DNA of 64,000 bases, taken from NCBI RefSeq assembly GCF_006345805.1, contig NW_021834004.1, positions 1,026-65,025 on the forward strand, in the 5' to 3' direction. Below the pieces are notes generated by a model that saw only the letters and a list, made by a program, of their open reading frames with translations, did not search any database and was not told the DNA's origin. Shown here in pieces: positions 1 through 64,000 of this stretch (positions are counted from its first letter, which is position 1; every line of letters starts with the position of its first letter). This DNA comes from Octopus sinensis. Lineage: Eukaryota. The translations under genes were made by a program, and so were the position numbers.

Positions 1-39
<39 letters not shown>

Positions 40-115
40 CATATATATATTATATATATATATATATATGTATATATATGTGTGTTGTGTGTGTGTATGT
101 ATGTATACACATACA
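1..115. repeat. (TA)n/(TG)n/(TATG)n microsatellite
   Basis: Simple repeats visible directly. Confidence 0.95.
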
Positions 116-116
116 T

Positions 117-298
117 AGGAGTGGCTGCGTGGTGAGTAGCTTGCTTACCAGCCACATTGTTCCGGGTCCAGTCCCACTACGTTGGAACCTTCGGCAAGAG
201 TCTTCTATTAGAGCTTCGGGTCCACCAAGGCCTTGTGAGTGGATTTGGTAGACGGAAACTGAAAGAAGCTCGTCCTATATATCTATATATCTATATAT

Positions 299-341
<43 letters not shown>

Positions 342-652
342 ATATATAATATATATATATGCATGCATATATGTATGTATGCATGTATGTATTGTATATA
401 TGTATGTATGTATGTAATGTACGTATGTATGAGTGTGTATGTTTGTGTGTCTGTGCGTTGTCCCCCCTCCCCACCAACATCGCTTGACAACCGATGCTGG
501 TGTGTTGACGCCCCAGTAACTTAGCGTTTCGGCAAAAGAAACAGATAGAATAAGTACTAGGCTTACAAAAGATAGGTCCTGGGGTCGATTTGCTCGACTA
601 AAGGCGGTGCTCCAGCCTGGCCGCAGTCAAATGACTGAAACAAGTAAAAGAA
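117..652 (+). mobile_element. tRNA-derived SINE family A, with internal microsatellite (~276-450)
   Basis: A/B-box-like head (GGAGTGGCTGCGTGGT...GGGTCCAGTCCC), body ...GACGGAAACTGAAAGAAG, tail ...GGCCGCAGTCAAATGACTGAAACAAGTAAAAG. The same layout recurs at 16110, 19514, 46545, 55543 and 56733. Confidence 0.85.
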
Positions 653-1014
653 TACACACATACATACGCATACATACATACATACATACATACATACATA
701 CATACATACATACATACATACATACATACACGGCACTGCCGAGATGCCGAAACCGTAGTGATATCCGTTCGAGAATAGATGATGAGGATATATGTTTGGT
801 ATGCTTGTTGAGTGTGAATAGCTTAATTCTACGTTGCCCTTCATTCTCCTTAAGATTGAACTCGTCAGAAGGTTCGTCGTTTGTGATACTTTCTTCTTTG
901 CATTATTACAGATGCTGATATTGCATGATCGTCTTCATTGGTAGTCTTATCAGGGTGGATAAATCTGAGAGGTTTTTTTTACATTGGTGGTGCTTGTGAT
1001 ATATATATATATGT

Positions 1015-1187
1015 GTCGTTGCGTTCTGAGTTTAAATTCCGCCGAGGTCGACTTTGCCTTTCATCCTTTCGGGGTCGATAAATTAAGTACCAGTTACGCA
1101 CTGGGGTCGATGTAATCGACTTAATCCCTTTGTCTGTCCTTGTTTGTCCCCTCTATGTTTAGCCCCTTGTGGGCAATAAAGAAACAG

Positions 1188-1188
<1 letters not shown>
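1015..1188 (+). mobile_element. SINE family B, 5'-truncated
   Basis: GTCGACTTTGCCTTTCATCCTTTCGGGGTCGAT body and TTTGTCCCCTCT...AGCCCCTTGTGGGCAATAAAGAAA tail, shared with copies at 2254, 33060, 40565, 49060 and 63171. Confidence 0.9.
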
Positions 1189-1261
<73 letters not shown>

Positions 1262-2253
1262 GTATGTGCGTGTGTGTGTGTGTGTGTGAGTGTGTGTAAG
1301 TTTCAGCGCGCATGCGCCCAAATACACAGATACACTCACACACGTATTCATGTTGTTACTCAGTCGCATGTTTGCTCACTCGCAATTTCGCACATATGCA
1401 TTAACAGACGCATGCATAAATAGGTTTCTTTGCACACACACACACACACACACACATATATACACATGCACGCGCGCACACGCACACACCTACACACACT
1501 CGAGCACACACACACACACAAACACACACGCACACGCACCCACACATACATGTCAACCTCTGCTGATGTCACTTAGCAACCAATGATATAAGACCAACAC
1601 ACTCAAACAGGCTCCTTACTGCAATTCGATCATAATCACAACTTAATCTCCAATAAAGGGATAATCGCTTAGCCGGCTACTAACATCACAGGATAGAGAT
1701 AATGTACCGTTTCCATAGTAACCCAACATATCAAGTACCCCCATAATGCATCAGTCACGCTAGGCTTTAGTTCCCAGTGAGCAGTACCGCCATTCTGCTT
1801 TGTATTGATTTTGGAATTAGTAAAAAATAGAATACAATAAATGGGGAAAAAAAACATGAAATAAAAGCAAGATGAGAAATTCCCTCAGGGCGCGTGGATC
1901 TCAGTGGTTAGTAGAATAACTATTAGACGTCCCTAACGACTTTTCTAGAAGATAGGATTAAAGTCTTTGGAACTCCAAAATTACGTGTACTTAGACGGTT
2001 CGGTTGCAGTAATTTATTACCAATAGTTTAATTCAATGTAATTATACACGACTTGTAGAACGAGAAAATTAAGAACATTTATTTCGTGGGATTTGAACCA
2101 GTATATTTAAATAGCCAGATTTTCAACAATAAAACCGCTGGACCAACGAAACTACACTAGAATATTGAAAGTCTCATTCATGGACTTTGTAGAAAAATCG
2201 GGAAATACAATGGCAAGTTAAATATTTCTTAGAAACAACTCAACTACGCTACC

Positions 2254-2495
2254 TATTTCTTTACTACCCACAAGGGGCTACACACAGAGGGGACAAACAA
2301 AGACGGACAAACGGATTAAGTCGATTATATCGACCCCAGTGCGTAACTGGTACTTAATTTGTTGACCCTGAAAGGATGAAAGGATGAAAGGCAAAGTCGA
2401 CCTAGGCGGAATTTGAACTCAGAACGTAACGGCAGACGAAATACGGCTACGCATTTTGCCCGGCGTGCTAACGTTTCTGCCAGCTCGCCACCTTT
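2254..2495 (-). mobile_element. SINE family B, full length
   Basis: tRNA-like head GGTGGCGAGCTGGCAGAAACGTTAG...GAGTTCAAATTCC; 17-bp direct repeat AACTCAACTACGCTACC at 2237-2253 and 2496-2512. Confidence 0.93.
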
Positions 2496-2949
2496 AACTC
2501 AACTACGCTACCCTCATTTCGTACAATCTTACAATTTGATGCGTTACTTTCCAAAGTATTGAACAGTCAGCATGTCTGTCTTTATTTTATGTATTTTGTT
2601 ACAAATATTTAAACCTATTAAAGTTATTGTTGTCGTTGTTTATAAGGCTCAAACAATGCATCGGTGGATTGTTTCTCATGCTGGTGATCGGAAATTCCAA
2701 TAAAACGTTTATCATTTTGTTTGTTTTGGGTTATAGGATGGTTCAGTATTCAACTATTTCCTTCTGTGTGGGGGCAGGGGGGGAGCATTTTTTAAATCTT
2801 TAAACTGTCATGTTTCATCAAATTTTATTTACAAGATATATTTAATTGCTAATTTGCAAATCATTATGTCGATAAATAGATTAGATCGTTACGAATATTT
2901 TTTTGCTAATTGTCTACTTTGTTACATAGTTTCTACACACGAAACAACT

Positions 2950-3153
2950 CTTTCCAGTGCCTGAATTTTTGAAAGGAGGGGCTGGTCAACGACATCGACC
3001 TAGTATTTCACTGGTACATTATTTTATCGCTCACAAAATTATGAAAGGCAATGATGACCTAGGCAGTATTTGAACTCAAAATGTAAAGTGTCGGAAAGAA
3101 TGCCGCCAAGCATTTTGTTCGATGCGCTTACGATTCAGTTACATTGCTGCCTT
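2950..3153 (-). mobile_element. Old diverged SINE-B-related copy
   Basis: Degenerate ATGAAAGGCAA...GACCT...ATTTGAACTCA and head similarity. Confidence 0.65.
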
Positions 3154-3249
3154 AATTGGTCTGAAATAATGGCAATAACGACAAGACGCGTTAGACGGAA
3201 ATATTCTGAAGTTCATAAGAATTAAGATTTATTTATCAAGAAAAAAGAG

Positions 3250-4800
3250 GGCTGAATGGATGTTCTACAAAATGTGACTTGTTTTAATATTTGAGGCAAT
3301 TGTTCCCTGAAACAAAATAAATTCGAATCACATCTGGAAAGTATCGCTCTAACTTAGTTTTTTAAAGACTGATTATCTCTGAGGCGGCAACGCCTCAACA
3401 CAAAAGAGACATTTAATGAAAGGTCAAGTAACGTTAGGCATGCCTCCTATAAGCCAAGAAACGTCATTTAATTGTAGAATAACTTATTTTACTCTGTCCA
3501 AAAGAAATGAAGTTGTATGCTGTTGGTGAAAAAGTAGCAGCAAGGAAGTCAATGTGTCTATCACCAACGACACGATAGATTCCTACAAATGCCAGGAAAC
3601 TTATGTCACTAGGCTGTAAGTGAAGTCTCCGACCAGACAGGTGATCAGATCGTTTGATGTTTCAATGTCCTGTCGACTAGTAGTGTTTATATGACTTTGA
3701 CGGAGATTTTGTGAGACTACATAAATGCCAACAAAAACTCAAGCTATGTTGGAAATAGTTAACATTACAACTTAAGTGGATTGTCTCAAACGGAATAATC
3801 TTGTTGGTGTTAGATTTGATGGTACATCTGTCATACTGGATACATTAATGGAAGAGCATACTCCAGTGTTACGCTGTCTCCATTCTTTTATTTAAATTGG
3901 GGGATAGACACCAAAAATCAAACGTAAAATAACTGAAAACAGCCACTTGGTGAAGCTGATCAAATGTGTCGAATCATCGGCTTCTAATACTAAACTCTTC
4001 AAACACCTTCGACAAGACTAAACATGGATTCTGATTTGGTTATGTTGTTGTTATAAACTTTTGCTCGCTGGTTGTCACCAGTAAAAGTAGCCAGTCAGGC
4101 TTTCAAATTGAAGCAATAACGGGAGTCATTACTCCACGACGAAAATCAAAATGAATACTAAAATATCCTAAATCACTGAAAATGTGGAACTTCTAAATCC
4201 AGTGGCTATATTCGGAATTTTAAACAGGCTGAATATTCAGTTACAAGGAAAAGGTGCAAATTTGGTCTTTTATCAAGCCGTAATCAGAGCGTTTCTTGAA
4301 ATGTTCAAATTCTGCATTCTGCGATATGAAGATATAAATTTCGTTCAAACGTCATGTCATAATGCAATGTCTAGAAAAGAAAAAAAAAACGGAGTGTATT
4401 CGAAATGAAATCAACATTAAAAGGAAAAACAAACTCTTTGATGAAATCAAATATGATTTCCCGGCTTTGGACATGATAATGAATGAGTAATCCATCACCA
4501 GATATACTTTTACTTCAAATATGACCGCTGCTCAATCATTTGCTCAAGCATTCCACTGCAAGTGAAATGTTTTTGGCGAGCATGTATATAAGCGTAATAC
4601 AAAAATCTCTCAACGCATGCATTAAGATGTCTTCTGCCATTTGCATCAACTTACATGTGTGAAAGTGGTTTTCCATGCTTCATGCAAATTAAATCCAAAC
4701 AGAGAATCTTCTTACAGTTTAAAACGATATTCGTTGTGCACTTTCAAGTACCACAGCAAACATTGAAACTTTCGTCAACGTTAAAAGAATTCAAAGATCA
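3250..4800 (+). mobile_element. hAT (Charlie/ZBED-like) transposase remnant
   Basis: Fragmented motifs across frames: NLVGV..DGTSV, RWLS, IFGILNRLNIQLQGK, LLPFASTYMCESGF..MQIKSKQR (hAT dimerisation-type end). Confidence 0.8.
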
Positions 4801-4978
4801 TCTTTTAGTGAAAACACTGACAACAAATACAATTTATACACTCGACAGTTGGTCTATCTTGTTTTCTTCTCAATAGAATCATCGAAATAATTTCTTTTTG
4901 TCGCTTTACTTTTATTATAGAAATGTGTGTTAAAAACGTACATACCATAAATGCACACGCACAACACACACACCACAC

Positions 4979-5019
<41 letters not shown>

Positions 5020-5424
5020 ACATACACGCACATATACATACGCATATGTGAATTACTTGCTCACTGAATTTGTATGGAAGAAACGGAGAATTCCACAGAC
5101 AGGTGTACTATTGAGGTAAACTAAAGACAATACCGCCGTGATACACTGCGTCACGTGTGACAGAATTACGCTTGTGACTGACAGTCGCAATCGATCCGAA
5201 GTGTTTGCCCCCATTTCCCACAAGCCCAGCTTCATTCTCGAGGTTTGATTCGATCAGATGCACGAGTAAAAGATACTTATTCAAGATGCTATGCAGTAGG
5301 GTCAGCCCCGCGATTTGTATGCATGTATGTATGTATGCATTGTTATATGTATGTATGCATGTTTGTATGTATGTATGTATACATGCATAGAGAGAGAGAA
5401 AAGGGGAGAGAGGAGATAGAATGA

Positions 5425-5865
<441 letters not shown>

Positions 5866-5939
5866 AGAAATATGTTTTAAAGTATTTTTGTATATTCAAT
5901 ATTGTTTTATATCCTCAATCGAAAGTTCGTTTTCGTCAC

Positions 5940-7050
5940 TCAAGTTCTTCTAATCTTCATGCAAGATCAAGTAGTGGCACGAAAGCAAGAATGTGAAACG
6001 ATTAAAAAGGTAAATAGGAGCATGTTCCTTATTTTCAGTGGACGAATTCTGTAGTAATAAAGTCAGAATTTAACATTTTCCGTTTCGAAGGTCGAATGTT
6101 TAGTGACAAAAATATATTTTTGATTTAACCATCCGACCGCAATCATGCACCAAATCCAACATGCAATGGAGCATGAAAAGCCTTGATACTGATGATTCAA
6201 CGAGATCCAGATGATTCTGGAAGTGATTGTCTTATATACATATCACATAAAATAAGGGATTGAGAGAGGATGGGGAAATGGGATTTTCATTTTTATATCC
6301 CCCAAAAATCGAAACTTTTTCGAAATTGATTGGTTTCGTTATGGAACATTTTATAGTGCTCCAGCTGGTCATCGGTTATGTACTATTCGTGCTCTTGTAA
6401 ACAGATCTCACATTGTCTCTTTGTTGTCTCATTAAAAATCCAAATGAACCTATAATGAAATTCTGAGAATTATTAGAACACAAAAAGCTCCTATTTCAAT
6501 TGAGACTCTCACCATTGACTTTCAAATGGTTCCATCAAATGGCTCCTTTGCAAATCACTTCCGTGCGGTATTTATTTTATACTGGTTATTTTCTTTTCCT
6601 TGTTTACTTTCTGTTTTTTTACGGTCAATGTTGTTATCGTAAAATTCAGACGAAGATAAACATTTGCTTGAAGCGTTCCAAGACTATTTCGACTCCACGT
6701 GGATCGTGCCTGTAAGATGTGGAAGACATCGACAACCAGATTGCCAGTATGGTGTTGGAATGTATTTGAATGCGTGCAAAATAATTTGCCACATACTAAA
6801 AATACTATTGAAGTTTTGGCACAACGTATTTGCCAAACGTATTGACATTACTCATCCGACATTACGTAAACACGTACAATAAATGAAATACTAGCAAGGT
6901 GCAAACGAGGACGTTATCCAACAACTGAGTTGGTGGTGTTCATCGCCCTCCAGAAAAATAAAGAGATTAGAAAGTTTTAAACAAATGTGCATGTAAGTGA
7001 ATGTTAGACGATAATGATGAAAGGGTCATCTGCCATCTTATAAAAGCGGA
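5940..7050 (+). mobile_element. Mutator (MULE) transposase remnant
   Basis: Degenerate motifs: NHAPNP (FLYWCH-like), WF.YGTFYSAP...LCTI (DGTF motif), TIDFQM..N (DFE motif), FQDYFDSTWI, WHNVFAKRIDITHPTL. Confidence 0.7.
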
Positions 7051-7113
7051 ACAAGTAAAAAAAATGTTTAAATCTTCCCTTTCTTTAGAATTGAGTTTTG
7101 TTTTTGTTTTTTA

Positions 7114-7499
7114 TCTTTATATATAAAAGTGAAGTTGTGTGTCTGTCTCCTACGATTTAGATTCCTAACTACTCCCACGTTTTGCGGTGCAGTTTAACCA
7201 AAACCGGGTATCTTATAGTCGTGATTCATATCGAGCCCTTCTGGGTATTAGCGCGCGTCTACGATGAGTCTACGATTTAAGAAAAAATTTACCATCATTT
7301 TTTTCCATTTTAATGCATTTTTTCGCTATTATATAAGGGAAGTAACTCTCTAAAAATGTCTACGATGAGTCAACGATATTTAAAAAAATTTACCATCATT
7401 TTTTCCCATTTATTTGCTATCTTTTGGCTATAACTCTCTAAAAATGCTTATATAGTTATCTCCCTTACAAACCCGAGCAACGCCGGGCGATACGGCTAG
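7114..7499 (+). mobile_element. Non-autonomous Helitron
   Basis: Starts A|TC, ends CTAG|T, subterminal hairpin CCCGAGCAACGCCGGG, no TSD; a second copy lies at 57933-58482. Confidence 0.88.
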
Positions 7500-8127
7500 T
7501 TTTATATAAAAAAAAAAAACTAATTCTATACTTGAAATTGTTCATTAGTTATAATTATTTTACAAAACAATATTTTTATGAAATTTACCGATGTAAATTT
7601 GTTTTGATTCATACTAGCTAACTGCTATCTATTGACATTTAGTCAATATCTCCAATCTATATCCGTCGTTTTATATGATAGATTAGTCTATATTTCAAAT
7701 TGTTCTATAGTTATAAATATTTTACGAAATAGTACTACTACAAAAACCAGCCTTTGAAAAATATAGGAAAATTCTTCTTTGGCCGATCGATGAGAAGCCG
7801 TTTGGGTAAAATTGTCGTTTCGATTTTTAAAAAATCGTCCGATTAAGAGTCATTCAACAAAAAGGTCGCGGTAGGAGCGAGCACGTAGGTGCACCTACAT
7901 TTGCCGTGAGGCATTTAAAGGACTTCTCGGTGTTATCTCGTGAATACTCTGCTTTTGTGCAGAAATGAGATCAGACTTAAGTTCACATCAAAGTGGCCCC
8001 AAGATACATTCCTTTGAACAGATATCATTAATACTTATACGTGTGTGAATGTATGCATGCGTGTGTGTATATATGTGTGTGTGTATGTGTGTGTAATATA
8101 ATATAATATATTTTATTATAATTTATA

Positions 8128-8289
<162 letters not shown>

Positions 8290-9578
8290 CGTTTCTTTAT
8301 TGGCCACACAGGGCTACACACAGATGGGACAAATTACAAGGTAGAGCTTTTCTTTTGGGGGTGAAAAAAAAAAGTGGCGTAGGTGTTCGATCAAAAGGGA
8401 TCGTAAAAGGGAAAAAAGAAAAAAAAGGAAAAGAAACAAAGGAAAGGAAAAAAAGAAAAAGAAGAAAAAAGAGGGAAAAAACGATGAATAGGGATCGTGT
8501 ATCACAGTGTCATGATGTACGGTGTAAAGGGGGAAACAGATAAGGTTTATCCGTGAGAAGAAAAGCCTACGAAAAAGACCACGGTAAAATCGGTCAATAT
8601 TGTTATATGTTACCACATTTGTTTGCAAGTGGGTAACCCTCTGTTTTCAATTTCTGGGTTCATAGGATTATGCTCAAGGTGGCTTCGTCATTCATACGTG
8701 CCATCCTTGCTACATTCACCCATCTTTTTTTAAAACATTCGCTAGACAAAACTTGCCTCTCTACTCTCACTTTCCTTTTCAAGTTTCCTTCTTCTACTTG
8801 AAGAAGTTGATGAGAGATTGCCCAGAGAGGAAAGTGTTTGTCTCCAATCCTTTCAGACGCGTCCACCAGATACATTATTTTGCCATAGCCACAAGGATGA
8901 TGAAAATAGCTCTTCCTTCCCGTTTGAAGGAAGGAGGCGTGAAAATATTGACGATAGACTCAGCTGATAAACCGACTCGTCCCACTCGTGACAGCAATTG
9001 TTCGACATAAGCCCACAGGTTGGAAATTGTTGGACACTGCATGAGTGCGTGCAGAACGGTTTCGTCGATCTGACCGCATCTCGGGCAGGTCGGCCCCGTG
9101 TTTCTCGAGCCGTGTCTGTAGAGCTTATCCCGAACGGGTAGCGCTTCTCGGTAGCACTGCCAGGCCAGGGATCTCTGGAAGTTGTCCATGGGCCCTGGCC
9201 CGAAAGTCGTCCCGAACAGGCGGGTCAGGTATTCCTCGTCGACGTCCAGGTTCGTCCCAAGCTCGTCGTCGTACCTCCCCTCCACTTATCCCCTATAGAA
9301 TGCTTGGGTTGTGATGGAGTCACTCAGGGTCGACCCGGGACGGCAAAGTTGCTTGAGAGCAACGCGACACTCGTGGTGCCATTCGCCCTTCCTCGGCCTC
9401 TTTTTGATCCACGACTGCAGTTCGGTCATGGAGACTAGCTGCGGGAAAGCGTGCCTCACAAACGGCGACCACACCTGTTCACCGTCGTCTACGAAAAGCC
9501 TGAGATGTCGCAGTCTCAGTGCGTGTCTGCGCATCATCAACCACGGCATGCCCAGTCCTCCTTTTAACGGGTGTTGAC

Positions 9579-9579
<1 letters not shown>
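8290..9579 (-). mobile_element. Tx1-clade LINE copy 1 (5'-truncated: ORF2 C-terminus plus 3' UTR)
   Basis: [13 protein letters not shown]...; CCHC knuckle CPRCGQIDETVLHALMQCP; F.KRW end; 3' end ...AGCCCTGTGTGGCCAATAAAGAAAC followed by (TATC)n. Confidence 0.92.
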
Positions 9580-9650
<71 letters not shown>

Positions 9651-9680
9651 GGATGGATGGATGGATGGATGGATAGATAA

Positions 9681-9714
<34 letters not shown>

Positions 9715-9791
9715 GGACGGACGGACGGACGGACGGACAGACAGACAGATAGATAGATAGATAGGTAGATAGATAGATAGATAGATAGATT

Positions 9792-9857
<66 letters not shown>

Positions 9858-9947
9858 TAGCTAGATAGATAGATAGATAGACAGACACACAGACAGACAG
9901 ATAGATAGAAAGACAGACAGACAGATAGACAGATAGACAGATAGATA
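9580..9947 (+). repeat. (GATA)/(GGAT)/(GACA)/(GACG) compound array between Tx1 copies
   Basis: Visible directly. Confidence 0.97.
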
Positions 9948-12900
9948 ACTTTCTTTTATTAGCCACACAGGGCTGAATACAGAGGGGACAAATACAAATG
10001 CAGAGCTTTTCTTTTCGAGGTGGAAAAAAAAAAAATGTAAGATTGCGATCAAAGGGATCGAGGGAGGAAAAAAGGAAAAAAGAAAATCGTGTATCACAGA
10101 AATAATGGTAAACATTGATATAACAAGATTGGGTTCATCCGTGGGAAGAAAAGACTACAGAAAAGACCACGGGAACCCCAGTCAGGGAGGAAATAAACAC
10201 ATGAGGTCAAAAATGCTCTCTTTCTTTCTTTTTTACGATCTACAGGATCATGCTCAAAATGGTTTCGTTACTAGCACGCACCATCTTTGCAACATTCACC
10301 CATCTTTTTTTGAATCTTTCGCGAGACAAAACTTCCCTCTCCATTCTCACCTTCCTTTTCAAGTGGTACTTGAAAAAGTTGATGAGCGATTGGCCAGAGA
10401 GGTAAGTGTTTGTCTCTAATCCTTTCGCTCGAGTCCACCACACCACATTCTTTCACCATGGCCACCAGTACGATGAAAACTGCCTTGCCTTCCCGGTTGA
10501 GGGAAGGGGGCGGAGCAATTCTCACGATAGACTCGGCCGATAGGCGGATTCGTCCCACACGTGACAGCAGCCGTTCGGCATAAGCCCACAGGTCGGAAAT
10601 GGTTGGACATTGCACGAGTGCGTGCAGAACGGTTTCGTCGCTCTGACCGCATCTCGGGCAAGTCGGTCCAGTGTGTCTGGAACCGTGTCTGTAGAGCTTA
10701 TCCCGAACAGGTAATGCTTCTCGATAGCACTGCCAGGCCAGAGATCTTTGGTGATTGTTCATAGGTCCCGGCCCGAAAGTTGTCCTGAACAGGCGGGTCA
10801 GGTGTTCCTCGTCGACGCCCAGACTCTGCCCGAGTTCGTCGTCGCACCTCCCCTCCACTAATCCTCTATAGAATGCTTTGTTGTGATGGAGTCGCACAAG
10901 TTCGATCCCGGACGGCAGAGTTGCTTGAGAGCAACGCGACACTCGCGGTGCCATTCGCCTAGCCTCGGTCTCTCTGCTTGATCCATGACTGTAGTTCGTC
11001 CAAGGAGACGAGCTGCGGGAAAGCGCGCCGCACAAAAGGCGACCACCCCTGTTCACCGTTGTCTATGAAGCGCCGGAGATGTCGCAGTCTCAGCGCATGT
11101 CTGCGCATCATCAACCACGGCATGCCCAGCCCTCCATTTAGCGGGTGTTGGCAGCAAATGGATCGCCTAACCATCGGAACGTTTCCCTTCCACAAGAAGC
11201 GGAAGAGTATGCGTTCCAGTTTGGTGATGGTAGGGTCGGGACAAGGCACGACGGTCAGACGATACTCGATGACGGATGCGATGTACGCGTTCGCCACCTC
11301 CGCCCGACCTTTTAGCGATAGCTTTCTCTCAGTCCATTTCTGGGTGAGAGAAGCCACCCTAGTCGTTATCTCGCCCCAGTTCTTCTCCATTTGGAGGTCC
11401 GGACCGAACCAGACCCCGAGCAATTTAACCGGTCCGTCCGTCCAGCGTCCCACGATGGAGACGCTGTTGGACGGCATGGGCTTGCTTCTCCAGGTGCCGA
11501 GCCGCAAGCCCACTGACTTTTCCCGGTTAATTTTTGCTCCCGTTACCGCTTCGTATTCTTTCAGTGTCTCGCCGACCAGCTCGATGTGCTCGTAGCTCGA
11601 CACTATGACGGTGACGTCATCCGCGTATGCAGACAGCTCATCCCGCATCCCAGCTCTCGTGGGATGCCCCTCAGCGTCGCCAGTTTCCGCAGTAGTGGCT
11701 CAGAGTCAGTACATACAGCAGCGATGAGAGGGGGCATCCCTGACGACCGAACGCATGATGTTAAAAGGTCTGGATAGATGACCATTTACGCGAACTACTG
11801 AGCGGATGCCGCTGTATAAGGCAGCGATCCAACCGCGGAAAACTGGACCGAAACCAGCCGCTTTGAGGACAGCCTCCAAGTAGTGATGGTCTATACCCTA
11901 TCGAAGGCTTTTGATTGATCCAAATTGATCAGCGCCCCACCCATGCCAGGATTTTAACTACCCGTCTATGATGTAGCGCCATCAGATGGAGGTTGTCATG
12001 AATAACTTCTCTACCCGCACGGCGCATGTTTGCGCCTTGTCGATTAGTTTCTTGATGACAAGCGCCAACCTCTCGGCTAACACCTTGGCCAAAATTTTCA
12101 AATCTGCGTTCAGCAGAGTGATGGGCCTGAAATTATCTATGACGTCCCCCTTGTTTGGGTCTTTCTTGATCAGTGCCACTGCTCCTCGCTTTACAAAAGC
12201 AGAATACTCCCGTTCTGCTGCCAGTTGCAGTAGACAGCTGCCAAGACGCCTCCAAACAAGTCTGGCATATGGAAATAAAATTCGTAGGGCAGACCATCCA
12301 AGCCTGGTGACTTGTCTCTCGCGCAGCCTACCATCGCATCCCTGTACATCCGCAGCTGTGATAGGCTTTTCACAAGACTCCACCTCCCTTGCTGAGAGTC
12401 GTGGCAAGGCATGCAGGTAGGCACTAAAGTCCACTCTGCTTTCTGACTCACCACTTGTCCCAAACAGTTGGGTGAAGTGTTGTTGAAAACCCCCACACAT
12501 CCTTTTAGGCTCGAGCAATTCGCGCCCCTGTTCATCTATAAGAGACTTGATGGTGGCTCTGTTGCCTCGTTGCGTCTCCACCACTCGGGCCTCTTGGGCG
12601 GCTCCAACTCCTTCGTTCCTCAGAGCACGCATCCTAGCTCTGACAACGCATCCCTCGTGTTTGGCGTTGAGGTGTTGGTCGAGGGCCAATCTCGCCGCCA
12701 GTACTTTGGACGCGATGCCAGTCTTAAGTGCCTCTTCTAAAACCTTAACTAATTCTCCCTCTATTCTATTTCGGTCTAATGCTAAGGCTCTACTGTATCT
12801 GGCTGATTCTGCTTTAATCGCTTTTTTTAGGGCATACCACCATCTGTTGTTGATGATGGTACCCGTCAAAGCTCTCTTACTAATGTGCTGATCCGGTCCC

Positions 12901-13766
12901 TGTAAACCTGTCGTGCTGTAAAAGACGCGTTCAGTTTCCAGTAACCAGGACCCTGCCTATGTGTCTTATCTAAGTCAAGTGTACAAGTCACAAACTTGTG
13001 ATCTGTGTAACTGACTATATGAAATTGTGGACAACCTACACTATTTTTGTCTATTGTCCTACAGAATACTCTGTCTAAGTATGATCTGGACGACCCGATG
13101 CGGTTACTCCATGTCCACATTGGCACATTCGGGTGGTCCAGTCGGTACCTGTCAGACAGTTGGAAACGTCTGAGCAGGTCTTTGAGGCATTTGCATCCCC
13201 TCTATTGCTATCTCTGCCCACGTAGTCTAGATGCGTGTCCAGGGTGGCATTCCAATCCCCCACTAAAAGTAAAGGACGAGACGTTCCCATGAAAGACTCT
13301 AGACGTCGAAAGAAATCTGGTCGGCCTGTTAAGGACGGAGTATAAACTGCTATCAGTCGAAAAGCACACTCATTGCTGCCATCGACATCCAAAACGACCA
13401 GCCTACCCTCCGGGTCTAGGAAATTTGCTCTTACTTTGAGATCCAGACTCTTCCGGATAAGCACCGCGGTGCACCTCCGCCCATTCTCGGTAGACACGGA
13501 GAAAAAATAAATGTTGAAATGTGTACCGAAAATGTGCTGGAGTGCCCGCAAGCTGTGGAGTCTGGTCTCACTGATGGCTATGATATTAAGATTTAGTGAC
13601 TTGATGTAATTTAACAGGTAGCCTTGTTTCCAAGGCGACCCCAAGCCACGTACATTTATACTACCTATTCTGAGCATGTTCCGATAAAAGTGCAAAAAAG
13701 GAAAAGGAGAGAGAAAAGGTACTTGTTTTTCGAAAGTTCTTTGTCTTTCACCTCACGGTCTTCTTC
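9948..13766 (-). mobile_element. Tx1-clade LINE copy 2 (whole ORF2 plus 3' UTR; distinct subfamily)
   Basis: APE, RT and CCHC motifs in order; flanked on both sides by (GATA)n. Confidence 0.95.
10240..13677 (-). pseudogene. Frameshifted ORF2: AP endonuclease, reverse transcriptase and zinc knuckle
   Basis: MLRIGSINVRGL, ISETRL, VGDWNATLD, SYLDRVF, TDHKFV, GPGYWKLN, KSPGLDGLP.EFY, FRPITLLNADLKILAK, AYADDVT, GAKINREKS, GGLGMP, CPRC..DETVLHALVQCP; split over about 8 ORF pieces. Confidence 0.92.

Positions 13767-13858
<92 letters not shown>
13767..13858 (+). repeat. (GATA)n array between Tx1 copies 2 and 3
   Basis: Visible directly. Confidence 0.97.
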
Positions 13859-14764
13859 TTGTTTCTTTATTAGCACACAGGGCTGCACACAGATAGAACA
13901 AATTACAAGGTAGAGCTTTTCTTTGAAGGTTAAAAAAAAAAAAAAGGAAGGGGGAGTTTCGATCAAAAGGGATCGTAAAAGGAGAGAAAGAGGACAAAAA
14001 AAAGGGGGGTAGGGTTAAAAAAAGGGGGAGAGGAAAAAAAAATTGATCAATAGGGATCGTTATCACAGAAATGTCAATATGAAGTGTAAAGGGGAGGACA
14101 GGTGAGGTTTACCCGTGGAAAGAAAAAGCCTACGGAAAAGACCACGGTAACCTCGGTCAATGGAGTCACATGTTATATTTCTTTCTTTTTTTTTGCGAAT
14201 AAGCAACTCTCTGTTTTCAATCTGGGGTTCATGGGATCATGCTCAAGGTGGCTTCGTCATTCATACGTGCCATTCTTGCTACATTCACCCATCTTTTTTT
14301 AAAAACTTCGCTAGACAAAACTTGCCTCTTACTCTCACTTTCCTTTTCAAGTTTCCTTCTTCTACTTGAGAAGTGATGAGAGATTGCCCGAGAGGAAAGT
14401 GTTTGGTCTCCAATCCTTTCAGACGCGTCCACCAGATACATTCTTTCGCCATAGCCACAAGGATGATGAAAATAGCTCTTCCTTTCCGTTTGAAGGAGGG
14501 AGGCGTGACAATATTGACGATTAGACTCAGCTGATAAACGATTCGTCCCACGTGACAGCAGTGTTCGACACAAGCCCACAGGTCGGAAATTGTTGGACAC
14601 TGCACGAGTGCGTGCAGAACGGTTTCGTCGCTCTGACCGATCTCGGGCAGGTCGGCCCGTGTTTCTCGAGCCGTTGTCTGTAGAGCTTATCCCGAACGGG
14701 TAGCGCTTCTCGGTAGCACTGCCAGGCCAGGGATCTCTGGAAGTTGTCCATGGGCCCTGGCCCG
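13859..14764 (-). mobile_element. Tx1-clade LINE copy 3 (5'-truncated; same subfamily as copy 1)
   Basis: GPGPMDNFQRSLAWQCYREALPVRDKLY, near-identical to copy 1; same 3' UTR motifs; a short (GATA)n at 14765-14788 closes the cluster. Confidence 0.92.
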
Positions 14765-15804
14765 AGATAGATAGATAGACAGATAGATGTAGCTCTACTC
14801 AATTATTCTTTCCTGTTAGGCCGCAATTATAAGCGCATTATGTATAATTAAATACTATAAAATATCTTAGCTATTTATACTATATTTAATTACTATTTAT
14901 ACTGTAGAGCTCTTTAACATAAAGAAATCTCGGTTTGGCACTGAACTGTTAGCCAATAGAGAAGCGGAATATCTGCTTAGCTAGCAACTTAAACCAGTGT
15001 GGGGCGAACACAACCCACTAACACTGAAGCTGACCATTTGTAAGACAAACGACATCAAAAGGTCATCAGTTTTGAAGGTAGAGTGCTGTTTGATAGCATC
15101 GACTTTAGGCATGTGAATTTATTGACCCCGGAGAAATGAAAGGCAAAGTTGATCCCAGCGGGATTTGAACTTGGAACTTATAGAGTCGAGTTGTAACAAT
15201 GATTGCAAGGCATATTTTATCGACGCTCTAACAAGTCCCCGCCTTACAGCACGAATCAACAATGATCCACAGATGTAACATCGAAAAATAATGGCATAGA
15301 TTTATAATCTCAACATCAATGACATCAACATCATTGCATGAAATATCAGGTCAAAAACGAGCTTCTGCATAGTTGATCAACACACTAGAAACAGCAGCTA
15401 AGTTCCTTTTTAGATTATACTCTACTTCCTTCAAAAGTATTGGACAGATCTGATCATGTAGTCCTAGATACACAATACTCGGTAACGTGTTGGAGTGGTT
15501 TGGAAATTTTCGTCAAGATAGACTTTGGGCAAAACAATAACAACACCACCAATTTGTGATGGCCTTCAAGGCTCAAAAGAATTGTTTCACCTCGTTTCAA
15601 TATTTAATATTTAGAATAGATTCTATGGACATATTCGGTTGCCTATCAATTCTATAAATAGGAAATTTAAACCTAGACATCATGATCAATCAAGGTCGAA
15701 TTTGGCTGGTACAGTCTACGTTATTTCCAAAATATACTCAGTAAAATATGCTGATGGGTACATGGCCGCGCGCACACGCACATACACACTCACACACATA
15801 CACA

Positions 15805-16081
15805 GGCACGTGGCTTAGTGGCTTGGATATTCGGCTCTCGATCGTAAGCTCGTGAGTTCAATTCCCGGTGACGCGCTGTGTCCTTGAGCAAGACACTTTA
15901 TTTCCCGTTGCTCTAGTCCACTCAGCCAACCTTTTCAGACTCTGTGTCACTCTGAATCTCCCTGAAAACTATGTTTAGGGTACACGTGTCCGTGGAGTGC
16001 TCAACCACTTGCACGTTAATTTCACGAGCAGGCTGTTCCGTTGATCAGATCAGCTGGGACCCTCGTCGTCGTAACCGACGA
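15805..16081 (+). mobile_element. tRNA-headed SINE with a CORE-like segment and the SINE-C 3' tail
   Basis: GGCACGTGGCTTAGTGG...GAGTTCAATTCCC; TGTGTCCTTGAGCAAGACACTT (CORE-like); tail CCCTCGTCGTCGTAACCGACG. Confidence 0.7.
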
Positions 16082-16109
16082 AGATCTTCTGTGTCTGCAT
16101 ATATATATT

Positions 16110-16342
16110 CTCTTACTCTTTCTCTTTTACATGTTTCAGTCATTTGACTGCGGCCCTGCGAGCACCGCCTTTAATCGAGCAACTCGACCCCGGGACTTAT
16201 TCTTTTGTAAGCCCAGTACTTATTCTATCGGTTTCTTTTGCCGAACCGCTAAGTAACGGAGACATAAACACACCAGCATCGGTTGTCAAGCAATGCTAGG
16301 AGACAACACAGACACACACACGCATATATATATATATATATT

Positions 16343-16398
<56 letters not shown>

Positions 16399-16580
16399 AT
16401 ATATATATACATATATACAACGGGTTTCTTTTCAATTTCCGTCTACCAAATTCACTCACAAGGCTTTGGTCGCCCGAGGCTATAGTAGAAGACACTTGCC
16501 CAAGTGCCACGCAGTGGGACTGAACCCGGAACCATGTGGTTGGTAAGCATTGCTTCTTACCACACAGCCACTCCTGCGCT
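16110..16580 (-). mobile_element. SINE family A
   Basis: Reverse complement of the family A layout, with internal (TA)n. Confidence 0.88.
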
Positions 16581-16595
16581 TATATATTATATATA

Positions 16596-16643
<48 letters not shown>

Positions 16644-16691
16644 ATATATATATATATATAATTATATAATATATATATCTATTATATATAT

Positions 16692-16732
<41 letters not shown>

Positions 16733-16738
16733 TGCGTC

Positions 16739-16779
<41 letters not shown>

Positions 16780-16801
16780 TAAATACATATACACATATCT
16801 G

Positions 16802-16895
<94 letters not shown>

Positions 16896-17069
16896 TAAAT
16901 ACATATACACATATCACGTGCATAATGCCACAAACACGCAGGTACATTATATACATATATATACACGCACATGTATGTGCATATATGTATATAAGTATTT
17001 ACGTACATACACACGCACTCTTTCATCCTCCTCTGCTTGTATACGTGTGCAATCACATACATCTAATAG

Positions 17070-17100
<31 letters not shown>

Positions 17101-17452
17101 TGCGCACAGAGGCAAACATATATATATACATATATAATATATACATACACATAGGTATATTATATACCTACGTATCCTCTCCACTCGATCATAAAGCCAC
17201 CTTCTCAGACATCGTTCTATTGTTTCCTCTTTTGTCTATGTTTATCTTCCATCAAGCTGCTCAGCATCTCTACTTATCCCATCCTCTCAGATCTATTTCC
17301 TTTACATCCTCTCAGCCTCTCTCCCACGAACCCCCACCATCGCCACCTACTCTGCACAAGATATACCTTGTTCCACCCGAAATTGTTGTTGCCTCCTCGC
17401 CGCTTCCTCCACCCCACCACACACACACACACACGCGCACACACACGCACAC

Positions 17453-17484
<32 letters not shown>

Positions 17485-18844
17485 CACTCCAACATATATC
17501 TTTCTGTGCGATGGCAACAGTTCCAACATTAATAATCTCCAGCACACCAACATACCATCGCATTATATACATCAAACCATCTCAGATTATAAGCACCATC
17601 ATCATACATACCATCCACCACCACCACACAACTACGTGATACTATCACATGACCAAACTACGCATAATTCCACCTGCATAATAACACACAAACACACCAT
17701 CACTTTCTCACTCGCACACACACACAAATGGCAGCATGATGGTAGAGTCGCTACGAATATCGGGTTGAATACCTTGTGGTATTCGTTCCTCCTCTTTGCC
17801 CTCTAACTTCAAATCCCTCTGAGGTTAACTTTACCTTTCATTCCTTGGAAATCGATAAAAATACCAACTCAGTCCTGGGGTCCCTTCTTGCGCTACTAGT
17901 ACTACTACCACCACCACCACCGCCACCGCCACCACCACTACCACCACCACCATCACCACCACCACTACCACCATCATCACCACTGCTACTACGACTACGA
18001 CTATTTATTCCGTCTCTTTGTCTCTTTCTCTCTCTCTCTCTCTTTACGTCCTTGCTCTTCTCTCTGGAAGAATCCGGTTGTGTTCATACCTGGAGAGAGA
18101 TGGACCTCACCAGATTTCAATATTCCCCCAGACACGCCGGAATATCTTTGATTACATATTACCTCGTTCAGGGCTAGCTTGGAACCAAACAGCAACAAAA
18201 TCTGCAACATATTTACCACAGCTTGCTCCCACAACACCGAGAAAGCCAAGAGACAACGAGGCAAACTCCCTACTCCAGCAGATTTTAATCTGGAGCCCTC
18301 AAAGAAAGTACAGATGATCCATGAGCTTCTCGATAAGAAAGAGTTCTGAAAAACCTGGGAATATGAATTATAAAAGAGATCCTTGGAGCCGTTGCTCTAC
18401 GTTGTGGCTCGACGAGCTGGAAGTAGCAGCTAAGTCACCTTCGAATTCGTCTTAGAAAAGGACAAATAAGGGTCATGCTGTCTAATTTCCCTGTACATAG
18501 AAAAAAAAACGGAATGATCACGACTGGAATGCATCCTATTGTAGATCATCTAAACGATCAGAATTGACCTGGAGACCAAACAACAACAACGACAACAACA
18601 ACGGCAGGTCATTATTGAAAACCACCACATAACACAACGTATCCTCACACTACTACCCCATTTATCAATTAACCTTTGACCTCACACTACCACCACACAG
18701 CACTACCATGCAGACGATACAGGGTTCAGAGCTGTCACGCAATCGGTTTCTCTTACGTATCAATGAACGAGACTGTATGTAATCGCTCGACCTGCTACAT
18801 TTAATAGCCAAATCTCTCGTCCATCAGTATGTAAGAAAGCGAAA

Positions 18845-19234
18845 GTGGAGGCGCAATGGCCCAGTGGTTAGGGCAGCGGACTCGCGGTCGTAGGATCGCG
18901 GTTTCGATTCCCAGACCGGGCGTTGTGAGTGTTTATTGAGCGAAAACACCTAAAAGCTCCACGAGTCTCCGGCAGGGGATGGTGGTGATCCCTGCTGTAC
19001 TCTTTCACCACAACTTTCTCTCACTCTTACTTCCTATTTCTATTGTACCTGTATTTTCAAAGGGTCGGCCTTGTCACTCTCTGTGTCACGCTGAATATCC
19101 CCGAGAACTGCGTTAAGGATGCACGTGTCTGTGGAGTGCTCAGCCACTTACACGTTAATTTCACGAGCAGGCTGTTCCGTTGATTCAGATCAACCGGAAC
19201 CCTCGTCGTCGTAACCGACGGAGTGCTTCCATCC
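18845..19234 (+). mobile_element. SINE family C, full length
   Basis: Head GGAGGCGCAATGGCCCAGTGGTTAGGGC...GGTTTCGATTCCC; 12-bp TSD AAGAAAGCGAAA at 18833-18844 and 19235-19246. Confidence 0.93.
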
Positions 19235-19513
19235 AAGAAAGCGAAAAGCACACTGGATAATAGGATCCTAGATACACTATGCATGAACAATACGGGCTGT
19301 TGATCGACACAGAGTGCATTTCGTTTTAATTCTGCTCAGAGAGGGACAACTTGGGACTAAACAACAAAAACAACAACGAGATGAACCACCGTGACATCTT
19401 TCTACCACTGTACCAGTAACATTCTACCATTCTGCAACCCTGTCCCACGATGTTACCTAACTGCAGTGCCACACCACACCGAGTTGAGTCCTAATATATG
19501 GATCAACACGGAC

Positions 19514-19737
19514 TTTTTTTTTACTCTTTTATTGGTTTCAGATATTTGACTGCGGCCAGGCTGGAGCACCACTTTTAGTCGAACAAATCGACCCCAGGAC
19601 ATATTGTTTGTAAGCCTGGTACTTATTCTATCAGTGTCTTTTGCCAAACCGCTAAGTTACAGGGGCGCAAACATACCAACATCGGTTGTCAAGCGATGGT
19701 GGGGGCACAAACACAGACACAGAAACATATAACTATG

Positions 19738-19781
<44 letters not shown>

Positions 19782-19814
19782 TAATCCAAACATGAAAACA
19801 CAAAGAGAAAACAC

Positions 19815-19852
<38 letters not shown>

Positions 19853-20031
19853 TGTGTGTGTGTGTATGACGGGCTTCTTTCAGTTTCCGTCTACCAAATC
19901 CAATCACATGGCCTTGGTCCGCCCGAGGCTGTAGTAGAAGACACTTATCGAAGGTGCCACGCACTGGGACTGAACCCGGAACATTGAGGCTGGTAAGCAA
20001 GCTGCTTACCACACAGCCACTCCTGCGCCTA
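19514..20031 (-). mobile_element. SINE family A
   Basis: Family A head and tail with internal (TA)/(TG) arrays. Confidence 0.87.
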
Positions 20032-20189
20032 TATGAAAATGAATCTAAGACGAACACTAGTATGCTTCCATATCTACCTTGTAGACGTAATTTTTATAGT
20101 ATCTCGAAGCAAACATATAAAGCTATAAATAATATATAAATATTGGATTTTCAAACCCACAGTTGCATGCTAATATTCATAGCTTTCTA

Positions 20190-20405
20190 AAGGTGGCGAG
20201 CTGGCAGACTCGTTAGCACACCGGAATAAAATGTTTAGCGGCATTTCGACCGTCTTTACGTTCTGAGTTCAAATTCCGCCGAGGTTGACATTGCCTTTCA
20301 TCTTTTCTGGGTCGATAAATCAAGTACCATTTGAGTACTAGGATTGTTATGATCGACTGTCCAACTCACCACAAAATCCAGGCCTTGCGCCTATAGTAGA
20401 AGGGA
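20190..20405 (+). mobile_element. SINE-B head/body with an alternative tail running into (ATT)n
   Basis: GGTGGCGAGCTGGCAGA...GCCTTTCATC body; tail GGCCTTGCGCCTATAGTAGAAGGG-ATTATT replaces the Tx1-like tail. Confidence 0.8.
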
Positions 20406-20435
20406 TTATTATTGTTGTTGTTGTTGTTGTTATCA

Positions 20436-21707
<1,272 letters not shown>

Positions 21708-21720
21708 ATTATTATTATTG

Positions 21721-21788
<68 letters not shown>

Positions 21789-21792
<4 letters not shown>

Positions 21793-22116
21793 TAGTTTTA
21801 TTTTTATAGCGTGCTTTCACTTCACTACCGAGTGCAGCTCTGTGTGCCTTGGGTATGTGCTGTGATTTGTTGTGATGCTCTGATGATTACTGTATGGAAA
21901 GTGTTCTGCGTGGGATGTGTGCAGTGCCTAGTAGTGCAATTTTCTGTATGTTATATGTGTTTGTAAGTCCTGGTGTTTTTGTTATGTATTTGTCTGAATG
22001 TTTTTTTATCATGCCTAATGCACCTACTATGATAGGAATTGTTTCTGTTTTTAGATTCCACATTCTGGTTACCTCTATTTCCAGGTCTTTGTATTTTCAA
22101 AAATTTTTTCCATTTC

Positions 22117-22120
<4 letters not shown>
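21789..22120 (-). mobile_element. R4/Dong-type LINE 3' fragment (restriction-like endonuclease C-terminus)
   Basis: Minus strand reads KYKDLEIEVTRMWNLKTETIPIIVGALG...IQKIALLGTAHI.R, then a short UTR ending ...ACTGA(ATA)n. Confidence 0.85.
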
Positions 22121-22173
<53 letters not shown>

Positions 22174-22270
22174 CATTATTATTATTATCATTATTATTTT
22201 TATTTTTATTATTATTATTATATTATTATTATTATTATTATTACTATTATCATTATCATTATTATTATTA

Positions 22271-22440
22271 TCGATGTCGCACGGTATACAATATCGTGAG
22301 GTTGTTGATTGAAGATATTGTGTCTGTTGGGGGGTTTGTACTGTTTGTCAAGTCACAACAAGGTCGTCCTCAGACAGACAGTACTTTACTCAATATGCGT
22401 AGTTACAAGTAATGCCAACTTTTGCAATAAATCTTTTATG
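22271..22440 (-). mobile_element. Second R4/Dong-type 3' fragment (different 3' UTR)
   Basis: Minus strand reads LLQKLALLVTTHI..KVLSV*, then a UTR and (TAA)n. Confidence 0.6.
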
Positions 22441-22465
22441 ATTATTATTGTTATTATTATTGTTA

Positions 22466-22526
<61 letters not shown>

Positions 22527-22540
22527 CATCATCATTATTA

Positions 22541-22585
<45 letters not shown>

Positions 22586-22748
22586 CATCATCATCATTAT
22601 TATTATTATTATTATTATTATTACATAAAGCATTTATATATGAATGTATGAATATATGTGCATATGCACACATATTTGCTGTTCGGATACCTTACTGATA
22701 TCAACCTACGATACTGGTTATTGCTACATCCTTTAAGCTGTAAACACA

Positions 22749-22779
<31 letters not shown>

Positions 22780-23926
22780 GCGCGCGCAGAGCTAGTGTTA
22801 TTTAATCATGTTGTTGCTGTTGTTACTCTTCACGTTCTTCATGATACTATTAACGACCTTCTTGTATTTTTATCGCACTTACAAATACCTCCGAGGTACA
22901 GTTAAACAAACGATGCTTCACAACGAGCCTTCGTATTGATACACATGCATACGCACGCGAACACACACGCACATACACACTCATATATATATATATATGC
23001 ATGCATTTATATGCTGGTATGTATGTGTGATAGAATGTACATACATACATACATACATATATACGTAATCTGGAGCACTTCTAGTTTTCCCCACTATTTC
23101 CAACACGCTTCAGAATATGCCAGAACATATTTGCGTGTGTGTGTGTGTGAGCGCGTGGCTGTGCATGTGTGTGTGAATGTGTCTGCGCGTGCGTGCATGC
23201 CTCAATTTTTACACGAAAATTGTTTGATAATGACCTCTAAGTTTCCGTTATAACGGTCTTTTGGCTCTGATCTATTTTCGTCTTTCAAGCTTCTTTTTTT
23301 TGTGGTGTTTTTGTTGCTTTTGTTTATGGTAGGTTGTTTCTTTGTTAGGTTGAGTAACTGAAAATTAAACTTGGTGCAGACAGATAGTTCTCGGTGTAGT
23401 CTTCACGCGAAAATGGGTGTTGCTGCGTCTTTTCGTGTTTTCAATCAATGTTAGGAAAGCGCTCACATCAGAACCGACACATCAAATTGAGGTTTGTTTT
23501 TAATGTGAAATTATACGTTGAAATTATAATTGAAGGATCACTCAATATATGTTACAGAGGGCGTACTTATTAAGTTTAACAGCAAAATTGTTGACAGTAA
23601 CTTCGAATGTGTTGCTATATTCCCGTCATCAGACCGTAGTTTACTTTGGTCTTTCAAGATATGTATGAAATGTTTTTGGCAGGGTATTCTCTTGGTAGAT
23701 TTAGTAATGCAAGAGAAAATTAAGTGTGGTGTAGGTAGACAAGTATAGACATATATCTCATCATACCACATGCTATACTTCAATGCAGTCACCTCTATTC
23801 AGCTGTCGGTGCCACTCAAAGTTAGGCCCCCGCCCTAGCCCCATCACCGACCACCTTTCCTTTTCTCACTCGAACTCTCAACAACACGATCCTAACACAT
23901 AACCTTTTTTATAAGTCGACCCGAAT

Positions 23927-23959
<33 letters not shown>

Positions 23960-23974
<15 letters not shown>

Positions 23975-25180
23975 CAGATGCGACCAGAACGTGGAAGAGT
24001 TTCTTACAGTTCTTTCGCCCCAATCCACACTCAACCTCGATACATTTTTTGTCCTTCCATTGCAATAAATTTCCCTTTAACCAGGACTTCGCCACTTTAT
24101 CTATAACAGGCTTTTCTTTCAAAATCATGGATCACTTCACCTGTATTCTAAAAAGTGATATTTTACGACGCCAAATGCCAAAACTGGTTGACTGTACATA
24201 AGGAAAACTGGTCCACCTTTGGTCTCGTTTTAGAGAAAACAGACTGGAGTCTACCAATTTAATTCATCTCAAAGTCTTTGAAATAATACAGCATCGTAGT
24301 GTTCCAGTTTTGGGGGGTTGTCTTGAACAAGACTTGTTCTGCTTCAACTCAGCTTCATTGCTGCTATTAACAATCGATTGACTATCCGACGAAGCATCAA
24401 CACTCATTCATCTTTTTCGCCCATACACTCTCTCCTTCTTCCTCCCCTCACCGTTTTTCTGTCCATTCATACGCTTATGGTGACCGATTATCATCACGGA
24501 TCTGAGAAGTCTACCTCAGAAGAGGTCTAAAATGTGATCACGTGTGAGGGAAATTTATTTGGAACACCAGTGATACTTAGTTATCGGGTGGCCATCTTAC
24601 TGCAGGGTCGAATGTTCACATTGATAACAGTGTGTGTTCGCAAGAGAAAATCCTTACACATAACTTGCAGTGATATTAAGGACCTTCTTTATGCTTAGAC
24701 TGCAAACACGGTCTATAATATGGTCCGTAGCATATCTGTTATGATTGGTCGATAATATCCAACCAGTTCTGGGTCACGTTTGTTAATCTTCCAAACGCTT
24801 TAGATGGTATGAAGATTCCCTTTTGATGCCTTTTGATCAATTCCATTGTATACTGCAGAGAATCACAAACCCTTTGACGTATGCAACTTCTGGAACATTC
24901 ATTGGGATTATCTCTACTCGAGGAGACAGGATCTTAAGCTTCTCATCACTTATTTTCATGCTCCAAACATTTAAATACTTCATCAAACTATTCAGTAGAT
25001 TTCTTTTCAATTTGCCAAAGACCGTGAATGTCACAAATGCGTTATCAGCATTTCTAAAATCCAAAGAGTTCTGTTTTTGACAAAGATTTTCTGTTCTTGC
25101 AAAAAGGTAATCTAAGAGTTTTATGAACAAGGTGAGCAATAGAATGCAGGCCTGTATTTCACATGGGTATATTAGAGCTA
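23960..25180 (-). mobile_element. Possible decayed LINE ORF1/endonuclease region
   Basis: Residual Cys/His knuckle-like fragments and a 100-aa ORF; motifs weak. Confidence 0.3.
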
Positions 25181-25277
25181 ATCTGTCAGGTGAGCATCGA
25201 TGGCCAAACTACTTTAAATATTACTGTATGGGGGTCTCTATAAGTTTCATTTTCTTGGAATATGCACATTAGCTGGC

Positions 25278-25324
<47 letters not shown>

Positions 25325-25328
<4 letters not shown>

Positions 25329-26153
25329 AAATACACAAAAGATCCGCAAAAAATACAAAAAAGGACAACAAAACATCCAGATAGACGATACAAAGGAAAC
25401 AAGGACGGGACATTCGGAGTTTTCTATCCTCAGTCGAGTTCCAGATTATCTTAGCAATTTCGGCTGGTTATACTCTAGATTGCTGCAATCTGGTCAGCCC
25501 CAAGGAAAAAGTAAGCTAAGAGTATTAGATTCCTTGGAAGAAAGCAGCAAATGTATACGAAAACAAGGACGGAAAAAAAGCAGAGAAATGTTACACAAAT
25601 ACAAATGCAATTAACACAAACAACAGGTGTCTTTCGACTAAGGACGAATTAAATTAAGCTGGCGTGTGTGGAAGTAAAGCATTACGGCAGGGACATAGGA
25701 TTTGACTGGCACAGGGAGGAATATAGATGTTGCAAGGATGGTAATCGAAACAAGAAAGAAAGGTCAGGCCTGGCCGAACACCGGTCACGTGGTGTGAGAA
25801 GAGAGAGAGGTAGAGGCAGAGAGATAGAAGAATTAAGGAGGAGCGGGAAAAATGAGACACGGTGAAGTGAAAGAGGAGGGAAAGTGAGCATAAAGAGGAG
25901 GCCAGGAAACGTGTGAGAGGAGGAACGAAATAACGAAGAGTGGAATGAACGAAGTGTGAAAGGGCTGATAGAAACAAGGAAAGAATGAAAGAATAGAAAG
26001 AATAGAGTCGTACAAAATTTATATATATACTTACATATAAGAGACCAAAGTGTACGTACGCCGCTTTATTTTATGTATAAAAAATACACAAAAATACAAA
26101 AATGGGACAACAAGGCAAAACATCCAGACAGACGATAAAAGAAAAGAAGGACG

Positions 26154-26155
<2 letters not shown>
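25325..26155. mobile_element. Penelope-like non-autonomous fragment with partial direct terminal repeat
   Basis: ~75-bp imperfect direct repeat AAATACAC...GGACAACA..AAAACATCCAGA.AGACGATA at ~25330 and ~26082; (TA)n flanks; degenerate CTGAGGA...CGAA on the minus strand. Confidence 0.45.
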
Positions 26156-26187
<32 letters not shown>

Positions 26188-26695
26188 GGAGAGAGAGAGA
26201 GATGCATGTAGACAGACACATGTAGCCGCGTTTTTTACGGGCCAATCATAATTTAATAGGTTCCTCGCCCTGGAGACTCGCCCTGGAGACTCATTCTACA
26301 CTGCACAGTTTGCTTAACTGTCAATCCCCACTGCTGCTGCAGCAGTGTGTTTTGCCCCAAGCTGTCGCATCGCAGTGTTCCTCTGGGTCAAGGGTAAGTC
26401 GGCCGAGAGGAGGTCGATATCAGCTCGTAGCTACATAGACGCGTTATTTGTTTTTATCTTTAATCGTTTCCTTATTTCAATCGCAACACCGCGGCCATGC
26501 TGGAGCACGGCTTTGGGGAATTTTTAGTCGAATGAAACGATCCCAGTACTATTCTTTTTTTTGGGGGGGGGCAATGAAACTCGACGCAGGTAAAGTGATA
26601 AATGATACATGTAAAAATTGGGTTACAAAAATCCCTTGGATAGAATAAGCTCTCCATGGAAGTCGATCCCTCATCTGCAATAAGCATAAAGATAT

Positions 26696-27087
26696 GGGGA
26701 TAGAAGCACTCCGTCGGTTACGACGACGAGGGTTCCGGTTGATCCGAATCAACGGAACAGCCTGCTCGTGAAATTAACGTGCAAGTGGCTGAGCACTCCA
26801 CAGACACGTGTACCCTTAACGTAGTTCTCGGGGATATTCAGCGTGACACAGAGAGTGACAAGGCCGGCCCCTTGAAATACAGGTACAACGGAAACAGGAA
26901 GTAGGAGTGAGAGAAAGTTGTGGTGAAAGAGTACAGCAGGGATCACCACCATCCCCTACCGGAGCCTCGTGGAGCTTTTAGGTGTTTTCGCTCAATAAAC
27001 ACTCACAACGCCCGGTCTGGGAATCGAAACCGCGATCCTATGACCGCAAATCCACTGCCCTAACCACTGGGCCGTTGCGCCTCCACT
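26696..27087 (-). mobile_element. SINE family C, full length
   Basis: 10-bp TSD ATAAAGATAT at 26686-26695 and 27088-27097. Confidence 0.93.
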
Positions 27088-29426
27088 ATAAAGATATAAA
27101 GCATGTATGTATGATGCGCATGTACAAATCAACAAAATGGAACAACCTACCATCTCCGTAAGTGTCGTGAAACGTAAACAATATCGTTTTTTTTTTTTCC
27201 AAAGATTGTCGCCGGATTCAAATCCCCTCTTTCAATTCTATCGATGATGTCCAAAGGACGGGCAGCGGCCGAGGTAACATGACACCAGTATTGTCGCAGT
27301 CACTGCCACCAGAATGCAGAATGCCAGAAATGGATACCACCACGTATCACACCTAACATTCTAACAATTCCTGCAATCTTATACCTTGGAACGCGTTTCC
27401 CCCCGCCCCTTTTTTTCCGGTTCCTACATAGGATAAAACTGAAAGTTGATCTCAGTAGGATTTAAAGTTGGGGAACAGCAAGCAGAAATCAATGCCGCAA
27501 GGCCTTCTATCCGCAAGGCAATTAGGACTCTATAGTTAACCAGCTTTCATAATATAATATTATATAATACAATATACGCCTATGTTTTTGATAGAAAGAA
27601 ATTAATTAAATTTCCTCTGCATCCAATTATAACAATTACTGTATCACACACACATCATAACATTATTATGTCAATAAACTTCTTTCAAGTCGAAATTCAA
27701 ATTATGTCCGGCATCCTACAATTCCATTGTAATCATGAAAATTTTGTCAAAATATTATTTATTTGTATGTATAACCAACCAAATTATCCGCACTTACTAC
27801 TACTACTACTACTACTACTACAACTACTACTGTTACTACTAATAGTACTACTACTACTACTACTGTTACTGCTACTGCTACTACTATCATCATCACCACC
27901 ACCAACATCATCATCATCACTACCATCATGATCAATGCATTGCTTGTAGTATATACAATTAAATGTGTATTGAAGAATTTAAATTGGAACACATAAATGT
28001 GTGCAAAATCACTATTTACCATTCAGCCAAATGAAACTACACAGATTTGTGATTTTTTTCTTTCTTTTTAATTTTTACAGTATACTGGAATATACAGTTT
28101 GTTTGAGGAGTTTATTTAGATAACAGAAGTAGTGTTAAAGAGACCAGCTAGTTTAATGACGATCTTTGTTGTATTTCTCGCTTTTGATTTTTTTATTATT
28201 TTCTTTAAAAACTGGTTGTTATTTTGGGGGTAGTGGTGACATAACCATGCTTCAAGAACATATAAATCCTCTGAAAACTGATGAAATATTTCTTTATGGT
28301 TTAGCATGACATTGAATTCAAAACCATTGCGGGGCCTCCAAGATTTGTGGTGAAAGGTACCTCGAGTGTTGCTGCAGTAGGAAGTAAGGCGTCTCCCCTC
28401 AGAATTATTGACTTGATCTGATTATTAGCAGTATAACAGACAATGTTGAAAGTATTCAACGACAAAGTAGTGCTGTTAAAACTGTACATCAGATACATTT
28501 ACCACTTAAAACTGGCAGGAGGTATTTGATTGGTTTGCGCACAGTTTCTTTCTGTTTGATTTCACATAAACGGGTTGTGTGGACCTGAGATAAAACACTT
28601 CTTAAGATACTGAAATCTCGTGCAGTGGTAACGAATCCAGAAACTGTCGATTATGAGGCAAACTTTTCGACCACACGGCTACACTTTCTTCCTCACAACT
28701 AATGCCAGCTCAAAGCTGGGCAACTTCGACTTTACGATCAGTAAAATGACTTATTACTAGTTCATTTAGTTTTGGAAGGGTAAAGCATATCACGTAATGT
28801 TAAAACGCCAATAGAATCCCACTTACTACCGTGAAACTGAACTTTGACGAACCACCTGAACTCGAATCAGCCGCAATATATTGAGCGGGTTTTTAAGTTG
28901 ATCGAGCACGGCAGATTTTCGATTCCGACTGAACAGTAACCTCACACTGAGCTTATTGAGATATTGTTGAACAGACACAAGATTTTCAGTGACCATAAAC
29001 ATATTAGAGCTTAATCTTTCAGGCATTACGAATTGTAAAGAAGGCAATCCGACGTCAAGGTCTACTGAATATCGTACACTTAAAATTTAACCTGATCAAA
29101 TATATGTTTCATGCTTCAAACAGTGTGTTTGTCCAAATCCTTATATTCAGATTTTCTCAAACTGGATCTGGCATACTCAGTCTTGCACTGACAGCGGAAA
29201 TTGGAAAAATTATGATTTGAATATTAAATATTGGCGGCCATTGTATGAAAAAGGGTTTTCGGGAACACTGCACCAGGTTTTCACAGTATACACGCTGTTC
29301 ATGATGTGAATTTTCTAGAAAGTAAAACTCGGAAAAGTATGATTTGAGTGAGATTTGTCTACTACTTCTAGCAGATCGAACAAGCACAGAGAGACATGTC
29401 CATAAGCTAAACCTTATTTATATAAG

Positions 29427-29811
29427 GGTGGAGGCGCAATGGCCCAGTGGTTGGGGCAGCGGACTCGCGGTCGTAGGATCGCGGTTTCGATTCCCAGACC
29501 GGGCATTGTGAGTGTTTATTGAGCGAAAACACCTAAAGCTCCACGTGGCTCCGGCAGGGGATGGTGGTGATCCCTGCTGTACTCTTTCACCACAACTTTC
29601 TCTCACTCTTACTTCCTGTTTCTGTTGTACCTGTATTTCAAAGGGCTGGCCTTGTCACTCTCTGTGTCACGCTGAATATCCCCGAGAACTACGTTAAGGG
29701 TACACGTGTCTGTGGAGTGCTCAGCCACTTACACGTTAATTTCACGAGCAGGCTGTTCCGTTGATTCGGATCAACCGGAACCCTCGTCGTCGTAACCGAC
29801 GGAGTGCTTCC
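29427..29811 (+). mobile_element. SINE family C, full length
   Basis: 11-bp TSD ATTTATATAAG at 29416-29426 and 29812-29822. Confidence 0.93.
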
Positions 29812-30179
29812 ATTTATATAAGACAAGCTCAGGCCCTTGGCCAATATGCAGGCTACCTCCCGTCATGAACATCTCTAACGTAACTATAATTGCCCTCTAC
29901 ATCTCGGACCTAGCTCGGCTCACACAGCCCCCACTCAGGCATTGCCAACCTATTCACCTCTTCTCCTTTTCATCAGCCTTGCTGAGTCAGCATCCCCAGG
30001 ATTCCACACCACGCATTACAATCGACAGTGAGAGTTGGCTTCTAACTGCACCGAACAATACGACGTTAGTGTGGTGCTGATGTGTGCTTCGATATTTCAG
30101 CAAAAAGGGAGAGCGCGTCTTTAGATGGGTGTATGTGTGCGATGGTTAGTAGATGCAGCGCTGTGTTTGTGCATACTTT

Positions 30180-30515
<336 letters not shown>

Positions 30516-32041
30516 TTGTACATCTCTGCAAAGGCTGCAGCCAGAAAGTAGTCACATCCTTCTTTGTCGCTGAGCTGAGAATTGAGGAGACTCTTCTCAT
30601 TAACCAACAAACCAGAAATCAACAACAGAACCTGAACTGAATAGCGTGAAATAGCTTTCCCAGCTACCCACCTCCACCTAACTTTCTCATACTTACCTTT
30701 ACTCACCATACCAAGGGTTTTTCACAGCATATTTACCACACTACACAGCTTTGTATAACCGTGCCCTTGGTGAACAAAGACATTCTCAATAATCTCCTAC
30801 CTACTGCTACAAAGTGCAATTACTGATCAGTAACCTTTTCCATTCCCCTTGTATACTTCTGCATTGACTCATCATGCCCCACCATCGAATGCTGTTGTTG
30901 TTGCTGCCGCTGATACTACCTACCTTAACAAATCAAAGCCTCTAATGGAATGGGCGTACAAACCAGTACAAACAATGCCTTGGCTAGAACACGTTGATAT
31001 GACTTGCCAATAAACAACATGTTTCTTCGGACGCTTTAATTATTTTCTTTCTTATATTTGAAAAAGAGAATTTTCCCCAAAATATTATCGAAGCATTTAA
31101 CAACCTAGAAAAAGCAATACAATATCTATTCACATTGTTTGCATTCATTAAATCACCTTAACTACGTTGATTAGTTCCGCACCTGCACTGAGCAAAAGCT
31201 TTTTCAAACATTTATCTTATCGACATATGCTGCTATATTTCAAGCAACTACAATGTGTGTGTATACCATTTATATATTTGAATCTGTTTACGTATACGTA
31301 TTCTATGTATATATATATTGTATTTATGTGTGTGTGTGTGTGTGTGTTTTTGTTCATATACGTGTGTATAAATGTGTTAATTGTAATGGTTAATCAACTT
31401 ATGGAAAGCAGCACAAAGAAAAACATTTACTAATGTTGGGATTCATTTCGTAGAATAAGATTCATTGATAATATTGACAAGGACTTCAAGTCTCGCCTTT
31501 AATGGATTCTTCAGCCAATGAACCTTATATCCTTACATCAAAAACTTTTTTTTTACAAACAAAGGGTGTTTATATATTATTAATGTAAGATTTGTCAATG
31601 GTCAAAGAAAAAAATATTTATTTTGCGGTAGAATCATAGGGTGGGGGGGAGGCTCAGAATGAAAGATGCAAAAAAGGAGGAGGAGGAGGAGGAGGAGGTA
31701 GCAGGAAACGTAATGGGGAAGGTAGAGGAAGAAGTAAAGAAAGAAAACAAAGAATGATAGTTTAGTATTCGAGTGGGGGGAGGGTAGAGGGAAAAAGCCC
31801 GGTGTTTTAAGTAGTGAGGGGGGGGGGAGTAATTTAAATGTCAAAAGGCTTCAGAATATTTAATACATCCTAAGATGAGGTGGCTGACAGATGAAGGAAG
31901 TACTGTTGCACAAGAGAGTGCCATGAAAAGTGAGCATTTATTCAATACACATATATGCAAACGCTCACACACTTACACCAAACATACACACACAAACACA
32001 TGCACACACGGACGTACATTTATGTGTGTAAGTATTGTAGG

Positions 32042-32095
<54 letters not shown>

Positions 32096-32323
32096 TGTGT
32101 GTGCGTGTGTGTATGTACGTGCCGGCATAAATACAAATACAGATACACATATTCCGTAAAAATATATATATAAAAGGAAGGTATGAAAAAATTATGATAA
32201 AAATAAGACATGATAAAAAATGGAAAATATGCGATAAGCGATTTCAACTTGGGTAAAACACGAACAAAGATCTCAGTGTAAACGCCTGTAACCATAACAG
32301 CGTAGATACACACACACACATAC

Positions 32324-32359
<36 letters not shown>

Positions 32360-32507
32360 ATACATACATACATACCGTACATACATAATTGTACATACAT
32401 GCAATGTATACGTATAAATATATATATAGAATATATATATATATATATAATATATATACATACATATATATTATACATATATATATATACATATATATAT
32501 ATATACA

Positions 32508-32551
<44 letters not shown>

Positions 32552-32552
32552 C

Positions 32553-32596
<44 letters not shown>

Positions 32597-32604
32597 TTAT
32601 ATAT

Positions 32605-32711
32605 AGAAGGAGCTTCTACAGGACTAGAACTGTTCATTCAAGAGAAATCTTCAGGAGCTTCCTGAAGATTTCTCTTGAATGAAACAGTTCTAGTCCTGTA
32701 GAGCGCCTTCT
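32605..32711. repeat. ~107-bp near-perfect palindrome inside (TA)n
   Basis: AGAAGG..CTACAGGACTAGAACTGTT..CAAGAGAAATCTTCAGGA and its reverse complement around a GCT centre. Confidence 0.9.
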
Positions 32712-32814
32712 ATATAATAATTAATTTTACTCTGCTATGTATTGGAGTACCTTATTTACTGTGTTAACCCCGAATCAACCCGGGACCTACATTATATATA
32801 TATATATATATATC

Positions 32815-32847
<33 letters not shown>

Positions 32848-32865
32848 TATATCTAATATATATAT

Positions 32866-32925
<60 letters not shown>

Positions 32926-33059
32926 CATACATGCATACATATATATACATATACATATAAATATGTATACTTAAACATACAGAAATATATACAATACGTA
33001 TATACACTCATATAACAATATATGTACACACATACACAATAATACACGTACATATATAT

Positions 33060-33265
33060 ATTTCTTTACTGCCCACAAGGGGCTAAACATAGAGGGGACA
33101 AACAAGGACAGACGAAGGGATTGAGTCGATTATATCGCCCCCAGTGCGAAACTGGTACTTAATTTATCGACCCCGAAAGGATGAAAGGCAAAGATGACCT
33201 CGGCGGAATTTGAACTCAGAACATAACGACAGACGCGCTAACGTGTCTGCCAGCTCGCCGCCTTT
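33060..33265 (-). mobile_element. SINE family B (internal deletion)
   Basis: 15-bp TSD CACGTACATATATAT at 33045-33059 and 33266-33280. Confidence 0.9.
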
Positions 33266-33339
33266 CACGTACATATATATGCCTATACACACCTGTGAAC
33301 GTATAAACGAGCTCAATCACACACATGCGCGCACATACA

Positions 33340-33378
<39 letters not shown>

Positions 33379-33720
33379 CACGCACCACAAAAGGCATGCA
33401 CATACACTCACGCACACATTGTGTGAGTTCGTATCTACGATGCTGCTCTCACGATGCGGATAGCATTGTCCCTCATCCTCATACTTCATCTCACGTTGCG
33501 ACAGTCTACACGGGTATCAACTGGGTATCAACCGAGTGCTGAGGCAACCCTCTCTTCATCAAGCTGCCACTGCCTAGATATTAAACTGGGCCCCGGCTGA
33601 TAGCTCGAGAGGGCATTTAAACCTACTCGTGACCACATAAACACCTAAACACTAAAACAACTAGAGAATATATGATCCATTCTGTCAAGTAATATTCGCT
33701 TCCAAGTGACGGCTATAGTC

Positions 33721-33783
<63 letters not shown>

Positions 33784-33991
33784 GGTGGACTAGTACTGAC
33801 TTGCTGCATGAAATCTAGAGCAAATTGACATGAACTGCCTTGCTCACACGATTTTATAATCGAAAGAGCCGCACCCACACCAAAACTCCAGGCATCTTAC
33901 GTGTGCGCGTATGCGTTTGTGTCCATATATTGTTGTGTGTACGTACGTGTATGCATGTATATGTATGTATTTGATAGACCGACAGACATAC

Positions 33992-34046
<55 letters not shown>

Positions 34047-34709
34047 TTGCTTAGTGGTCTTTCATTGATGTGAGATACACTAGTGAAAAATGAGATACAC
34101 AGACACACTATCACACACACACACACACACATACACACACACTATGATGCACACAGTATTTTCTTCTGTAAAACATTAAGACATCCCAGACACTGTAGTG
34201 AAAGAAGGAGCCAGTGTAAAATATATAGTCTCACAGCAATGATATATGCCACGATTGGTGGGAGGTAATAGCGGCAGTGTGGGGGCGAAATATCTTGCCG
34301 TCTTTGGTAACGCACTTTTACGTTCTGTGTTCAAATTCCACCAGAATCGACATCCTGCTGCGATGTAAGTAGTAAGGGTCTAGATGAAGGACAGATAACC
34401 TCGATTAAAGATCTTCCTTTTCACAAACTTATTGGCTATATTAGGAATGAATTTTTAATAATCTTTTATATCTAAATCATTGTGGACGAATAGATAGATA
34501 GACAGAGAGAGAGGGAGAGAGAGAGAGAGAGAGAGATGGATACATACATACATGCATGCAGGCATGCATACATACGTACATACATACATGCATACATACA
34601 TACATACATACATACATCTAGACACCTGGCGAATGGGGCTCGTAGTACGAGCCTCCGAAACTAATTCATATGAAATTGAGTCAAACTATGTTTAATTAAC
34701 ATCTATCTA

Positions 34710-34762
<53 letters not shown>

Positions 34763-34841
34763 CTTCTAGCAGCTGTGTTGAATGGCACTTTCTTTCGCTT
34801 GTCGACTAGCTCGTATCTGAGTGAGTGCGTGAGCGCGCGCG

Positions 34842-34892
<51 letters not shown>

Positions 34893-35045
34893 GTATATAA
34901 ACACACAAACGCGTGCATATATATGTATGCACACGCACGCACATTCTCTGTGTATGTGTATACGGTAGCCTTGGATCTCCGTCGTTCTAGCGTGGATATT
35001 CAGTTGTTCGCTCAATCATTTTACCTGCTCCTGTATTAATGTGTT

Positions 35046-35116
<71 letters not shown>

Positions 35117-35616
35117 TAGGCCTCGCACATGGTTCCAACAAGATGGGCAACTGCTCATACTGCAAGAGAAACAATGCAGTTGCTACGGCAGAGCTTTGGA
35201 GAGAGAATAATCTCCCGCTACGGCAACGTCAGCTGGCCTCCGCGTTCACCAGACCTGACTAACCTAGATTCTTTCTTGTGGGGATACCTGAAAGAGGGAG
35301 TTTTACGTCAACAAACCGGAGACCTGGGTGCAACTGAAGGAGAACATCAATAGAGAAATCAGAGAAGTGGTGTCCGAAACTCTTAAGGGTGTTATGGTGC
35401 AAGTTTTGGAAATAGTACAGGTGTGCGAAGCTGAAAATGGCTGCCATTCAAGCGATGTCATTTTTCATATGTGATGTAGTAGTGTTGCAAAATTTGAATT
35501 CTGCATATTAATTTCCATTATGTCCTTTATATTGTATCTAAATTTCATGCATTTATTTGTAAAGTTAAAGAAGTTATTAAAAATTAAAACCCAGCAGTGT
35601 CTTTTGGGACGCCCTG
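35117..35616 (+). mobile_element. Tc1/mariner DD41D (rosa-type) 3' remnant
   Basis: WFQQDG(A)TAHTARETM...ISRYGNVSWPPRSPDLTNLD: 41 residues between the second and third D after correcting a 1-bp deletion; TIR end ...TTTTGGGACGCCCTG|TA. Confidence 0.85.
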
Positions 35617-35618
35617 TA

Positions 35619-35885
35619 TATGATGCAAATAAGAAGACAAAGAAAGAGTTTAATAGATGTTTAGCAATAAGTTACAATCGCTTCTGTGCCAACTCTGGTT
35701 ACAAAGTAAGACCTTTGATGCAGTCTGAGGTATTGCCACTCTAATGTTTACGACCACAAATATTACGTAAATTTTCGCTTAGAACTTTTGCGTGAACTGG
35801 TGTTGTAAGGAGAGTTGGTACAGAAACTATTGTAACTGATCTTTAAAGACGTGTTAAAGTCTTTCTTTGTCTTATTTGCATTATA
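35619..35885. repeat. Fold-back element, ~85-bp imperfect inverted arms
   Basis: ATGCAAATAAG..ACAAAGAAAGA.TTTAA...AGTTACAAT.G.TTCTGT.CCAACTCT and its reverse complement at the right end. Confidence 0.8.
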
Positions 35886-36215
35886 TGTCACTCTTCGCTA
35901 AACTCATACAACGGTTTTACCGCTTGGAATATAACATTCTAAATAGCCCAGAGCTCGGGATGAGTGCTAAATTGGAAAATAAAAACAGATTTAAGGGTCA
36001 CCTGGCACTACTACAATTGTTTACTTAGGAAGCATAGCACAGTTGGGTATGCAGTATGCACAACATCCATGCGATAATATGTTACAGATCTCTCAACTAA
36101 TCAGGTTAACCAAACAAACAAGCGTGTAATAACATGTTGGTTAATCAAAAGCTCATCAACAAAAAAATTAAGAAAAATTACTTACACTTGTATCAAATAC
36201 CTTCTAATTCAATCA

Positions 36216-36790
36216 TAATGATGATGATGGATGTCCGCTCGTGACTGAGGATTACCATCACTGACCATTATGAACACTAGAACACTGTGCACTCAGACAA
36301 CCCTTGTTGCATCGCTGGTGACTAATAAGCCTACAGCTTGATATTTAGGTACTGTAGACGAATCTTCTGCGGTTCTCTAAAACAGGCAGTGCGTTTTCCA
36401 GCAACTCGCTTCAGTTTTGCATGCAAAATGTGTGTGATTCTTCAGAAATATCTGCTTCCCCCTTTACTTGTTTCTTCCATTGGTGACGGTGACAAACATT
36501 GCTTTCCCAACCTTCCATATCTCGTACACCTTCAGCAAGGGCTTTATACAATCCTTAAATGTTAGTCTTGTTTTCTGCTAGGAGAGCTTTCCACAAACAT
36601 GTTTACCAAATAACTTAGGACCCTCTCGTCATTCATCTAAACCAGATGTCCAGTCCAACGTAAACATTGCTTGTGCACCATTGGCTCAGTGCTCAGGATG
36701 TCAGCCCTCCTTGAGACACAATGTCTCGAGTCCGCAAGGACCAGCCCTCATTCAGAGTGTCAGACATCTCTGACGGTAGCATTCAAGGAC
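36216..36790 (-). mobile_element. RTE-clade LINE 3' remnant
   Basis: Minus strand LRRADI.S...QCLRWTGHLV.M.DER...RL.FKDCIK; (ATC)n tail. Confidence 0.75.
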
Positions 36791-36955
36791 CGTTAACATG
36801 ATGGAGAATATACACACATAAATACATAGATCATACATACATGATTGCATACATAGATCATACATACATATATACATACATACATACATACATACATACA
36901 TACATACATACATGCATGCATGCATACATACATACTACATACATACATACATACA

Positions 36956-36986
<31 letters not shown>

Positions 36987-37064
36987 GTTAGATTGGAACC
37001 AAAGTTCCCGCACAACTTTTTATATACGTTTACTTATTGATTGATTTATATATAAGTAAACTCA

Positions 37065-38023
37065 TGAGTCAGGAGAGCTGACAGGTGCATTGTCCTCGTG
37101 AAGAATCAAATTCTTCGATCTCCAGAGATCTCTTTCGTGGAATATCCTCCCTCAAACACTTCAAAACGTCGCAGTAGGACTCTCGATTGACGGTTTGGCC
37201 CTGAAGGACGAATTCTCGATACTGCGGATGTCGAAAAAAACGATGAACATGTTCTTGATTAAGCTGCGGCTCTATCATGCCTTCTTCGGTTGGGGATGAA
37301 AGTCTTTTTCATTGTGATAATTGCTGCTTCGTCTCGGGGTCCTACCCGTCACTGGTGATGATCCTCGACATGAAGAATGGGTCATCAGCGACACGCTGAC
37401 GGAGATTTTGACAGACTTCGATACAATGTTATTTCTGCTCAGTTGCCAGCAGACGGAGATCAAACTTGGCAGAGAGACGCCGCATGTTCAATTCAGACGT
37501 TAGGATTCCCTGCACGGACCCAATACGAGAGACCAACGACTTCAGCAGTGTCACTGATTGTCCTCCATCTATCTTCATGCACAAGCTGATGAGTTTACTC
37601 CATGTTTCCAAGGGTGACGCACGTGGCAGGTCTTCCAGATCCATCATCGTCTTCCAGGGACTTTCTTCCGCTTTCGAAGGTCCCGTGCCACTCGAAACAT
37701 TGCGTACGACCCATTACCTTGTCGCCATTTAACGAAGCATGCTCAATGTCTCTGTAGCTGACTTCCAAAGTTTAACGCATAATTTCACGTTGGCTCTTTG
37801 TTCCAACTTTCTGTCCATGACAAAATCGCAGACTACAGCGTACTTGTGATTGCGAAAACACAAATTTCACAATTTGCGAAGTACTAAACACAGCAATGTC
37901 ACTCGGCATACTGCCTCATGAAGGTCACTGCTAGTTCTCACTGCGCACGCAGCTATGTACTGCTATATGTTGGGGGGGGGGGGCACTACAGAACTAGTCC
38001 AAGAACATTTTAATACCACCTTG
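37065..38023 (-). mobile_element. mariner (DD34D-type) transposon remnant
   Basis: LEDLPR.., LNMRRLSAKF..RLL.TEQK, IITGD...DPETKQQ, FFD...EFV.QGQTVN...YC.VL..LRE; TIR end ...TTTTAATACCACCTTG|TA. Confidence 0.85.
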
Positions 38024-38662
38024 TATAATAAAATATACTAATTAACTCGCGTAGCCCTGCACTAAGATGCAAATTAGAGAGGTCACTGAAGATTTGTTTG
38101 TGCACAGAGTAAATTAATATAAATCTTATTCGATCTTTTCTAAAGCTCTGATAAGTGTTAAATTAGTTATATTGATTATACATTTTTTTCTTTCAAGACA
38201 CAGAGAGAAACAGCTGTTATATAAACACACTGATTACTTTTCTCGGTGAGGCTCAGTTGTGGATTCACACAAAATCAGACGCTCGTAAGCTTTGCTAGAT
38301 TTCAAATTATCATTAAAACATGCTACCTAGTGTACCTGTTCATATACATACGTATGTATGTATACACACGCGCATACATAAGTACATCCATACATTCACA
38401 CACATACATATATACATACATACATATATACATATATATACGTAAATATATACATGCCTATATACATATATATATATATATATACATGTGTGTATATATA
38501 TATACGTTTATTTGTGGTGTCCTGTACTCATATATATATATATATGCATGTATATATACATGTAGATGTAAGTATGTACATATATGTATGTATATATGCA
38601 TATATTTTATTTATTTATTATATTACTATATGACCGAACGCACGCGTTATTTCTCTTCCCCA

Positions 38663-38705
<43 letters not shown>

Positions 38706-38809
38706 GTAACTTTCTAGGTGCAATCCCATGGTCATTCATGACCGAAGGGGGTCTTTACCCTTTATATGTATATATATATATATATATATTATAATATATA
38801 TATATAATA

Positions 38810-38840
<31 letters not shown>

Positions 38841-38848
38841 TATATGTA

Positions 38849-38906
<58 letters not shown>

Positions 38907-38921
38907 GTATATATATGTATA

Positions 38922-38997
<76 letters not shown>

Positions 38998-39705
38998 TGT
39001 AAGTGGTTAACGCACAAACATCCGTACATACGTATGCAGGAAGTGAGGCTTCAATGTGTGTGTGCATTTATTTGTAAATGTTTGTGAATGTGTGTATAAA
39101 TGCCTGTTCGTCGAGATTTCTAACGAAATTGCAGTTATCTACATGATCGTTGCAGCTGGTGCATATGTAGCAACATCCCTTCTCAGCTATCATCAAGTGT
39201 GCACGGGTGACATAACAGTGTTGCAGTCAGCTGTTCCACGAATAGCTGTTAACGCGCTCATGTGTATGTCTGTTTGTAAGACATATGTATACACACACAC
39301 ACACACACACACACATCGTGTATACATATAATACACATCATGTACATAATACATATTATACACACACGCAGGCACGCGCACACACACTAACACACACGCA
39401 CACACACACACTAATAACATAGACATTACATCACAAGCACGCAATGTATGACTTGCTATACATGTACGGATGTGTGTATATGTGTGTGTCTTTATGCGTG
39501 TGTGTGTGTGTGGTGTGTGTACGAATGTATGTAAGCATGTTATTATTCAGTTTATTTCTAGATTCCTTGCCAATAGAGAAAGAACCGGTTTCTAACCCAG
39601 ATCCAAGGTTCCTTCATTGCAATTTCAAGATCAGCAACAGAGTATTTTTGTTTTTATGCATGCATGTATGTATGTATGTATGTATGTATGTATGTATGTA
39701 TGTAT

Positions 39706-39816
39706 AAGTTAAGTTAAGTTAATTTTTTGGCTCAAAAAGCAAAAAGCAAGGCCATGTAGGGGGACATGGAGTTATGTACAGGGAGGGTGTTCATGCAAAG
39801 AGTTCAAGCCATTTTT
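39706..39816 (-). mobile_element. Short LINE 3'-end fragment with (AACTT)n tail inserted in (TATG)n
   Basis: AAGTTAAGTTAAGTT terminus; TATG repeats on both sides. Confidence 0.5.
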
Positions 39817-40564
39817 GTATGTATGTATGTATGTATGTATGTATGTGCAGATTTGCATGTTTTATGTATGTATTCTAAAGCATATAGTTGCATATCTAGC
39901 CACGCTCATATATATTTAAATGATAAACTTCTGGTAAGTTTACAGATTTTTACGGTTCCAGTGATGGATTGTATCTGTAATCTTCGAATTAGCTTTCTCT
40001 TTTCTGGTTTTGAGAAGCCTAATTTCTCAAGATTGGTATTTAGGCAGTGTGTTGCGTATCCCAGGGCCCCAATAATTACAGGTATAAACCTGAACTTGTA
40101 ATCTGTATAGTGTAACTGCAGATTTCTCACTAATTCAGCATAGGTGTTCTGTTTTTCACTGGACTTCAGCTTTATGTTAACATCCGCTGGGCAGCTAATT
40201 TCCACAACTGTACGCAGTTTCTCTTCTCTATCCCGAATCATTATATCAGACCTGTTGTGCTTACATTTTATTGAGGTCTTCACCGGGACATTGCACCAGT
40301 ATTCCTTTTTATCAGGAGTGGCTATGGCTTCTACCATATAGTGGGTTCTTATTTCTATGTCCTCAGGGTTATCTACATCTTGTAGATGTCCTAACTACAT
40401 CTTGTCTCATCGGTGGATAATGGCGTGATGACATTTTCGGATACCTGCTTATGATGTGGGTGATATCTTCAGTGTGAACTCCACAAAGTCTGCATCGGTT
40501 GTCACATTTTACTGCTTTTCCTGCATCTCTATCCCTTTTGTGCATCCAGTATTTATTTGGTTGA

Positions 40565-40795
40565 GGCGGCGAGCTGGCAGAAACGTTAGCGCGCCGGGCG
40601 AAATGCTTAGCGGTATTTCGTCTGCGTTACGTTTTGAGTTCAAATTCCGCCGAGGTCGACTTTGCCTTTCATCCTTTCGGGGTCGATAAATTAAGTACCA
40701 GTTGCGCACTGGGGTCGATGTAATCGACTTAATACCTATGTCTGTCCTTGTTTGTCCCCTCTGTGTTTAGCCCCTTGTGGGTAATAAAGAAATAG
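40565..40795 (+). mobile_element. SINE family B, full length, nested in the R4-type LINE
   Basis: 16-bp TSD GTATTTATTTGGTTGA at 40549-40564 and 40796-40811. Confidence 0.94.
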
Positions 40796-41178
40796 GTATT
40801 TATTTGGTTGATATTTCCTGTTCCTGATTGCAAACGCTTACCCTTTAGAGTGGGAGTTGGCTATTGGTCCATGATGGACTGCTTTCATGATCGATGTTAC
40901 TCTCATTTCAGAGCTTTCTACTAACATATCCATGCATAGTCTTCTCCTCATACAGGTTCATCCTTTCATCTGATGATACATTGCGGCAGAGCCGTGCGAC
41001 TTCTTTGGGCCTGTATTCTAGGTTATCAGACAAAGAGTGTTACTCAAGGAGCTGCCTTCCAAGTCTCATGTATGTATGTATGTATGTATGTATGTATGTA
41101 TGTATGTATGTATGTATGTATGTATGTATGTATGTATGTATGTGTGTGTGTGTGTTGATATATGTGTGTCGTTGTCGT

Positions 41179-41518
41179 GGCACTCTGTCGGTTACGGCGA
41201 CGAGGGTTCCAGTTGATCCGATCAACGGAACAGCATGTGGCTGAGCACTCCACAGACATGTGTTCCTTAACGTAGTTGTCGGGGAGATTCAGCGTGACAC
41301 AGAGTGTGACAAGACCGGCCATTTGAAATACAAGTACAACACAAACAGGAAGAAAGAGTGAGAGAAAGTTGTTTTGAAAGAGTACCACCACTGTTGGAGC
41401 CACTTGGAACTTTAGGTGTTTTTGCTCAATAAACACTCACAATTCCCGATCTGGGAATCGAAACCGCGATCCTACGATCGCGAGTCCATTGCCCTAACCA
41501 CTGGCCATTGCGCCTTCA
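41179..41518 (-). mobile_element. SINE family C (diverged)
   Basis: Same head and tail as the 18845 copy, with deletions. Confidence 0.85.
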
Positions 41519-41522
41519 TGTA

Positions 41523-41584
<62 letters not shown>

Positions 41585-41629
41585 TATATATATATATTAT
41601 TATATATATATATATATATATATAATAAT

Positions 41630-42000
41630 AATACAAATAAGAAAATGGAGGAATAGATTTCTTTCAATCATCAACTTCCAGATAATACCAATTCATATAA
41701 TTTATTAACTAATTATTTATATGAAATAGGAATATCCAAATCTAACAGAATAAGACAGAATAAAACAATATACATCAATAAGTAAGATAATACCATAAAA
41801 ATAATACATATAAATGGATCTTACAGCTGTTTCAGTCGGTAGATAAGGGTCTCTCATTATGCCCATATTAGTCAGAGGTGTTGAGGTAATATGTAGTTAA
41901 AAATGAGTTACTTAAGGCCTCGTCAGAGATTATAAAGTACAATTATGAAGATATAAAATGCAAATATAAATATTAAACAAGGTACAGATATACAAGAATA
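41630..42000 (-). mobile_element. Penelope-like terminal fragment with hammerhead-like motif
   Basis: Minus strand ATCT-CTGACGA-...-GAAACAGCTGTA-AGAT (41818-41930). Confidence 0.5.
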
Positions 42001-42179
42001 TGCATATATACATATATACATATACATATAAGTGTATATACACCTAGAAATGATATCGCATAGTGGGTTACATTCATAACCCCTATCTCACTTTGTGTAT
42101 ATATATATATATCCAGCACAATCTGGATTTTTGTTTATGGACGGTAGCAATATTGAACTAACAACCAATCTATATATAT

Positions 42180-42605
42180 ATATCTATCTTAACATGGATG
42201 TCTTGTCAGAACGCCGAATACTGCGGTATTCGCCTTGAGAGATCCTCTTATTTATGCGCTCGGTGCATGAAAGCGCAGACATATTTTGCATACTGTTTCT
42301 GTCCCTACTGACCATATTTTGATAAGTCTGCTAGCTATTTGTGCCATCAGTGATTGAAAAGACACTGAAATTCTATATTTTGTGGTAACGAAATTTGGCA
42401 GGTATGTGTTCACCGGACGCCTGCTTCTAAGAAGGTCCAGTAGACTGAAATCACATGACCTGACACGTCCGACGCCCAAAACAGTCGATTCTCGTCTTTT
42501 TCGATATGACCGTCCTTTTATGCGCCATGCGTCTATATGAGAGTACCTCTCCAGATTAATATCGCAGTATTCAATACCTAACAAGACATCCACGTTAAGC
42601 TGGAT

Positions 42606-42610
<5 letters not shown>
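42180..42610. repeat. Fold-back/MITE-like element with ~100-bp imperfect inverted arms
   Basis: CTTAAC.TGGATGTCTTGT.AG...GAATACTGCG.TATT at the left end; reverse complement at the right end. Confidence 0.75.
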
Positions 42611-42661
<51 letters not shown>

Positions 42662-42697
42662 ATAGATAGACAGACAGACAAACAAATAGACAGGTAC

Positions 42698-42777
<80 letters not shown>

Positions 42778-43089
42778 GTATATATATATATATATATGGT
42801 CTTTCTCTCTTGTTTCCTTACTCTCTCTTCCTATGTCAGGCGCGCGGGCGCTTTCTCTTGAATGGAACCGGCTGTGGTCAAACGAAAATGGTTTGTTATG
42901 TACGCTGAAACCGCCAAATCATGTACTTTTGGTACTTCCTACCCATGGGGACAGCAGAAGGAAAGTTTGAAGAAAATACGCGGAATAACATCGCAGCTTT
43001 TTGTTTCAGGGTACAAAGATATAAAGGGTACCTGAAATGTTGGGTGCGTCACGCACCTTAACTTCCGATTACTCTCTCCCTTTCTCTCT

Positions 43090-43174
<85 letters not shown>

Positions 43175-43797
43175 GCTCTCTCTCATATGTGTTGCTTGTT
43201 CGTTTGTGTATTCATATATACTTATAAAGATATCTATGTATTAATATATTGCATATATATACGCACCTACACTCGTATATACGTGTGTGTGTGTGTGTGT
43301 ATCATATGTGTGTATGTATATGTGTGTATGGGTGTGTGTGTGTGTGTGTGTGTGTGTTTGTGCGTGTATGTGCGTGTGCGCGTTTGTGCGCGTGTGTATG
43401 TCTATATAACTTCTCGCTAAAACTTACCGCAGTATAACCAATCCATTTACTTAGATTTGTCTATCCATCAGGGGTCGTAAAAGCCCAGAATAATTATCTA
43501 TATTATATATTATATATATATATATATATATTATAATATATATAATATATATATTATATATATATATATATATATTTATAATATATATAATAAAGAAAAC
43601 TTTACATTACCAAACCTTTAACCTATCCAAAGAAATAGCTTAGGGTTTACAAGACAGTTGATTCGTTTGTTTTTTGTCTAAGACAACCATCCCTTCTAAG
43701 TCTGCCTGATAAGAGGTAAATGGGCCAAAGTGTGAGTCAGGAATAATGGATAATAGCTATTGTTGAATGATAAACTTGCTCCAACTACGTACGTGTA

Positions 43798-43841
<44 letters not shown>

Positions 43842-44224
43842 GATACATACATTCCTACATACACACACACATATATATATACATACATACATGCATATAT
43901 ATATATGTGTGTGTGGTGTATGTATAATATATATATATATACACATATACATTCACGCATGCACCCACACACACACAAACATATCAAAACTGTCCAGGTG
44001 CACATCCATGTTCTCTCGAGACGAACGGATGCTAGTCCCCATATATATACATACATGTGTGTGTCTGTATGTGCGTGTGCGTATGCTTAGATATAGATAT
44101 ATATATATATATACACCTACATACCTATTCGCGTGTGCGTATGCGCATTTGGTATGTTCGCGTTTATATATATATTATATATATATATATATATCCCTGT
44201 TTACACGTGCGTTTTTTAACGTAG

Positions 44225-44293
<69 letters not shown>

Positions 44294-44704
44294 ACCATAC
44301 ACACATACAAACGTGTGTTGTGTGTGGTTATGTAAATATGTTTACCTCTTGTGTGACTTGCCCATTAATTACCTCCCCCTTTCTTTGTACTAATAACGCA
44401 CGTCTTCCGCCTCTCTTCTAGCACCTCTCCCCACCTCTCTGTGTATCACTCTCTCTTTCTCTCTCTCTCTCTCTCTCGCTTTTCTCTTTTTCTCTTCGTC
44501 CTTATCTATCTCCTCCCCTCTTCTTCCTCTCTCTCTCCTTCTTTGACGGACAGTAAGTTCTTTGATTTAAGGAATCAGTGCTTTTATTATTACAACCATT
44601 ATAGGGTTTCCTGTTCTCTTTATCTTCTTCACTTCTTTCCATCCTTCTCTATTAATTCTTTATTACCTTCCACTTCGTCCTCCTCCTATTCCTACTCCTA
44701 CTCA

Positions 44705-44819
44705 ACAGTATCATCATCATCATCAATATCATAATCGTCATCATCATCATCATCATCATCATCATCGTCATCATCATCAATATCATAATCATCATCGTCA
44801 TCATCATCATCAGCTGCAG

Positions 44820-44850
<31 letters not shown>

Positions 44851-44852
44851 AG

Positions 44853-44889
<37 letters not shown>

Positions 44890-45228
44890 TCCTTCTTCCT
44901 CTACTTCTTCTTCTTCATTTTAAAGTATGAAACTTGATTACGACTATTCCAGAGATGTTGAGGCTGATGATGATGGTGACGGCGAAGAGGATAACAGTGG
45001 AGGAGGAAGAGAGGGAGGAAAAGAAGAAGAAGAAGGAGAGGGAGGAGGAGAAGGAGGAGAAGAAGAAGAAGAAGAAGAAGAAGAAGAAGAAGAAGAAGAA
45101 GAGTATTGTGGCTGTAGTGGTATGGATGGATGGAATGATTGGATTGTGGTGGTGGTGGTGGTGGTGGTGGTGGTGGTAGTGGTGGTGGTGGTGGTGGTGG
45201 TGGTGGTGGTGGTGGTGGTGGTGATGGT
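44705..45228. repeat. (ATC)n, (GAA)n and (GGT)n trinucleotide cluster
   Basis: Visible directly. Confidence 0.92.
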
Positions 45229-45664
45229 TATGTACTGCATTGTTTATGTAAAGGAATCAGGTCGCAGAAACAACAGAGGTTAGGTTATTTTTAATCTTTA
45301 CCTCCCGTCCGCCTGATAGTTACAGCTTTCAATAATCTCAGTGGGGCTTCACTGTACGTAGATAGGTAGGTAGGTAGGTAGTAATGGTTTCGTAGCGATG
45401 GACATGTCACTGGCGCCGTTTGTTTCATCGTTCTAATCTACGTATGTACATCCCTGAGCAAAGAAGCTATTGTGAGGAGAGATAAACTGTACTGAGTTAT
45501 GTGCTGTGCGTGCGCGTGAGCGTGTGTGTGTGTGTGGTGTGTGTAGCGGTGTAGAGTGAGGTGTATGGGGGTGAGATATTTTGACTTTAATCAAGTCATG
45601 AATGTTTCTTTGTTTCAGCTATACATAAAAAATAGTTTACAAATTGACGGGAAAATAACTAGCA

Positions 45665-45716
<52 letters not shown>

Positions 45717-45915
45717 TGTACATAGAAGGTGATACACGTATATATGTATGCACACACACACACACACATATGCATGTATGTATGTGTAAACTATGATGTA
45801 TGCATATACTTACATGAAATTATATAATTACATGTAATATACGTCTGTCCAAAATTATAGACAGCGTCAGTTGTGCTCTATGTATGTGTGTGTTGATATA
45901 TATATGTGTGTGTGT

Positions 45916-45975
<60 letters not shown>

Positions 45976-46544
45976 ATATATAAATGTATATATATATACA
46001 TACATATACATTCATACACACATACATATATATACATACATATAAATACATCTACACATCCCATATACCTGTGGGGATGTGTGTGTACGTGAGTGCGTGC
46101 GTGCGTGCGTGCGTGTGTGTGTGTGTGTTGTATGTGTGTGTGTATGTGGATATATATATATATATGTATGTATATAAATGTATATATATATACATACATA
46201 TACATTCATACGCTCACACATATATATACATACATATAAATACATCTACACATCCCATATACCTGTGGGGATGTGTGTGCATGTGCGTGCGTGTGTTAGT
46301 GTGTGTGTGTGTATGTGTGTGTGTGTGTGTGTGTGCGTGTGTGTGTGTAGTGCTATTTAGTTGGAGACGCGTAAATGAAAATAAATTAAAATGTAGCAGA
46401 GTTGTCCCCGACATAAAAATTGATTTATTAACCTAATTACGAATGACTGGATTACGTTGAATTCGATGCAAACGTTCACTTGAAACGGAGAGCAACAATG
46501 AACTTTGCATAATGAACGAGATGAGCCCCTTTACCCCTTTCAGC

Positions 46545-47318
46545 TATTGGGCATGTTAAGGGCGCCACCTTGAAGACTTTTAGCGGAACATGTCGACCCT
46601 AGTATTTATTTGGGCCTGGTACTTATTCCATTGGTGTCTCTTGCCGAATCGCTAAGTTACGAAGGCGCGGGCGACAAACCAACACCTGTTGTCAATAGGT
46701 AGGGGGCAAACACGCCCAAGCAGAAAGTCACACACACACACAATTACACACACAATTACACACACAGAAGCAAACAAACACAAACACGCATACACAGGCA
46801 CAACGACACACATAGAAACACATACATACATACACAAATGCGCACACAAACACATACATACACACACACACACATACATACACACAAACACATACATACG
46901 TACACACACATACATACATACATACATACACACACACATACATACATACATACATACATACATACACGCACACGCACACACACATACATACATATATACA
47001 TACATACACACACACATACATACATACGTACGTACATACAATCATATATAACAGAGAAGTATAATCTAAAAAGATTTTGGTACAGGCATTTCGTTTGCAT
47101 CAAGCATATACACACGGCTTCTATAAAGGTACGGATTTATCTACTCCATTTCCTACACCTGCCTATTTATTTATGTATACGACGAGCTTCCCCACAGTTT
47201 TTTTTTTCCACCTGCCAAATTCACAAGCCACGAGTCGGCCCAGGAGACACAATTTCCCAGGAGGCATTGCAGGGTGACTAAACCTGGAACTTTCTTAACC
47301 AAATACGTGCGCCTATAA
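46545..47318 (-). mobile_element. Diverged SINE family A with expanded internal (CA/CATA) tract
   Basis: Tail part at 46545-46700 and head part at 47180-47318. Confidence 0.65.
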
Positions 47319-47714
47319 GGCTGACCTCGACGGGATTTGATCTCAGGGCGTAAGGAATCGGAAGAAATGCTGTTAAGCATTTTGTACGGCAGGCTAACGA
47401 TTCTGTTGGTTCACCACTCTATAGAAATTATTTCTAAAGTATATAATTAACTTTCTTTGCAGAATTATATTGGCCATCATGTGCTGGTGTATAAAGTTAA
47501 ATGAAATCAGGCGAAACATTTCTAGCGGAAAGTTTGCTAGGAAATGTATGTATACGTATGTAGGTATGTATGTGTATATGTTTGTAGGTATGTGTGTGTG
47601 TATGTGTGTGTGTGTGTGTAGGTAGAAATAAATTGAATGGTATAATGAATAAACTCTCCAATCGGTCAAAACAGCTTCATATCATTCCCAAATTATCAAA
47701 AATCGAATATAAAT

Positions 47715-48484
47715 GTGTGTGTGTGTGTGTGTGTGTGCGTGTAGTTATGTATGCGTATGTGTATGTAGATATGTATGTGTGTAGGTATCTATGCGTATGT
47801 GTGTATGTAGATATGTGTATAAGTATGTGTGTGGGTGTAGATATGTATGTGTGTGTAGGTATGTATGTGTATGTGCAAGTATGTACGTGTATGTGCATGT
47901 ATGTATGTATATGTGCGTTGATATGTGTATGTGTGTATGTATGTGTATATGTGTAGGTATGTATATGTGAGTAGGTATCTATGTGTATGTGGGTGTAGCT
48001 ATGTATCTCTGTGTAGGTATCCATGCGTATGTGTGTACGTATGTATGTGTATATGTATGTGTGTGTAAGTATGTATGTGTATGTGTGTGTAGGTAAGTAT
48101 GTGTTTGTGTGTTGGCATGTATGTATGTGTGTGTAGGTATGTATGTGTATGTGTGTGTAAGTATGTATGTGTATGTGTGTGTAGGTAAGTATGTGTATGT
48201 GTGTTGGCATGTATGTATGTGTGGGTAGGTATGTATGCGTATGTGTATGTAGCTATGTATGTGTATGTGCACGTAGGCATGTATGTAGGTATGTACGTGT
48301 ATGTGTGTGGAGGTATGTATGTGCATGTGTGTGTAGGTAAGTATGTGTATGTGTGTTGGCATGTATGTATGTGTGTGTAGGTATGTATGCGTATGTGTAA
48401 GTAGCTATGTATGTGTATGTGCACGTAGGCATGTATGTAGGTATGTACGTGTATGTGTGTGTAGGTATGTATGTGCATGTGTGT
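47715..48484. repeat. Compound TATG/TGTG/TAGG array with a 152-bp higher-order duplication
   Basis: Unit starting GTAGGTAAGT at 48181 and 48333. Confidence 0.85.
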
Positions 48485-49059
48485 CTTCCCTGCCTGATAA
48501 GTGTTAAAAATATTATTTTGGTTGGCCTCCGGCTCGGTTAGCAGTGTTCTAAAGAAATTTTTCATCGGCTGCCTTGTTCTTTTTGACTTTTTTTGTGCAT
48601 CCACTCAATCTTTAAATTTTAAGACAGACTTGTGTCGATAGGAATCAATAAATATCTGTAGTGTAAAGCTTTTGGAGCAACGGTCTTTCTTCTTTCTTCT
48701 AAAATTCAAATTCTGTCATATTTTCCATCTCGAGTGGATTGGGACATATCTTCTGATTGTAATAATACTAATATTAATGGATATAAATCTGAAAGTGTAT
48801 TTTGGGTGTTATATCTGCAAACCCCTCATCAATGGTACCAGTGTATATTGATATCTTCCTCCTGTGTTTTCTTTACCACACGGACATCACAAGAACAGCG
48901 GTCGTTTCACAACGTAGCGCCGTCTTTCTGGTTATTTTAGGAACCAAACTGATCAAATCGTAAAAACGTATGACACAAAATGCTTTGCTGTATTTGTTCA
49001 AGCTCTCTGCACTCTAAGTTTAGATCCTGCCTTTCGTCCTTACGAGCTCTATAAAGTAC

Positions 49060-49293
49060 CTATTTCTTTACTACCCACAAGGGGCTAAACACAGAGGGGA
49101 CAAACAAGGACAGACAAAGGGATTAAGTCGATTATATCGACCCCAGTGCGTAACTGGCACTTATTTAATCGACCCCGAAAGGATGAAAGGCAAAGTCGAC
49201 CTCGGCGGAATTTGAACTCAGAACGTAGCGGCAGACGAAATACTGCTAAGCATTTCGCCCGGCGTGCTAACGATTCTGCCAGCTCGCCGCCTT
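49060..49293 (-). mobile_element. SINE family B, full length, inside an older opposite-strand SINE remnant
   Basis: 16-bp TSD GAGCTCTATAAAGTAC at 49044-49059 and 49294-49309. Confidence 0.94.
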
Positions 49294-49896
49294 GAGCTCT
49301 ATAAAGTACTACCGGTTCAAACAGATTGCCGGAGTTCTTACAGCATCGGAGGGAGATGCTTTATGTTCTGAACTCTTAGATACTAAACTATTTGCCACCC
49401 AGTTCAACACCACCACCTGATCCCCAAGTGCCTTTACTCTGTTGCTAGTATTCTAGGCAGGCTTTCGGTTTGAGGATGACATCTTCCCCTCGATCCTCTT
49501 GTCTCGGATGCTTCAGATACGCAATATGTCATGAACACTGCTCCCCCCCACTCCTCTCTTTTGTCTAGTGGAAACCGGATGGAAGCCCATCAGAGAGAAT
49601 CTACCTGTAACGCAAACCTCATTTCGCAGATTCTGCACAAAGATTATTATGTTAAAGGGTCGTACGGGCTGCGAAATACTCATCCTCTTTTACACTAATT
49701 CTCATTATTCACTTGATCGAACAACTGAATATCCATCGGCAAAATCGACGGAGATCCATTTACTATATATATATATCTGATAATGAATTTCTACATTATA
49801 TCAAGCAAAAGTGTGGTGGTCATGGCTGGAACACTTGATAAATGATTTGCTAAATCATGGCTGACATGGAGCTAAGCAATAACGACGACGACGATC

Positions 49897-49929
<33 letters not shown>

Positions 49930-50016
49930 AGCAGCAGCAAAACTAGTTAATTTCTAGAATTAATGTTAGGCTGAAATAATTTCCTTGTCTGAACACTAAA
50001 AGTATTGTTAATTACG

Positions 50017-50051
<35 letters not shown>

Positions 50052-50164
50052 CACCACTACTACTACTACTAGTAGTTGCTGCTGTCGGTGTAGTAGTAGT
50101 AGTAGTAGTGGTGGTGGTGGTGGTGGTGGTAGCAGTAGTGGTAGTAGTAGTAGTGGTGGTAGTA

Positions 50165-50201
<37 letters not shown>

Positions 50202-50691
50202 AGTAGTGGTGGTGGTGGTGGTGGTGGTGTGGTGGTGGTGCTAGGATTGCAGGGTGTTGTGGCGCTGATGATGGTTATGGTAATGTTGGTGGTTTCCGAT
50301 AATGACAATGGTAATGGTACTGATGGTGATGATGATGATGATGATGCTGGTGGTGGAGAGGAAGATGGAAGTGGCGATTGGCGACGGATATGGTGTTGCT
50401 GATGTGTTTCGGCGATGATGATCGTGGAAATTGTGGTGAAGGTAGTAATGGAGTTGGTCATGGTAATGGGCTGTGGTGTTGCTGGAAGAGGTAGTGATGG
50501 TAATGCTGGTGATGTTGGATGCTGGGTGGTAGTGGCGCTGGTAGTGGTGGTAGTGGTAGCGGGGTGCTCTTTTCTTCTAATAGTGCTGGTCTGTTGATAA
50601 AATATACCAGAAGACCTCTGTGTTGTCGATGATGATGATGATGATGAGCTTCCCAGGCCATATATGGAACGACCTTCCGCGAATACAGTTT

Positions 50692-50731
<40 letters not shown>

Positions 50732-51058
50732 TCTTTCTCTCTCTCTTTCCCCTCTCTCTCTCTCTCTCTCTCGCGCGCGCTCTCCCTCTCTCTCTCTCTC
50801 TCTCTCTGTATGTGTGTGCGTGTGTGTGAGTGCCTGTTAGGTATGAGAGGGTGGGGATGGACAAACAAATGTGTATTTAGAGATAAATAAAATGTTCTAT
50901 ATTCTATAAATAGAATGTTTTCTTTGATGGGTTGTTATTTAGCTCCGGGTCATTCCTGATAAGGAAACCTATGATCAAAGGCCTTCTAGCCATGACCATC
51001 CTACCTCCATTATTGTCGGGCGGTATCTAGAACGCCAACCAGTATTTAATGTGAGCTT

Positions 51059-52100
51059 AAGGCGGCGAGTTGGCAGAATCGTTAGCATGCCGGACAAAAT
51101 GCTTAACTGCATTTCTTTTGTCTTTACGTTCAAATCCCGCCGAAGTCGACTTTGCCGGATCTATTTTGTTTGGTTACCAGCATTTCAAAATTTAGAGTTT
51201 ATCGAAAAAAATTTTTAATTTGACTCGTTAATATATTTTTCCAAGCTGAATTGCTGGAATTAGCTCACTTTTACTAGAAAAATGATTTTTAAAAATTATA
51301 GAGTTTTAAAGTTTGATCATTTTCATTCACCCAGTCAGGAAACAGGATTTTGAAGCTGCCATTTTGTGCGTGACTGCACATTTTGTCAACATCCTGAAAA
51401 TAGCAGGTATTGTCGAGAAAGTGTAAACAACACGTCTTTTATAGTTTTAGGTATTGTGATAGCACGAACTTAAAAGATTTATCCAAAAACGTTATTTAGG
51501 TGTTATTTTTAGCACACTTCGCGCTCACCTCAAAAGGCAACAAGAAACGATTAAACAAAACATATTTTTCAGTTTTAAGCATTCGATATGCGTTTAATGC
51601 GATAAGGTTTAGCACATTACAAATTAAATATTTTTAAAAAACAAACATTTTCTTGACTAGTTCATAACTTCACATGCTCAATTGTCAACAGACAGGTAAA
51701 ACAAGTGGTTTTCAATATTGTCAGCACGTGCTTTGATGCAGACAAACGAGTTCTCATGTTCTGCTTGTTACTATGGCAACAGGCATGAATATGTCTGTGG
51801 CTTACGATTGGCTAATATTACCTAAAATTCTCAAGCTTTAATTGCTAATAACTCTATTTATTGATTTATAGCGAAAATGATTTTCACGTCATCCATTAGC
51901 CAATAAAAATGCACCATTATAGTGAATATGAAATCAATCCGAACAGAAAATGATGCTGGCAGTCAAACCGAATAGATCCACTTTGCCTTTCATCTTTTCG
52001 GAGTCGATAAAATAAGTACCATTTGATTACTGGGGGTCGATGTAATCGACTTATCCTCTGCCCCGAACTTGTTTGGCCATGAACAAAAATTTGAAAGCAA
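51059..52100 (+). mobile_element. Older SINE-B-type copy split by a DNA transposon
   Basis: Head at 51059-51156; continuation ACTTTGCCTTTCATCTTTTCGGAGTCGAT from 51980. Confidence 0.85.
51157..51979. mobile_element. Non-autonomous TIR transposon (823 bp, 8-bp TSD, GG termini; Merlin-like)
   Basis: TSD ACTTTGCC at 51149-51156 and 51980-51987; imperfect ~27-bp TIR GGATCTATT..GTTTG.T.CCAGCAT. Confidence 0.85.
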
Positions 52101-52660
52101 TATTTAATGTGTGCTCTCTTCTTTCTAAAACGGCAGATTGCTATTTGTATCAGGTTGAACGACCACCATTTATTGTTTTTGTTGCTGTTGATTAAACCCT
52201 AGATCAACCCTGATGGAGATCTATGTTCACAAACGTAAATCCAACCATAGCTTCAATCTAGTAATTATTTTCTAATGTGCATGGAAACCAGAATCACGTT
52301 ATCCAGCATGTCCCTTTATAAGACGATAGAGTTTGATTTATGATAGATTTAATTGCTATTTCTAATAGAGATATTCACTGTAGACTAGCGTGATGAATAA
52401 GAAAGACTTTTCGCATATTGAAGTCATAGCAAACTGGTATCAACTGTGACTTATCTGTCTTGACTCCAAGCTCAGTTAAATAAATACCAGTTATGTAGGA
52501 AAAAAGATTTAATCCGCTGTACTCTTTGTGTTTACAGGTTGTTTATCAATATAAGGAAGTATTCTGATTTGTATTTCGAATCCAATAAACATGTGTTCCT
52601 CTGTTGCTACAATCTGCTTTTTTGTTTTTTCTGAAAATACTTCACTTACCTACCTAACGT

Positions 52661-52968
52661 GTTGCTGTTTGTTCCTTCTCGAGCCATGCCTAGTTCATAA
52701 GGGCCGATTTCCCGGTTTCATTGCCGTACAGGTTCCCCACCTGGACGGGACACCGGTCCGTCGCAGGTGAGCTGCTAGATGAAGGAGGAAAGAGTGAGAG
52801 AAAATTGTGGCGAAAGAGTCAGCAGAAGTTCGCCATTAGCTTCTGCCGGAGCCGCGTGGAGCCTAGGGTTTTCGCTCATAAACACACACAACGCCCGGTC
52901 TAAGATTTGAACCCACGATCCCTCGACCGCGTGTCCGCTGCTCTAACCACTAGACCATGTGCCTCCAC
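52661..52968 (-). mobile_element. SINE with C-type head and a different 3' tail
   Basis: Head like SINE-C; tail CCTGCGACGGACCGGTGTCCCGTCCAGG...GAAACCGGGA...TGGCTCG; TSD CTAC(C/A)TAACGT at 52650-52660 and 52969-52979. Confidence 0.82.
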
Positions 52969-53358
52969 CTACATAACGTACCTGACTATTATTGTATCAA
53001 CTCATTGAAACCAACATTCCATACGGTGATCTAGTCTGCTAGAAATAGCTGTCAAATCTCACTCATATCAGTCGACCATTTCAGTAAAGAATTGTCACAT
53101 TTGGAACATCTTTGGCGGAATTTTCCATAGAAGTAAACAACGAAACAAAAACAATTGATCGTTATTGCCAAAACGCTATACTGTAGCCTTCTTCGATAGC
53201 TGTCATTTGACAGAGCCGTTAGGGCGGCGGATAAAATGCCTTGCGGTATCCTTTCTGGCTTTTAAGTATTCCAAGTTCAAATCCTACTTTTCCCGCCCTC
53301 CCTCCTCCTCTTTCTCTCCCTTCTTCCCTCTCTCTCTCTCCCCCTCTCTCTCTCTCTT

Positions 53359-53398
<40 letters not shown>

Positions 53399-54635
53399 CA
53401 GACCTGAAGATTAATGATTGGCTGAGTCAGGTTTAAAATACTCAAGCCTAATTCACGCCGTAGGTCACACAAAGTTTCTATAAGTCTGTCTAATGTTTAG
53501 GGCCCCAACAACACCATGGTTTTTCACACACAATACTAAAATATTTACTAACCCAGCTTTGTCAAATCCCAGATTCATTATTGCATAAATGATGATAAGT
53601 TTGTATATTATAAACTTTAACTTTACATCTAAATAACGCTCTGATCCAATTGATCACTGATTGTCTTTGGTGTCTTAACACACCCAGAACTTATTGTAGA
53701 TAGAAATATTTTAAATAAACACTTAAATATAATGATAATTTGGTAGAAATAAGTTTGTAAATGTGCACTCTATAGATATGTTTGATAATATAGAAATATT
53801 GTAACTATACGTATTCTATATTACTGCACCTTTAAATATTGTATACATGTATGTATATGTGCGTATGCACACAAACTCACACACGTTTAGTAGAGATTGT
53901 TGGAAGAAAGACTACCCGATGACATAGTAGAGAGTAATAATATTTTTAATTAGGTCGTGTCCATCCTATGCAACTCTATGTTTAACCTATGAGTGCACAA
54001 GATTTTCTGATAAGTTATGACTTGTAACTTGGCCGAACATCCTGTGCGCGTACAGACGATATTCAGAGCAGAAAAAAACTGCTACAAACATAAAAAATAA
54101 ACATATAAATAAATAATATGCTCTAATGTCGAACAGTGAGAATAAGTGCTCAGCACTGCATTGGTGGACAAATTATCTTTATTTATGGGTTAACAAGGCA
54201 ACCATTGGTTTCATGCCAGGAATTCTCTGCAATTATCAAATCTACAACATGCGATTGTGTCTGCTGTGATGAATTTGAGTCTCCTGTGATGAACCTACAA
54301 ACAAACATACAAAACATCCTAGGGTATATTTTCCCTTCTGAAGAGATTATTCTCAGAAATATGAATTTAATATTTAATTTCACAGTGTATAATTGAAAAA
54401 ACTGTAAGGAATAATGATCGATTTATTGCTGATAATAAACGCTTATTAACTTCAAAATCTTTATTGCGCAATATATGCATTCATAAAATCATGTGACTAT
54501 CACAGAAAGCTCCTCTAGTAGACCCTGCTATCAGACGACATAGTACTCCTATAAGGAGGAGCATAATGCAGAGCTCTATGCACCTGACATCCAGAAGGTA
54601 CAATCGATGAAATTATTTCATGAGAAATATATAAG

Positions 54636-55062
54636 CCATAAAGCGTCAAGTGGTATGAGAAGTGAAAATATTTAACCACTTGTTGTCCCTAGGAGTACTT
54701 CCGTTTCGCAGCCTTCATCATGTAATAACGATTTCAGAGTATAATAAATTATTTTACGAGACTGCACTAACATGCATGCTATACGTTGTGAATTACACAC
54801 GTATATTTATAAATCGATGCAGATAAAGAAGTCTTACGCATTAGTGTAACCATCATGTTCTGGTGATTTGATGAGCTAGCTTTCTTTACCTACATTGCTT
54901 TGTACAATGCCTAGCATGTATATTAATGAAGTCATGTAAAATTATTTATTATATGCTGAAATCATCATTACACGATGAAGGCTCCGGAACAGCTGTAATC
55001 CTAAGGACAACAAGTGGTTAAATAAATATATTCTCTTCCTATACCTGCTGACCTTTTTATGG
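54636..55062. repeat. ~430-bp diverged fold-back with hammerhead-like remnants in both arms
   Basis: TTTAACCACTTGTTGTCC.TAGGA...GCCTTCATC.TGTAAT and the reverse complement at 54911-55062. Confidence 0.8.
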
Positions 55063-55542
55063 TAGATATATATTTGTGTGTGTATGAGCGTTGTGTGTGT
55101 GTGTGTATGAGCGTGTGTGTATATCTATCACTATCTATCTGTATATATATGTGTGTGTGTGTATGTATGTATGTATGTATGTATTATGAATGCATGTATG
55201 TATGTATGTATGTATGTATGTATGTATGCATGTAGGTAGGTAGGTAGGTAGGTAGGTAGGTAGGTAGGTAGGTAGGAAGGTAGGTAGGTAGGTAGGTAGG
55301 TAGGTAGGTAGGTAGGTAGGTAGGTAGGTAGGTAGGTAGGTGGTAGGTAGGTAGGTAGGTAGGTAGATATGTTAAAGCGCACGGTTTAGTAGTTAAGGTG
55401 TTGCACTCACGATTGTGAGACCGTGGGTTCGATTCCCAGCACTTCATTTCACGTTGCTCTGTGATCATTTCGACATCTGACATGTGGCACCCATTTTCAA
55501 CTATATAGGTAATGTCGATCCGATGAAGGAAGTGAGCTTATA

Positions 55543-55763
55543 CTCTTACTCTCTTTACTCTCTTACTTGTTTCAGTCATTTGACTGCGGCCATGCTGGAG
55601 CACTGCCTTTAATCGAGCAACTCGACCCCGGGACTTATTCTTTTGTAAGCCCAGTACTTATACTATTATTTTTGCCGAATCGCTAAGTAACGGGGACATA
55701 AACACACCAGCATCGGTTGTCAAGCAATGCTAGGGGACAAACACAGACACACAAACACACACA

Positions 55764-55822
<59 letters not shown>

Positions 55823-56068
55823 GTATACATATAGGCTTGTGAGTGGATTGGTAGGCTTGTGAGACGGAAACTGAAAGAAGCCCGTCGTATATATACATAT
55901 ATACGACGGGCTTCTTTCAGTTTCCGTCTACCAAATCCACTCACAAGCCTTTGGTCGGCCCGAGGCTATAGTAGAAGACACTTACCCAAGGTGCCACGCA
56001 GTGGGACTGAACCTGGAACCATGTGGTTGGTAGACAAGCTACTTACCACACAGCCACTCCTGCGCCTA
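55543..56068 (-). mobile_element. SINE family A with an internal inverted duplication
   Basis: Family A layout; hairpin at 55833-55950. Confidence 0.88.
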
Positions 56069-56200
56069 TGTGCACAAACATTTGATCACTATAAACAAAT
56101 CAAATGTGTGGATGTTCGATAAGAAATTGTTGAACCCTCATGCGTCGTCTAACGACGGGAGAGTCCACTGTGTATATATAAACGAATAGATAGAGATAAG

Positions 56201-56289
<89 letters not shown>

Positions 56290-56294
<5 letters not shown>

Positions 56295-56700
56295 GATGTG
56301 TGTGTGTGTAATCTACAGATGAGATTAGTAGTGCAGCTCTCAATATTATTCTGTAAGGATATGATTAATAGTGTATATAACAACACGGTAAAAATAAACT
56401 CTCTGAAGAAGAGACGAATATTTTTAGCTATAATCATATACTCTACAGTTTACGCTAATAGTGCAGATATATAAACATCGTAAATAGATCTACACTGTAT
56501 AGATATCGTTAATATTGTAGCGATTAGCCACATATGTAATACGTATATAGCGTAAACTTATGCACCCAATAGGTATCTTATACACATGCGGTTAATATTG
56601 AAGCCGTAAATACTGTAACTATAGCCTATAGATGTGATTAATAGAGCAGATATAAAAATACGTTAATGTTAATACTTTACATAAAAATACTATAAATATA
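56290..56700 (+). repeat. Degenerate ~48-bp AT-rich minisatellite
   Basis: Recurrent TATAGAT.TG.TTAATA.TG.AGATATAAA.A...TAAATA.AC.C units; also at 53690-53850 and 58810-59040. Confidence 0.7.
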
Positions 56701-56732
56701 GAGTGAAATATGAGTGAGTAAGTTTGGGTATT

Positions 56733-56963
56733 CTTTTTTTTTTTTTTTTTTTTTTTTTACTTGTTTCAGTCATTTGACTACGGCCATGCTGGAGCACCGC
56801 CTTTAGTCGAGCAAATCGACCCCATGATTTATTTTTTTGTAAGCCTTGTACTTATTCTATCGGCGGCGTCCCTTGCCGAACCGCTAAGTTACGGGGACGT
56901 AAACACACCAGCGTCGGTTGTCAAGAGATGTTGGGGTGACAAACACAGACACACAAACACACA

Positions 56964-57038
<75 letters not shown>

Positions 57039-57274
57039 TATATATGGCAAGAAGAAAATGGAGGGAATCCGGAGGTAGTATTCTTCAGCTGTTAGACACT
57101 ATATTAGGTCTATTTATTTATTTAAAACAGTCCTGATAACATATATACATGTGTAAAGTAACAGTAATTTTTCAACACGTGTATTAATTGGATATTCTAC
57201 CAGTAGTATATGGGATAGATGCTATCCCTTAGTTGGTTGGATTCACAACCTGTAACTCTCTTTGAATTAAAGTG

Positions 57275-57312
<38 letters not shown>

Positions 57313-57688
57313 TGTATGTATATATATATTAAAGTGTATGTATATATATATAATGTTGGTATATATATATACACACACACAACGGGCTTCTTTCAGTTTC
57401 TGTCTACCATATCCACTCACAAGGCTATGGTCGGCCCGAGACTATAGTAGAAGACACTTGCCCAAGGTGCCACGCAGTGGGACTGAACCCGGAACCATGT
57501 GGTTGGTGAGCAAGCTACTTTATTTCAAAATTTTGCCATAAAGGCATGACACAGAGTAGCTTGAGGGCTGGACAAAAACATTGATGAGATGAATGAGGAA
57601 AAAGGATGATATTGATGTGAAAAGACAAAAAATTCCCCCCGATTTTTTACTTCTCTAATCTACTTTATCACACAGCCACTCCTGTATC
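56733..57688 (-). mobile_element. SINE family A with poly(A) tail and two nested insertions
   Basis: T-run at ~56733-56758; foreign segment at ~57040-57270 in the internal microsatellite; 136-bp insert at 57524-57659 with TSD CTACTTTAT. Confidence 0.85.
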
Positions 57689-57932
57689 TTAAACAAACAG
57701 ATGTATCAAGCGTTGCCCGCGTTCGATACAGAAGATAAACAGAATGGCAGGGTAAATTACTTTAAAAAAAGGTGCTAACAATATTCGGCTTGTCCAGGAA
57801 TGTTGATTCGCTTTAGATCTGTTACATAAAAAGCCATCCAAAAGGTGGCTCATGTTGTGCTTCATAAATATTCCACCACCACCACCACCAACAACAACAA
57901 AAACAACAGCACCACAACCAACCGCCACCAAA

Positions 57933-58482
57933 TCTATATATATAAAAGTGAAGTTGTGTGAGTGTCTGTCTCCTACGATTTAGATTCCTAACTACTCCCA
58001 CATTTTGCGGTGCCGTTAAACCAAAACTGGGTATCTTATAGTCATGATTCATATCGAGCCCTTCTGGGTATTAGCGCGCGTCTACGATGAGTCTACGATT
58101 TTAAAAATAATTTACCATAATTTTTTTCCATTTTAAAGCATATTTTTGGGGGTTCTTCCAATTTTTTCGTGAGTCGATGGCGGCGGAGTTGGCGTCCATG
58201 CTCACACCTGCACCTGTGTTGCTTCTCCCCCTTCTTCCCTCCCTCGTGAAGCTGTGGGGAAGGGAGTGTAAGGAAATCAACGTCGTAGAGCGTTGTCAAG
58301 GAGACCAGCATTCTTTTAGAACAACGACTTCATGGCTTGAAGATACTGAGTCAACGATTTAAAAAAAAAATTACCATCATTTTTTATTCCATTTTTCATG
58401 CATTTTTTTGCTATAACTCTCTAAAAATGCTTATATAGTTATTTCCCTTACAAACCCGAGCAACGCCGGGCGATACTGCTAG
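57933..58482 (+). mobile_element. Non-autonomous Helitron (same family as 7114-7499, with an extra GC-richer ~200-bp segment)
   Basis: A|TC start, CTAG|T end, same hairpin. Confidence 0.88.
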
Positions 58483-58809
58483 TATGAAATAAAACAAATA
58501 TTGAAAGGAAGGTGAACCGCTCTGACACATTTATTTCCAAGAGAAATATGTTGTCCCTTTCCAAAATATTATACAAATTTATATAATTACTATAAAAATA
58601 GATGATTTTTCTAATGAGAAAATTTTCCATTATAATCGTAGTGCTTGCGGGCAAACAATATTCAGAGTCTTTCTGTGAACAGTCAGAAAGAATACATTTT
58701 GGCAAAAGTTGTAGCATCAGCAAATACAACCGTGGCCTAATAGTTTAAACGAACAAACATACATACATACATACAGACAGACAGACATTCACTTTATTTA
58801 CTAAGTTAT

Positions 58810-59040
58810 AAACTGCAAAGAGGCGGTTAATATTGTAGGAATTAAATATTGTAAATATTTACTTTATAGATGTGGCTAATAGTGTGCATATAAATATAGT
58901 AAATATACACTCTATAGATGTGGTTAACTGTGCAGATATAAATTTTGTAAATATTTAGTTTATAGATATTTAATAGCGTAGATATAAATATTGCAAATAT
59001 ACACACTATAGATGAGGTTAATGTAGATATAAATATTGAA
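58810..59040 (+). repeat. ~48-bp minisatellite, about 5 units
   Basis: Example unit AATAGTGTGCATATAAATATAGTAAATATACACTCTATAGATGTGGTT. Confidence 0.8.
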
Positions 59041-59789
59041 AACGTACGCCCCAAAGATGAAGTTATTAATCCAGACTATTATACTCTTGACAATTAGTGA
59101 TTTTTTCTCTCACATTTCGATTTGTACCAATCGACTCGGTGTTGACTATTATTGGTTGGTATGATTATTGAGTACCATGTTGTTGTTGTTGTTGTTTGAA
59201 GTGGTAATTGCTACGTCACATTGAATAAAAACGTTAATTCATAATAATGTTTTCGACTTCAAATTATATATCAATTTAAAAGGCTAAACTATAGAAATTC
59301 ATATTCTGGTTATAAGTATTGATACGTATAAACCATTGATTCACTAATTACTTCATTACTTTCTGTATTTTAAGTCATTGTGAAGGTGCATCTTATTGGT
59401 TATAGTTGTTTGTCTCGCTATCACGAATCATAGGCTTCACTTCCAGGAACAGAGCGTCAGAAGCGTATTTCAGTGTGCTTAACTCAAGTCTGCTCGCGAA
59501 AGCGTATGGCCCAGTGGTTGGCTCACTGCACTTGCGATCAAGCTATCATGGGTTTTTTATTTCACGTTGCTCCTCCACCCCATTCAGCTGCAAATAGGTT
59601 CCGGAAATAGTTGACCCCCGCGACGGACCGGGGTGCTGCAACTTCAGTCACTCATACGCCCCGAAAACCGGATTAAACCCCGATCGTATACGTCCTAAAT
59701 GTCATGGCAGACCTGACCGAGCGAGTCTATTTGGTTTTTATGGAAACCAGGCCTCTCTCTCTCTCTACAGCTGTGAATCCACAACACCC

Positions 59790-60302
59790 AGAAAGGAGGA
59801 GGAAGACGAGGAGGAGGAGGAGAAGGAGAAGGAGGAGGGGAAGACGACGACGAGGAGGAGGAGGAGGAGGAGGAGGAGGAAGAGGAGGAAGACGACGAGG
59901 AGGAGGAGGAAGATGACGAGGAAGACGAGGAGGAGGAGGAAAACGACGAGGAGGAGGAGGAAAACGACGAGGAGGAGGAGGAAAACGACGAGGAGGAGGA
60001 GGAAGACGACGAGGAGGAGGAGGAAGACGACGAGGAGGAGGAGGAAGACGAACGAAGAGGAGGAGGAAAACGACGTGGAGGAGGAGGAAGAGGAGGAGGA
60101 AGAGGAGGGGGAGGAGGGGGGGAGAAAGACGAGGAGGAGGATGAAGACGAGGAGGAGGAGGAAGACGAGGGGGAGGAGGAGGAGGAAGACGAGGGGGGAG
60201 GAGGAGGAAGAGGAAGAGGGGGGATGAAGATGAGGAGGAGGAGGGAGACGAGGAAGACGAGGAGGAGGAGGAAGAGGAGGACGAGGTCGAGAAGGAGGAG
60301 AG
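59790..60302. repeat. Purine-rich (GAG/GAC/GAA) low-complexity tract with 21-bp periodicity
   Basis: GACGAGGAGGAGGAGGAARAC units repeated. Confidence 0.9.
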
Positions 60303-60690
60303 CGTGTCCGTCTAATCATGACTGCGGACAGAAGTACCTGAAACAGTCAACGAAGACATGATACGTATTACCGAGACACGTGTTCGCTATTTACTGTTTC
60401 TATTTGAACCAAAAATACACCGCGGATAAACAAACCTTCAGCAACTGCGATGTTTGGTCGGTGACTGTGCAGAAGCTCCCACATTAGATCGGTGCTACTT
60501 AAGAAAGGCTCATTCAAATTACAACAGCTGTAACATGCCAGATATGCGAGGTATAACAATCAAACTTGGTTAGGAGCCTTAAGATATAAACGCAGGAACC
60601 AGGTGCATAATATTAAACTGTTATACATACACACGCATACATTCTTACTCTCATGTACGCATATACACATGCGCCAATTCACGCTCACAC

Positions 60691-60741
<51 letters not shown>

Positions 60742-61095
60742 CATACGCACAAATGTACACACACAAGCACACACTCATATTGTGTATGTATTTATTGTAT
60801 ATATATATATATATATATATGTTTCGACAGCCATTTGTGAATATTTCTGTCAGATTGGAATCTGCCATGTCGATGGTGTGGATATGACTTAAAGAAATGA
60901 GAAAGTTAAAATCTAACGCACGACCCGTAACATTGTTTGGTCGTCTTTCATTCAGGGATTGCTAAGTTTTCTTCCAAACACGCCCGACGTCCCCAATACG
61001 CAGGCGCGCGTTGTGTACTTCTTAAATCTATCTTTCTGTTTATATAAGTGTGTGTGTATGTGCGTGTGTGTGTGTGGTGGTGGGGGAGATAGATT

Positions 61096-61148
<53 letters not shown>

Positions 61149-61376
61149 GCAGATAGATGGATGGATGCACAGGTGGATGGATGGATGAATGTATAGAGAG
61201 GCACACACACACACGCATATACATGCGTGTGTGTGTGTGTTCGCAAGCGAACATGTTTAAATGAATGCATGTATTGATAGATGAATGAATGGGCGGATGA
61301 AATATATCTCTGGTTGTGTATTTATATATTTACATATATACATATATACATGCATGTATGTGCTCGTGGGTATGTG

Positions 61377-61412
<36 letters not shown>

Positions 61413-62573
61413 ATTATACACACAAAGAAAGTGAAAAGGAGAAAAGCAGGGAAATTGGAGGCAGATAAGTTAGAGAGGCAGTTTAATCAGATAGAAAAAA
61501 CATTTTGATTGTTGCATTTTGGGGGTAAAAATACATAAACTAAAAATATATAAGCGAACTACGATGAAGCTGCTCTTTAGGCACGTGAGAAGTGTGATAA
61601 TGTTTAGACACGTGACAAATGTGTTAATGTTTATATCTAATCAATGTATATATGGGTAATTTCAAAACCACACATCTCTGTAGTTGTCGATCTAAACCGG
61701 ATTTTGCCAAGATATATATTTGTAAACAAAACTGAAACATTTTTAGAGATTCCGCAACTGCTATATCTATTTTAATGTTAGTTTAAGTTTCACATGAAGC
61801 ATGTTGTTGATGAGGGATTAGATCTGGATGTGGTCGGGGTGGCGGGTGTGAGGGTGATAATGGGCGAGTTAGTCACTCTGTAGAATGGGATCTATGCCTA
61901 GCCGGGTGTGTATAGGTATGGATGTGTCTATATGTGTCTATATATGAGTGTCTAGGTCTATATATATATATATATATATATATCTGTGTGTATGATGCTG
62001 TTGGTGTGTGCGTGTGTGTGTGTGCGTGTGTGCGTGTGTGTGTGTGTGTGTGTGTGCGTGTGTGTGTGTGTGTGCGTGCGTGTGTGTGTGTGTGTGTGTG
62101 CGTGTGCGTGTGTCTGTGTGTGTGTGTGTGTGTGTGTGTCTGTCTGTGTGTGTGTGTGTGTGTGTGTGTGGTCGTGTGTTCAGAAACCGAAAAAATATGT
62201 AAGAGCACGCGGGAAGACAAACCATTTTTAAAACTGCGGAAATAGAAATGGAATGAGAGAGGGAAGGACAGTGTTGTGAGAGTAAACTGAGAAGAGGGGT
62301 TGAAGACAATGTTTAACGTTATTGTTATGGAGCGAGACGAGGAAAAAAACACACAAGACAAGAACTGGGCCGTGCTGTAATGCACTGAGTGAACTACCAA
62401 ATGACCCTTTGTATCATGAGACGAAATAGAGAGAGAGCAGCCGACACGCTATAACGGGAAGAAATGGAAAACGCAGAGGGTACCCCCAGAACCCAGGAAA
62501 CTAAATGGGAAAGAAGGCGTTAAACTGACAGATTTGTGAGAGTGTCGGTTAAAACTGCCTCGCGGTATTTGTT

Positions 62574-63331
62574 CTGAGTTCAAATTCCGCCGAGGTCGAC
62601 TTTGCCTTTCCTCCTTTCGGGGTCGATTAAATAAGTACCAGTTACGCACTGGGATCGATATAATCGACTTAATCCGTGTGTCTGTCTTTGTTTGTCCCCT
62701 CTGTGTTTAGCCCCTTGTGGGTAGTAAAGAAATATATATTGTCACGCATGGACAGTTGATATTCAAGGCGCAGATCTGCATGACTATGTGTGTGTCTGTG
62801 TGTCTGTGTGTGTGTGTGTCTGTGTTTCTATAGAAGACCTTTATATGTCCTTCTTATCTTCATGGTATCAAATATCGCCGAAGATAACTTTGCCATCATG
62901 AAACACCAGTCTAGAAGGAAGAACGGGAGGAACTGTTAGATCGTCGACCGAAATACCTTGCGCTGTTTGTTCTAACTCTACATTTTGAGTTCTCCTACGA
63001 CAATCTAGAGCTTCGGGTCTTTGCTTTCCTTAAATATTTGATACAGTGAAGATAGGAAGGACATATAAAGGTCTTCTATAGAAACACACACACACACACA
63101 GACATACAGACACACACATAGTCATGCAGATCTACGCCTTGAATATCAACTGTCCATGCGTGACGATATATATTTCTTTACTACCCACAAGGGGCTAAAC
63201 ACAGAGGGGACAAACAAGGACAGACAAACGGATTAAGTCGATTATATCGATCCCAGTGCGTAACTGGTACTTATTTAATCGACCCCGAAAGGATGAAAGG
63301 CAAAGTCGACCTCGGCGGAATTTGAACTCAG
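62574..63331. repeat. ~300-bp inverted duplication (SINE-B 3' part plus unique flank) with a 158-bp spacer
   Basis: 62574-62875 is the reverse complement of 63034-63331 with few mismatches. Confidence 0.92.
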
Positions 63332-63409
63332 TACGTAGCGGCAGACGAAATACCGTTTAGCATTTTGTCCAGCACGCTAACGTTTCTGCCAGCTCGCCAC
63401 CTTTAATAA
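63171..63409 (-). mobile_element. SINE family B, full length
   Basis: TSD GTGAC(G/A)ATATA at 63160-63170 and 63410-63420. Confidence 0.9.
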
Positions 63410-64000
63410 GTGACAATATAGTAAGCCCTGAACGACAGAAGCTTTAGAAACGGGAAAAATGCAGACGACAAATCACGTGACAAACTTATCAACTAAGAGC
63501 AGAAAAATCAATAAGACAACAAAATATGAAGTTTTTCAATGTTTTGCTAACCCGAACGAAGCTCAATAAGATGAATATTTTTTATCTATATTCCGATTAG
63601 TAGAATAGATAGAGCATCGGAGAAAAACGCAAGCTGCATTCTTGTTACGGTCCTCACTCTGTGTTCTAATTTCAAATTCTGCGGCGATTGACGCCGCTGT
63701 TTATTATCATTGTGTGATCAATGAAATAAAATACCAGTGAAATGCTAGGTTATAATCAAGTCATCTATTCAACCTGCCCGCATTTGTGCTGTTGAGAAAT
63801 GAATATTTAGATTTCATTGGCCCCCTATTCTTGGGTCCGTACACTGCCCAAGTCTATTCTCTGACTAGAAATCTTTTATGTCTAAACTAACGATAGGAAT
63901 CTGATACAATGAGTCACTGATGCATATTGTTGTTATGATTGGAGTATTGGTGTGTTTGTGGGGGTGGTTGCAGTAGTGGTAGTAGTACGATGGTGATGAT

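What the first reader, a model, noticed from the sequence alone, without database searches (positions are those of the whole stretch)
2254..2495. SINE-B shares its structured 3' end with the Tx1 LINE: a candidate Tx1-mobilised SINE
Seen: SINE-B ends TTTGTCCCCTCTGTGTTTAGCCCCTTGTGGG(T/C)A(A/G)TAAAGAAA. The Tx1 copies end TTTGTCCCCTCTGTATTCAGCCCTGTGTGGCTAATAAAAGAAA (copy 2, ~9950-9993) and TTTGTCCCATCTGTGTGTAGCCCTGTGTGGCCAATAAAGAAA (copy 1, ~8292-8333). Both keep a terminal stem-loop (GCC..GGC or GCCC..GGGY) just before the A-rich end. Established: shared LINE/SINE tails mark partner pairs, typically in the L2, CR1 and RTE clades, whereas mammalian L1 needs only poly(A). Inference: this is a stringent-type SINE partner of an animal Tx1-clade LINE, a pairing I know of as uncommon.
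Basis: partly seen in the sequence, partly recalled or inferred. Interest (0 to 1): 0.8.

Follow-up and report, generated by a model that had tools for sequence, protein, structure and literature searches.

The report
Octopus SINE carrying an L1/Tx1-type tail
A very common short repeat in this (likely octopus) genome ends in nearly the same 42 bases as a neighbouring L1-type retrotransposon, so it likely borrows that lineage's copying enzyme by mimicking its tail, a pairing that would be rare for this group in animals, though the proposed hairpin signal and the exact partner are unproven.

Summary
Observation largely confirmed. The 242-nt SINE at 2254-2495 (minus strand, 17-bp target duplication) and six other copies share their last 42 nt with three LINE copies at 76-86% identity. 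Shuffles do not reach this (0/2000 for LINE copies 1 and 2). Neither element has a poly(A) tract. Between two LINE subfamilies the last 65 nt (83%) are as conserved as ORF2 (84%) and more than the rest of the UTR (55%). The LINE is L1-superfamily; Tx1 is favoured on RT scores but not proven. The stem-loop is weak: 3-4 bp, different registers, no two-sided covariation, folding no better than shuffles. The named copies may not be the partner: all 3 sit in (TATC)n arrays and 0 of 6 SINE insertions do. SINE targets begin GTA/ATA/TAT instead, and a fourth, (ATT)n-embedded relative matches the upstream part of the SINE tail. Best reading: tail taken from, and mobilised by, this LINE lineage (0.7), probably a sister family. 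A 58-pair survey lists only three L1-clade-tailed SINEs, all from plants or algae; I found no animal case in print, but could not check Repbase or Dfam.

The parts
2254..2495 (-). SINE-B, full-length copy (242 nt, with an 8-nt internal duplication)
2237..2253 (.). 17-bp target-site duplication, 3' side of the element
2496..2512 (.). 17-bp target-site duplication, 5' side of the element
2405..2495 (-). tRNA-like head: paired ends, B-box-like motif at 2410-2418, degenerate A-box-like motifs (box consensus recalled); no tRNA call by ARAGORN or Rfam
2319..2404 (-). central body shared with relatives that carry other tails (CORE-like by recall only)
2254..2318 (-). 65-nt tail module, swapped for another tail in the relatives at 20189, 51974 and 2992
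2256..2297 (-). 42 nt shared with the LINE 3' ends
8292..9579 (-). LINE copy 1, 5'-truncated, ORF2 C-terminus plus 3' UTR; shared tail 8292-8333
9950..13767 (-). LINE copy 2, 3.8 kb, 5'-truncated, broken ORF2 (APE endonuclease, RT, zf-RVT in separate frames), no ORF1; shared tail 9950-9992
13862..14765 (-). LINE copy 3, 5'-truncated; shared tail 13862-13902 with a 1-nt deletion in the stem
8146..8289 (.). (GATA/GACA)n array at the 3' junction of LINE copy 1
9576..9947 (.). (GATA/GACA)n array between LINE copies 1 and 2
13769..13858 (.). (GATA)n array between LINE copies 2 and 3
14766..14785 (.). short (GATA/GACA)n array at the 5' junction of LINE copy 3
20537..21706 (+). LINE copy 4: distant relative (61-62% to copies 1-3) with (ATT)n on both sides; its last 62 nt align with the SINE tail module
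1014..1184 (+). SINE-B copy, 5'-truncated, in (TA)n
33059..33265 (-). SINE-B copy with internal deletion, 15-bp duplication
40564..40794 (+). SINE-B copy, 16-bp duplication
49061..49293 (-). SINE-B copy, 16-bp duplication; reference for the read lay
63171..63404 (-). SINE-B copy; one insertion with 62571-62734, which lies in an inverted duplicate of it
62571..62734 (+). partial SINE-B inside the inverted duplicate of the 63171 locus
20189..20410 (+). relative with the same head and body but another tail, followed by (ATT)n

Best explanation
SINE-B is a high-copy short repeat with target-site duplications whose last 42 bases match the 3' end of an L1-superfamily (likely Tx1-side) LINE; it likely acquired that tail from this LINE lineage and is likely copied by the ORF2 protein of one of its members, which would recognise the tail instead of a poly(A) tract. 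Steps. (1) Inferred: Pol III transcribes the SINE from its tRNA-like head. (2) Inferred: ORF2 binds the tail, by sequence and perhaps a weak interrupted hairpin. (3) Inferred from junctions: the APE endonuclease nicks near a TA step and reverse transcription is primed there, leaving the 15-18 bp duplications that are seen. (4) Inferred: the driver is more likely a sister family with loose site choice than the (TATC)n-bound copies next door; pairing of the RNA's last few bases with the nicked DNA may help pick GTAT/ATAT sites. Shown: the tail match, the absence of poly(A), the duplications, the LINE's domains, the different insertion sites.
For: Tail match 76-86% over 42 nt in 21 of 21 pairs, above shuffles and window background, ending at the 3' terminus of both elements. 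The tail is a swappable module: the same head and body carry other tails in 3 window copies and in a loose-end class in 4 of 4 runs. No poly(A) tract in 7 of 7 SINE and 3 of 3 LINE ends. LINE copies 1 and 2 share 55/66 in the last 65 nt, 175/321 in the rest of the UTR and 725/862 in ORF2, so the LINE tail looks constrained. The distant copy 4 has a related tail that aligns end to end with the SINE's last 62 nt (0/2000 shuffles for 3 of 3 SINE copies; 3, 141 and 201 of 2000 for LINE copies 2, 1, 3), which points to the tail being native to the LINE lineage. Target duplications of 15-18 bp in 5 of 6 insertions by script, 11 bp in the sixth by eye. Duplications carry TA within the first 3 nt in 5 of 6 and at nt 3-4 in the sixth; background 0.19; the LINE junctions run into TATC. 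In 4 of 4 runs a top loose-end class (568-1318 contigs) joins the SINE tail to a GTAT site at position 51 of another copy, and one listed joint (49293 to 49230, run X3) fits a 14-16 bp duplication there. Other repeats in the window do not match: ends of 10 copies of three other repeat families score 11-26 against the four LINE UTRs, and two 3' ends of another LINE type score 14-18 against the SINE tail.
Against: 0 of 6 SINE insertions lie in GATA/GACA arrays (nearest 728-6401 nt away) while 3 of 3 tail-sharing LINE copies do. No structural support: z-scores not significant, no two-sided covariation, registers differ. The SINE lacks the conserved block just upstream of the shared 42 nt and the two internal UTR hairpin-like motifs of copies 1-3. 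The copy-4 alignment used a scoring scheme chosen after seeing the data on TG/TC-rich sequence; the local test gave 10-148 of 2000. The TA count is post hoc and is inflated by overlap with the SINE's own AT-rich end; two of three duplications of a control SINE family also begin AT. No LINE-type loose end at the tail boundary was among the 24 shown (1801 hidden). No genome was held, so other LINE families were not screened. No activity was tested.
Confidence: 0.7

Rival explanations
1. The tail came from this LINE lineage once, but it is now a passenger: present-day copying is done by another LINE, or in a relaxed way that needs only the A-rich end.
For: Target sites differ from the tail-sharing copies (0 of 6 against 3 of 3 in TATC arrays). 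SINE copies are 92-98% alike in 10 of 15 pairs (86-89% for the 5 pairs with the copy that has an 8-nt duplication) but only 76-86% like the LINE tails. O. vulgaris has recently active RTE, Dong-R4 and CR1 families too (PMC13282606 Table 1).
Against: No poly(A) and no simple-repeat tail of another LINE type on any of 7 copies. The SINE-to-LINE distance is about the distance between LINE copies 1 and 2 in the same 42 nt (37/43), so an unseen sister family could close the gap. 13 L1-Tx1 families are recently active in O. vulgaris.
Confidence: 0.16
2. Transfer ran the other way: an ancestor of the (TATC)n family captured the 3' end of this abundant SINE, by template switch or recombination.
For: The SINE is very abundant (267,496-615,644 contigs laid per run), and the match to copies 1-3 stops sharply at 42 nt.
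Against: Copies 1 and 2 differ in the tail about as much as in ORF2, so the tail is as old as their split, while SINE copies are much more alike. Copy 4, 61% identical, has a related tail. The SINE's head and body also occur with other tails, the usual sign that SINEs take tails.
Confidence: 0.09
3. The likeness is convergence of TG-rich sequence plus an AATAAA-like signal, with no common origin.
For: Both ends are low in complexity; another SINE family in the window holds a 24-25 nt look-alike of the upstream part of the tail.
Against: 0/2000 dinucleotide shuffles for copies 1 and 2; background maximum 22 against 54 and 42; 27 of 47 columns invariant across 10 ends, nearly without gaps; both matches are terminal.
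Confidence: 0.03

Closest known systems
Stringent SINE/LINE pairs of the L2, CR1, RTE and I groups (UnaSINE/UnaL2; bivalve CORE, V, Meta SINEs with CR1-Zenon, Nimb, L2, CR1)
   Same: tRNA-like head, exchangeable tail, short 3' match to a LINE UTR within the range used to call partners (35-61 bp, 72-95%; PMC11481361).
   Different: The LINE here is L1-superfamily. No terminal microsatellite repeat belongs to the SINE. The stem-loop, shown by experiment for zebrafish L2 elements (PMC4176376 abstract), is unsupported here.
Maize/sorghum ZmSINE2, ZmSINE3 with LINE1-1_ZM, and Chlamydomonas SINEX-3_CR with L1-1_CR
   Same: The only three L1-clade-tailed SINEs among 58 pairs; about 45-50 nt of conserved LINE 3' end shared with the SINE (PMC3472496; PMC3747384).
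   Different: Those are plants and an alga, end in (A)n or (T)n, and the monocot stem has compensatory changes. This is an animal, has no homopolymer tail, shows no covariation, and its LINE relatives sit in microsatellites.
Crocodilian SINEU with Tx1-Mar
   Same: A SINE proposed to be mobilised by a Tx1-clade LINE in an animal (PMC4494074).
   Different: SINEU has snRNA heads and poly(A) tails, the link rests on shared target preference, and no LINE sharing the SINEU-1 3' end was found. Here the tail is shared and the target preference is not.
Microsatellite-targeting Tx1 families (Kibi, Koshi; crocodilian TTCC/TTTC families)
   Same: APE-type LINEs inserted in microsatellites (as described in PMC4494074).
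   Different: Targets here are (TATC)n and (ATT)n; the lineage forms its own branch with Argonauta proteins, apart from the named fish and frog Tx1 proteins.
Octopus OR2 (CORE-SINE; Ohshima and Okada 1994, not read)
   Same: tRNA-derived octopus SINE with a central domain (as cited in PMC4758252 and PMC5804259); SINE-B is probably this family or kin (recall).
   Different: I could not see the OR2 sequence, so identity is untested. I found no partner LINE reported for it.

Membership tests
tRNA-derived SINE | short (<1 kb), interspersed, high copy, non-coding | tested here: met
   231-242 nt; 7 tailed copies in 64 kb; 267,496-615,644 contigs laid in each of 4 runs
tRNA-derived SINE | target-site duplications | tested here: met
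   15-18 bp in 5 of 6 insertions by script, 11 bp in the sixth by eye
tRNA-derived SINE | [quoted passage not shown] | tested here: inconclusive
   B-box-like motif with 1 mismatch in 4 of 4 full copies, A-box-like only with up to 3 mismatches (consensus recalled); no tRNA call
tRNA-derived SINE | transcribed by RNA polymerase III | not testable with these tools
   only contigs, no raw RNA reads, were offered
CORE-SINE / octopus OR2 | central CORE domain; identity to the OR2 consensus | not testable with these tools
   no consensus could be read; resemblance is recalled
L1 superfamily LINE | ORF2 with N-terminal APE endonuclease, RT and C-terminal zinc motif, closest to L1-type proteins | tested here: met
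   PF03372, PF00078 (below curated cut-off on the partial piece), PF13966; best solved relatives are human L1 ORF2p and its endonuclease, far above R2
Tx1 clade | RT groups with Xenopus Tx1 rather than with mammalian L1 | tested here: inconclusive
   P0002 (77% to the window piece): 279 bits to Xenopus Tx1 ORF2 against 172-174 to human L1; P0010: 316 against 234-236. The window's own endonuclease piece scores 18 to Tx1 and 29 to L1. The 41-row tree has no L1 anchor and shows a separate 100/100 branch
Tx1 clade | target-sequence preference (common, not universal) | tested here: met
   3 of 3 copies flanked on both sides by GATA/GACA arrays, which cover 1196 of 64000 nt; all three are in one cluster; copy 4 is in (ATT)n
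Tx1 clade | ORF1 of Tx1 type | not testable with these tools
   all copies are 5'-truncated
stringent SINE/LINE pair | SINE 3' end homologous to the LINE 3' terminus | tested here: met
   42 nt, 76-86%, above shuffles
stringent SINE/LINE pair | LINE 3' end conserved among its subfamilies, no reliance on poly(A) | tested here: met
   55/66 against 175/321 for the rest of the UTR, one subfamily pair; no poly(A) in 10 of 10 ends
stringent SINE/LINE pair | conserved stem-loop with compensatory changes | tested here: inconclusive
   weak stem can form; 0 two-sided changes in 8 distinct sequences, too few to decide
stringent SINE/LINE pair | same insertion signature in SINE and partner | tested here: inconclusive
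   not met for the (TATC)n array itself (0 of 6); both have TA at the start of the target
stringent SINE/LINE pair | tail-dependent trans-mobilisation by the LINE's ORF2 | not testable with these tools
   needs a retrotransposition assay

The most novel reading that the evidence does not exclude
This is the first animal L1/Tx1-group LINE lineage shown to use a specific, poly(A)-free 3' tail and to carry a tail-sharing SINE, one of the dominant repeats of octopus genomes. The SINE uses the enzyme of a microsatellite-targeting lineage yet escapes the microsatellite, because its own last bases, not the endonuclease alone, choose GTAT/ATAT sites. That would place stringent recognition next to the vertebrate L1 branch and give a natural system for how L1 relaxed to poly(A).
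Probability: 0.3. Interest if true: 0.75.

Novelty: new variant of a known kind. Interest (0 to 1): 0.52.

Why it matters
Ohshima (PMC3472496) proposed that L1-clade elements began as stringent tail readers and relaxed to poly(A) in parallel in plants and mammals; the stringent examples given are plant and algal. An animal L1/Tx1-side lineage with a conserved poly(A)-free tail and a tail-sharing SINE would supply the missing animal case and a testable system. It would also name the likely engine behind part of the octopus SINE expansion (SINEs are 11.6% of the O. vulgaris assembly, PMC13282606), for which I found no partner reported. The mechanism class itself, tail mimicry, is well known.

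Tried and rejected
No genome is held for this window, so there was no genome-wide screen. Scans for more copies found nothing usable: viral contigs 1 chance hit, 0 hits and 0 relatives; prokaryote genomes 30 hits of a 20-nt pattern, all titled as bacterial records and treated as chance without reading each; metagenomes 0 of 70 protein candidates and 0 pattern hits. ARAGORN and Rfam gave no tRNA call for the head. RNAalifold gave a consensus energy of -0.16 kcal/mol with no covariation. I tried an 11-pair interrupted hairpin: 92% of cells pair in the SINE register and 86% in the LINE register, against 39-58% for slid controls, but it was derived from these sequences and has no two-sided change, so it is not counted as support. 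The variant table of the read lay shows no variant in the stem among the 40 rows shown, but 60 rows are hidden and known window variants near the end are missing, so it was not used. A search for a LINE-type loose end at the tail boundary was uninformative for the same reason. The OR2 consensus could not be read. Cluster look-ups gave no clade names for the close relatives. The 29 'TX1' hits in PMC4176376 are protein-mutant names, not the Tx1 element. Look-ups of earlier scan findings gave nothing on this genome or sequence and one unrelated note. Rejected: chance similarity; the two 3' ends of another LINE type in the window as partners.

Full report
What is there. The window is microsatellite-rich animal DNA; close protein relatives come from Argonauta hians (66-72% identity), so the host is likely an octopod. 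The finding is a 242-nt repeat on the minus strand at 2254-2495 with an exact 17-bp target-site duplication. Seven copies in the window carry the same tail; two of them are one insertion inside an inverted duplication, leaving six insertions. Laid against four public runs, one copy drew 267,496 to 615,644 contigs per run, so the family is very abundant. The element is modular: a tRNA-like head with a B-box-like motif (no tRNA call), a central body, and a 65-nt tail module that is replaced by other tails in three window relatives and in a loose-end class in all four runs.

The tail match. The last 42 nt of the SINE match the last 42-43 nt of three LINE copies (8292-8333, 9950-9992, 13862-13902) at 76-86% in all 21 pairs. 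For 4 of the 7 SINE copies tested against dinucleotide-shuffled LINE 3' regions, no shuffle of 2000 reached the score for copies 1 and 2; for copy 3 the counts were 0, 3, 0 and 0. The best of 256 background windows scored 22 against 54, 42 and 35. The match is terminal in both elements and stops at the same base in all three LINE copies. None of the 10 ends has a poly(A) tract. Between copies 1 and 2 the last 65 nt are 55/66 identical, the rest of the UTR 175/321 and ORF2 725/862; this is one pair of subfamilies, but it suggests that the tail is under constraint in the LINE. Ends of ten copies of three other repeat families and two 3' ends of another LINE type in the window gave no comparable match.

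The structure claim is weak. A small stem forms in the minimum-energy fold of 9 of 10 isolated tails but in only 2 of 5 SINE and 2 of 3 LINE ends once 70 nt are folded. No tail folds better than its shuffles. The SINE stem has 4 bp and a 5-nt loop, the LINE stem 3-4 bp and a 6-nt loop, one base out of register; there is no two-sided change in any pair. That a stem survives the three differences between SINE and LINE in this stretch is a hint and no more; 8 distinct sequences cannot decide it.

The LINE. Copy 2 is 3.8 kb, 5'-truncated and broken into frames that carry an APE endonuclease, RT and zf-RVT; copies 1 and 3 hold only the C-terminus and UTR. The closest solved proteins are human L1 ORF2p and its endonuclease, so the element is L1-superfamily. 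An intact close relative (P0002) scores 279 bits against Xenopus Tx1 ORF2 and 172-174 against human L1; a full-length relative (P0010) 316 against 234-236. Against this, the window's own endonuclease piece scores 18 with Tx1 and 29 with L1, and in a 41-row RT tree without an L1 anchor the lineage forms its own 100/100 branch apart from the named Tx1 proteins. The three copies lie head to tail in one GATA/GACA microsatellite cluster, each flanked by arrays and truncated at a different point, which fits the target preference common in Tx1 elements (PMC4494074). 'Tx1-like L1-superfamily' is the fair label.

Which LINE drives the SINE. None of the six SINE insertions lies in a GATA/GACA array, while all three tail-sharing LINE copies do. 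The SINE duplications are 15-18 bp in five insertions and 11 bp by eye in the sixth, and begin GGTAG, GTAC, GTAT, ATAT, ATAT and TATAT. TA lies within the first three bases in 5 of 6, against a background of 0.19; the count is post hoc and overlaps the SINE's AT-rich end. The read lay adds an independent sign: in all four runs one of the six best-supported loose-end classes (568-1318 contigs) joins the SINE tail to a GTAT site at position 51 of another copy, and one listed joint fits a 14-16 bp duplication there. A fourth LINE copy (20537-21706), only 61-62% like the others and set in (ATT)n, has a tail that matches the upstream part of the SINE's tail module that copies 1-3 do not share. End-to-end alignment beat all 2000 shuffles for 3 of 3 SINE copies, but the stricter local test gave 10-148 of 2000. 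Taken together the tail looks native to this LINE lineage, and the donor or present driver is more likely an unseen sister family than the (TATC)n copies. An alternative within the same reading is that the enzyme has only a loose TA preference and the last bases of each RNA pair with the nicked DNA to choose the site; this is inference.

Mechanism and odds. Tail taken from, and mobilisation by, this lineage through tail recognition and target-primed reverse transcription: 0.7. Tail as a relic with another driver: 0.16. LINE captured the SINE end: 0.09. Convergence: 0.03. No step of transcription, binding or mobilisation was observed.

Comparison with what is in print. Ohshima 2012 (PMC3472496; part 1 of 3 read) lists 58 SINE/LINE pairs with only three L1-clade tails, from maize and a green alga. 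The 2013 review (PMC3747384; passages, section 1.4 and parts 4 and 8 of 8 read) has no octopus entry and mentions Tx1 in two places, neither a SINE pair. Kojima 2015 (PMC4494074; passages) assigns crocodilian SINEU to Tx1-Mar by shared targets, with poly(A) tails and no shared 3' end. The bivalve survey (PMC11481361; passages and section 13) names CR1-Zenon, Nimb, L2 and CR1 partners and never mentions Tx1. The O. vulgaris annotation (PMC13282606; parts 1-2 of 3 and a supplement search) reports 13 recently active L1-Tx1 families and names no SINE partner in what I read. Passages only were seen of PMC4758252, PMC8967140, PMC3531059, PMC5804259 and PMC5786205; abstract, section 20 and passages of PMC4176376. 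Ten searches found no report of an animal SINE sharing its tail with an L1/Tx1 LINE. The library lacks most subscription papers, including Ohshima and Okada 1994 and 2005, which I did not read. Repbase, Dfam, the SINEBase supplements and the Zenodo library were not visible and may already note the pair. The SINE is probably OR2 or kin, which is recalled and untested.

Verdict. A real, statistically solid SINE/LINE tail match of a known kind, with an unusual partner group. The structured-tail and exact-partner claims are open. New variant of a known kind; interest 0.52.

Noticed in passing
window 8146-14785: Three LINE copies of two subfamilies (75-76% and 93% alike over the compared stretch) are stacked in the same orientation in one GATA/GACA microsatellite cluster; a (TATC)n-preferring L1/Tx1-type family did not turn up in my literature search.
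   Followed up: partly
window 20537-21706: A distant relative of the same LINE lineage sits in the (ATT)n run behind an other-tail SINE, so sister families may prefer different microsatellites.
   Followed up: partly
window 8400-8590, 10050-10190, 13960-14140: The 3' UTRs of LINE copies 1-3 keep two self-complementary motifs upstream of the shared tail (CCGTG...CACGG and CGATC...GATCG) that the SINE lacks; not folded.
   Followed up: no
window 49243 (SINE position 51): SINE-B tails join other SINE-B copies at one internal GTAT site in 4 of 4 runs, a likely self-insertion hotspot.
   Followed up: partly
window 20189-20410, 51974-52053, 2992-3136, 51059-51156: Older relatives share the head and body of SINE-B; three of them continue into a different tail, whose partner LINE is unknown.
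   Followed up: partly
window 117-654, 16106-16585, 19514-20035, 55539-56072: A second SINE family of about 500 nt with an internal microsatellite shares short body motifs with SINE-B, including a 24-25 nt look-alike of the upstream tail, and ends in a small hairpin and an A-rich end without poly(A).
   Followed up: partly
window 18845-19234, 26698-27086, 29428-29813, 41180-41518: A third, young SINE family of about 390 nt with 10-12 bp duplications in three copies; its tail does not match these LINEs.
   Followed up: partly
window 21790-22110 and 39906-41000 (minus strand): Decayed 3' ends of another LINE type (Dong/R4-like by recalled motif; no Pfam hit for the 39909-40394 frame); the SINE-B copy at 40564 lies in or just upstream of the second.
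   Followed up: partly
window 62571-62875 and 63034-63334: A 305-nt inverted duplication (95%) that copies the 3' part of a SINE-B insertion and its flank.
   Followed up: no
proteins P0005, P0038: A protein filed under a Herbaspirillum metagenome bin is 65% identical to this LINE's ORF2, likely host DNA in the bin.
   Followed up: no
proteins P0006-P0030: A large unnamed family from ENA assemblies, about 50% identical, is the sister branch (100/100) of the octopod LINE; its 3' ends would test the age of the tail.
   Followed up: no
window 7113-7515 and 57932-58498: Two copies of a repeat starting ATCT and ending in a short hairpin plus CTAGT, Helitron-like by recall.
   Followed up: no
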